A stretch of 64,000 nt of DNA, taken from assembly GCF_006345805.1 (NCBI RefSeq), contig NC_043007.1, forward strand, positions 19,406,001 through 19,470,000, given 5' to 3'. The notes beneath the pieces were generated by a model that worked only from the letters and a program-made list of their open reading frames with translations, had not been told where the DNA came from and ran no database searches. Below are positions 1 to 64,000 of the stretch, in pieces; the first letter of the stretch is position 1; each line of letters begins with the position of its first letter. The stretch comes from Octopus sinensis. Its lineage: Eukaryota. The translations under genes were made by a program, and so were the position numbers.

Positions 1-179
1 GTCTGGCACTTGTGCAGGTGGCACGTAAAAAGCATCCACTACACTCACGGAGTGGTTGGCATTAGGAAGGGCATCCAGCTGTAGAAACACTGCCAGATCA
101 GAGGTGGCCTGGCGCAGCCTCCTGGCTTCTGAGAACTGTCCAACCCATGCTAGCATGGAAAACGGACGTTAAACGATGA

Positions 180-183
<4 letters not shown>
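1..183 (+). mobile_element. 3' end of RTE-clade LINE (family D) with (GAT)n tail
   Basis: GGTGGCACGTAAAAAGCA...GGAAGGGCATCCAGCTGTAGAAAC...CATGGAAAACGGACGTTAAACGATGATGAT. The same 3' end is joined to RTE coding sequence at 51466-52288. Other approximate copies: 6150-6295+, 7975-8150-, 12515-12740-, 13360-13700-, 15910-16152-, 22320-22610-, 30640-30870-, 31740-31972+, 41305-41392+, 41500-41625-, 43940-44130-, 54606-54787+, 59650-59812+, 60160-60720-. Confidence 0.85.
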
Positions 184-237
<54 letters not shown>

Positions 238-625
238 ATAGTTAAATAGATAGACAGACAGATAGATACAGGCATAGCTAGATAGACAGAGAGTCAAAAA
301 GATAGCTAAATAGATGAATAGACAGAGAGATAGGTATGCGCATGCGCACACACAAACTACAGTTTATACAGCTTATATAATTGTCATATGAAAAGTGTCA
401 CAACAGAAGAGTGGGGGTGGGAGCGGGGGGTGGGAATGGGGGGGGGGGAGGTGTCTGCACACATTCAGGAAAAACGAAAAATAAAAAAAAGAAAGGGGAA
501 AAAGAAAAAGAAACATATCTTTGTGTCCGTATATAATAATGTATACACCTTCCTATTGCCGTGAGGAATATTCAACCATATTATATGTGAGCCTGTGTGT
601 GTGTGTGCGCACACGCATGTGTATG

Positions 626-676
<51 letters not shown>

Positions 677-1134
677 TATATATATATATATATGGGTATA
701 TAATATATATATATATATGGGTATATATATATATATATATATATATGGGTATGTATGTGTATGTATATAAGTATATAAATATATGTGTTTGTGTGTGTGA
801 GTATATATACACATATATATATACATATGTGTGTTTGTGTGTGTGTGTGTGTGTGTTTATTTGTGTATGTGTATAAATATATATATACACACATACATAC
901 ATACATACATTCATACATACACACACAGAGTCATAGTATGGAGAGAGGAAGGACAAGAGATCTAACTGAGCCGATAATAAGAGGAGAGTGTTTATTGATG
1001 GTGGTGGTGGTGGCGGTAGTATTAGTGGTGGTGGTGGTAATACCAACAGCTGGAGTGGTCCCAGCAACACTGTCACCGGCAATGTTTATACAGGAGGGCC
1101 AGGCGCACTACACACACACACACACACACACACA

Positions 1135-1165
<31 letters not shown>

Positions 1166-2050
1166 CACACACATATGCACACGCATTGCAGTTTATATGT
1201 AATGATATATAATCCATACATATACACACATATACATACATGTAAGCAAACAGACAGACAGACACACACACACACACATGTACACACATATGCAAATACA
1301 GCTGCCACAGGCAAAAACTTACGCATTCATGCAAACACACACACACACACACAAATAGACTCAAGCAAAAACATATACTCTTTATCTTTATTCTTTCTTA
1401 CATATATCTACATACATGTATATACACATATACATACACACAAATACACACACACACACACACACATATGTATATATACACATATATACACACATATGCA
1501 TACATACATATACATGAATATATATATATATATATACATATGTTTATACATTTACATACATATGCATACATATATACACATACATCAACACATATATATA
1601 TATAAATATATTCATACATACATACATACATACATACATACTACATACATACGCACTACATACATACATACACACACACTACATACATACATACACACAC
1701 ACACACATACATACATACATACATATATATATACATACATATATAAACAAACATGCATACATATACATACATATGTATGTATGTATATACATATATGTGT
1801 GTGAAAGTATATATATACATAAATACATATCTATATATTTATGTATGTATGAATGTATGTATATATATATGTCTGTGAAAGTGTGTGTGTGTATGGATGT
1901 ATATATGTATGTATATACATATAAATGTATGTGTAAGTGTGTGTATATATATGTGTGTGTGTGTTTGTGTATATATATATGTGTGTGTATATATATATGT
2001 ATGTATGTATGTATATGCCGAATGCACATATACATACATATATACACAGT
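184..2050. repeat. Compound (TA)n/(CA)n/(TACA)n microsatellite field with a short (GGT)n run
   Basis: Directly visible. It accounts for the Y/I/H/T and V/C/M/Y ORFs. Confidence 0.95.
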
Positions 2051-2199
2051 GACCTAAGTAGAGACAGACAGACAGACAGTAATGGAGAAGCAGAGAGAGG
2101 GTAGTGCATCGGAGGTGCAATGCAGCTGTGTCTCTCCCATACTTCAATACCTTTGGCTGTGAATGTTTCACTGAGTGGTCTACCAACCAGCAAAGTGTT

Positions 2200-3030
2200 A
2201 TGTCTACACCATCCACTACCACCACCACCACCACCACCACCACCACCACCACCACCACAAACAATAACAACAACAACAACAACATTTATTTAGACCATCA
2301 GCACTAACTCTAATACCAACAGCTGATAGCATTACTCTAGTCATTTTGCAACACCACCACCACCACCACCAACACCACCACCACCACCACCAATACCACC
2401 ACTACCACCACCGCCGCCACCACCACCACTACCACCGCCATTGACAGCAACAGCTGATTAGTCTAACAATACTACTAACTCCTGATTGCACTACCACCTT
2501 CATCTAACGCCATCACGACCACCATGACAACCACAGCCACTACAACTGTTACGACTATTGTCATCGCTACCACAACTGTTGCCTCCGCCACAACCATCAT
2601 CATCACCACCACCACTAAAACCACTACCACTATTATCATCACCACCACCACCACTACAACTACAACTAATACTACAACTATAACTGCCAGAACTATCACC
2701 ACAACCATCACCACCATGATCACTGCCAACATCACCACTACCACCCACACCACCACCATAACCACTACTGCTGCCACTGCCATCACTACCATCATAACCA
2801 CTACTGCTGCCGCCGCCACCACCACCATAACCACTACTGCTGCCGCCACCACCACCACCACCATAACCACTACTGCTGCCGCCGCCACCACCACCATAAC
2901 CACAACTACTACCACCGCCACCACCACCATAACCACTACTGCCGCCACCACTACCACAATCACTACCACTGCATCTACCACAACAAATACAACCACCACA
3001 ACTACCACCGCCACTGCCACCACACTATAT
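2200..3030. repeat. Degenerate (ACC/ACT/GCC)n trinucleotide array
   Basis: Directly visible. It gives the spurious poly-Thr and poly-Val ORFs. Confidence 0.9.
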
Positions 3031-3109
3031 AACTATTACAACACTGATACTTCAGCACAGCCTCACAACACTCCACCATTACAATGTCACCTCAGCATTT
3101 TCCCACGAA

Positions 3110-3775
3110 TCAACCAGAGGCGCTCTACATGGTTGCTCAGTCTGCTAGAAACAGCAGCCATATCGCTTTTAAATCACATTCAAATCTCTTCAAAAAAACA
3201 GGAAGGACAGACCGGATAAAGTAGTCCAAGATACACTGTGCTTGAAGAAAAATCTAAACACCAACTGGATAGTCGTAGGACTTTGATCATTGGTGCTGCT
3301 TGGTCAAGGCCGACCTAGGGCTAAACAGCAACAAATGTTACGATAGTGATCCATGGAGGGTCCCTCCAGTAACAGAAATAGCAGTCAAATCTCTCTTGTG
3401 CTACATCTTGCTGTCTTTAAAAAGGAAATTAGGCATTGGATAACGTACATAGTCCTATTTATATATTATCTCAATGGGACTGTCATGGCTGGAATATCTT
3501 AAATGAAAGGTATGCTTGAGGCTAAACAACAGCAGCATGATCACTAACCGACTAACAAGGTAACCTCTATGGGGTTAGTCTATCTGCTAGAAATAACAAC
3601 CAAATTTCCCTTGGAGGCTATGCAACATTCTTCAAAAATTGAAGGATACAAGTACGATATAATATAGTCTCAGTGTATAATATAGTGTAAAAAAAAAATG
3701 GGATGGTCACATCTGGAACACATGTAACTATAAGTTTGCCTCTATGTGAGCTGACCTGGGGTTAGAATGTAACAA
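3110..3775 (+). mobile_element. Three decayed tandem copies of an interspersed repeat (family E) ending ...GGGCTAAACAAC(AAC)n
   Basis: Recurrent motifs CTAGAAA(C/T)AGCAGCCAAAT, GGATGGTCATGGCTGGAAT and GACCTGGGGCTAAACA. Also at about 6405-6600-, 18040-18215+, 24930-25010-, 37110-37170+, 45900-46215+ and 63780-63960-. Confidence 0.65.
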
Positions 3776-4281
3776 CAGCACTCACACACTCAAATAGATA
3801 TTCATAAATGCACAGACATATACACACACATACACATAAGTTCACACGCATTCAATATGGAAAAAAAATGCCTCACAAACACAGGGGCACATATATACAC
3901 ACATACACAGATACACAAACATATGCATGCACGTGCACACACACAAGTGCACACACACAAGTGCACACACAAATACCATAAACACATACATCAATGTACG
4001 ATGGTTGCTTCCATCTCGTATAAGACATCTGCGCTTCACTTGATGCTATCGTGGCACATGCTTCTATGACATGTGTGCCACCCTTTTAATACCAAGTGAC
4101 AAGCAAGGGCAAGATCAGTAAGGACCACTTTCTATAAAAAGGGATTTTCTTTTAGATTTTCCCAATAGAAAGATACTATTAAGTGAGCAAGGGTTTGGTT
4201 TTGCAGTTTCCCTTACTTTAAGGGGTTTTACTGAAAACGTAGATACAAATCTGGGTATTTCTATGATCCCCATGCCTTACA

Positions 4282-4443
4282 CCATACTTTAACATGTATA
4301 AGGAACCCTTTTTTGTCGAAAATTAGGTTTAAAAAATATGGGAATTTCTTATACATGGATAGCATTATAATCCCTTACAAAACCTTTTTTCAAAATTTTA
4401 AGCACCCAAAATTAGGGGGTTCTTTATACATGTTAAAATATAG
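4282..4443. mobile_element. Tc1/mariner-type MITE relic
   Basis: About 24-bp terminal inverted repeats TACTTTAACATGTATAAGGAACCC / GGGTTCTTTATACATGTTAAAATA. The right end is followed by TA. Confidence 0.6.
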
Positions 4444-4469
4444 TATATATGATATATACAGCCTTATAT

Positions 4470-4622
4470 ATGGTTGTATGGTAAGAAGCCTGATCTTCAA
4501 CAACATGGTTCTGGGTTCAGTTCCGATGTGTGGCACCTTGGGCAAGTGTTTTCTACTATAGCCTTGGGCTGACCAAAGCTTAGTGAGTGTATTTGGTATA
4601 CAGAAACTGAAAGAAGCCCATC

Positions 4623-4658
<36 letters not shown>

Positions 4659-5500
4659 ATGAATATGGTACTTAATTTAGATGCACCAGAATTTTGTATG
4701 GTGTTATCCATAAAAATTTGCGGGGTGATTATAATCAAAAATAAGCAACAAGAATGACTCCGGTAATTTGGTACAATTGTTTTGCACTACAACACTTTAT
4801 TAAAAGTTGTAAGTGTGAAACAATTGTACCAAATTACCGGAGTCATTCTTGTTGCTTATTTTTGTATATATATATATATAGAGTAAAGGAATTTTGTTAA
4901 CATCTTCGTTCGACTCCATTCTTTAATTTATTCATATACAACACACAAATTTCTGCACATGAACCCGGAGTTTCTACCCTTGGACAGGTCGCTTCAACCG
5001 TGTTTCTGACGTGAATTTGCTACCCTGGTTTCGGTTCAACGAATTTTCCATGCTGACGATAAACATAGGATAATTCATTCACCTATTTATATATATATAT
5101 ATATATATATGTATATAATTTCCATACAGAGCAAATAATTCACGAGAAAAAATAAATCACGGGAAAATAATTTGTGAAGGTATCATTGACTCTATTATTA
5201 TGTAGTGTAACAATTTGAAAATGATAACAGAATTTATAATATAGGTGATTGCAGGTCCCCAAAAAAAGTATTAAATACATATATGTATGTATATCTATAT
5301 GTGTGTATGTTTCTGTCTGGGTTTGTACCCTTACCATTGGTATTGGTATTTGCATCCCTGTAACTTAGTGGTTCAGCAAAAGAGACTGATAGAATAAGTG
5401 CCAGGCTTAAAAAATAAGAACTGGGGGTCGATTTATTTTACTAAAAATTCTTCAAGGCAGTGCCCCAGCATGGCCACAGTCTAATGATTGAAGCAAGTAA
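4470..5500 (+). mobile_element. SINE family B split by insertions in its internal microsatellite (5' half about 4470-4625, 3' half about 5325-5500)
   Basis: GGTTCAGTTCC...GGCACCTTGGGCAAG...GAAAGAAGCCC, and later CCCTGTAACTTAGTGGTTC...GCATGGCCACAGTCTAATGATTGAAGCAAGTAA. Confidence 0.75.
4736..4864. repeat. Perfect 47-bp inverted repeat (hairpin, 35-nt partly paired centre)
   Basis: 4736-4782 is the exact reverse complement of 4818-4864. Confidence 0.95.
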
Positions 5501-5679
5501 GAGGTACGAGATGAATGTAGAAGATGACCTGGCTGTGCAGTAAAGAAGGGTGCTTTGCAGCAGATGGGTGGGGGCGGGGTTTAATCCCATTGTGTGTCAT
5601 TTTGGGGGAAAGTCTTTTACTGTAGCCCCGGGTTGACCAAAGCCATGTGGGTGGAATTGGTAGAGATGGAAAGGGAAAG

Positions 5680-6056
5680 AAGTCTGTGTATGTGTGTATG
5701 TAGGTATGTGTGTATGTATGTATGTGTGTATATATATGTGTGTGTGTAAGTGTGTGTGCATGTATGTGTGTAAGTATATATATGTGTGTGTGTATGTGTG
5801 CATATGTGTGTAAGTATATATGTGTGGGTGTGTACATGAATGTATGTATGTGTATATGTATGTATGTGCATGTGTATATATGTGTGTAAGTATATGTGTG
5901 TGTGTGCGTGTATGTATGTATGTATGCATGCATGTATGTGTGGGTGTATGTATGTGTGTGTATATGTGTGTATGTATATATATGTGTGTTTCCATGTATG
6001 TGTCTATGTATGCATGCATGTATATGTATGTATCTACGTGTTTATGTGTGTAAGTA

Positions 6057-6092
<36 letters not shown>

Positions 6093-6135
6093 TGCATATG
6101 TGTGTGTATGAGACAGAGAGAGAGAGAGAGAGTGA
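5680..6135. repeat. (TG)n/(TATG)n/(GA)n microsatellite field
   Basis: Directly visible. Confidence 0.95.
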
Positions 6136-6974
6136 GAGAGCATGTGTGGGTGGTTGAGTCTCCTTGTTTTGACATTGGAAAATATTGCCTTGCCAGGAGA
6201 CAGGGAAGGGCATCTAGCTGTAGAATCTCTGCATCATTAAACTCTGTCTGACCCATGCAGGCACGGAAAAATGGATGTTAAAACAGTCATGATGACGCAC
6301 GTGTGTGTGTGTGTGTGTAGATATAAGAATAGCGGTGTCGCAGTGGAAGTATAGGTGTGCTACTATGAACGAGTAGCTGTGCCACAATGTTGTTATGATC
6401 ATTGTGCAACCCTAGGTTGACCATCACTGAGCACAGTTATTATCAAAAGGGTCTAGCCATGACCATCCCATCCCTTTTGCTTTTTCCCAAATATCTAACA
6501 CTTGGTGAACCATTGTCTGAGAAATTTCATCTTTTTAAAATGATAGGACATTTAAAGAGCATTTGGCTGTGATTTCTAGCAGTTCAAGCAATCCTGGTTA
6601 GAGCATGTAGCAGTAGAATTATGTTGAACTATAACTATGTTTAGTGTGGAAAAGTATGGAAGAACATACATCATCTGTTAGGCTTTTATTCTTTCTCTCA
6701 CTCTCCTTGACTTTAGTAAAAGACACTGGCCGGGTATGGAAGGTGATACACTGTGTCAGGATTTCACCCTACCTCTTTTAGTCACCCCCACCTCACTTCT
6801 TGTCTATCTGTCTGGCTATCAATTGTTTTGTATATATCTCTGTTCGTTCTCTTGAATATTTAGTCATATATTCAAATATCTGTGTCTGCCAACCAGTGAA
6901 TCTGATGGCCTGTTAGTTAGCTCATCAGTCTGCCTGCCTGCTTGCCTGCTTGCCTGTCTGAGTGTCCTTCAAGT

Positions 6975-7380
6975 AGTCAGTCTGTCAGTCTGTTTGTCTG
7001 TCACATAATTAATCTGCCTATCTGTCCGATAGTCCTAGTCCGTCAGACTGTCTGTCACTCAAACAGTCAACCAGTCCATCTGTCAGACAGTCAATCAGCT
7101 TATCTGTCTGTCAATCAGTCTGTCAGTCTGTTTGTCTGTCACATAATTCATCTGCCTATCTGTCCGATAGTCCTAGTCCGTCAGACTGTCTGTCACTCAA
7201 ACAGTCAACCAGTCCATCTGTCTGACAGTCAACCAGTTTGTCTGTCTGTCAGTCCGTTTGTCTGTCACATAATTAATCTGCCTATCTGTCTGATAGTCTG
7301 TCAGACTGTCTGTTGTTCAAATAGTCAATCTGTCAGACAGTCAACCAGTTTGTCTGTCTGTCAATCAGATTGTCAGTAAC
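6975..7380. repeat. About 138-bp higher-order tandem repeat built from GTCT/GTCA units (about 3 copies)
   Basis: CAGTCTGTCAGTCTGTTTGTCTGTCACATAATT recurs at 6978, 7116 and, shortened, near 7245. Confidence 0.8.
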
Positions 7381-7878
7381 GCTACCTCTATATTTACCTG
7401 GCTGTTTGAACCTGTTTGTCCAACTCACTCAGTTTATTTGTTTGTTTCCTGACTCTTCCATCTGTCAACCATTTTGACTGCTTGTCTGTCAATCTACCTG
7501 GCAGTCAATCTGCCTGCCAGTCAAAACTACCTACCCATCTATATTAGTTGATTAGTTCATCCGTCGGCCAACCTATCTATCCACTTTATATGTCTGTGTC
7601 ATGATTTGGAAGTCCAATGTAATTTGATATACTGAGTTCTAGCGAGTTTTGAATAAATTAATGCATAAATAGCCACCAAAGAAGTGTGTGTGCGTGTGTG
7701 AGTGTGTGTATGAGTCTGTTTATGTAAATACTTGTGAGATCAGCTCAAGAAAGGACCTCCCCGAGTGGGACCTTGCCTTGTCAGGTAATTTTCAACACCT
7801 TTCTCGGGTTGCTCATGTATAAAGAGTTTAGCTTTTTGGCATGGCATTTGTAAACTGTCCAAGACGGATGAACTAATA

Positions 7879-7913
<35 letters not shown>

Positions 7914-8175
7914 AATAATAATAATGATAATAATAATAATAATAATTAATGATGATAATAATAATAGTAATCATCATCATCATCATCATTTAGCGTCCGT
8001 TTTCCATGCTAGCATGGGTTGGATGGTTCAACTGGGGTCTGTGAAGCCGGAAGGCTTCATCAGGCCTAGTCAGATCTGGCAGTGTTTCTACGGCTGGATG
8101 CCCTTCCTAACGCCAACCACTCCGTGAGTGTAGTGGGTGCTTTTTACGTGCATATAATAATAATAATAATAATAA

Positions 8176-8204
<29 letters not shown>

Positions 8205-8206
<2 letters not shown>

Positions 8207-8685
8207 CTTTCTTTTATATGTACAAGGCCTGCAATTTTGTGGGAGGGGACATGTTGATTACATTAACCCAGAATTTCACTGGTACTTATTTTATCAACCC
8301 TGAAGGGATGAAAGGCAAAATTGATCTTGGTGGGATTTGAACTCAGAATGTAAAGACAGATGAAATTCTGCTAAGCATTTTGCCTGGCATGCTAACGATT
8401 CAGTCAGCTCACTGCCTTAATAATAACAATAAATAATAATAATTATTATTATTTCTACTTTCAGTACAAGGCTTTGAAAATTATGGGGTAGGGGCTAGTT
8501 GATTATATCGACCCCAGTGCGTAACTGGTACTTATTTTATCAACCACGAAAGGGTGAAAGGAAAAGTCGACCTTGGCAGGATTTGAACTCAGAATGTAGC
8601 AGCAGATGAAATGGTGCTAAGCATTTCGACTGGTGTGCTAATAATTCTGCCTGCTCACCACCTTAATAATAATAACAACAACAAA

Positions 8686-8739
<54 letters not shown>

Positions 8740-8953
8740 GGTTTTAAATTTTGCCACAGTGGCAGCAGTTTTGGGGGAGGGGATGAGTCAATTACATCAA
8801 CCCCAGTGTACAATTGGTACTTATTTGATTGACCCCAAAAGGATGAAAAGTAAATTCAACCTCGGTGGAATTTGAACTCAGGACATAGCGACAGGCGAGA
8901 TACCACTAAGCATTTCGTCCAACATGCTAACGATTCTACCAGCACACCATCTT
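8205..8953 (-). mobile_element. Three same-orientation copies of tRNA-derived SINE family A separated by (AAT)n (8205-8418, 8452-8664, 8739-8953)
   Basis: Reverse complement of GGCGGTGAGCTGGCAGAATCG (box A), GAGTTCAAAT(T/C)CC (box B) and CCTTTCATCCTTTCGGGGTCGATAAAATAAGTACCAG. The central block resembles the recalled Meta/Sauria-SINE domain. Confidence 0.85.
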
Positions 8954-8959
8954 AATTAT

Positions 8960-9458
8960 AATTATAATAATAATAATGTGCATGTATGTATGCATTTATG
9001 AATGTACATATGTATGTATGTATTTATGTATGTATGCATGTATGTGTGTATATATGCATGTATGCATATATGTATGCATGTAAGTGTGTGTGTGTGTGTG
9101 TGTGTGTTGTGTTTTGTGTGTGTATTGCTATGCAGTTTACAAAAGCAAAGAAAAATTCCTCAAATTCAAAAGTGTAAATATTTATTGTAGGGTTGATATG
9201 GCAAGTAATCTTAGAACTGCAAACACACACACACACACACATATGCACGCACACTCACACACACACACACAAACACACGTTCTGGGTCTGTGTATAAAGG
9301 AAATTTATGTATATTTTATACATATGATAATAATGTATGCATATGCACACACTCACATGCGTGCACGTGCATGCACACACATACAGATAGAGCCATATTT
9401 ACACAAGCCAAATATTTGTGTACTTAACATCGTGAAATACACACACACACATATATAT

Positions 9459-9499
<41 letters not shown>

Positions 9500-9716
9500 C
9501 ATATATATATATACATACATATATATAATACATACATATATATATAACTCATATATATAATATATATAATACATATATATATATATACATACATATATAT
9601 ATATACATACATATATATATATATACATACATATATATATATATAGACATACATATATATATATATACATACATATATATATATAACATACATATATATA
9701 TATATATAATATATAC

Positions 9717-9749
<33 letters not shown>

Positions 9750-9756
9750 CATACAC

Positions 9757-9791
<35 letters not shown>

Positions 9792-10153
9792 CATACACAT
9801 ATATATATATATATACATACACATATATATATATACATACACATATATATATATATACATACACATAATATATATATATATATATATATACATACATACT
9901 ACATATACATATATATATATATAATATACATACATACATATACATATATATATATACATACATATACATATATATATATACATACATATATATACATACT
10001 TACATACATACATATATATATATATACATACATACACACACACATATATATATACATACACACACACACATACATATATACATACATACACACACATACA
10101 TATATACATACACACACATATATATATACATACATACACACACACATATACAT

Positions 10154-10186
<33 letters not shown>

Positions 10187-10225
10187 CATACATATACATA
10201 TATATACACACATACACACACAATT
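8960..10225. repeat. (TA)n/(TACA)n/(CA)n microsatellite field
   Basis: Directly visible. Confidence 0.95.
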
Positions 10226-10672
10226 TATTTCTATCTTAACTCCCTTCTGTCTCTATAAAATATGCTGTGTGTGTGTCTGTGTGTGTGTGTGTGTATCATT
10301 CTCTCTTTATCACCTACACACAACACATGCAAATGTATTTCACAGTATAAAATCAAATAAGAAAAAAAATAAAATAAAATAAAGCAACAACAAAAAAAAC
10401 ATACAAACAACGTTTATCCAGTCTCTGGTTGAAAATCTCTGCTAAATTTAGAAGACAGCGGCGCCATCTACTATGTAACTATTGATTTATACCTATTTTG
10501 GCTACATTCTGTCCGACCAAGTCCAAGATGCCTCCATTAGCACCTATTTCCATTAGAATCACTGTCAGTATATGTCTGTCTGCGTTAACACTTTTTAAGC
10601 ATTAGCTTCTTTGGGGGTGGGCCAGCAAGGAAGGATTTTATGTGGTTGGTTAACCTGCAAAGAACGAAATCT

Positions 10673-11340
10673 AAATATCGCTCCTGTCACTTCTTACTGT
10701 TTTCAAGAGAAAGACACAATTGATAATATATTCCAAGATACACAATGCCAGAAAATAGTTGCTAAATATCCCCCCTGTCACTTCTTACTGTTTTAAAGAG
10801 AAAGTCACAGTTGATACTCTTACTCTTTTACTCTCTTTTACTTGTTTCAGTCATTTGACTGCGGCCATGCTGGAGCACCACCTTTAGTCGAGCAACTTGA
10901 CCCCGGGACTTATTCTTTTTGTAAGCCCAGTACTTATTCTATCGGTCTCTTTTGCCGAACCGCTAAGTAACGGGGACATAAACACACCAGCATCAGTTGT
11001 CAAGCAATGCTAGGGGGACAAACACAGACACACAAACACACACACGCATATAAATATATATACGATGGGCTTCTTTAAGTTTCCGTCTACCAAATCCACT
11101 CACAAGGCTTTGGTCGGCCCAAGGCTATAGTAGAAGACACTTGCCCAAGGTGCCACGCAATGGGACTGAACCCGGAACCATGTGGTTGGTAAACAAGCTA
11201 CTTACCACACTCCAAGATAAACAATGCCAGAAAATAGTAACTAAATATCCCTCCTGTCACTTCTTACTGTTTCAAAGAGAAAGACACCATTGATAATGTA
11301 TTCCAAGATACACAATGCCAGAAAATAGTTGCTAAATATT
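10673..11340. repeat. 91-bp tandem repeat (about 4 units) interrupted by a SINE
   Basis: AAATATC..CCTGTCACTTCTTACTG... starts at 10673, 10764, 11243 and 11334. Confidence 0.9.
10816..11210 (-). mobile_element. SINE family B, near full length
   Basis: Reverse complement of the head GTGTGGTAAGTAGCTTG...GGGTTCAGTCCCA...CCTTGGGCAAGTG, an internal CA/TA tract, and the tail GCATGGCCGCAGTCAAATGACTGAAACAAGTAAAAGAG. Confidence 0.9.
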
Positions 11341-11765
11341 TCTCACATCACTTTTTACTTTCTTGTAGATAATGAAGTCCAAGATACTCAATGGTTGGGA
11401 ATAATGACAGAATGGACATAAACGAGTTATTCCAACAAGATTTCGCTGAATTATTATTAGTGGGTGCCAGCCATAGAAACCATACCAAAGTAGACACTGA
11501 AACAAGGAACAGTCCTCCAACTTGTCAGATCCTATTAAATCATACAACCCAGGTCATCCTGTGTGGAAACCAGATCTAACACACAGAGGATTTGTCCAAG
11601 TCTCCAATCTGGATTCTGTCTGTGTCTGACTTAGAATTTCTTAAACCCTTTGGCATTCATATTACTCTATTAAATGTGATGTATGTTTGTTCCACTTGCT
11701 TTAAATTAATCATGTATTATCTTATAGCTTCAAGATTTCGACGATGTGATTGTTTACTCCAAGAG

Positions 11766-12071
11766 TTTGTTTGTTCCTTGTCGAGCCATGCCTGGCTCAT
11801 AAGGGCCGGTTTCCCGGTTTCATTGGCATATAGGTTCCCCACCTGGACGGGACGCCGGTCCATCGCAGGTGAGCTGCAAAGATGCAGGAGGAAAGAGTGA
11901 GAGAAAATTGTGGCTAAAGAGTCAGCAGAAGTTCGCCACTACCTTCTGCCAGAGCCGCATGGAGCTTAGGTGTTTCGCTCATAAACACACACATCGCCCA
12001 GTCTGAGATTTGAACCTGCGTTCCCTTGACCACGTGTCTGCTGCTCTAACCACTAGGCCATGTGCCTCCAC
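11766..12071 (-). mobile_element. tRNA(Arg-like)-derived SINE family C with V-domain-like core
   Basis: Minus strand GTGGAGGCACATGGCCTAGTGGTTAGAGCAG...GGTTCAAATCTCAG and CTGCGATGGACCGGCGTCCCGTCCAGG. Copies at 17084-17396-, 44333-44638-, a variant at 48150-48541- and an older relative at 54873-55125+. Confidence 0.85.
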
Positions 12072-13986
12072 ATTCACACATGCCTTACACACATATACTC
12101 ATACATACACACATATATGATTACATACACACACACACACACATGCATACAGGCTTGCATGCACATTACATGTGCTTGCACACGTACACACACACACACA
12201 CACACAAAGAATCGAAAAGAATTGTAAATTGCAGACAGTTTATTTAGAACCAGATTAATCAAGGTGAGATATTTATTTTTTTTAAGATGGAAAGGTGTAA
12301 ATTAACTCTTTTCATAGCAACCCACCAGGGACCAACCTTAGTTCCATCATATGAACTTAGTGTTTTAAAACATTCTAAATTAAAAGCTTTCATCAAAATT
12401 TCTTGCTAATTTCATTACAAACATCAGCTTAATAACAACAATTGTCATTTTACTAAATTCTTCATTCTTTAAAAAATTTATTGAAACAAAATCTGTGAAT
12501 TTTGACAGACATCATCATCATCATCACCATCGAATGTCTGTTTTCCATGCTGGCATGGGTTGGACAGTTCGAAAGAAGATGGTGAACAAGAGAACTGCAC
12601 CCAGCTCCAGTGTCTGTTTTGGCAGGATTTCTATGATTGGGGGCCCTGTCTAATGCTAATCCCTTCTTTTTATGAGTGACCTGAGTACTTTTTATGTGGT
12701 AATGACACCAGAGGGGTCATCAAGAAACTCGTAAGACGAAATGAAAGAGACAAGGGATATTTAGTTGTTATTTCTAGCCTATCAAGCAATGAATAAAGGC
12801 CTCTTGCCTTATAAAGCTTTGTTCAGTCACCCCAGTCATACATACATACATACATATACATACATACATACATACATACATGCATGCATGCATGCATGCA
12901 TGTATACTTATATATATTTGACACTGGATTACTAGAATTGGTAGAAAGACAAAATGCATTGCACTGATGGTTGCTTTCCAAGTTCAAATCCCACCCAGGA
13001 TGATTTCACCTTCCCTTCATTCTGAGGTCACTAAAATATAAGTAAGTACCAGCTTTTCAAGTACCAGGATCAATATATCTGTCTGCACACCAGCATGGCA
13101 ACAGATCAATAACTGAAACCAAGTAAAAGTGTTGAAGAACATATATATGTACATGTGTGTGTATGTGTCTGTACTTGTAAATATATATATATTTATTTAT
13201 TTATTTATTTATTATATATATATATATTTATTTATATATATATATTTATTTATATATATTTATTTATATATATATTTGTTTATTTATATATATATTTATT
13301 TATATATATATACACACACACACACACATACATACACACATAAAATGTATAGTGTTATCATCATCATCATCATAATTATCTTTGTTTCACGTCTGCTTTC
13401 CATGTTCACATGGACTAGACAGGATGTCATAGTTGGAGGTCAAAAGGACAATATTTTGCTTGCTCTTCAGTTTTAACAGAGTTCCTGTGGTCGGATGGCC
13501 TTCCTAACACCAACTATTTTTTCAGAGCATACTATATGTGGCTTTTTCATGGCACCAGCACAAGAGAAGCTTCTGCGTCCTCGGCAATATAAAAGAGGGA
13601 TCACAACATTACTCACTTCACAGTGTACTGAATGTGTTTTCCATGAATCCAGAGAAGTACTAAAGGGGTGGTCATGTCCTTAAGAGGTGGCCTAAATACA
13701 TCTAAAAGGGCATTGTGATTCCATATCTCTGCTTGTTTGTCAACCCTGTCCACAGAGAGCGATGCATATGTGATAGAGGCATAAATATTAGTGATAAGCG
13801 GAGGTCACAGTATTGCGAGATAAGCATCATGATTTGTAGGAACTGCAAGATATAGATAATGGTGATAAGATGCTCAACTAGAGAGGAAAGAATGATGACA
13901 AAGGAACATGACGGAGCAAATAGACCAATGATACGGACCCAGGATGTATGGAGATAAAAGGAAAAAGAACATGCTGGTATATGCAA

Positions 13987-14150
13987 ATGAATATATCATG
14001 ATGATGAGATGAATATATTATGATGATGTGATGAATATATTATGATGATGAGATGGATATATTAAGATGATGAGATTGATATATTATGATGATGAGATGA
14101 ATATATTATGATGATGAATATATTATGATAATATATTATATTATGATGTA
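13987..14150. repeat. 22-bp minisatellite ATGAATATATTATGATGATGAG (about 6 units)
   Basis: Units start at 13987, 14009, 14031, 14053, 14075 and 14097. Confidence 0.9.
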
Positions 14151-14487
14151 ACTGAAGCAGCATTAAGATAGCCCCTTATATATCATAGTTTATGGATATA
14201 CACTGTTGACAGGTGACATTCTTCAGGTCTTTATGCAGCCTGGAGCCTATTTTTGATGTCCACGAATGAATTACTTAGTGTGGCCTATATACTGGAGGAG
14301 ATATGTCTTGTCTAGGCAAGTGGCTGTGAGTAGATACCATTGATGAGGCCATTGGCCATCTTACCACTGTGTGGTCCAATGTTCAAAAGGTGCTTTTTAC
14401 GTGTCAATTATGTGATATCATCATCAGCCAAGACTATGATTTCACTTGGCTTCACAGGTCTCCTCAAACACAACATATCGCCAAAAA

Positions 14488-14520
<33 letters not shown>

Positions 14521-14624
14521 CATACATATATATATATATATGCATAAATGTGTATATATGTGTGTGTGTGTGTGTGTGTGTATAAACCTTTCTCTATTTT
14601 CTCTCCCTGTTCATTTCTGTGTTC

Positions 14625-14660
14625 CTTTCTGTCGAAGAGTGTAGGCTCGAAACATAAAAT
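14625..14660 (+). ncRNA. Decayed hammerhead-like motif in a Penelope-type repeat (about 14590-14760)
   Basis: CTTT-CTGTCGA-A-GAGT-GTAG-GCTC-GAAAC-ATA-AAAT, a CpG-decayed version of the copy at 58891. Confidence 0.55.
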
Positions 14661-14756
14661 ACTTCCTCACTTCCCGAGCGTTAAACTAATACATCTGTTT
14701 GTTGTTTACACACCCGACTTCATCTTTTGTTTTGTTTGTTTTTTTTTGTAAATTCC

Positions 14757-14799
<43 letters not shown>

Positions 14800-14802
<3 letters not shown>

Positions 14803-15075
14803 GGTGTATCTCAAAAATAAAAAAAAACAAAAGTTTTACTGTTAATAATTTACATTCCATTTTTTTCATTTGACCCATTAGAAATAATGAAAGGAACCAG
14901 GCTAAGCTTTGAACAAATGAAATATGTCCTAAAGGGCTACTGGGAGTTTGTAGATGTAGTTGAAGTGCAAAGAAGACCCTTCAGAAGGGAGTCTGAAACA
15001 GATCCATCAGCTTAACCTTCCTTTGAATTAGAGATAAATTTGGAGCAATGGAAATGTTCAAAATGTCCACAGCAA
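14800..15075 (+). mobile_element. 5' fragment of a Tc1/mariner-superfamily transposon (DUF4817-like HTH start, pseudogenised)
   Basis: TA followed by CAGGGTGT TIR start. ATG at 14887 gives MKGTRLSFEQMKYVLKGYWEFVDVVEVQRR..., then frameshifted IRDKF..GNVQNVH. Confidence 0.75.
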
Positions 15076-15780
15076 ATTTAAAGTGCCTTGACTGTAACTA
15101 AACAAGTTTACTCAACCGTGTCGGCCTCCTTTTTAGGTGCAAAATATACTCTCATGTGACACTAACACAGGGATATAGCTCGGGGGGGGGGCGTATAAAA
15201 GGTTCTAAATTTAATCATGTGATAATTCTCTGCAAACATTTGATAGAAAACATTCAGAGCAGTGATTGTATAGACATGTTCAGTCAACTGTGTCAGCCTT
15301 AACTTAAACATTGCCACTTGATACTAACACACTGGTGCAGTGGGGAATCTAGAAAAATTTCTAAGACCAGTCATGTGACTATCCTCTACCAATCAAATCC
15401 TATTTAAAACTTACACTAATTTGAGCCATGAACTCCCTATAAAAATAGGGCAAGCTTCAAACACTGGTCAGAAGCAAGATATATTTCTTTATTGCCCACA
15501 AGGGGCTAAACATAGAGTGGACAAACAAAGACAGACAAACGGATTAAGTCGATTACATCGACCCCAGTGCGTAACTGGTACTTAATTTATCGACCCCGAA
15601 AGGATGAAAGGCAAAGTTGACCTTGGCGGAATTTGAACTCAGAACGTAACGGCAGACGAAATACGGCTAAGCATTTCGCCCGGAATGCTAACGTTTCTGC
15701 CAAAACAAGATAGCTGGGTCTTTCTATTTCAACAACTTTTTGAAAATCCCTGTAAACTGAGAAATTGGTTAAATCCTTAA
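15075..15780 (+). mobile_element. Penelope-like pseudo-LTR, second copy of 42120-42650, interrupted by SINE A (15483-15701, minus)
   Basis: Collinear with the reverse complement of 42180-42650 (ACCAATCAAATCCTAT, GCCATGAACTCCCTATAAAA, GGGCAAGCTTCAAACAC). Degenerate hammerhead at 15736-15773. Confidence 0.85.
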
Positions 15781-16242
15781 CGATAGTGTAACCTTAAGGC
15801 ATCTTCGACCTGATAAGTAGCTGGTTGAGTATCCCTTGTCCAGTAATTATTGCATCAAAAGATCTGCTAGCTAGGAAACATATGTAGCCTGGATTTTACC
15901 TGCTCCACTCATCATCATCGTTTAACGTTTGTTTTCCATGCTGGCATGGGTTGGATGGTTTGATTGAGGGCTGGCAGGCCAGGAGGCTGCACCAGGCTCC
16001 AATCTGATCTGGCAGAGTTTCTACAGCTGGATGCCCTTCCTAACGCCAACCACTCAAAAAGTGTAGTGGGAGCTTTTTACGTGCCACCGGTATGAGGGCC
16101 AATCAGGCGATACTGGCATCGGCCATGCTTGGATGGTGCTTTTCATGTGCCAAAAAATATTTTAACTATTCTCAGCACATCTTCAACATCTATTTTTTCT
16201 CTATGTCTACCCGTGTGGAACAAAATAATTAATTTTTCTATA

Positions 16243-16529
16243 TTCTTTTATCCTTTTTCTTGCTTCAGTTATTTGACTGCAGCCATGCTGGAGCACCACC
16301 TTTAGTCAAACAAATAAGCCCCAGGACTTATTTTTTGTAAGCCTAGTACATCATATATATATATATGATGATCTTTTTTCAGTTTCCATCTACCAAATTC
16401 ACTCACAAGGCTTTGGTTGGCCCGAGGCTATAGTAGAAGACACTTGCCCAAGGTGCCACGTAGTGGAAGTGAACCCGTAACCATGTGGTTCGTAAGCAAG
16501 CTACTTACCACACAGCCACTCCTACACCT
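16243..16529 (-). mobile_element. SINE family B with internal deletion
   Basis: Same motifs as 10816-11210. The middle segment is missing. Confidence 0.85.
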
Positions 16530-17557
16530 ATACAGTTACAGAAAAAAATTTATTACATTTCCTTCTGGCCAACTCAGACAGAATCATGATGACACTGTAT
16601 GTCACAATACTGTAGGTTACTGAATTACAGGCAGACCCCCACCCCCACCGGGTGTGCTTCTGCACAGTTTCCATCTATCCACTTTTACTCACAAGGCATG
16701 GATTAACCTGAGGACCTGAAGATATAGAAAATGACATCTGCTCCATGTGCCATACAGTAGAATTGAACCCGGGATCTCATGGTTGTGAAGCAAACTTCAT
16801 AACCATTCAGCTATATGTTACAGATAAAATAATTCCAATCTAAAATGAGGAGGGATGAGGGAATAAAGAAAAACAAAGAATGCTTTATTCACAATGATGT
16901 ATATTCAAATTGTGTCAGATTTGAAGCTAAAGTTTATGAATCTGAGAAATAGAGCAGAAAACCTCTTCTTAGATATAACATTTTAGCAAGGAGATTGTTT
17001 GTGAATAAAGGAAATTTGTTATGGAGAGTCAGTGAGAACATGAGCACTGGTTCGGATTATAAAAAGAGGTGTAGACAATAAAAGTTGTTGTTTGTTTCTT
17101 CTCGAGCCACGCCTGGCTCATAAGGGCCAGTTTCCCAGTTTCCTTGGCGTATAGGTTCCCCACCTGGATGGGACACCGGTCCGTCACACGTGAGCTGCAA
17201 GATGCTGGAGGAAAGAGTGGGAGAAAGTTGTGGCAAAAGAGTCAGCAGAAGTTTCGCCATTACCTTCTGCCGGAGCCGTGTAGAGCTTAGTTAAATGTTT
17301 CGCTCATAAACACACACATCTCCTGGTCTGAGATTCGAACCCGCGATCCCTCGACCACAAGTCCGCTGCTCTAACCACTAGGCCATGTGCCTCCACAGAC
17401 AAAAAGAGTTGGAAATTATGGAGTAGAATGTTATCATTGAAGCGCCTGTGTCTGTGATTCTCACTTTTAATACCTGCACCAGATCCAAAATCTGGATTTT
17501 TTTTGTGGGGATGGGTAAGGGGTGAGGGGCTGCACCAAAAAGGTTACGACAAATCAG

Positions 17558-17965
17558 TTACTCTTTTACTTGTTTCAGTCATTTGACTGTGGCCATGCTG
17601 GAGCACCGCTTTTAGTCGAGCAAATTGACTCCAAGGCTTATTCCTTGTAAGCCTAGTACTTATTCTATTGGTCTCTTTTGCCGAACCGCTAAGTTACGGG
17701 GACGTAAACACACCAGCATCAGTTGTCAAGTGATGTTGGGGGGGGGGGGCAAACACAGACACACAAATATATACACACACACACGTGTATATATATATGT
17801 GCGATGGGCTTCTTTCAGTTTTCGTTTACCAAATTCACTCACAAAGTTTTGGTCGGCCCGAAGCTATAGTAGAAGACACTTGCCCAAGGTGCCACGCAGT
17901 GAGTGTGAACCTGGAACCATGTGATTGGTAAGCAAGCTACTTACCACACAGCCACTCCTACGCCT
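17558..17965 (-). mobile_element. SINE family B, full length
   Basis: Complete head-to-tail match to the family. Confidence 0.9.
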
Positions 17966-18324
17966 ATACAGTTACAGAAAAAAATTTATTACATTTATAG
18001 AGGGAAAACCGTTGGGAACTGCTGCAAACTGCTGATCTATGTAGTCATCCAAATTGCTAGAAACAGCAGCCAAATATTTTTTTCGTACTCTGCAATCTTA
18101 GAAAATGGCAGAACATGCTGCATGACATAGTCCTGAATGTAATAGGTTTGATAAAGATGGGATAACCACAAGGCACAGTCCTTGTTTGTCTGCCTCAATG
18201 AGATCGTTGCCAGAGCAACAAGCTGGTCTTCTTAGCATTTTGCCCAGCATGCTATCAATTCCGCCATCTTAAATAATAATAATAATAAATAATAATAATA
18301 ATAATAATATAATAATAATAATAA

Positions 18325-18787
18325 CCCCTTCTAAAGGCCTGAAATTTTGGTAGGGATGAGGTAGTCGATTACATCAACCTAGTATTTGGCTAGTACTCTA
18401 TTTTATTAACCCTGAAAGGATGATGGGCAAAGTCAACCTCAGTGGAATTTGATCTCAGAACATGAAGAAGCATGAAATGCTGTTAAGCATTTTGTCTGTT
18501 GCACTCAGGATTTTGCCAACTCACATCCTAAATGATGATAATAATAATAATAATAAGGCAGCGAGCTGGCAGAAACGTTTGCACACCGGGCGAAATGCTT
18601 AGCGGTATTGCGTCTGTCGTTGCGTTGTGAGTTCAAATTCCGCCGAGGTCGACTTTGCCTTTCATCCTTTCGGGGTCGATAAATTAAGTACCAGTTACGC
18701 ACTGGGGTCGATGTAATCGACTTAATCCGTTTGTCTGTCCTTGTTTGTCCCCTCTATGTTTAGCCCCTCGTGGGTAATAAAGAAACA
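18325..18787. mobile_element. Head-to-head pair of SINE family A (18325-18530 minus, 18557-18787 plus)
   Basis: Both carry box B and the GTCGATAAATTAAGTACCAG core in opposite orientations, about 26 nt apart. Confidence 0.85.
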
Positions 18788-18817
<30 letters not shown>

Positions 18818-18818
<1 letters not shown>

Positions 18819-19134
18819 TGTATTGAAAGGGATTTTTGGGGTTTGAATAATTCACCTTTGGAAACATGGGTGTTTCATTCAACATCCTTAAACAACCCTT
18901 ATTCAGGGACCTTTTGAGCAGGATGGGTTACTTGACCAGAAGAAAATTCTAACCGGGCCTCACCTGCAAGGTCATGCGCTGTTTGTCTTGATATGAGATC
19001 ACCATGTCACACACATATGATTGTGATGCATGTGCCTGGTGTACCCTTATCAGATGGGTAGTCATGATGGGTATACTGGGCTTCGTATATTTTACCCCAG
19101 TGTCACTTTGATGGCATGTTCTGCTCTCTCACTC
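18818..19134 (+). mobile_element. Unclassified 317-bp element flanked on both sides by (AAT)n
   Basis: Complex sequence ending CTCTCTCACTC-(AAT)n. Strand inferred by analogy with the neighbouring Dong-like 3' ends. Confidence 0.5.
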
Positions 19135-19170
<36 letters not shown>

Positions 19171-19697
19171 CTTTTCTACTATAGGCACAAGGCCTGAACT
19201 TTTGGGAGAGGGGTCAGTCATTTACATAACACCAGAGCTCGACTTGTGCTTATCTGATTGACCTTGAAAGGCTAAAAAGTGAAGTGACCTTGGCAGCATT
19301 TGAACTCGGAATCAAAAGCTGGAAGAAATGCTGCTGAGCATTTTCTCTGGCATCTAAATGATTCTGCCACCTCACTGGCTTAGTAATAATAAGGGTTTCA
19401 CATTTTGGCACGGGCTAGCGATTTTAGGGAAAGGGATACGGGATCAACCGGTACTTATCGACCCCGAAAGGATGAAAGGCAAATTCTGCCACGGTGGAAT
19501 TTGAACCCAGAACATAAAGACGGAAGAATTGCCATTCGACATTTTACCCAGAAGTAATGGCATTAAGCATTTTGCTAACGATTCTGTCAGTTCACAACCT
19601 TAATAATAATAATAATATAATAATAATGATAATACAACAATCTCACGATATTTTATACTGTGCGACGTTTATAATAATAATGATAATAATAATAATA

Positions 19698-19911
19698 AAA
19701 CATTCAGACAAATGCATAACAAAAGCACCGGGACTTACAAGTATATATAACATACAGAAAATAGCACTGCTAGGCACTGCACACGTCCTACACAAAACCC
19801 TTTCAATACAGTGAAAATAAGAGCATCACAACAAACCACAGCACATACCCAAGGCACACAGTGCTGCGCTCGGTAGTGAAGTGAAAGCACGCTATAAAAA
19901 TAAAACTACTG
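19698..19911 (+). mobile_element. 3' end of an R4/Dong-clade LINE inserted in (TAA)n
   Basis: KHSDKCITKAPGLTSIYNIQKIALLGTAHVLHKTLSIQ* matches the recalled C-terminal IQK.ALLGTA.ILRK.L motif. A short 3'UTR then (AAT)n follows. A second 3'UTR-only copy is at 19965-20061. Confidence 0.85.
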
Positions 19912-20076
19912 AATAATAATAATAATAATAATAATGATAATAATAATAATAATAATAATAATAACCATCAGAGCATCACAACAAATCACAGCACATACCC
20001 AAGGCACACAGTGCTGTGCTCAGTAGTGCAGTGAAAGTACGTGATAAGAACAAGACTACTGAATAATATGCTGAGA

Positions 20077-20401
20077 TTCCTTCGGTCATGACTGATCATG
20101 GAATTGCACCTAGAAAGTTACCCTCCCAGGCACAAGTCTGGGCAAGGTTGTTTAAGGAAGACCAGCAGTCGCCCATGCATACTGGCCTTCTCTCTCCAAG
20201 CCACTGATGTTATCCAAGGGAAAGGCAAAGGGGCCGATACAGCTTGGCACCTGTGACGTTGCATCTCATTTCTACAGCTGAGTGAACTGGAGCAACGGGG
20301 AATAAAGTGTCTTGCTGAAGAACACAACATGCAGCCAGGTTTGGGATACGAACTCACAACGTCACGATCATAAGCTCGACACTCTAACCACTGAGCCATG
20401 A
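20077..20401 (-). mobile_element. tRNA-derived SINE family G
   Basis: Minus strand CATGGCTCAGTGGTTAGAGTGTCG...GAGTTCGTATCCC...GCAAGACACTTTATT...GCTCCAGTTCACTCAGCTGTAGAAATGAG. A copy at 25243-26160+ is interrupted, and a head alone lies at 27876-27953-. Confidence 0.85.
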
Positions 20402-20629
20402 ATAATAATAATAATAATAATGAAAGCAATAGATATAAATAATCCTTTCCCCTGGAGCACAAGGCCTCAAATTTGGGGGAAGGGATTAAGTCGATTACAT
20501 CGACCCCAGTGTGTAACTGGTACTTATTTAATCGACCCCCCACCACCATAAAAAAGGATGAAAGGCAAAGTCGACTTCAGCGGAATTTCAATAGAAATAG
20601 ATAATAAAAACAAAAGTAATAAAAATAAA

Positions 20630-21035
20630 GGCGTAGGAGTGGCTGTGTGGTAAGTAGCTTGCTTACGAACCACATGGTTCCGGGTTCAGTCCCACTGCGT
20701 GGCACCTTGGGCAAGTGTCTTCTACAATAGCCTCAGGCCGACCAAAGCCTTGTGAGTGGATTTGGTAGACGGAAACTGAAAGAAGCCCGTCGTATATATG
20801 TATATATATATATGCGTATGTTTGTGCATTGTGTTCCCCCCCACCCAACATTGCTTGACAACAGATGCTGGTGTGTTTACGTCCCCGTCACTTAGCGGTT
20901 CGGCAAAAGAGACCGATAGAATAAGTAGTAGGCTTACAAAGAATAAGTCCTGGGGTTGATTTGCTCGACTAAAAGCGGTGCTCCAGCATGGCCACAGTCA
21001 AATGACTGAAACAAGTAAATGAGTAAATGAGTAAA
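20630..21035 (+). mobile_element. SINE family B, full length, ending about 44 nt from the PLC exon donor
   Basis: GGCGTAGGAGTGGCTGTGTGGTAAG...AAATGACTGAAACAAGTAAATGAGTAAA. Further copies or halves (approximate): 23240-23700+, 23906-24068+, 24147-24580+, 26625-27027-, 27545-27870-, 32050-32270-, 32300-32620+, 35575-35750+, 35945-36350-, 37225-37345+, 38100-38270+, 43760-43915+, 55140-55548-, 55600-56070-, 58690-59165+, 62620-62790+. Confidence 0.92.
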
Positions 21036-21078
21036 GCAATTAAGAATTAATGATAACGATGAATAAAAGTGAACTTAC

Positions 21079-21162
21079 CTCATCCCAACGGTCAAATGTA
21101 TTTCCTTTTAAGAGGGGATCCGGCACTGGGATGCGCCATTGAAACTCAAAGGGCTTGGCCAT
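21079..21162 (-). CDS. PLCB4: First coding exon of phospholipase C-beta 4 / norpA-like gene (28 codons, phase-0 intron follows)
   Basis: Minus strand reads GGCACC-ATG-GCC... = MAKPFEFQWRIPVPDPLLKGNTFDRWDE, then GAG|GTAAGT donor (21078-21073). Matches the recalled N-termini of human PLCB4 ([28 protein letters not shown], 15/28 identical by eye) and Drosophila NorpA (W.IPVP..L..G..FDRW). An in-frame TAG lies upstream of the ATG in the same exon. Confidence 0.93.
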
Positions 21163-21256
21163 GGTGCCAGGAATGGTCCGTTGCCTCCAGGGACACTAAG
21201 CTGGGGTGGGGGAATCAGTTATCTGTCAAAGAAGGAAAGAGAAACTTCGGATGAGT
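21163..21256 (-). promoter_or_regulatory. 60-nt 5'UTR part of the exon plus splice acceptor and likely branch point
   Basis: Minus strand: TACTCAT (yUnAy, A about 30 nt upstream) ...TTTCTCTTTCCTTCTTTGACAG|ATAACTG. The exon starts at 21222, implying an upstream non-coding exon at higher coordinates. Confidence 0.85.
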
Positions 21257-21289
21257 AACGAGAATCACCGAAATAAGAAATAAAATACA

Positions 21290-21294
21290 TGGAA

Positions 21295-21392
<98 letters not shown>

Positions 21393-21405
21393 TATAATAA
21401 TAGTA
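21290..21405. repeat. (AAT)n microsatellite just upstream of the PLC exon acceptor
   Basis: Directly visible. It reads (ATT)n in the pre-mRNA. Confidence 0.95.
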
Positions 21406-21599
21406 AAAGTAGCAAATGCAGTCGCAATGAGGATAATATTTTTTTTGTTTTTTTGCCTGGTTTTAATGGTTTTAAAGACGTAAGATATTTACTTGCAGGA
21501 CAAATGAGAAGTTGTGATATTCATGTATTTCTTCCGAGTTGCTAGTATCGTAAATGAAGTATTTTCAAGTTGATTTCACAAACCGGTTTTGATTACAAC

Positions 21600-21875
21600 T
21601 AGCAACACACCACCACAACCACCACCACCACCACCACCACTGCTACTAATACTACTACTACTACCACCACCACCACCACCACCACCACTAATACTACTAC
21701 TACCACCACCACCACCACCACCAATACTACTACTACTACCACCACCACCACCACCAATACTACTACTACCACCACCACCACCACCACCAATACTACTACT
21801 ACCACCACCACCACCACCACCACCACTACTACTACTACCACCACCACCAATACTACTACTACCACCACCACCACC

Positions 21876-21916
<41 letters not shown>

Positions 21917-22030
21917 CACCACCACCACCACTATTGCTAGTACAACTTTCATCTGCCACCACCACCACCACCACCACCATTGCTGGTACAGCTTTCATCT
22001 GCCGCCGCCACCACTGCCACCACCACCTCT
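21600..22030. repeat. Alternating (CCA)n/(CTA)n compound microsatellite
   Basis: Directly visible. Source of the poly-Pro, poly-Gly and poly-Val ORFs. Confidence 0.95.
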
Positions 22031-22694
22031 CCTATCACTACTACCCCCATGGGCACCTTAAACAACTGGTGTTACAACCACCCTCACCACATGCCAACAC
22101 CATGAGAATAGAGGGAGCAGAATTATTCAACTGATTACCATAATCCTTTTATCCTTTAGTTGTACAACATAATGTAAACAGAAAGGACTAAGGTTCAATA
22201 CCTGTCACATCCTCAAATTGATGACAGAAAGGCTAAATTTTTTAATTTATCTTGACCACCATCATCATCATTGAAGTGTGACAAATTCAAATATTTGAAT
22301 GCAGCAGTGTTTTTTATCATCATCATCATCATCATCATCATCATCGTCATCATCATTTGTGTCCATTTTCCATGCTGGCATGGGTTGAACTCTTTGACAG
22401 GAGCTGGCAGGGCCAGGCTCGACACCAGGTCCCATTGCTTGCCTTTGGCATGGTTTCTATGGCTGGAAACCCTTCCTAACATGCCAACCACTTTATAGAG
22501 TGTACTGATTGTTTTTATGTGGCACCATCACCAGTGCTTCTTACATGATCGTCCCTGATGCTCTTTGCATCCTTACCAGCATCAGTGGTTTCTATGGCAC
22601 CAGCACTGGGGAATTTGTTTTATTTTTTTTTTTATTATAAAACACCGCCAGCTACTAACAGACCTTTTATGTATTCAATATGTGTGTGTGTGTG

Positions 22695-22728
<34 letters not shown>

Positions 22729-22737
22729 CCTCCTCCT

Positions 22738-23105
22738 CCTCCTCATCATCATCGTTTAGCGTCTGCTTTCCATGCTGGCATGGGTTGGACGGTTCAACTG
22801 GGGTCTGGGAAGCCAGAAGGCTGCACCAGGCCCAGTCTGATCTGGCAATGTTTCTATGGCTGGATGCCCTTCCTAACGCCAACCACTCTGTCAGTGTAGT
22901 GGGTGCTTTTTACGTGCCACCGGCACAGGTGCCAGACGAGGCTGGCAATCGGTCATGATCGGATGGTGCTTTTTACGTGCCACTAGCACGGGGGCCAGGC
23001 GAGGCTGGCAACAGCCACGATCGGATGGAGCTTTTTACGTGCCACTGGCACGAGGCCAGTCGGGGTGGCACTGGCAACAGCCACGTTCGGATGGTTCTCT
23101 TACGT
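22738..23105 (-). mobile_element. RTE 3' end (family D) with four internal core repeats
   Basis: (CAT)n tail at the left. GGTGCTTTTTACGTGCCAC recurs at spacings of about 61-66 bp. Confidence 0.85.
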
Positions 23106-24066
23106 AATATATATATATATATATATATATATAACGAGACATCTGGAGATATGCTGTGACTGTGAAGACCCTGCAAATCAAGTGAGTTCATGGCTGTATC
23201 CTACACCAGTTTCGCATAACCAGCCCCAGCCCATTCAAAAGTACCATGGCTCTATGGGGTTAAGAACTTTTCATTGCAATCAAAGAGTTCTAAGTTCCAA
23301 TCCAATTGCATGGCACCATGAACAAATGCCTTTTACTGGAACCACCGGTTGACCAATATCTTGTAAATGAAATTTTGTGGACAGGAACCGTAGAGAAGTG
23401 CGTATTGTGTAGACATATGTGTGATGTATGTAAGCATGTGCTTATGTGTGGTTATATGTGTATGTGGGTGTGTCTTTTGTGTGTGTGTGTTTGTCCACAC
23501 CATCACTTGACAACCGGTGTTGGTGTGTTTACATCTCCGTAACTTAGTGGTTTGGTAAAAGAGATTTATAGAAAAAGTGAGAGGCGTTAATAAAAAAAAG
23601 TATTGGGGTTGATTTGTTTGACTAAAAATTTTCAAGGCGGTGCTACAGCTTGGCCACAGTCTGATGACTGAAACAAGTAAAAGGTGAAAGATAAAGGATA
23701 AAAGATGTTAAAAGCACACTGAGTGCAGATGACACCTAATGAGGACAATGATGACGATGACGACAAGAACAATTGTGATGACAACACCGACGATGACAAT
23801 GATGATGATGATAATGACGATGATGATGACAATGATCTATTCTGACTGTTGTCATTGAGCACTCTAACTCAAGACTCTCTTTTCTACAGAGAATTCAGTA
23901 AAATAGGCGTAGGAGAGGCTGTGTGGTAAGTAGCTTGCTTACCAACCACATGGCTCCGGGTTCATTCCCACTGCATGGCACCTTGGGCAAGTGTCTTCTA
24001 CTATAGCCTCGGGCCGACCAAAGCCTTGTGAGTGGATTTGGTAGACGGAAACCGAAAGAAGCCCAT

Positions 24067-24130
<64 letters not shown>

Positions 24131-24322
24131 TAGAGAGAGAGAGGGAGGTGCAGGAGTGGCTTGTGGTAAGAAGCTTGCTTACCAACTACATGGTTCTGGG
24201 TTCATTCCCACTGCTTGGCACCTTGGGCAAGTGTCTTCTACTATAGCCTCGGGCCGACCAAAGCCTTGCGAGTGGATTTGGTAGACGGAAACTGAAAGAA
24301 GCCCATCGCATATATGTATATG

Positions 24323-24357
<35 letters not shown>

Positions 24358-25062
24358 TTGTGTGTTTGTTTGTGTGTGTTTGTCACCCCAACATCGCTTG
24401 ACAACTGATGGTGGTGTGTTTACATCCCCCGTAACTCAGCAGTTCAGCAAAAGGGAATGGATAGAATAAGTACTAGAGTTGCAAAGAATAAGTCCTGGGG
24501 TCAATTTGCTCAACTAAAGGCGGTGCTCCAGCATGGCCACAGCCAATGACTGAAACAAGTATAAGAATAAAAGAGTAAAACATTCAGGTGCCGCCACTGT
24601 TTTGCCGCCACCTTTGCCCCTCCTGTGAAAAGACAAGACTCAAAGCATGGCCAAAGGAACCAATTATCATAACTGCTATTATCATTCTAATATTTTCTTT
24701 ACCTTCCTATTTACACATGGCAGGTGTTGGCTATAGAATAGTGTAAACAACATATTCTTTTTCTCATTCAGGTGTGAAAACTTCAGATTTAAACGTGTCT
24801 CCCACCCCACCCAGAAGATATTGTCCATTCAAAGCAACAGAGATTTATGTGTTGCATTCATTTGATGCCTAATTGCATTAGCTGCTGTTGCCTTTAATGA
24901 GGCTGTGGTTGCTGTTTATTCTTATGCTCGTTATTTAACCCTAGGCCAGACCTGATTCAACAGATTTTATAATCAAGCGATTTCCAGCAATGACCATCCA
25001 GCTATTTTTTTTTTGGTTCTAATGAAAACATTGTTTCTAGGTCTGTCTTGGAAGGGTCATTA

Positions 25063-25207
25063 GTTGGCATCCTTTTTGTCTCGGGAGACAATGGAGTTGG
25101 GCATAAAAGTAGTCTAGTCCGGCTTTTACATTTAATGTCCTAATACATTTCCTGCTGTGGCTGTGTAGTCCTATCCTGGACAAACACTCCCTTTGGCAGG
25201 TGCCGCA
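25063..25207 (-). mobile_element. 5'-truncated RTE LINE end with 11-bp target-site duplication
   Basis: CGTCQRECLSRIGLHSHSRKC is the RTE C-terminal zinc-finger motif. AAGGGTCATTA flanks it at 25052-25062 and 25208-25218. Confidence 0.88.
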
Positions 25208-25266
25208 AAGGGTCATTATGCCAGTAATAATAATACATGTGAAGGTGCATGGCTCAGTGGTCAGAG

Positions 25267-25862
25267 CAGCATTCCTCAACTAGAGTTCCCTGGAACCCTA
25301 GGGTTCTGCAAAAGGTTCCTAGGGGTTCTGTGAGAAAGAATGAGATAAACTAATGCTAATTCCATGATTGTAATATTACCATACATGCACAACATATTAT
25401 TGGTAATCTTGTAATTGCATCTCATAACAACAATACGGCACAATTATTTCACCTCAAAAGGCCCCGCTCTCTTCAACATTACACCAGGACACGTCAAAAC
25501 AGAAACTGACCACACAAAATTCAAGAAGTCTTTGGACAAATTCCTTCAAGCAGTCCCAGACAAACCACCCACACCTGGATATGTCTCCACATACAATAAC
25601 TCTCTTTTCGAATGAGTCTTGGTGCCCAAATCCTGGATAGAAAGACTTCGCCAGGTGGTGCTATTATGTTAGACATGGCCTGGGCCAAAACCTTTCTAAG
25701 TTATATATATATATATATATATAAATATGATATTTACCACATAAAGTACGATGAAAAATATATGAGAAAGATATAGTATGTAATTCTTTTTGTGCAGGGG
25801 TTCCTTGAGACCTGTAATTTATTTTAAGGGTTACGCAAGGGCAGTAAGGTTGAGAAACACTG
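25267..25862. mobile_element. hAT-type MITE inserted in a SINE G head and itself interrupted by a LINE fragment
   Basis: Right end GGTTGAGAAACACTG, degenerate left end CAGCATTCCTCAAC, subterminal GGGTTC motifs. No clear 8-bp TSD. Confidence 0.65.
25420..25705 (+). mobile_element. 3' end of a CR1/L2-group LINE
   Basis: TIRHNYFTSKGPALFNITP...FKKSLDKFLQAVPDKPPTPGY...NNSLFE* resembles the recalled GP.LFN.LP...FK..LD.FL..IPD.P...GY motif. Short 3'UTR, then (TA)n. Confidence 0.78.
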
Positions 25863-28114
25863 GGTTGGTAGTGAGTTCAGTTCCCAGGCAAGGCTGCGTG
25901 TTGTGTTCTTGAGCAAGACACTTTATTTCACATTGCTCCAGTCCACTCATCTGTAGAAATGAGTTGCGACATCACTAGTGTCAAAGCTGTATCGGCCCCT
26001 TTACCTTTCCTTTGGATGACATCAGTGGCATACTGAGGGGAGTCAGGTATGCATGGGTGACTGCTGGTCTCCCACAAACAACCTTGCCCAGACTTGTGCC
26101 ATGGCGGGGGAACTTTCTAGGTGCAATCCCATGGTCATTCATAGCTGAAGGGGGTCTTTACCTTAATAATACATACACTGGTTCAATTCCACTTCTTTAT
26201 TATTTGTCAATTAGTTAAATATCTAATCAGTTAATTAATTAATCATTTGTTTAATGGTTCAATTGATTGATTGTTAGTCAAAGTTCTTTCACTGCTATTC
26301 ATAATCTTCTCAATCATTTGTCCTCAATCATTTGTCCTCAATCATTTGCCCTTAATCATTTGCTCTCAAAGTCTGTCCTATTGTTTCTAGGATTACATCA
26401 TTAAGGTGTCCTTCTATTTTTGAAGAAAGTAAAGAGTAATTTAAAGAAGATTTGGTTTGTATTTCTGGTAGGTTGTGTGAATAACTACATACCAGTTCCC
26501 TTCTTTGTTTTAACTTCATCTGCTGTCACTGTTTACCCCCAATTTGGCCTGAGAGAGCACACTTACCATCAAAGACATTCCAGCTGTGACCCTCACTCCC
26601 AGTTTTATTTTCAGACATACTATTCTCATTTCAGTCATTTTTGCTTCTTGTTCCAGTCGTTTAACTACGGCCAGGATGGAGCACCACCTTTTTTTCTTTT
26701 TAGTTGAAAAAATCGACCCCAGGACGTATTCTTTGTAAGCCTAGTACTTATTCTATCAGTTTCTTTTCCCGAAGTTATGGGGATGTAAACACACCAACAT
26801 CGGTTGTTAAGTGATGGTGGTGGGGGTGAGAAACACAGACACAAAGACACACATAAAATTGATGGGTTTCTTTCAGTTTTTGTCTACCAAATCCACTCAT
26901 AAGGCTTTGGTCAGCCCAAGGCTATTGTAGAAGACACTTGTCCGCCGAGGTGCCTCGCAGTGGAACTGAACTTAGAACCATGTAGTTGGTAAGCAAGCTT
27001 CTTACCACACAACCACGCCTGCACCTAAGATTGTACCATTTAGCATCTCCATCCTTATTTTCAAGACAGTAAATGGTAATCTGAGGCAGCAAACTGGAAG
27101 AGTTGGCAGCACATCGGACAAAATGCTTTGAAGTGTTTCTTTCAGTTCTTTATGTTCTGAGTTCAAATCCTGCCCAGGTGAACTTTACTTTTCATCTTTT
27201 TGGGAGTCGATAAAATAAAGTACCCTTCAAGCACTGGGATTGGAGGTATCGACTTGTCTACCCCTCCCCTCAAAGTTGTTGGCCTTGAACCCTGCAATGG
27301 ACTAGTATCCCTTTCAGGAACAATGTGAACTCAGCCAAACAGATGCCACGGAAACCAGTCTTATGAGTCTGAGAACTTGAGAAAAAAAGGTGAGTTCTGA
27401 GAGATTTGGCTTCTATTTTTGTCATGTTAATGAACTGGAAGAACCAGCAGTAAAGGTGACCTCAATGGGATTTTAATTCAGAATGAAAAGGGCCCTGACT
27501 AAATACCACAAGGCATTTTTCTCTACTATTCTACCAATCGACCTCAGAACTTATTCTTTCTAAGCCTAGTACTTATTCTATCAGTCTCTTTTGCCAAACT
27601 GCTAAGTTACATGGACAGAAACACACTAGTATCGGATGTCAAGGGATGGTGGGAGAACAAACACAGAAACACAAACATACACATACATACATATATATAT
27701 ATGTACAACAGGCTTCTTTCAGTTTCCATCTATCAAATCCACTCACAAGGCTTTGATTGGCCTGAAGCTATAGTAGAAGCACACTTGTTGAAGGTGCTGT
27801 GCAGTGGGACTGAACCCCGAACCATGTGGTTGGTAAGCAAGCTTCTTACCACACAACCACTCCTGCACATATCTTGCTCAAGAACACAACATACTGCCAG
27901 GAATTGAACTCACAGTCATGAGCCAAACGCCCTAACCACTAAGCCATGCACCTGAGCTGTAACTACTACAACCTCTACACCACTTGTAGAACTGCATCCA
28001 AAACATCAATAGCCTGATGTACTCTGAAAGTCCCCTGAAGTTCAATGCAGCCTGTTACATAAGTGGGGACAATTAAGTTTTGTGTTCCACCCAGATTAAA
28101 CAACCCAGGTAGTA

Positions 28115-28640
28115 TTGGTGGTGGTAATGGTGGTGGTGGTTGTGGTGGTGGTAGTGGTGGTTGTGGTGGTGGTGGTGGTGGGGTGGGGTTGGGGACGAAA
28201 CAACTTTAAAAGTGATATATTCGGTATATTGCAATGTGTGAATGTGAAACAGAGAGTGGTGGTAGTGGTGGTTGTGGTAAGTGGTAGCAGTGATGATGGT
28301 GGTGGTGGTGATGGTAGTGGTTGTGGTGGTGGTAGTGGTGGTTAGTAGCGGTAGTAGTAGTAGTGGTGGTGGTAGTAGTGATGGTGGGTAGCAGTGGTTG
28401 TGGTAGTGGTGGTGGTGGTGGTGATGGTAGTGGTTGTGGTGGTGGTAGTGGTGGTTGTGGTGGTGGTAGTGGTGGTGGTGGTGATGGTAGTGGTTGTGGT
28501 GGTGCTGGATAGTAGTAGTGATGGCGGTGGTGTTGCTGGTAGTAGTGGGCAGCAGTGGTTGTGGTAGTGGTGGTTAGTAGCGGTAGTAGTAGTAGTGGTG
28601 GTGGTAGCAGTGGTGGTGGTGGTGGTGGTGGTGGTGGTTA
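28115..28640. repeat. (GGT/AGT)n compound microsatellite
   Basis: Directly visible. Confidence 0.95.
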
Positions 28641-29035
28641 TGTCTGTAGAAGTATAGAGAGCTCATGTGGAGCCATGTATATTAACAAAGCGACACTACA
28701 GCTTGACGCAATGCTCTACATAACATGAATTAGTAAATATTACAAATTAATACATGCATACACACACACACACACATACACACACACACATAATAGAGAT
28801 GGGGGTATGACAGGAAACAAGTGGGGGGGAGGATAAAAAAGCAAAGAAAGGAAAGAATGAAACTGTGTCAGTCTCTTTTGTGTAGATGTGAAAAGGAAAA
28901 TATTTGTGCGTCGAGGGGAGGGGCCTCGTCTCGATTTGATTTTTGTCATTTGAATAGAAAAAGTCAAACTACAAGTAGAAATAATATTTGCAAACTAAGT
29001 CATCAACCCGACCCCTATGAACGGTGATCTCCTGA

Positions 29036-29950
29036 TTAAATGCGCCGCCTTGACTGGCTCTTGTGCCAGTGGCACATAAAAAGCACCATCCGTACGTGGT
29101 CGATGCCAGTGCCGACTTGACTGGCTTCCATGTCGGTGGCATGTAAAAAGCACCAACCGTTCGTGATCCTGGCACCTGTGATGGTGGCACGTAAAAAGCA
29201 CCATCCGAACATGGCCGATGCCAGCGCCGACTTGACTGGCTTCCATGTCGGTGGCACGTAAGAAGCACCGACCGTTCGTGATCCTAGCACCTGTGATGGT
29301 GGCACGTAAAAAGCACCATCCGAACGTGGTCGATACCAGTGCCGACTTGACTGGCTTCCATGTCGGTGGCACGTAAGAAGCACCAACCGTTCGTGATCCT
29401 AGCACCTGTGATGGTGGCACGTAAAAAGCACCATCCGAACGTGGTCGATACCAGTGCCGACTTGACTGGCTTCCATGTCGGTGGCATGTAAAAAGCACCA
29501 ACCGTTCGTGATCCTGGCACCTGTGATGGTGGCACGTAAAAAGCACCATCCGAACTTGGTCGATACCAGTGCCGACTTGACTGGCTTCCATGTCGGTGGC
29601 ATGTAAAAAGCACCAACCGTTCGTGATCCTGGCACCTGTGATGGTGGCACATAAAAAGCACCATCCGAACGTGGCCGATGCCAGTGCCGCCTTGACTGGC
29701 TTCTGTGTCAGTGGCACATAAAAAGCACCAACCTATTGTGGCCGTTGCCAGCCTCCCCTGGCACCTGTTCCAGTGGCATGTAAAAAGTACCCACTACACT
29801 CTTGGAGTGGCTGGCATTAGGAAGATCAGCCAACTGTAGAAACACTGCCAGATCAGAGTGGAGCCTGGTGCAGCCTCCTGGCTTCCCAGACCCCGGTCAA
29901 ACCGTCCAACCCATGCTAGCATGGAAAACGGACGTTAAACGATGATGATG
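29036..29950 (+). mobile_element. RTE 3' end (family D) carrying a 115-bp tandem array
   Basis: Units start at 29066, 29181, 29296, 29411, 29526 and 29641. Each is 67+48 bp, both parts starting GGTGGCACGTAAAAAGCACC. The standard family D tail follows. Confidence 0.92.
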
Positions 29951-30347
29951 ACGACATATATACTTATACACATACTAACATGTGCATGCGTACATACACA
30001 TACTTACACACAAACACATACATACTGAGACTGGCGCTCTGTCAGTTATGGCAATGAGGGTTCCAGTCGATCCGATCAACAGAACAGAGTCGTTGCGGAA
30101 CTAACGTATCCTTGACGAAGTTCTCAGGGAGATTAAGCATGACACAGAGTGTGACAAGTTATGACCCCTTTGAAATGAAAGGTACTACTCATTTTTATCA
30201 GCTGGGTGGACTGGGACGATGTGAGATAAAAAGACTTGCTTAAGGACACAGGTCACCAGATATCGAACCCAGGATCTTATGATCTTAAACTGAATACCCA
30301 AACCACTTGGCCACACGCTTTCCCTATACACATAAATATATATACAT

Positions 30348-30567
30348 ATGATGTCTGCCCCCTCGTTATCGAGTATGGCCATTGCATGAAGCTTAACTGT
30401 TACTGGTGCTGTGATCGAATGTGACTTTTTAGCCCAGCTAAAGATCTACAATGTCTTGTACAGAATTGGCAGCTAAAACCTTTACCGGTAATAGCTGGCT
30501 GTAGTTGTAACTGGGCTTCATGTACCTTTGCATGTCGTTTAAGTCCTCCTGCTGAATTACACTCTCT
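30348..30567 (-). mobile_element. 3' end of a second RTE-like LINE with tandem C2H2 motifs
   Basis: ECNSAGGLKRHAKVH...FSCQFCTRHCRSLAGLKSHIRSQHQ*, followed by a short 3'UTR ending CATCAT. Flanked by TA/CA repeats. Confidence 0.7.
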
Positions 30568-31101
30568 TATATATATACACATATATATATATGTGTGTAT
30601 ATATATATGTACGTATATACACATACATACATCATTATTGTCATTGTTATTGTCCAACATCCATTTTCCATGCTGGCATGGGTTGGATGGTTTGCAGGAA
30701 CCAATAAAAACCTGAGGACTGTACCAAACTCCAATGTCTGCTATGGCATGGTTTCTATAGCTGCATGCCCTCCCTAATAACATCCACTTCACAGAGTGTA
30801 CTGGGTGCTCTTTACGAGACACTGGTACATCTAGGGTTGCCAAGTAACTCACAAGACAATGCATACCATATTTGGTGATTCACAAAGGTACACCCTTTCC
30901 AAAAAAGATGTTTCAAAAGATGGAAAAAAAAAACCTTTGGTCTCAAATGCAGTGTTTGACCATTCTTACATGTTTCAGTCTACTTAAACCTTTTCAGCCT
31001 GAATATATGTGGCAGAAACTGAAATGCATTTGTTATCACCTCACTTATTCTCAACCCCGCCCTCGTCCCTCAAGGGCATGTCTCAACATAGGTACATGGG
31101 G

Positions 31102-31426
31102 GAGCAGCAGGATAGCAATGACACAGTTGGCAAAGGGGATGGGGCAAAAGAGAAGGGGAGGGGCAAAAGCGAAGGGGAGGGGCAAAAGCGAAGGGGAGGG
31201 GCAAAAGAGAAGGGCAGGGGCAAAAGAGAAGGGCAGGGGCAAAAGAGAAGGGCAGGGGCAAAAGAGAAGTGGGGGCAGGCAAGAAAGATCTCAAAGTGGC
31301 AATAATTGATCTCATCCTGAATCTCAGACAATCCGTTTTCAGCAGTTTGATCAATTCAACAACCAGACCCATTGAATTTGTGAAGAAGTGGCTGAGTATC
31401 TCAAGACAAGCGTAACCTTTAACCCT
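31102..31426 (+). repeat. Module shared with 60835-61041, here with an internal about 20-bp G-rich minisatellite (GGGGCAAAAGAGAAGGGCA, about 7 units)
   Basis: Collinear match from GAGCAGCAGGATAGCAA to TAACCTTTAACCCT. Confidence 0.85.
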
Positions 31427-31530
31427 TTAGCATTCAGATTACTCTGTCAAATGTAATGTTTATCTATTCCCACAATTTTAAATCAATGATTCGTTATCTC
31501 ATAGCTTTGAGATTTCAATGATGTGATTGC
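31419..31530 (+). mobile_element. Left-end fragment of a TTAA-CCCTTT (piggyBac-like) MITE family
   Basis: TTAACCCTTTAGCATTCAGATTACTC. Related fragments at about 11640-11755 and 33000-33190. Confidence 0.6.
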
Positions 31531-32748
31531 TTGTCACATGCCCTTGAGGGCATTTTTCAACACATCTTTGCCACCACCTCTCTCACCATTGCTCTCTTTA
31601 TCTTACTCTCTAACTTACTCTCCTTTCTTTTCCAACTGGGGTATTTCTGTATCTACTCTACCCTTGTCCCTCTTCACCGTTAATCTCTCAACTGGCACCA
31701 ACCGCCGCCCCCTCCTTTATACTACTCTCCCCTCCACTCCCAGCTGAGGAGTTGTCTTGGAGGTTGCTCGGTGACCTTGGCAGTGCTGGTGCCATGTAAA
31801 AAGTATGCAGTACTCACTGTAAAGTGGTTGGCATTAGGAAGGGCATTCAGCCATAGAAACCCTATCAAAACAGACAATTGGGGCCTGGTACAGCACCTGG
31901 CTTTGACAGCTCCCTGTCAAACCGTCCAACCCATGCCAGCATGGAAAACTGGTATCAAATGATGCTGATGTCTGTGTATCTTTTATGCCATCAAATACAG
32001 TACACACACACACACATACACCACCCCCAACACACACACATGTTCTTTTATTTTTTTACTTGTTTCAGTCATTTGACTGTGGCCATGCTGGAGCACTGCC
32101 TTAAAGGGTTTTAGCCAAAGAAATCGACCCCAGGACTTAAGCTTTGTAAGTCTAGTACTTATTCTATCGGTCTCTTTTGCCAAACTGCTAAGCTACTGGG
32201 ACATAAACATACCAGCATCGGTTGTCAAGTGTTGGCAGGGGGACAAACACAGACACACGCACACCTAAATATATATACATATATACATATGGAAAAGGTG
32301 GGGAACCACTGTACTATAGCCTTGAGTCAACAAAATTCTTGTGAGTAGATTTGATAGACGGAAACTGAAAGAAGCCTATCATATGTGTGTGTGTATGTTT
32401 TTGTTTATGCTTGTTCCCATCCACTGCTTGAGAAACGGTGTTAGTGTGTTTATGTCCCTTTAACTTAATGGTTCAGCAAAAGAGACTAATAAAATAAGTA
32501 CCAGGTTTTGCAAAAAAAGAAATTAAAAGAATAAGTGCTGGGGTCTGCTTATTCAACTAAATATTGTTCAAGTTGATGCCCCAGGATCGCCACAGCCTAA
32601 TGTCTGAAGCAAGTAAAAGATTAAGGTTACAAGAATTGTAATAATTAGAGAAATAAATGTTTGTTTTTGAGGAATTTAAGAAAAGATTAGCAAATAATAA
32701 TTATTTAAATGGGTCTTCCCACAGACAGCTTTGAATATGCTTATCCTG

Positions 32749-32795
<47 letters not shown>

Positions 32796-33195
32796 AATGA
32801 AATTTTTAATTTAATTCATGGACCCCCATTACTACCTTTGCAGACCACCACTGGTCCATGGACCACATGTTGCGAACCACTGGTATAGCAGAAGACACTT
32901 TCCAAAGGTGCCGTGCAGTGGGACTGAACCCAGAACCATGTGGTTAGAAAGCAAGTTTTTTACCCCACACACATGCCTACACCTCTTTTTTAAAAAAAAT
33001 TAATCCTTTAGTATTCAGATTACTTTGTTAAATCTAATCCTTATTTATTTATTCCAATAATCCTGGATTATCTTGTAGTTTTTGAGATTTCAACGAAGTA
33101 ATTGTTTGTGTTTAGAACGACATAGTAGGATAGGTGTGAAAGGCAAGATCTAGCCTGTTTGAAGAGAAAACAAGTAGAAAATTTTGGGTAGGATA

Positions 33196-33725
33196 TCATC
33201 ATCATCGTTTAATGTCTGATTTCCATGCTAGCATGGGTTGGACGGTTCGACTGGGGTCTGGGAAGCCAGAAGGCTGCACCAGGCTCCAGTCTGATCTGGC
33301 AGTGTTTCTACAGCTGGATGCCCTTCCTAATGCCAACCACTCTGTGAGTGTAGTGGGTGCTTTTTATGCGCCACCGGCACGGGTGCCAGTCAAGGCGGCA
33401 CTAGCATCGGCCACGTTTGGATGGAGCTTTTTATGTGCCACCGGCACAGAAGCCAGTCAAGGTGGCACTGGCATCAGCCACGTTCGGATGGTGCTTTTTA
33501 CGTGCCACCAGCATGGAAGCCAGGCAAGGTGGCACTGGCATCGGCCATGTTCGGATGTTGCTTTTTATGTGCCACTGCCATGGAAGCCAGTCAAGGAGGC
33601 ACTGGCATCGGCCACGTTCGGAAGGCACTTTTTATGTGCCATTGGCACGGAAGCCAGTCAAGGTGGCGCTGGCATCGGCCACGTTTGGATGGCGCTTTTT
33701 ATGTGCCACCGGCACAGGGATCACG
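33196..33725 (-). mobile_element. RTE 3' end (family D) with a 67-bp tandem array
   Basis: Cores at 33359, 33426, 33493, 33560, 33627 and 33694 (exact 67-bp period). Confidence 0.92.
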
Positions 33726-34104
33726 TCTTTGGAATAAATGTTAAAATGTTAAGTTGGCAGGTGGTGGTGGTAGTGGAGGTGATGGTGGAGCGCAACTGTC
33801 AAAATTCAACCTTGAAGAAAATGTGAGGTGATGGCTTCTTAGCGTCAGATGATATGTTAAACAAATGGCATGCAGGAAGAATGAAGCAGTGATATATACA
33901 GCATCTTGGAAGATTCTGTAAATGGAAACCCGAATAGGAATCACTCGCTGCAGCACACTGGTTTGTTAATGAGTAAAAATTGAAACTTTAGAAATTCAGA
34001 ATTTACATATATTTATAGACTGGCTCATCATCATCATCATAATAATAATATTAATAATAATAATATTAATAATAATAATAATAATGATGATAATAATAAT
34101 AATG

Positions 34105-34186
<82 letters not shown>

Positions 34187-34362
34187 TGTGTATATGTCTG
34201 CATGTATATGAGTGTGTGTTTATGTATGTATGTAGGTAGGTACGAGAGAAAGTTGAAGGTAGTGTTATTAAAAAAATTATCAAAAATAATAAATATTATT
34301 TACTGGGAAAGAATTTGATATATCTGGAGAGTGTGTGTAATTTATTAGATAGAAATAAAGAG

Positions 34363-34409
34363 CGACTGGGACTTTGAAGTTTCATCGACCACAGATCATC
34401 AGTCTGTCG
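34363..34409 (-). ncRNA. Hammerhead-like motif with intact core and damaged stems I and II
   Basis: Minus strand CGACAGA-CTGATGA-TCTGTGGTCGAT-GAAA-CTTCAAAG-TC-CCAGTCG. Confidence 0.55.
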
Positions 34410-35332
34410 GATAAGCATTTACTGGCAAGCCTTCAAAGGCACACCATCCATATGTATATATGTACGTGTGTATGTATCACTCGTTACTCTAACTCACATC
34501 TGTCATTCATGTGCATTCCATGTAATGAAAGATGGTACTGGAACTACCTTACTTCCCATACTTCCTTCCTACCACTGCCCTTATAATTTTTTCTTCATTC
34601 GCTCATCTTGTGACCCTCATGAGATATTGAACCAAACCTTTTTGTACTTGATTCACTCTGTTACCACTCTTCCTGCTGTCCTGCCAGTCATCACTCACTC
34701 TCCCCAACACCACATATTATTGCCATCCATCACTTACTCTTACCGTTGTCTAACTGCATCATTCTGAATCATTCTGTTTCCACCCTCATACAATAACTCC
34801 CTCTCCTTAATCTTCATTTATCATTCTTTCACCCATTTACCTTTTCAGCCACATTTCCTCCAGTGATCATATGATCAAACATGTTTTGTAGTGAGGAATT
34901 TTTAATCTTTCAATGCACAAGACAACCTCTCTCATGCTGGAATCACAATAACATGAACCCTGTCTGCTCTGTAATGGTTTGGCAAATTAATGAAGAAAAT
35001 CTAGGGCTAAGAGGGCCTGCCTTTTAGTTTCATCTTGTTGAGGGCAAGACATCCCTTCAAGTGCCATGATACAAAACATTCAGTGCCCAACTTATCTTAA
35101 CTCCCAATTAGAACTGCCTGGATCTTGAACTTTTCATTTCATTCCAACATGAAATTTCTTGTAACTGACTTATTCCCTGCCCTCAAAATTACTGGTCCCA
35201 TACAAAAATTACTATTATTGTAAATGAATAAATTCAAAAATTAATGAATTTAAATTTCACAGAAATATTTATTGGTTCTATTTATATACATATGAATGAA
35301 ATTAATTAGGAGTTACTAATATACATAGACAT

Positions 35333-35562
35333 AAGGTGGTGAGCTGGCAAAATCGTTAGCATGCTGGGCGAAATGCCTAACGGTATTTCGTCTGCTGTTA
35401 CATTCTGAGTTCAAATTCTGCTGAGGTCGACTTTGCCTTTCATCCTTTTGGAGTTGATTAAGTACCAGTTACACAATGGGGTTGATGTAATCAACTTAAC
35501 CCTTTGTCTGTCCTTGTTTGTCCTGTCTATGTTTAGCCCCCTGTGGGCAATAAAGAAATAAA
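35333..35562 (+). mobile_element. SINE family A
   Basis: Head, box B and core are present. Other approximate copies: 19170-19385-, 19400-19600-, 20445-20590-, 27075-27290+, 47500-47712-, 48635-48755-, 52430-52770-, 59325-59530+. Confidence 0.88.
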
Positions 35563-36128
35563 TATACATAGACATGTTGTGTGTGTGTGTGTGTGTGTTT
35601 ACATCCATGTAACTTAGCGGTTTGGAAAAAGACCCCTATAGTGTAAGTACTAGGCTTACATAGAATAAGACCTGGGGTTGATTTGTTTGACTAAAAGCGA
35701 TGTTCCAGAATGGCTGCAGTCAAGTGACTGAAACGTATAAAAGAATAAAAGAATGGTGTATCTAGGACTCTATTGTCTAATGTGCCATTCCCCAGCATCT
35801 ATGCCTCATGGGTGATATGTGTTGACAGTTTTTCTTTCAATCACCAGAGCAACTTGAACTTTACGAAAGTAAAAGTTTTCTATTCGTTAGAACATACGAA
35901 ATGAAGACTAATTATGTGAAAGTCTGAAAACAAACAGGAACGATTATTCTTTTATTTGTTTCAGTCATTTAAACTGCGGCCATGCTGGAGCACTGCCTTT
36001 AGTCGAACAAATCATCGAACCCCAGGATTTATTCTTTGTAAGCCCGGTAGTCTCTTTTTGCCAAACTGCAAAGTTACAGGGACGTAAACACACCAACATT
36101 GGTTGTCAAGCGATGGTGGTGGGGGTGA

Positions 36129-36174
<46 letters not shown>

Positions 36175-37751
36175 TAAACATATACGACGGGCTTCTTTCA
36201 GTTTCTGTCTACCAAATCCTCTCACATGGTTTTAGTCGGCCCAAGGCTATAGTAGAACACACTTGCACAAGGTGCCACACAGTGGGACTGAACCCGGAAC
36301 CATGTGGTTGGTATGCAAGCTACTTACCACACAGCCATTCCAGTGCCTATGGACAAATTTATGAAAATGCTTAGGACAGGCAAAGGGTTACATAATGTGT
36401 TATTTAGAGGTGATTTGGCTGTTATTTCTAACAGAGTGAGTAACTATTAATATATTATTTGAGGCTGTTGTTGTTGTTGGTGGTAAACACATTCATAGCA
36501 GCAGTAATATTTGCAAGGAGCATAGTTTAAATCAGCTACATATAATGTTACCATCCTAACCATCACCACCATCATCACCTTTATAAACCGTTTCTTCTCC
36601 TCCGCCACTAGCATAACCACCGTCATCACCATCACCACCATCATCACCTTTATAAAGCGTTGCTTCTCCACCGCCACCGTCACCATCATCATCATCATCA
36701 TCACTACCTGCAGTTATTAGTGCATTCCAGAAGACTGCACCTGGTGCAATTAGTTGCAGGTGTTGACACAAACCTAGCAATGGGCATAGTTACTGTACAG
36801 TGTTATCTGCAACACTATTTCCCCCCGAAAGCCATATGGCAAGGTGTAGCGGGGTCGGAGTTGGCAAGTGTGGGGTAGCGTTTGGTACTTTGCAGTTTGT
36901 ATTACTGTTACTATGTGGTGGTGGTGGTAGTGGTGGTGGTGGTAGTAGTGGTGGTGGTAGTGGTGGTGGTGGTAGTAGTGGTGGTGGTGTGTTGGATCGG
37001 TGCGTTACGGCTTGTGTTACTGCACTGCTTTATGCACCACACAGAGTAGTGTATCATTGCATGATAAATGGAACTGACAGACACAGAAGAAGAGAAAAAG
37101 TCAAGGACAGGAGGCTCTATGAAATCGCTCAGCCTGCTAGAAATAGTAGCCAAATCTCCATCAAACCACACTCTACACTTTAAAAAGAAAAACAAAAAAC
37201 AAAAAGAAGCTTGCTTCCCAACCATATGGTTCCGGGTTCAGTCCCACTGCATGGCACCTTGGGCAAGTGTCTTCTGCAATAACCTTGGACCAATCAAAGC
37301 CTTGTGAGTGGATTTGGTAGACAGAAACTGAAAGAAGCCTGTCGTATATATATATTTATATATATATATATATATATATATTGTTATTATTTTTATTGCA
37401 TTTATATTTGCGTAACATTGTTTTTTCCGTCTTTGTTTTTGTATATATTCGATGTTTTTTTCCAAGGAATCTAATGCTCTTAGCTTAATTTTTCCTTGGG
37501 GCTGGCCAGATTGGAGCAATCTCAAGAATAATCAGCCGAAATTGCGAGGATAATCTGGTTCTTGACTGAAGATGAAAAAAAATTTCGAATGACCCGTCCT
37601 TGTTTTCTTTGTATCGTCTATCTGGATGCTTTGTTGTCCCTTTTTGTATCACCTAGTTGTTCAGATGTTTTGCGTTCTTGTCCCATTTTGTATTATATAT
37701 ATATATATTAATAAAAACGTTAAGATAACAAAAGAAAGAAAGAGACAGATG

Positions 37752-37821
37752 GCCAGATAACTGAAGAGGTGGTGTTGTGGATTTCCACCTTGGCATCCGA
37801 AACTCAGAGTTTTATCTTGGC
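37752..37821 (+). ncRNA. Type I hammerhead ribozyme with intact catalytic core
   Basis: GCCAGATAA-CTGAAGA-GG...(GTGG/CCAC hairpin)...CC-GAAA-CTCAGAG-TT-TTATCTTGGC. Stem I is GATAA/TTATC plus GCCA/TGGC, G10.1-C11.1 is intact, and the cleavage triplet is GUU. It lies in a TA-flanked module (about 37380-37860). Confidence 0.8.
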
Positions 37822-38654
37822 TATTGAATAATTGTCACATATTATTTTACAGGTACATATATATATATATATATATATATATGGCAAATAAGAGAAAATG
37901 GAGAGGATGCAAAACGACATACATCAACTGGTAGACATTCCAGTGTGTCTATTTATTCAAAAGTATTAGAAAGTATTAGAAGAATACATACACATGTAGT
38001 AACTGTGTGTTACACACACACATGTATATGTGTGTGCGTGTGTGTTTGTGGTCTGTGTTTGTCCCTTCACCATTGCTTGAATAAAAGAATTAGCTGCATG
38101 CATAGATGTGGCTATGTTGTTGAGAAGCTTGAATTCAAGCCACGAGGTCTTGAGTTCAGTCCCACTGTGAGACACCTTGGGCAGGTGCCTTTTACAATAG
38201 CTCTCAGCCAACCAAACCTTGTGAGTGCATTGGCAAGAAGGAAACTGAAAGAAGCCCACTGTGTGTGAATGTATGCATGCATACATACATATAGGTATGT
38301 ATGTATGTTTGTATGTATGTATGTATATATCCATGGGTGTGTGTGTTTTCATGTTTGTCTGTCACCACCTTGTGGCAGAAAAGGAAGAAGGAACCAGGGC
38401 CCATGAATTACTAAAGCAGAAAATGGCACATTAATGTCACAAATTACCTTCTGACCAGAGATTTGGTGTGACTGTTTATATCAGTGTGGCTCTGCTAGAG
38501 GTCCCTCTTCTCAGGGCCAAATACCAGAGTTAAGTGAGGTAACACTTTATGTCTACCAACCAAGATATGATTCAGAAGTGAGTGGGGATGTTGATAGTCT
38601 GTAACATGGATTGATTAGCGATAACGTGTGACATACAGGAATGGTTAACACAGT

Positions 38655-39190
38655 TGGCTGTGACATACAATGGACTATGTTACAAAGAGACACAATGGTT
38701 TGTGTTACAGAGTGACATACATAAGGTTATGATACAAAGGAGCACTGATCTGTGTTACAAGGTAATGTACAATATACTATGTTACAAAGTGACACAGTGG
38801 CCTATGTTACAGAATGACATACAACAGGTTATGGTACAAAGTGACACAGTGATCTGTGTTACAAAGTGATGTACAATGGGCTATGTTATAAAGTGATGCA
38901 GTAGCCTGTGTTACAGAGTGACATACAACAGTTTATGTTACAAAGAGACACTGATCTGAGTTACAAAGTAATGTACAGTGGGCTATGTTACAAAGTGACA
39001 CAGTGGCCTGTGTTACAGAGTGACATACAAGTTATGGTACAAAGTGACATTGTGTTACAAAGTAATGTACAATGTGCTATGTTACAAAGTGACACAGTGG
39101 TCAGTGTTACAGAGTGACACACAACAGGTTATGTTACAAAGTGACACAGTGATCTGTTACAAAGTGATGTACAGTGGGCTATGTAATGTA
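38655..39190. repeat. Minisatellite with about 25-bp monomers (TGTTACA(A/G)AGTGA core) grouped into about 102-104-bp tetramers
   Basis: TGACA(T/C)ACA anchor at 38713, 38815, 38919, 39021 and 39115. Confidence 0.9.
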
Positions 39191-39738
39191 ACAGAGTTGG
39201 CGACATAGATAGGTTTTTAATGAAAGAAGTGTCTTTCATGTTTAGAAAGCTGTGTTCCTGACTGATATTTGTGTGAAAAGCACTTGTCACCTTCACAGAA
39301 TAACAATTGCCAATCTGTTTACATTGCACAATGAGAGCCACTGTTCTGGGTCACAAAGAGACACCTACCAGCTGGTCTCACAGACTGAATCACATCAACC
39401 TAGTTTTTTCGTTTACTACCTTATACACACTAACCTCAATATACTTTCAGGTAGACAGGAGAGAGAAATGGGAAGCTGTGCTGGTCGTTTTTCTTACCAA
39501 CAGCATTATTAAAAAAAGCAAAAATGGCATGGAATGCATTTGACAAATAAACTAGAAATCATTTTAGCCTTGGAGTTTTCAAAGCTGAACAAACGAAAAT
39601 ATGCGACTTCTGTTTCATACGATCTGTAGTGATAACAAATCAAATTTTCCTGAGTGTTTGACTTAAATTTATCTTTTTATATCTCGTTTTTGGATTTGGT
39701 TTGCAAGATTCTTAATATGAGTTCGTGTGTTGAAGCAT

Positions 39739-40147
39739 ATTCTGTTGTGTCTGGGGAGAGTCATTTTCTTTTTATGCCTTATTATTCAACACACTCACCG
39801 GTAAAATTTCCCCTTTTATGACAATAAAAATTTCCACTTTTAGGACAATAAAAATAAGAAATCAGAAATATTAAATTTCTAAATATCTCATAGAGACATG
39901 AGCGGTGGTGGAGCGGTAGAGTGGTTGTATACTGTCAACTTAACGTGACAGTCCCGTATGGGAATTACACCACTGCTGTTTAGCCCTAGGAAGCGTTCGA
40001 TGCTTCCTAGGGCTAAACAGCGGTGGTGTAAATCTCATACGGGACTGTCACGTTAAACATAAGAAAAAAAAAGGGGAAATTTTACCGGTGAGTGTGTTGA
40101 ATAATAAGGCACAAGAAGAAAATGACTCTCCCCAGACACAACAGAAT
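39739..40147. repeat. Nested fold-back: 79-bp outer arms and 55-bp inner arms
   Basis: 39739-39817 vs 40069-40147 (2 mismatches). 39940-39994 vs 40002-40056 (3 mismatches, 7-nt loop). Confidence 0.93.
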
Positions 40148-40407
40148 TATCTTTTTATATTTTTTCACTATGATTATGTTCTTGTTTTTCAAGTTGTTGA
40201 GAAGTCATATATGAATTTGTGATGTTCATTCACTTCCCAAGACATTTACCAGCTAATTTCATCAACTAGATTTTTAATTTTATTTCAACACAATTTGAAC
40301 ATTCCAATCTCCAAACGTTTTCAGATACACCATTCCTACATACATGCATACATAGGTGCATGCATGTACACACACATACATACATACATACACACATACA
40401 TACATAC

Positions 40408-40470
<63 letters not shown>

Positions 40471-40567
40471 CATGCATGCATGCATACATGCATACATACA
40501 TGGATACATACATACATGCATACATACATATATGCATGCTTATATACATACATACATATATGCATGC

Positions 40568-40595
<28 letters not shown>

Positions 40596-40598
<3 letters not shown>

Positions 40599-41150
40599 GG
40601 CATTGATGAAAATGTATTATATGAAGGCACTGTGAATAAAGATAGAGTGACCCGAAAATATTACACCAGACTTAGGAAAATATGGCAGTTGGAACTCTCC
40701 TCTTACAACAAAACAATATCCCACAATGCATTTGCAGTGCCAGTGCTGATCCCAACATTTGGGATTCTTCATTGGTCTGTAGAGGAAATCCGCTCCATAG
40801 ATATCAAAACTCATAAAATCCTGACAACAACTGGGAACTTCCACAGAAACAGTGATGTTGACAGGTTCTACCTAAGAAGAAATGAAGGTGGTAGAGGCCT
40901 CAGTGCAGACGGCCTTAGAATGCCGTATGGTATCACTCAGACAGCATCTGCTAAACAACAGCAGCAAAAATAAATATATAAATGCAGTGCTGAAAAGTGA
41001 AGTGAGCAACATTGTACGGGTTGGCAGTGAGTTCCTCAAGAAACACTCTCTTCCAGATGATCTCCTTATACAGCCCCAGAACAGCTGGGCTCTTTTACCT
41101 CAGAGAAGACCTGGATGGAAAGCACTCAGCATACAAGTGGAACAGTAAAA
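40596..41150 (+). mobile_element. Internal fragment of an R4/Dong-clade LINE ORF (RT C-terminal region), frameshifted
   Basis: GIDEN...YYTRLRKIWQLELSSYNKTISHNAFAVPVLIPTFGILHWSVEEIRSIDIKTHKILTTTGNFHRNSDVDRFYLRRNEGGRGL matches the recalled AVPVL.YSFG..W...D...RK.LT....H..SDVDRLYL.R..GGRGL motif. Confidence 0.9.
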
Positions 41151-41405
41151 ATATGCAAGACTTTTCTCAAGTTCTAAATGTGAATTTGTCTGTTTTAACT
41201 ACATCCCAAAGATGGAACCTTGTATCTTTGTTGGAAACTGGTGCCCTCCTCAGTGGAAGATTTATAATAATTAAAAAAAAAAAGTGACATACATACATAC
41301 ATACAAACTGATCCCAGTTGGACCTTCTCAGGTCTCAGTCAAACCGTCCAACCCATGGTAGCATGGAAAACGGACATTAAACGATGATGATGATAAATAT
41401 CAGAA

Positions 41406-41443
<38 letters not shown>

Positions 41444-41869
41444 AATATATATTATATATATATAAATATCAGAACACACACACACACACATATATATATC
41501 ATCATCATCATCATTTAGCGTCCGTTTTCCATGCTAGCATGGGTTGGACGGTTTAACTGGGGTCTGTGAAGCCAGAAGGCTTCATCAGGCCCAGTCAGAT
41601 TTGGCAGTGTTTCTGACTGGGCCTGATATATGTAAATATATACCTGTAAATATATATATCAGGCCATCAGTAATTACTCAGGGTAGGCAATTGGTGACCT
41701 TTATGTAGTAAAACACATAAAAAAATAAGCAAAATACAGGCACACGACTGAGTTGAAGGCAGATCTATTTCTACCTTTATAGCATGTAAAGAAAACATTG
41801 TTGTAGGAGTGTATGCAGCATGTGTACTACAGCAGTATTATGCACAGCTTAAATACTGAGATTGAAAAG

Positions 41870-42053
41870 CAGGGGCGTATTATGCCTACCTAATCTACAA
41901 AAGAAATGAAATATTTTGCATTTTATGCAGAGTAATCAGAGTAACCTTATTGAATTAGGTGCACATTTTGTCATAAAAAGAGAATGTTGCAATTGATCTA
42001 TTTTATTCAAGGTAGGCACTGCCTACCTTGCCTATGTAAGTGGTACGTCCCTG
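41870..42053. mobile_element. Small MITE with 10-bp TIRs CAGGGGCGTA / TACGTCCCTG
   Basis: TIRs are visible with one mismatch, plus internal TGCCTACC motifs. No TSD found. Confidence 0.5.
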
Positions 42054-42183
42054 GTATATATAGATATATACACATATATAACACAAAATTATTTTATTCC
42101 ACAGGGGTAGAAATGTAGGTAAAGAAAGAAGTTGAAAATGCACTGAGAATAGAAAATGTTTTTTATTATTAATATATCTGAAG

Positions 42184-42222
42184 CTTTAACCGGTTTCTCA
42201 GTTTGCACTGATTTTCAAAAAG
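42184..42222 (-). ncRNA. Degenerate minimal hammerhead in the Penelope pLTR
   Basis: CTTT-TTGAAAA-TCAGT-GCAA-ACTGA-GAAAC-CG-GTT-AAAG. Stems I and II are perfect and stem III is the palindrome ACCGGT, but the core has two changes from CUGANGA. Confidence 0.65.
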
Positions 42223-42785
42223 ATCAAATAGAAAGACGTGGATTACGTCGCAACTGTTTTGCTTCTGAAGCTTGTTTTGAAGTGTTTGAAGCTTGCCCTA
42301 TTTTATAGGGAGTTCATGGCTTAAATTAGTATCTGTTTTGAATAGGATTTGATTGGTAGAGGATAGTCACCTGACTGGTCTTAGACATTTTTGTAGGTTC
42401 CCCGCTATGTCTGTGTGTTAGTATCAAGTGACAATGTTTGGCGTTGTAAGTTAAGGCTGGCATGGATGACTGCACAAGTCCAAACAATCAATGCTCTGAA
42501 TGTTTGTAGGGAACGAACTCATGATTAAGTTTATAACCTTTTGTCCGTGCATTAGTGTCACATGACAGTATAATTTGCGCCTAAAAAGAAAGCCAACCAT
42601 GGTTGAGTGAACATGTTTACTTATAATCAAGGCACTCCAAATTTAATCTGTCTGGTGGGAGAGTGGACAGGAGTCGTTTGTGTGTAGTCCAGTGGCTAAA
42701 GTTTAGGTTGTTAGCTTCATGGGTTCCTCATGATAATTGGCAGAATGAGATTTTTATGTGAATAGTCATTTGTGTATGTACTCTG

Positions 42786-43139
42786 TTAAAGTGCTGGTTT
42801 GTACTTTAGTATGAAAGTATTTTCTTTGTTCATCCATGTTTCATCTGTGGTATTTGCCGAACATATGTACAGTGGGAAGACCTGCAATTTGGGGGACTTA
42901 TTTTTTGGACATATGTCTATGTGTCCACTCAGTGGAATCTGTCTAATACTAGGGTCTCGTATTTGTTGTCAGTGAATGGTCAGTCTGTTTCTTAGAGTAA
43001 GCTTTGTTTGACCTATGTAATCTTCATTATATTCTTGACATTTCATAGCATGTATTAAATTCCTAGAAGAATATGAAAATTGACTTTTTACAGCAAAAAT
43101 CTATCCTGATTTGAATTTGTACATTGTGTTTTCAATAAG
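42786..43139 (-). pseudogene. Penelope-type GIY-YIG endonuclease domain with two in-frame stops
   Basis: My translation: KFKSG*IFAVKSQFSYSSRNLIHAMKCQEYNEDYIGQTKLTLRNRLTIH*QQIRDPSIRQIPLSGHIDICPKNKSPKLQVFPLYICSANTTDETWMNKENTFILKYKPAL*. It shows NLI(Y>H), YIGQT, the conserved R and catalytic E, and remnants of the CCHH motif. Confidence 0.92.
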
Positions 43140-43333
43140 ACTGTCTTGAATACTTTCATACAAAAACTATTCTTAATGCATTTTCAACTTCTATTTTTCT
43201 TTTATATATATCTAAGTCACAATGTATGGACTCAAGTAACCCGATAGTACTCATCAAAAGAAGCTCCTTAATGTGTCATTCTACAAAACCTATAGAATAT
43301 ATCATACAATACAAGAGAAAAGGATTTGGAGTG

Positions 43334-43696
43334 TATAAAGTCATAAATGACAGAGAAATAATAAGAGTAGAAATTTTATCTAAGAATAAGAAAATTCAAA
43401 TATCATGACAAATTGTTTCGTAACTTTAATTTCTTGTAATGTTGCATTGAGAATTTACTATTTAACAAAGCTTTTCTTTCACCTGAGGGCGTAGCTTAAA
43501 TTCTACATTATTTTTAAAGGCTTTTTTTGTATTTTGCATTAATGCAGACATATAACTAATTTATTTATTGTTAAATATTATGATATAGATTATTTACAAG
43601 TTTTTAAGTTACGAAACAATTTGTCATGATATCTGAATTTTCTTATTGCTAAATAAAATTTCGCCAAAGTATTTCTTTGTCATTTATGACTTTATA
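43334..43696. mobile_element. MITE with about 105-bp imperfect TIRs, TA-flanked
   Basis: TATAAAGTCATAAATGACA...AAGAAAATTCA(A/G)ATATCATGACAAATTGTTTCGTAACTT is mirrored at about 43594-43696. Confidence 0.8.
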
Positions 43697-43732
<36 letters not shown>

Positions 43733-44639
43733 TGTATGTATATATATATATAATTGCATGGGCTGGCTGTGTGGTTATGAAATTCACTTCTGAACTGCAT
43801 GGTTTCTGGTTCAGTCCCACTGCACAGTAGCATAGGCAAGTGTTTTCAACATTTCAAAGTCAACAAAAACCTTATGATTGGATTTGGTAAATGGAAACTG
43901 AAAGAAGCCCATTGTATGTATATCTATGTATACCATCATCATCATTTAATGTCCAAGCTCAATACTGACATGGGTTGAATAGTGTGACAAAATTCAACAG
44001 GTCCAAAGGCTTCATCATGCTCTGTTTTGGCATGCCCTTTTTAATGCTAACCACATTACTGAATATACTGGTGCCCTTTTGTGGCACCAGCCCTAATGAG
44101 GTTACCATGTTGCCTGCAAGACTAAAAGCCCCTTTGACTGAATGGGGCTACAATAGAGAGGAAAGGAGGCGGTCTTTGGGGTTAGGAGAAAGGACGAGAA
44201 CAGAACCTGGCCTGGGTATGATACCCTCCTGTATAACTGAGCATTAGAGTCTAGATCAGAGAATCCTGTAGAACTGAGAGCTTGAGTCTAGGCCAGAGAG
44301 AGCTTCATTAACATCTGGTAGGATGGTACTATGTTGTTGTTTGTTCCTTCTCGAGCCATGCCTGGCTCATAAGGGCCAGTTTCCCGGTTTCCTTGCCGTA
44401 TAGGTTCCCCACCTGGTTGAGTCACTGGTCCATCGCAGGTGAGCTGCAAGATGCAGGAGGAAAGGATGAGAAAGTTGTGGCGAAAAAGTTAGCAGAAGTT
44501 CGCCATTACTTTCTGCCGGAGCCGCGTGGAGCTTAGGTGTTTCGCTCATAAACACACACATTGTCTGGTCTGAGATTTGAACCCTCGATCCCTTGACCAT
44601 GAGTCCGCTGCTCTAACCACTAGGCCATGTGCCTCCACG

Positions 44640-44860
44640 ATTGTACGATGTGAGAGGAAGTCACTGGTACAAGAAACCAAAGATGCAGAAACTCATAGGC
44701 CAGAGGTTTTTTTATCAAATTTACATTCAGACACAGGTGAATGCTTTGCTGATGTCAAGGGCAACTGCATTGCCTCCTTCAAACTTTTTGAGGATAAGAG
44801 CCCATGGGTAAGTAACATAAAACTGAGTATAGACACACATATACACCCAATCGTGTAGAG
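44640..44860 (-). mobile_element. Decayed RT fragment of a CR1/Jockey-group LINE, cut by SINE C
   Basis: YVTYPWALILKKFEGGNAVALDISKAFTCV*, then frameshifted KPLAYEF..SLVSCTSDFLSHRT. Matches the recalled ALDISKAFDRVWH...KL.SYG...S.FLS.R motif. Confidence 0.82.
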
Positions 44861-45628
44861 ATAGGGCATTTGAAGTTTATCAGAGACTGGAGTGAATGAA
44901 ATGGGGAGTAAAACATAAACCATAGAAAAAATAAAATTAATAAAGCTAGAAATTTAAAATTATTATCTCCAATAACTCATCTCAGATATTTGGAGATTTA
45001 GACATGACAGAAGTGCTTTAAGTGAAGTGGTAACAAATTACACGGCAATATTGTTAATATAAATTTCATTTGACTGGGCAAAACGCCAGCAGGGAAGATA
45101 ATACCAGCAGAAGATACTGGTTAAAGAGTACACAGTGTGCCAAAGAAGTGTTTTGGTTAACAACACAGCACATCCTGACATCCTGCATGTTAATGCAGTG
45201 AGATATAATTTCTAAAGGGCTTTGAGGGGCTCATTCCCCGAGTTATGTTCTTAAAAGAAATGGAGAGACACAAGGAATGGGGTTTTTATTTTTGGGGTTT
45301 TTTTTCTCTTAGAAATGAATTCAGTGTAACTTGGGGAACATTCCCAAAAATGCCAGTATATTTCTGAAACGAGACACAGAATTAAGTGTGCAGCTGAAAG
45401 ATGTAATAAAACATCTGCAATAAATTTGAAATCAAGACTTATGCATTGGCAGGCTAATACTGTATCCACTTCATCATATCATTCCTACACATCCTGCACA
45501 TTTAGCAGGAACCGTCAAAGAAGCCTTTACATAGTTGTTCAACCTGCTAAAAATACCAGTCAACGCACATCCTACTGCTATGAAAAGGGAAGGAAACTTT
45601 GAACAATGTTCAACCTGCTAAAAATACC

Positions 45629-45854
45629 TAATTCTTTATTACCCACAAGGGGCTAAACATAGAGTGGACAAACAAGGACAGACATAGGTATTAAGTCGAT
45701 TACATCGACCCCAGTGTGTAACTGGTACTTAATTTATCGACCCTGAAAGGATGAAAGGCAAAGTGGGCCTCGGCGGAATTTGAACTCAGAACGTAGCGGC
45801 AGACGAAATACCGCTAAGCATTTCGCCTGGCGTGCTATCGTTTCTGCCAGCTCG
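45629..45854 (-). mobile_element. SINE family A with 15-bp TSD CCTGCTAAAAATACC inside a 71-bp tandem duplication
   Basis: TSD at 45614-45628 and 45855-45869. The duplicated unit starts at 45543 and 45614. Confidence 0.9.
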
Positions 45855-46240
45855 CCTGCTAAAAATACCAGTCAAAGCGCATCCTACTACTATGAAAAGG
45901 GAAGGAAACTTTGAACAAAATAGTCCTTGAATTACAAAGTGACAGGATGGTCACATTTGGATTGCCTTTGATCATAGGCCTATTTCACAAGGACTGACTT
46001 GAGAATAGAAACCCTTTGCAATCTAACAAACCAAGAAGGTGCCCCTGCATGGTCGCTATTTCTCAAACCACACCTTATTAATTGTATAAAAAAAAAAAAA
46101 AAGAACCACTGTGTAACAGTCCCCTGATTGGCAAATAGATGAGGTGGTCACTTTTAGAATGTCTTTGATAATAGGTCTGCTGAATCAGGGCTGACCTGAG
46201 GGGAAACAACAATCTTCAACACACTGCCACATCACAGCTA

Positions 46241-46943
46241 CCACCAAGGTAGACTTTGCCTTTCATCCTTTTGGGGGTCGATTAAATAAGTACCAGTTAC
46301 GCACTGGGGTCGATATAATCGACTTAATCCCTTTGTCTGTCCTTGTTTGTCCCCTCTGTGTTTAGCCCCTTGTGGGTAGTAAAGAAATAGGTATTACGTC
46401 TGCCGTTACGTTCTGAGTTCAAATTCCACCGAGGTTGACTGTGCCTTTCATCCTTTCGGGGTCGATTAAATAAGTACCAGTTACGCACTGGGGTCGATAT
46501 AATCGACTTAATCCCTTTGTCTGTCCTTGTTTGTCCCCTCTGTGTGTAGCCCCTTGTGGGTAGTAAAGAAATAGGTATTACGTCTGCCGCTACGTTCTGA
46601 GTTCAAATTCCACCGAGGTCGACTGTGCCTTTCATCCTTTCGGGGTCGATTAAATAAGTACCAGTTACGCACTGGGGTCGATATAATCGACTTAATCCCT
46701 TTGTCTGTCCTTGTTTGTCCCCTCTGTGTTTAGCCCCTTGTGGGTAGTAAAGAAATAGGTATTACGTCTGCCGTTACGTTCTGAGTTCAAATTCCACCGA
46801 GGTCGACTGTGCCTTTCATCCTTTCGGGGTCGATTAAATAAGTACCAGTTACGCACTGGGGTCGATGTAATCGACTTAATCCATTTGTCTGTCCTTGTTT
46901 GTCCCCTCTGTGTTTATCCCCCCCCCGTGGGCAATAAAGAAAT
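46241..46943 (+). mobile_element. Head-to-tail array of box-A-less SINE A units (184-bp period)
   Basis: Junction AAAGAAATA|GGTATT at 46390, 46574 and 46758. Confidence 0.95.
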
Positions 46944-47464
46944 GATGGTGATGGTGAAGATGATGAAGATGATGATGGTGATGGTGAGGATGATGACAAT
47001 CATAATGATGATGAACACTCCTACAACAAGATGTTTTTTTTCAAATGTGTTCCATTTGTATGGGATGGAGGAGGGGTGTCGAGGGTGTGTCATTGTGTGT
47101 GTAGGAGAGGTTATGGTTGTTGTAATCCGTTAGAAGAGAAGGAAAAAAAAGTTCCTGAAAAACACTAAAGAAATTCCAAGTGGGGCCAACAGGAAGGTGC
47201 TCCCTTATCAGCTGATAGCATTTGGCAATGAAATATTTATTTTGGCAGAACACGAGGATTTCTGGTTTATCATATACAATGCAAGGAAGAAATCAATGAG
47301 CATTATAGTAGAGGAAATGTGAAGTGGTGGCATTCATGCCTTTTTTTCCTGGCCATTAGAGAATGAATTGTGAGGAGGTCAGCTTGGTTACAAACTTTAT
47401 TTGAGGCTGATAACTTGCATACAGGCCACTACACACACTCCATGTAATAAAAATAATAATAATG

Positions 47465-47499
<35 letters not shown>

Positions 47500-49234
47500 T
47501 TCTACTATGGGCACAAGGCCTGAAATTATGGGGGAGGGCAATAGTCGATTACATTGACCCCAATGTTTCACTGGTACTTAATTTATCGACCCTGAAAGGA
47601 TGACAGGCAAAGTTGACCTTGGTGGAGTTTGAACTCAGAATGTAAAGACAGGCGAAATACCGCTAAGCATTTCGCCCTGCATGCTAACGATTCTGTCAGC
47701 TTGCTGCATTAATGATAATAATAATAATAATAATAATGATAATAACAAGAGCACTCAGAGAGTGCCAAACTCTGCCTAGGCAACGATTAGCCAGAGATGA
47801 TTTTAAAAATGAGAATATCTGAAATAAACTCGACTTCTCTCACAGATGAGAATACTAAAACTTAACCCGACCGCCATCAAAAATAAAGTGAAAAAACAGG
47901 AAAAACAGTGGTGATGATGATGATGATGATTACTAACATTGGTCCTTGACCTCACATTGTCCTTTTAGGGAGGGGTATCGTCGATTGCATAGCAACCCCA
48001 ATACTAGACTGGTATTTGCTGTAACAATTGATGGTAATAATTCACTGATATAATACACAAAAGCACACAATTTGGAGGGGAGGGGCCTAACAGAGCGGGG
48101 AGAGCATAGTTAATTGTAGATTGACAGCAGTACTTTGCTGCTGCTGCTGCTGCTGTTTGTTTGTTTGTGGAGCGAACGGTCTTCGTCCCAGAGCTCGCAA
48201 GATAGGAGAAGTCCGAAACGTGGTCCTTTGCTATTCGTAAGACCCACAAAAGAGAGAAAGCAGGTCAACCCCTGACACAGAGAGCATCGACGGATGGATG
48301 AATGCGCATCCAGGCTCAGTGGTTGTGTAGGAAGTCGGGGACAAGAAACAGGAAGAAAGAGTGAGAGAAAGTTGGGGCGAAAGAGTACTACAGGGGTCGC
48401 CACACCCCCACTGCCGGGACCTCGTGGAGCTTTAGGTGTTTTTCACTCAATAAACACACACAACGCCCGGTCTGGGAATCGAAACCATGACCCTCCAACT
48501 GCGAGTCTGCTGCCCTAACCACTAGGCCATTGCGCCTCCACTTGCTGCTGCTGCTACTACTACTACTAATATAGGGTGTTCAAAAAGTCTCTCTACAGTG
48601 AAACAGAAATCAGCCTAGGAAGTGCTCAATCACATCGACCCCAGTGCAAAGTTGACATTGGTGGGATTTGAACTCAGAATGTAAAGGCAGACAGGAAATT
48701 ACACAAGGTGGTATTTTTGCCCAGTGTGCTAACAATTCAGCTGCCCACCCTTATACTACCCTGTAATAAAGATAATAACAACAGCCACAGGGAAGTTATG
48801 AACCTGTGGTACAGATCTTCCAAATACAGAGATGAGGATGATGGTGGAGATGGTGGAGATGGTGGTGGGATTTCAGCCAATTTGCTAAGTAGTTGCAGGA
48901 AGATAAGGAGTGGGTGGTGGCGATGGTGTGTCTGTGTGTGTCTGCTGCTGAGGTGGGGTGGGGTGGGGTGGAGGAGAGGCATTAAATTAGTTCTTTCAGG
49001 GGTCAAGGAATTCCAATACCAATGGTAAATTTCCTCCTTAACATTCCATCGTAATATATATATATATTTACTGAAGCCCAGACTCCATCTTACGTACTCC
49101 CTTCAATACACACACACAACCATAAACACACACACACAAATGCACACACACACAACCATAGATATTCTAACCAAACACATGTGAACTCTGAATGCACAAA
49201 CACTCACTGATACACACCTTATCTAAATAACACT

Positions 49235-49625
49235 TAACCCTCCCTCTCTTTCTTCCTTCCTTTCATTCTTTCTTTCTGTCTTTCTATCTTTCTTTCTGTC
49301 TTCCTTCCTTCCTTCCTTCCTTCCTTCCTTTCATTCTTTCCTTCCTTCTTTCTGTCTTCCTTCCTTCCTTTCATTCTTTCCTTCTTTCTTTCTGTCTTTC
49401 TTTCTTTCTTTCTGCCTTCCTTCCTTTCATTCTTTCTTTCTTTCTGTCTTCTTTCTTCCTTCCTTCCTTTCTTCCTTCCTGCATTCCTTCCTTCCTTTCT
49501 TTCTGTCTTTCTTCCTTCCTTCCTGCCTTTCTTTCTTTCATTCTTTCTTCCTTCCTTCCTTCCTTTCTTCTTTCTTTCTTTCCTTTCTCCTTTCTTTCTC
49601 TCTCTCTGCCTTTCTTTATTATTTT
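49235..49625. repeat. (TTCC/TTCT)n polypyrimidine microsatellite
   Basis: Directly visible. Confidence 0.95.
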
Positions 49626-50028
49626 CCTTCTCTCTCATGTATGCCAGTGATATTCATTTACAAATATTTCACAGCCAAACAGACACACATTCATGCATGC
49701 ACGCACACATACACGCACGCACGCACACACACTCTCTCTCTCTCACACACACACACAAACACAAGGAAGCCACTACATGAACAATCTTCTACAAGAAGCT
49801 GGCTGCATGATACATGGCTCATCAGGTGGACCACACTCTAACAAAAAAACAATATATATATATGTGAGGTATACTTGCCATCTCAATATGGCTAACACCT
49901 AAGGGTGGGTGTTACTGTAGCTTGTAACCCCAGGAGAACATCTCCTCCAGCTGGCTTTAGGCACACTTTCTGTCCCCTTATGGTATTTGCAAAGCGAGGT
50001 CACCCTTCCCTTGTCAACCTAAGTGATA

Positions 50029-50073
50029 CGCACGGACTGCAGTATCGAGGTTTTGACCTGTCATCAGCGTACG
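50029..50073 (-). ncRNA. Minimal type I hammerhead with two point lesions
   Basis: Minus strand CGTACG-CTGATGA-C-AGGT-CAAA-ACCT-C-GATA-CTGCAG-TC-CGTGCG. Stem I has 6 bp, stem III is the palindrome ACTGCAGT and the site is GUC. GAAA reads GATA, and 10.1 is C rather than G. Confidence 0.75.
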
Positions 50074-50386
50074 ACAATCACTGGTTTTCGATGAAAGGTG
50101 TTCCAATGCAAATCCTTATATCGTTTATCCAGTAACTTTTCACCACTGATCTTGAAAAACTGTATGCAAGCAATAATAAATCTCTCTCTATATATATAAA
50201 TTCAAGGTAATTTCTTGTTAAGCATGTCATTCAGGAAGTCCTATGAGCCGCAGTTTGCCCATGAGAGCTCTCTATATAATCCCTTTAAGGTACCAGAAAT
50301 AGCAGCCAAATAGCTCCACCATTTTTTGTTTGTTCAAGAGCAGATTCAATGATGTATTTGAAAGTATGTTATTGAGAAAAATAAAA

Positions 50387-50800
50387 GGCGGTGAGCTGGC
50401 AGAATCGTTAGCATGCTGGGTGAAATGCTTAGCAGTATTTCGTCTGCCGTTACGTTCTGAGTTCAAATTCCGCCAAGGTTGACTTTGCCTTTCATCCTTT
50501 CAGGGTAGATAAATTAAGTACCAGTTATGCACTGGGGTCGATATAATCGACTTAATCCCTTTGTCTATCCTTGTTAGTCGCCTCTGTGTTTATCCCCTTC
50601 TAGGTAGTAAAGAAATAGGTATTTTGTCTGTCTTTACGTTTTGAGTTCAAATTCCGCCGAGGTCAACTTTGCTTTTCATCCTTTCGGGTAGATAAATTAA
50701 GTACCAGTTACGCACTGGGGTCGATATAATCGACTTAATCCCTTTATCTGTCCTTGTTAGTCCCCTCTATGTTTAGCCCCTTGTGGGCAATAAAGAAATA
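50387..50800 (+). mobile_element. SINE A dimer (full monomer plus box-A-less unit)
   Basis: Same GGTAGTAAAGAAATA|GGTATT junction at 50618 as in the 46.2-46.9 kb array. Confidence 0.93.
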
Positions 50801-51465
50801 AAAAATAAAACTGGTTGAGCATCATGACTTAAATGCATTTATTAAGGATCTTTTGTTTGATCAAAGCAACAGCATCAGCTGCAGCCCTTAGACACTTCTT
50901 GAATATTTACCATTTGCTGCTGGAACAAAATGCTTCAAGATGTATCGTTCAGCAGTTGCAATTTTGTTGTAATCATTTCACTTCCAGAACAAATGTCATG
51001 AAAACTTTTATGGTTCATCCTTAATCAAGGGACATAACTTTAACAATTGTCAATTGTCTCACCCCACCCAATCCCCAGTCCACCCCCATGGATCCTCTAT
51101 GTATTTGTATGAATTGCTAGAAAGTGCACCCCTTCAATAATAATAATAATAATAATGAAATTATTGTATACAGAGCTCAGGTGCACCACAACTTGTCAGA
51201 AAGTGCGTATAAAGTATATGCAGTAATGTACAAATGTCTGGAAAGCGAACAGTGTATGAGTCAGATACATGCTTGCGTGTGTATGGAGGGGAGAAAATCA
51301 GGTGTAGTGTTGGCGAATCTCAGGAAGCATGGAAGTTTTGAAGGATGCACTGCTCTGACAACTAACAACTGATGCCGGCACTTAGCGTGAAAAAATGGAC
51401 TTGTTGTATAACGGAGACCCACCTTCCGTAAATGAATGGTAAGCCCATACATACATACATACACA

Positions 51466-52288
51466 CATCATAATTATTTAACGTCCATTATCCATGCTAG
51501 CATGGGTTGGACGGTTTGACCAGGGCTAGTAAGCTGGATAGCTGCACCAGACTCCAGTCTGATTTGGCATGGTTTTCTAGAGCTGGATGCCCTTCCTAAT
51601 GCCAACCACTCCAAGAATGTAATGGGTGCTTTTATGTGCCATTTGCATGACACCAGTATCTGCCACAACTGTGATTTTGCTCGGCTTGATGGGTCTTCTC
51701 AATCACAACATAATGCCACAGGTTTCGATCATTGCCCAACATTCAAAAGGAGCTCAACCACTTTGCCTCCGTGAGGCCCAAGACATGAAAGGTGCCTTTT
51801 ACATACCACTTGCACAGGTACCAGTTATGTGACACCGGTATCTGCCATGACTGTGATTTTGCTCGGCTTGATGGGGCTTCTTCTCAAATACAACATAATG
51901 CCAAAGGTCTCACTCATTGCCTCTGTGAAGCCCAACATTCAAAAGGAGCTCAACCACTTTGCCTCTGTGAGGCCCAACGCTTGAAAGGTGTTTTCTACAT
52001 GTCACCTGCACAGGTGCCAGTTAAGTGACACCAGTATCAGCTATGACTGTGCTTTGACTTGGCTTGACAAGTCTTCTCAAGCATGACATCGCCAAAGGTC
52101 ACGGTCACTAGTCATTGCTTCTGTGAGACCCAAAGTTTAGAAATCACTCTTCACCACCTCAACCCATGTCTTCCTGGGTCTACCTCTACCATAGGTTCCC
52201 TCCACAGTTAGGGACCAGCACTTTTTTACACAGCTGTCCTCGTCCATACGCATCACATGACCTTACCAACACAGTCGTCTCTCTTGCA
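51466..52288 (-). mobile_element. RTE-clade LINE 3' fragment (ORF2 C-terminus plus full 3'UTR), the parent of family D
   Basis: QERRLCW*GHVMRMDEDSCVKKCWSLTVEGTYGRGRPRKTWVEVVKSDF*TLGLTEAMTSDRDLWR is the RTE RLRW.GHV.R...G.R.RGRPRKTW...DR..WR motif. It is contiguous with the family D tail. Confidence 0.92.
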
Positions 52289-52954
52289 GTGGGGTAAGTC
52301 TATAGAATGAATAAGTATTCTCTTAATGATTCCAAGGTGCCCTCACCAGTGTATCCAGGTTTACTGCCCATGTTGGGCATTTTCAAGTAATGCCACAGGC
52401 TTCTCTTTAGAATTCCATTCACAATTTTAACACAAGACCAGCAATTGGGTTGGGGTGGTTTAAATCAATTACATGGACCCCAGTGTCCATCTGGTACCAA
52501 CTTTATTGACCCTGGATGGGAGAAAGTCAAAGTCAACCGTGACAGTATTTGAACCCAGAATGTAAAGACGGACGAAATGCTGCTAAGCATTTTGACCGAC
52601 ACACTAACAGCTTGCTTCCTTACTTCATAGAAATATCCAATTAGCATCTGTACATTTATCATTTTTGACCCTGGAAGGAAGAAAAGTTAACCTTGACAGC
52701 ATTTGAACTCAGGTCTCTAGCTAAACATTGTAAAGCATTTCAACAGATGCTCTAGTGATTCTGGGAACATCCATGTCATTGCAATTACCATTAAGTATTT
52801 CTGACCCCTTTTTTCACATCATCGATGCGTTTGTCCTCAAAGACAACCTTGACTCCTCCCCATGCCGTAGCCAGACAGAGCATTCTTGCTGCAGAAGATT
52901 TCCACAAGAGATCATTATTTAAACAATGCCTTCCTGAGATGGACTGCAGTCCAT

Positions 52955-53825
52955 TTATAGACAGAGAGAGAGACAATGGAAGAATCTGATTGGGTTTGAA
53001 GTGAAATAGGCCTTTTGTGTGTGTGTGTGTGTGTGTGTTTGTGTGTGTGAGTAAGAGAGAAAGAGAGAGAATAAGTGAGATATGTAGAGAGATAGAGAGA
53101 GAGAGAGAGAGAGAATGAGTGAGATATGTAGAGATAGAGAGAGAGAGAGAATGAGTGAGATATGTAGAGATAGAGAGAGAGAGAGAATGAGTGAGATATG
53201 TAGAGATAGAGAGAGAGAGAGAGAGAGAGATGAGTGAGATATGTAGAGATAGAAAGAGAGAGAGAGATAGCAAGTTAAAGATGAGAGAGAAAAAGGAGGG
53301 AAGAAAGATGAGAAAGACAAAAGAAGAGAGAAGAGGAGTGGAATGAAAGGAAGGAATGCAGAGAAAGAGAGAGAGAGAGAAAAAGAGAGAGAGAGAGAAA
53401 AAGAGAGAGAGAGAGAGAAAGAGAAAAAAAGAGAGAGAGAAAAAGAGACAGACAGACAGACAGACAAGGATAAAGATAAAGGAAAATGTAGAGAGACAGA
53501 AATGTGGAAAGAGAAAAAGGACAAAGCAAAAGAGAGAGAGAGAGAGGAAGAGATAGAGAGATAAAGCAGGAAGAGGAGGGAGTGAGGGAGAGAGGGAGAG
53601 AGAGAGAGATAAATGTGGAACAAAGCAACACAATATATAAACATAATTAAAAGTAGTCGCCATTTGTGACAGTAATCGAAGGCAAAGGTCAACAAAAGAA
53701 GCTGCTAAGCATCTCTATTAAAACAATCCCTCCTCGCCCACCACACACTATTATTCACTGTTATATAATTCTCTCCTTTCTTACTTTGCTATTTATTTGG
53801 TGGGAAGGACTGATTACTCTCTCTT

Positions 53826-53858
<33 letters not shown>

Positions 53859-54187
53859 TTTCCTTCTTTCTCCCTTTCACTCAATTATTACCTTCTTTTT
53901 CCAGTCACCTCTCTCTCTCTCTCTCTCTTTCCTTTTCTTTCTCTTTCTTTCTTTCTATTGTTCTCTTCTCATGGGTTTTAATCATTTAATTTGCATTCTT
54001 TTCTTTTTTCTTTCTCTGTGTTAATTTGTAGGCAATTGACCTATACTAAGATGAATAATATATATGTGAGTGTGTGTGTGTGTGTGTGTGTATAAATAAA
54101 TATATATGTGTGTATAGACAGACAGACAGACAGACAGATAGATAGATAGATAGATAGAGACAGAGAGAGAGGGAAATAGATGGATAG

Positions 54188-54218
<31 letters not shown>

Positions 54219-54235
54219 TAGATGGATAGATAGAT

Positions 54236-54270
<35 letters not shown>

Positions 54271-54338
54271 CAGATAGATAGAAAGATAGATATATAGAAA
54301 GATAGATAGATAGATAGATATATAGAAAGATAGATAGG

Positions 54339-54371
<33 letters not shown>

Positions 54372-54379
54372 GGATAGAC

Positions 54380-54414
<35 letters not shown>

Positions 54415-54423
54415 GGGATAGAC

Positions 54424-54454
<31 letters not shown>

Positions 54455-54455
54455 C

Positions 54456-54486
<31 letters not shown>

Positions 54487-54520
54487 CAGACAGAAAGATA
54501 GATAGATAAATATATATATG
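52955..54520. repeat. (GA)n, (TC)n and (GATA)n microsatellite field
   Basis: Directly visible, with a repeated GAGTGAGATATGTAGAGATAG subunit. Confidence 0.95.
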
Positions 54521-54788
54521 AGTGAGATATGTAGAGAGATAGACAGCGAGGCAGCAAATTAAAGATGAGAGAGAAAAAGAAAGGTGAGAAAGATAAATGA
54601 AGCGAGATGGCACGTAAAAAGCACCCACTACACTCTCGGAGTGGTTGGCATTAGGAAGGGCATCCAACTGTAGAAACTCTGCCAGATCAAGATTGGAGCC
54701 TGGTGCAGCCATCTGATTTGCCAACCCTCAGTCGAAATCGTCCAACCCATGCTAGCATGGAAAGCAGATGTTAAACGATGATGATGAT

Positions 54789-54829
<41 letters not shown>

Positions 54830-55549
54830 GATAAACAAGACACAAACTCACACCCGTGCTTATATGCCTATGTGGAGTTGTGTGGGCTAGTTGTTAGGAT
54901 GTTGCAGTCATGATAGTAAGATTGCGGTTTCAATTCCAGGACCAGGTGGTGCATTGGGTCCTTGGGCAAAACACTTCATTTCATGTTGCCCCAGTCCACT
55001 CAGCTGGAAAAAAGTGAGTAATCCTGGAAGGGACTGTCATCCCATCCAGGAGAGGAGTTATATATGCCACAATCCAGGAGACTGGCCTTCTTATGATGGG
55101 CTCACAGTTCAAGAAGAACCTTTGACCCCTTCATCATATTCTTTTATTTTTTTTTTGTTTCAGTCATTTGACTGCGGCCATGCTGGAGCACCACCTTTAG
55201 TCGAACAAATCGACCCCAGGACTTATTCTTTGTCAGCCTAGTACTTATTCTATCGGTCCCTTTTGCCAAACTGCTAAGTTATGGGGATGTAAACACACCA
55301 GCATCGGTTGTCAAGCGATGTTGGGGGACAAACACAGACACACAAACATATGCACACGTATAAATATGTATACATATACATATATATGACGGGCTTCTTT
55401 CCTTTTCCATCTACCAAACCACTCATAGGGCTTTCGTCAGCCGAAGGCTATAGTAGAAGACACTTGCCCAAGGTGCCATGCAGTGGGACTGAACCTGGAA
55501 CCATGTAGTTGGTAAGCAAGCTGCTTACCACACAGCCACTCCTGTGCGT

Positions 55550-55589
<40 letters not shown>

Positions 55590-56247
55590 TATATATATAT
55601 TATCCTTTGCTTGTTTCAGTAATAAGACTGTGGCCATGCTGGAGTATCACGTTTGGGAATTTTAGTTGACCAAATCAACACTAGCACTTATTATAATTTT
55701 TGAAAGCCGGGTAATTATTCTATTGGTTTCTTTTGCTGAACTGCTAAGTTTGAAGCACATAAACACCACCCAAAACTACTTGTCAAGTGATGATGTGGGG
55801 TGGGGGAAGGGACAAACATAAACACATGCACATAGATCCACACACACACACACACGATGGGATTCTTTTAGTTTCCATCTACCAAATCCACTTGGTCCGA
55901 GGTTTTAGTAGAAGACTTCTTTCAGTTTCCACCTACCAAATCCACTCACAAGGCTTTGGTTGGCCCGAGGCTATAGTAGAAGACACTTGCCCAAGGTGCC
56001 ATGCAGTGGGACTGAACCCAGAACCATGTGGTTGGTTAGGAAGCTACTTACCAAACAACCACTCCTACACCTATATATATATATATATATTGGATTTATA
56101 TGTTCCACTTGTGTCGTTCACTGACGTTTGTTTCACTGTTTCAATTTACATATATATATAATATAATATATATGTAACAGGTGGGGGTTGGCGTCAGGAA
56201 GGGCATCCGGCCGTAGAAAGCTTGCCACATGCTTAGCGCTGCGTATA

Positions 56248-56290
<43 letters not shown>

Positions 56291-57059
56291 CAAATTTACA
56301 AAAGAAAAAGACAGGTGAGGGAACAACAGGCAGGTGTGTTAGTTTGATGCTTGAGAAAAATGGAAAAAAGTCTTTAATATATATATATATACATAGGTAT
56401 ATGTACATACATACATCTATATGCATATACATATGTGCGCACACACACATACACACACATATATAATCTATGTTAATGAGAATACATATATATTCATGTG
56501 CAGACCCATGAATACACAAATAAAAGAAAATTGACAAAAGAAGGCATAAAATTACAGTATCATTGAGTGCACAGTATAACATGTTATGACATGCATTATA
56601 TAACATGATGTGGTATGATATAGCATAGTAGATATATGTTATATCACATGATGTGATATCCTTGACCTTCAACCATGCTCTATGTTTGTGGTCCAGCAGT
56701 TGGTTGACCGAGGTGCAGAGAGGCAATTTGGACAGTTTACACCTTGAGAAATCTTGCATAATATGAGCTGAATGAGGGAGACCTCTATGTGGTCAGTCAG
56801 CCGGCTAGAAATGGCAGGAGAAATCTCCCATGAGTTTTATAGCTGTGATGTGTTAAAGAAAGAATGATACATTGGTGGACAAGGACAAAGTTGTCTTTGA
56901 GAGAAATGCAAAAACAGAATAGACAAAATAAGCTGACTGGCTGGCTGGATAAATAGAGATGGATGGATGGATATAGACAGACAGACAGAGATAGATAGAC
57001 ATAAATAGATGGGTGGATGAATAAAATGATGGAAAGATACACAGATAGACAGAAATATA

Positions 57060-57090
57060 AAAAGATAGATAGACAGACAGATAGACAGAC

Positions 57091-57183
<93 letters not shown>

Positions 57184-57302
57184 GTTAGATAGATAGATAG
57201 ATGGATAGATAGATGGATGGATGGATGGATGGATGGATGGATGGATGGATGGATGGATGGATGGACGGACGGACGGACGGACGGACGGACGGACGGACGG
57301 AC

Positions 57303-57342
<40 letters not shown>

Positions 57343-57360
57343 GGACAGACAGACAGAAAG

Positions 57361-57396
<36 letters not shown>

Positions 57397-57400
57397 GGAT
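57060..57400. repeat. Compound tetranucleotide array (GACA)n-(GATA)-(GATG)n-(GACG)n-(GATA)n
   Basis: Directly visible. Confidence 0.95.
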
Positions 57401-57469
57401 ATATTAGCTATATCCTAACACAATTTCTGCTTTACACCTAACATTAAAGTTGGCCTTTAGCATTATATT

Positions 57470-57843
57470 GGTATAATGTGGTGGTGGGGGGATGTAGTGG
57501 TGGCGGTGGTAGTGGTGGCGGTGCGTGTGTGTGTGTGGGGGGGGGGGGCAAGTTGCATGGTGTTGTGAGTGATGTGGGGGATTGTCATGTTGTCTGTATG
57601 CGTGTGTGTGTGTGTGTGTGTTTTATTGTGCAACATATTGAATGCATGTGTGTCATTATGTGTGTATTGTATGAATGCATTTTGTGTGTGTGTGTGTGTG
57701 TGTATACATTGCATGTGAATGCATGTGTGTGTATGCATACATGTGTGTGTATGCATATGTGATGCACATTATCCATGTTTCTTGTGTGTCTGCAAATGCA
57801 TGCTGTGTATGTATGTGTGTGTGTGTGAAATAGTTTCTGTATC

Positions 57844-57877
<34 letters not shown>

Positions 57878-57945
57878 TGTGAATACATAAGAGTGTCTGT
57901 GCCTGCGTGTGTATGGATGTGTTTGCATCTGTGTATAAGGATATG

Positions 57946-57987
<42 letters not shown>

Positions 57988-58068
57988 AGTGAGTGTGTCA
58001 TATATGTAAAGGTATATGCGTATGTGTCTGCAAGTGTAAGTATGTTTGCCTGTGTGTATACATATATG

Positions 58069-58106
<38 letters not shown>

Positions 58107-58140
58107 TGTGTGTGAGCATGTGCGTGTGTGTGCTTCTGTG
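57470..58140. repeat. (TG)n-rich low-complexity field
   Basis: Directly visible. Confidence 0.93.
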
Positions 58141-58890
58141 TATGTGTTTAATTTGTCAATGTAATAACCAGGCCAGATGACTGTTACAGACCTAGAAGTG
58201 GTGGTGGGAGGGGCAAAGAAAGGGCCGTTAAGGTACCAAAGAGAGTGGGAGGTTAAGAAAAGAAGGATGAGAGACAGAGAGAGAGAGAGAGGGAGTGATT
58301 GAGGCGGTAGTGGTGGTGGTGGTGGTGGTGGTGGTGGTGGTATGCCACACTGTCACCTAGTTACACCCCACTAGTTAGAGGACGAGGGGGAGGTGTGGGG
58401 ACGTTGAAAGGTCGGTCGGTCGGTGAAAGGGGAAGGCGGGGTGGATAATGATGTAGTGCGGAGGGGGGAGGAGGCAGTGGGGGGGGGGCTGACGGTGGGG
58501 GAGGGTAGGGTGTGTGGAATAATGGTACTATTATATTGGAATTTCAGAAAATGTCACAGAGGAGATTTATATATTTTGTTCAGAAACGGAGAAAAGAAAG
58601 GATGTGTGAGTGAATATGTCTGGTAATATAATTATATACAATTATATATATACATATATACATATATATATGTGTGTATATGATTATTTAGCGGCAGCGT
58701 GGTAAGTAGTTTGCTTACCAACCACATGGTTCCAGGTTCAGTCCCACTGCGTGGCACCTTGGGCAAGTGTCTTCTACTATGGCCTCACACAGACCAAAGC
58801 CTTGCGAGTGGATTTGGTAGATGCAAACTGACAGAAGCCAGTCATATATATATGTTTCCTTGTTTCTCTCCTTGTTTCTTTTCTGTGTAT

Positions 58891-58926
58891 CTTTCTGTCG
58901 AAGAGCGTAGGCTCGAAACGTAAAAG
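58891..58926 (+). ncRNA. Ultra-minimal hammerhead-like motif (variant core) in a Penelope-type module nested in SINE B (about 58853-59020)
   Basis: CTTT-CTGTCGA-A-GAGC-GTAG-GCTC-GAAAC-GTA-AAAG. Stems I and II are perfect and stem III is the palindrome ACGT. Position 6 is U instead of A. Confidence 0.65.
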
Positions 58927-59971
58927 ACTTGTTCTATTTCTATTCCTGAGCGCCATACTAATACATTTGTTTATTTGTACTCCACCTGCCTTCGTCTTTT
59001 GTTTATTTTCGTAAACCTTCCCCCCATCCGCCCATACAACATTGCTTGACAACCGATGCTGGTATGTTTACGTCTCCATAACTTAGCAGTTTGGCAAAAG
59101 AGACCGATAGAATAAGTACTAGGCTTACAAAGAATAAGTCCTGAGGTCGATTTGTTCGACTAAAGCCTGAATTATGTACATTATTTACAATGTAAACAAT
59201 GTAAATACAAAAGAGGTTGAACAAAAGCGCTAGTGATCCCGACAAGAGAAGGTGAACCCAGCATGGAAAACTGATGTATGATGCTGACAATGATGATGAT
59301 GCTGACAATGATGATGGACGAAGTCAGCGAGCAGGCAGAAACACTAGCATGCCGGACGAAATACTTAGCAGTATTTTGTCTGTCTTTATGTTCTGAGTTC
59401 AAATTCAGCCAAGGTCAACTTTGCCTTTCATCTTTTCAGGTTCATAAATTAAGTACCAGTTGCATACTGGGGTCAATCTAATCAGCTGGTTCCTGACCCC
59501 AAAATTTCAGGCCTTGTGCCTCAAGTAGAAATGATGATGATGACATGGAAGTATGTATGTGAACACATTTATGCTGTACCTGTGTCCTGACATCATGTGA
59601 TGATTGTAAATGAGCATCCCTGTTAAGCAAGTGGTGCTGTTTGTTTCTGGTCTCCTGTATTAACATGTCTGGCTATGGAGAGGTGTTACCTTGCTTAGAA
59701 ACAAGTAAAGGTTACAAGACAGGCATCCAGCCATAAAAAATATCTGCCTCAATGAATTCCAACTGACCCATGCGATCATAGAAAAGTGGACATCAAATGG
59801 CGATGATGATGATAAGTATATACACATGTACATAAACATACATACATATATAATACACATACATACATACATATATATAGTTAATCCAAACATGAAAACG
59901 CAAAGAGAAAACACAACAACACGAGGACGTGGAACAAATATAGTATTATTGGATGCACAAGAAAGAAGGAG

Positions 59972-60010
59972 GGATTAACGTTTCGAGCGGAGCTCTTCGT
60001 CGGAAACATA
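59972..60010 (-). ncRNA. Hammerhead-like motif in a Penelope-type module (about 59880-60090; partial copy about 61770-61860)
   Basis: Minus strand GTTT-CCGACGA-A-GAGC-TCC-GCTC-GAAAC-GTT-AATC. Position 4 is C instead of U, and stem I is weak. Confidence 0.55.
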
Positions 60011-61043
60011 GGAGAAGGAAAGATCCAGAGAAGGGAAGACAGAGGAAAAAAAAAAATCGCCAACGGTACACATGTGGTCACATTTTGAATATAAAATATT
60101 GTATATGTACATTATATATAAATATATACATACATCTATACCCCCATCATCCTCATCACCATCATCATGATTATCATCATCATCAAATAGCTCTTTTCCA
60201 TGCTGGCATGGGTTGGATAGTTTGACAGGAGCTGACAAGTGAGAGGACTGCACCAAGCTCTGCTGTCTGCTTTGATGCACTATGGTATTTATGGATGAAT
60301 GCCCTTCCAAGTGCCAATCACTTTATAGAGTGGACTGAGTGCTTTTTCTATGTGGCACCAGCACCAGTGAGGTTACCCAATATGTTGCCAGACAGAGGCC
60401 CCTGAACTGAGAGGAAGAGGGCATTGAGCAAAGGGGATTTTGTGCCAGATGGTGAGGGGCTGAATTATGGTAGAGGAACAAAAATAGGTGTCTTACTGTA
60501 GAGGAGATACATGGCAACCCCAGTCGGAGAAAGAGAGAGAGGGTGGAGGGAGAGAAGACGATGGTGAAGATGCGCCAGGGCATACCCTTAAGGTACAAGG
60601 AGGTGAATGTAAGAGAAGGGGTACAGAGGAGTGGACAGGATAAGTGATTGGGGTGGAGAGAGGGTATACAGTGAGTGATGAACATAGGTTTACAAACTGA
60701 CACTTCATTGGTTATGATGACGAACGTTCCAGCTGATCCGATCAACGGAACAGCCTCCTTGTGAAATTAACATGCAAGTGGCTGAGTGCTCCTAACCAGT
60801 AAGTCACATGCCTTCCATACACAAGTATATAAGAGAGCAGCAGGATAGCAAAGATATAGCTGGTAGAGGGGAGGGGCAAAGGGGAGGGGTCAGGCAAGAA
60901 AGATGTCAAAGTGGCAATAATTGATCCCATCCTGAATCTCTGACGATCAGTTTTCAGCAGTTTGATCAATTCAACAACCAGACTCATTGAAATTGTGAAT
61001 AAGTGGTTGAGTATCCCAAGACAAGCATAACCTTTAACCCTAC

Positions 61044-61385
61044 ACTCACTACCCACAACACTCACCAGATTTAGTGCCTTCAGTCTATCATCTCTTCAGC
61101 GCCATGAAAGAGGGTTTGAGAGGCAAACGTTATTCCATTGACAAGGAAATGAAAACTGTAGTGAAAAAGTGGCTCAAAGAACAGCCAACAGAATTTTACA
61201 GGACAGGGATACATGCTCTCATTCGAAGGTGGAACATTGCTATTGAGAGAAACAGTGACTATGTTGAGAAGTAGGGATGTGATCCACAGAGAACCAGCTT
61301 CATTTTGATGTATGATACATGTTCCTGTGTTGGTAATTATACCTGTCCTAAACAAAATGGCATTAGTTTTTAACTCACCCTCATA
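61044..61385 (+). mobile_element. 3' fragment of a mariner transposon (transposase C-terminus, stop at 61274, right TIR ending TA)
   Basis: HSPDLVPSVYHLFSAMKEGLRGKRYSIDKEMKTVVKKWLKEQPTEFYRTGIHALIRRWNIAIERNSDYVEK* matches YSPDLAPSDYHLF...LRG.RF...W...Q..EFY..GI..L..RW......GDYVEK. The third catalytic D is mutated. Confidence 0.92.
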
Positions 61386-61411
61386 TTTGGTAGACAAAAA
61401 CTGAAAGAAAC

Positions 61412-61457
<46 letters not shown>

Positions 61458-61506
61458 ATATATATATAATATATATACTTATTTTAAGCAGCAGAAAATT
61501 CAACAA

Positions 61507-61549
61507 AATCTGTTACTCTGAGTTTCTCGTTGCCGTTCATCAGACAGTT
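61507..61549 (-). ncRNA. Minimal type I hammerhead with intact core nucleotides
   Basis: Minus strand AACTGT-CTGATGA-ACG-GCAA-CGA-GAAA-CTCAGAG-TA-ACAGATT, with a GUA site and an A.A mismatch closing stem II. Enclosed by a perfect 19-bp inverted repeat (61479-61497 / 61548-61566). Confidence 0.78.
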
Positions 61550-61949
61550 TCTGCTGCTTAAAATAAAGCATATTACTCTACCACTGGTATTTGAGTACCT
61601 CTTTTTTCCACCTTGTTTCACATTTATGTGTTTACTCCGTAGAAATCTATTTACATAATATTGAAGTCTCTTTCATTCTTTTGTTGTCTTACCATTTATA
61701 TCAATACATACACACACACCACACACACACACACAAACATATATATATATATATATATAATATAACCTCCCTGCTTCCTTTTCCTGAGCGCCTATTAATA
61801 ATAATACTGTATTGTTCCATTGTTGTTGTTTTTTTGTTTCCCGTTTGGATTAAAAATTATATATATATATATATATAGAACAAGTAGAAAGATATATTTT
61901 TCAACATGCAAATACTGAACAATGTATATAAAGGATAAAATCCTTTTAA

Positions 61950-62346
61950 CCCTTTCGTTACTGTATTTCTGTTGAGATGCTCTGTGTTTCTTTTAATTAC
62001 TTTAAATATAACAAAGAATTTAGTAAAATAACTTAGTTATCATTCAGCTAGTGTTAGGAACATAAATTGTGACTAAGGTTTGGTGGAAGATTTTGATTCA
62101 AAACTTATGAAAATAAGACATTTGTACTCAGAGCCAGTTTCAGCCATTTGAGATGCTCAGTGTTTCTTTTAATTACTTTAAATATTACAAAGAATTTAGT
62201 AAAATAACTTAGTTATCATTCAGCTAGTGTTAGGAACATAAATTGTGACTAAGGTTTGGTGGGAAATTTTAATTCAAAACCTATGAAAACAAGACATTTG
62301 TTCTACAGAGCCAGAGCCGGTTTCAGCCGGGTTGGCAACAAAAGGG
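61950..62346. mobile_element. piggyBac-like MITE with TTAA TSD and 176-bp internal tandem duplication
   Basis: TTAA|CCCTTTCGTTAC...GGCAACAAAAGGG|TTAA. The duplicated block starts at 61972 and 62148. An older relative is at about 12300-12510. Confidence 0.88.
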
Positions 62347-62789
62347 TTAAGAGCAGAAAAATTTGTCAGCAGCCAGCCATGATATATATATATATATATA
62401 TGTTTGAAAGAATTAGTAGAGATGGCTTTTTTTGAGGGAATAATTAATATTTTAATCATAATTAAGATTAAAATCAAAATTATCCCCTCAAAAAAGTCAT
62501 CTCTACTCATTCTTTCAAATATCTATAATACTGTACCAAGAACTTTGTCTTTATTCTACTACATATATATATATATACATATATACTGTGTGTGTGTGTG
62601 TGTGTGTGTCCACCATTGTGCTGGTGACGCTGTGCCTATGTGCCCATAACTTAGTGGTTTGGCAAAAAAACCCGATAAAATAAGTACCAAGTTTAAAAAG
62701 CAAATAAACACATGGGGTGATTTGTCCGACTAAAACTCTTTAAGACAATGCTCCAGCATGGCCACAGTCTAATGACAGGAGCAAGTAAA

Positions 62790-63420
62790 AGTATACATAC
62801 ATGCATAAACACACACACATACACATATATATACAGCCATACACATACATGTTTATGTATATATATATATAGATATATATATATACATACATGTACACTT
62901 ATGTATACTCACATATATATATAGATATATATATACACACACAAATGATAAGTGCACGTGGCCTTTATCTTCTAGCTTTGCTCTATCTTGCAGCCGGTTT
63001 GTGTAAACTGTATTTCCATCATTTAAATACAAATGCAAATGTAATTTTATACATAACATATATACAGATATATACATACACATATACATATATATATACA
63101 TATATATACATATACATATACATATATATATATACATATATATATACACAAATACATATGCATACATATATATACACACACATATATACATACAAACATC
63201 CATCCATACATATATATATATGCATACATACATATACATATATATACATATATATACATACATGCATACATACAAATATATGTGTGTGTGTATATATATA
63301 TATATATATACATTCACATGTGGCATACACACACATATAGGCATACACACACACATATATAAATACTCACACACACACACACATACCACCACCACCACTA
63401 CCACTACCACAGCTGCCCTG
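62790..63420. repeat. (TA)n/(TACA)n/(CA)n microsatellite field
   Basis: Directly visible. Confidence 0.95.
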
Positions 63421-64000
63421 ACATTCTTGACATTTATCAAGTCTATGCTACATTGCACATTGAGGAGGTCTGAAGCTTTTTTTTTTTTAATTTTTTGATT
63501 TTCGGTTATTTTTTTTCCTTCTTTGTTCTTTGTTATTATTATTATTGTTATTTTTATGTTCCTTTTGTTGTTGTTGTTGTTTTTTGTCTCTCATGGTACA
63601 CTGTTATAAGTCTTGAAGTGTTTCTATTATTTCTGCACTTTGGTAAAGTAGTGGCTGTAGTGATGGTTGTGGTGGTGGCAGTGGTGGTGAAGATGGTTGT
63701 GATGGTGATGGTAGCAGTGGTAGTAGTGGTGTGGTGGCGATGGTGGTGGTTGTGGCAATCACAATGGTAATTTTTAGCAATTATTGTTTAACCCCCAGAT
63801 TGGCCCTCATATACCTTCTGACATATATCGAAAGGCAGTCCAACCATGACCATCCTACTTGATTTCTGTATATTAGCTCATGTGTGTTAACGTTTTAAAA
63901 TGATAGGCTATGAGTTGAGGGATTTTGGCTGCTATTTCTAGGAGGTCTAGAGACCACACAGAATCCCCTTGTTGGTTTATAGTAGTTGGCGAAGTGTGCT

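Follow-up and report, generated by a model that had tools for sequence, protein, structure and literature searches.

The window, by which we mean the whole 64,000-nt stretch of Octopus sinensis DNA analysed here, contains on its minus strand a 144-nt exon (21222..21079) whose coding part, an ATG followed by 27 codons (21079..21162, minus), encodes the 28-residue peptide MAKPFEFQWRIPVPDPLLKGNTFDRWDE, a coding assignment based on homology and codon-position skew. A preliminary description of this DNA had proposed such an exon together with a pyrimidine tract, a CAG acceptor, an in-frame upstream stop, a Kozak ATG and a GTAAGT donor, and all of these could be read directly from the sequence. The start codon (ATG, 21162-21160) lies in the context ggcaccATGg, with A at -3 and G at +4. 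All 28 codons are open, the last being GAG at 21081-21079, and the 5' splice site that follows it in phase 0 (GAG/GTAAGT, 21073..21078, minus; slashes mark exon boundaries throughout) is conserved in relatives. Over both strands of the 64 kb window AGGTAAGT occurs once, this sole copy lying at the exon's donor. The first 12 residues of the peptide form an N-terminal leader, and the remainder corresponds to the initial ~16 positions of the PLC-beta PH domain.

Upstream of the start codon, a 5' untranslated part of 60 nt (21163..21222, minus) contains no upstream ATG and carries an in-frame TAG at 21198-21196. The proposed 3' splice site AG (ttctttgaCAG/A, 21223..21224, minus), which sets the exon start at 21222, is preceded by a polypyrimidine tract of 17/17 pyrimidines (21228..21244, minus); only nine CAG sites with at least 15/17 pyrimidines upstream are present on the minus strand of the window. 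An alternative 3' splice site AG (gattcccccaccccAG/C, 21201..21202, minus), located 38 nt before the ATG and within the exon as first drawn, would move the exon start to 21200. The two acceptors are inseparable by sequence, so that of the exon edges originally proposed, the 5' edge, at 21222 or 21200, is less certain than the 3' edge. The branch point suggested in the same description has a candidate in gTTACTCAT (CTCAT with A at 21252; 21251..21258, minus), ~29 nt upstream of the acceptor AG, which is a weak signal consisting only of resemblance to the yUnAy-type consensus.

In the list of open reading frames (ORFs), the exon appears only as a 40-aa read-through ORF (21040..21162). It had been described as missed by the ORF track, which is correct to that extent and reflects only that an ORF lister does not pick up exons as short as 28 codons. 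Neither the exact MAKPFEFQWRIPVPDPLLKGNTFDRWDE peptide nor the 40-aa read-through ORF has an identical entry in the protein and assembly collections, and six other ORFs of the window likewise gave no exact match. The read-through ORF also gave no match in a word-indexed protein search, whose listings span proteins of ~100 to ~900 aa, with none shorter or longer, so this negative does not mean that the peptide is unknown.

Homology of the exon to PLC-beta N-termini

The 30-residue translation was searched exhaustively with phmmer in a set of 1.84 billion representative proteins. This returned 83 matches at E <= 1e-3, the best genuine ones at 2.6e-8, and nearly all of them cover their own residues 1-30 at 60-79% identity. 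The genuine matches are of two kinds. Some are spliced N-termini of real PLC-beta proteins, including P0082, which extends into the catalytic X box, and P0044, P0057, P0054 and P0074, which continue ...WDE/E..LEP.CL.KVDEYGFFIYWKSEG; others are genomic read-through ORFs that diverge with a V (the GTx of the donor) right after ...W[DET]E. In a follow-up search with P0044, all returned proteins carried PF17787 (the PLC-beta PH domain), those with names were PLC-beta, and molluscs were closest. Aligned with twelve PLC-beta N-termini, the window peptide shows 57-75% identity, and M1, K3, W9, V13, P14, L17, G20, W26 and E28 are invariant across the 13 sequences. P0001, P0008 and a few other long phmmer matches with multiple aligned stretches are repeat proteins and were set aside as spurious.

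Searching the window by tblastn with PLC-beta proteins from databases, including the 1083-aa full-length Argiope protein P0124, gave a match only at 21162..21079 (E 5e-10 to 8e-7), the rest of the window remaining at E >= 0.58. N-terminal sequences of NorpA and PLCB4, serving as probes only, likewise matched the window only at 21162..21073 (E 1e-4 and 2e-5; next best 0.6); our conclusions rest on the database proteins. In relatives the PH_14 domain begins at residue 13 and spans 13-140, of which exon 1 gives only the first ~16 positions.

At the DNA level, when the window was compared by blastn with every retrieved locus of the relatives, only 21073-21162 matched, at 80% identity to L005 and L006 and 75% to L002, and the flanks and repeats showed no similarity to these loci outside the exon. 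The 60-nt flanks of the exon had ungapped identities of 0.22-0.42, which is the random level. Substitutions versus the relatives, counted by codon position, were 3/3/12, 3/4/15, 5/6/15 and 4/6/13, corresponding to a third-position excess with one-sided binomial P = 0.004, 0.0009, 0.009 and 0.019, respectively. The flagged stretch is confirmed as a real exon, with signals beyond chance.

Assignment to the beta4/NorpA orthogroup

Compared with sixteen N-termini of beta4/NorpA type, the window peptide has 12-22 of 28 residues identical, all aligned from Met1, versus 6-10 of 28 for four N-termini of beta1/PLC21 type, which align from target residue 15-17; the BLOSUM62 scores are 71-122 and 32-60, respectively. 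By group, identities out of 28 are 19 for the bivalve and the gastropod, 15-19 for arthropods, 12-16 for vertebrates, 13 for the nematode and 19-22 for other relatives, a ranking that hints at a mollusc or another lophotrochozoan as the source. The best peptide match and closest spliced relative, P0123 (523 aa, 22/28 identical), contains PH_14 (13-140), PLCB EF-hand, EF-hand-like and PI-PLC-X domains, and its best named matches are PLC beta-4 at 60-68% identity, with beta-1-type proteins at 43-48%. The Met1 signature of the PLCB4/NorpA orthogroup, M[AT]K.[FY][ED]F.W...VP..L..G..FD[RQ][WYF].E, is present in the window peptide, and the N-terminus of the PLCB4-like protein P0126 is identical to it at 16/28 positions. 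Together with the conserved donor, these comparisons bear out the earlier proposal of a PLC-beta4/NorpA-like start exon in minus sense, and assign the exon to the beta4/NorpA orthogroup, the direct test covering 28 residues only. Unlike complete members of the orthogroup, the window shows just these 28 residues; neither the catalytic X/Y boxes nor the C2 and C-terminal domains fall within it.

The other PLC-beta type, comprising cephalopod PLC21 (3QR0, 3QR1), Drosophila Plc21C and vertebrate PLCB1-3, belongs to the same family, and its PH domain opens with the similar core VP..L..G.KF..W.[DE]. It differs in a longer leader, MAG....H.VQLKP, which is absent from the window peptide, and the N-terminus of cephalopod PLC21 in the PDB (3QR0, 3QR1) reads IELKWPKVPEQLIKGDKFLKWEE, unlike the window peptide.

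If the gene encodes a protein like its orthologues, this protein would act as a Gq-activated PIP2 phosphodiesterase. The PLC21 paralogue is expressed in cephalopod retina as well, so the visual response cannot be credited to one PLC or the other from orthology alone. In Gq/TRP microvillar phototransduction the PLC is NorpA/PLCbeta4, and cephalopod retinas have a PLC component (PMC4255452, PMC6300352, PMC10756192); a role of the present gene in rhabdomeric phototransduction would be an expectation from this literature.

Conservation of the exon boundaries

The position of the donor after codon 28 (phase 0, W[DET]E/GT) is firmly conserved, reading GTATGT in L001, GTAAGA in L002 and GTAAGT in L005. 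L001 is an annotated bivalve gene fragment of the PLC-beta PH domain from Sinanodonta woodiana (ACJMK2_035948, protein P0084; GCA_046254885.1), and its exon 1 likewise consists of 28 codons, ending FDRWDE/GTATGT and encoding a peptide identical to that of the window at 19/28 positions, with a pyrimidine tract and CAG shortly before the ATG. The 149 codons of this gene are distributed over 88 kb, its introns being 9.4, ~42 and ~31 kb long, and the first of these separates exon 1 from exon 2 (ECSLLEPNCLVRVDEYGFFIYWKSDGK). Intron 1 is thus shorter in the bivalve than in the window (9.4 kb versus >21 kb), as is the 5' untranslated segment (27 nt versus 60, or 38, nt), and a mini-uORF, ATGCCATAA, directly after the bivalve acceptor has no counterpart in the window.

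A second genomic locus, the ENA contig L002, has an exon 1 of the form CAG/(25 nt)ATG...GATGAG/GTAAGA, and its exon 2 (ECSALESGCLVKVDEYGFFIYWKSEGK) follows 5.3 kb downstream, after tttccAG. The transcript contig L003 (Logan SRR7235721), which is the source of P0123, reads ...TGGGATGAG-GAATGTTCTGC, showing exon 1 joined to exon 2, and its first base is the base directly after the L002 acceptor. The relative represented by L002 and L003 differs from the window in its intron 1, at only 5.3 kb versus >21 kb, and in having no DNA similarity to the window outside the coding exon.

On the 5' side, L005 reads ttcatttCAG/(28 nt)ATG...GATGAG/GTAAGT, while L004, in which exons 1 and 2 are spliced, nevertheless retains tttgtttCAG upstream of a 27-nt untranslated region. 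In L001, L002, L004 and L005 a pyrimidine tract and CAG precede the ATG by 25-28 nt, and each of the five species compared, the window included, has an acceptor-like site at a distance of 25-60 nt from the ATG on its 5' side. The use of this upstream acceptor is less firmly shown than its recurrence, and since L004 is spliced yet retains the CAG, the acceptor may not always be used. As a separate observation, a minimal uORF sits right after the acceptor in three relatives (L001, 9973-9985, CAG/ATGCCATAA; L002, 9976-9984, CAG/ATGCAGTAA; L004, 27-32, CAG/ATGTGA); L005 has an out-of-frame upstream ATG instead, and the 60-nt untranslated region of the window has no ATG.

Sequence downstream and upstream of the exon

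The intron that follows this first coding exon runs off the window, which holds 1..21072 (minus) of it; this stretch contains no match to exon 2 or later parts of PLC-beta and is full of microsatellites and SINE-like copies. Motifs of exons 2 and 3 ([DE][EDN][YFCL]GFF, GFF.xW, Q[VI][NS]D[IV]R and others) were found in no frame of the window, and full-length PLC-beta queries detected no second PLC-beta exon in it by tblastn, in agreement with the earlier statement that 1-21072 holds no second coding exon. As no other PLC-beta exon is present down to position 1, the downstream intron is longer than 21,078 nt, which upholds the proposed length of more than 21 kb. The rest of the PLC-beta gene, namely the remainder of PF17787, the EF-hands, PI-PLC-X/-Y, C2 and the C-terminal coiled-coil, would lie beyond position 1.

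Across the upstream 42.8 kb no further exon was identified in the window, and a CpG-island scan found no unique-sequence island or other promoter signal adjoining the exon. CpG-rich blocks coincide with tandem repeats in all but two short cases, and with the blocks almost all being tandem repeats, no promoter is callable. Of the earlier inference that the window is essentially two long introns of this gene, the downstream half is thus supported; the upstream sequence could be intron, or it could hold a non-coding first exon and the promoter. A scan for sigma-70 promoters and terminators gave counts below shuffle expectation, the model being irrelevant for a eukaryotic locus.

Gene model and alternative explanations

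Taken together, we consider it very probable that the minus-strand segment from 21222 (or 21200) to 21079 is the first coding exon of a PLC-beta gene in the beta4/NorpA orthogroup and is joined by splicing to an exon 2 beyond the window. The exon then comprises a short segment of 5'UTR and 28 codons that start with the initiator ATG, in a strong Kozak context, and cover the N-terminal leader together with the first strand region of the PH domain. Its phase-0 consensus donor would join an exon 2 of ~27 expected codons (E[CS]..LE..CLVKVDEYGFFIYWKS.GK), located more than 21 kb downstream and outside the window, and the acceptor just upstream of the ATG would imply at least one non-coding exon further 5'. 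Transcription and splicing in Octopus sinensis would then proceed as proposed here, and the exon would be linked to a complete PLC-beta gene.

The implied non-coding exon depends on the acceptor being used. Transcription might instead start just upstream of 21222 and leave the acceptor unused, which would make this the true first exon and the upstream 42.8 kb promoter or intergenic sequence. Such a start would agree with L004, which is spliced at the exon 1/2 junction yet has the pyrimidine tract and CAG upstream, with the bivalve gene model, which begins at the ATG, and with the window, in which no upstream exon is identifiable. We nevertheless regard it as unlikely, as the pyrimidine tract and CAG recur in five species though the flanks are otherwise unconserved, L003 starts right after the L002 acceptor, as if the assembly graph branched at a splice junction, and no unique-sequence CpG island or promoter signal adjoins the exon.

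The open frame and the intact Kozak context, donor and acceptor also make it improbable that the segment is an orphan or pseudo-exon, that is, a relic of a partial duplication of a PLCB4-type 5' end detached from functional downstream exons. A single exon in 64 kb, in surroundings saturated with repeats and relics of transposable elements, might give that impression, and a third-position skew versus distant orthologues is also expected in a recently dead copy; long introns, however, are normal for this gene, as the 149 codons over 88 kb in the bivalve illustrate. A processed pseudogene was considered separately and rejected: similarity stops exactly at the GT donor, without exon-2 sequence, and beyond it the chance residues VSSLL follow.

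That the exon starts the other paralogue, of beta1/Plc21C/PLC21 type (3QR0, 3QR1), is more doubtful still and was rejected. The ...VP..L..G..F..W.E core is common to both types, whose introns probably coincide in position, but the lower identity to PLC21-type proteins (6-10/28 from target residue 15-17, against 12-22/28 from Met1 for beta4), the different N-terminus of cephalopod PLC21 in the PDB and the missing MAG....H.VQLKP leader all argue against it. That both the open frame and the splice-like signals arose by chance, for which one might cite an exon of only 28 codons and the failure of the bare peptide to match Pfam or PDB (28 aa being too short for HMMER filters), is effectively refuted by E values of 5e-10 in the window and 2.6e-8 against 1.84 billion proteins, the Met1-to-Met1 alignment, the conserved exon boundary and the codon-position structure.

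Read as the first coding exon of a beta4/NorpA-type gene, the segment settles the strand (minus) and the gene context in which the window is to be read, with the repeats and other features of 1-21072 lying within a very long intron of PLC-beta. The ATG at 21162 and the donor at 21079/21078 provide a precise anchor for checking the gene model of the species. There is a small chance that the exon is absent from the current gene model or replaced there by a different start, reflecting an annotation gap or an alternative first coding exon, in which case the predicted PLCB4/NorpA-type protein has a wrong or variant N-terminus and PH-domain start. Beyond this possible annotation value there is nothing new in the exon, which is an ordinary one of a well-known gene; in molluscs and other animals, PLCB4/NorpA orthologues were documented before, as were their N-terminal exon and long introns.

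Repeat content of the window

The window has 39% GC and a CpG observed/expected ratio of 0.40. Microsatellites (85 TRF rows) and two families of SINE-like copies dominate it, alongside tandem arrays of 115-nt, 184-nt and smaller units. All ORFs of at least 150 aa are low-complexity or repeat translations, no RNA family was found in the window with Rfam, and Pfam searches of ten of the more complex open frames (stop-to-stop, at least 70 aa) gave only a sub-threshold C2H2 finger. These results fit a window that is non-coding apart from the PLC-beta exon.

Apparent decayed relics of transposons or genes are found at 61038-61271 (+), 40600-40973 (+) and 30403-30480 (-). Among them, one open frame resembles what we take to be the C-terminus of a mariner-type transposase (...HSPDLVPSVYHLF...) and another presumably the tail of a reverse transcriptase, both without a Pfam match, and a single C2H2 zinc finger falls below the Pfam cut-offs.

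The exon's immediate upstream neighbours, taken in gene direction, are a 112-nt (ATT)n microsatellite (21295-21406) and a ~420-nt array of (GGT/CAC)n type (21608-22025), which account for the long pseudo-ORFs of poly-Y, poly-V, poly-P and poly-G among the listed ORFs. The 115-nt tandem array (29069-29733; 5.8 copies, 94% identity) has a CpG observed/expected ratio near 1.0, versus 0.40 for the window. Arrays of 63- and 67-nt units (22902-23095 and 33359-33715) appear related, with GCACGTAAAAAGCACC-type cores in opposite orientations.

The first SINE-like family is ~220-240 nt long and has ~17 sizeable copies in both orientations at 72-90% identity, including 20793-21030, 17554-17771, 10833-11060, 24361-24574, 32044-32285 and 55155-55378, among others; its translation recurs in many ORFs as ...IYQIHSQGFG.PEAIVEDTCPRCHAVGLNPEPCG..., and the copy at 20793-21030 begins ~45 nt downstream of the exon's donor. 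The second family has ~20 copies, also in both orientations (15469-15702, 18567-18785, 45629-45849, 50397-50800 and 46241-46921), and among them are a tandem of 3.7 copies of a 184-nt unit with 97% identity (46241-46921) and a 183-nt dimer at 50435-50800.
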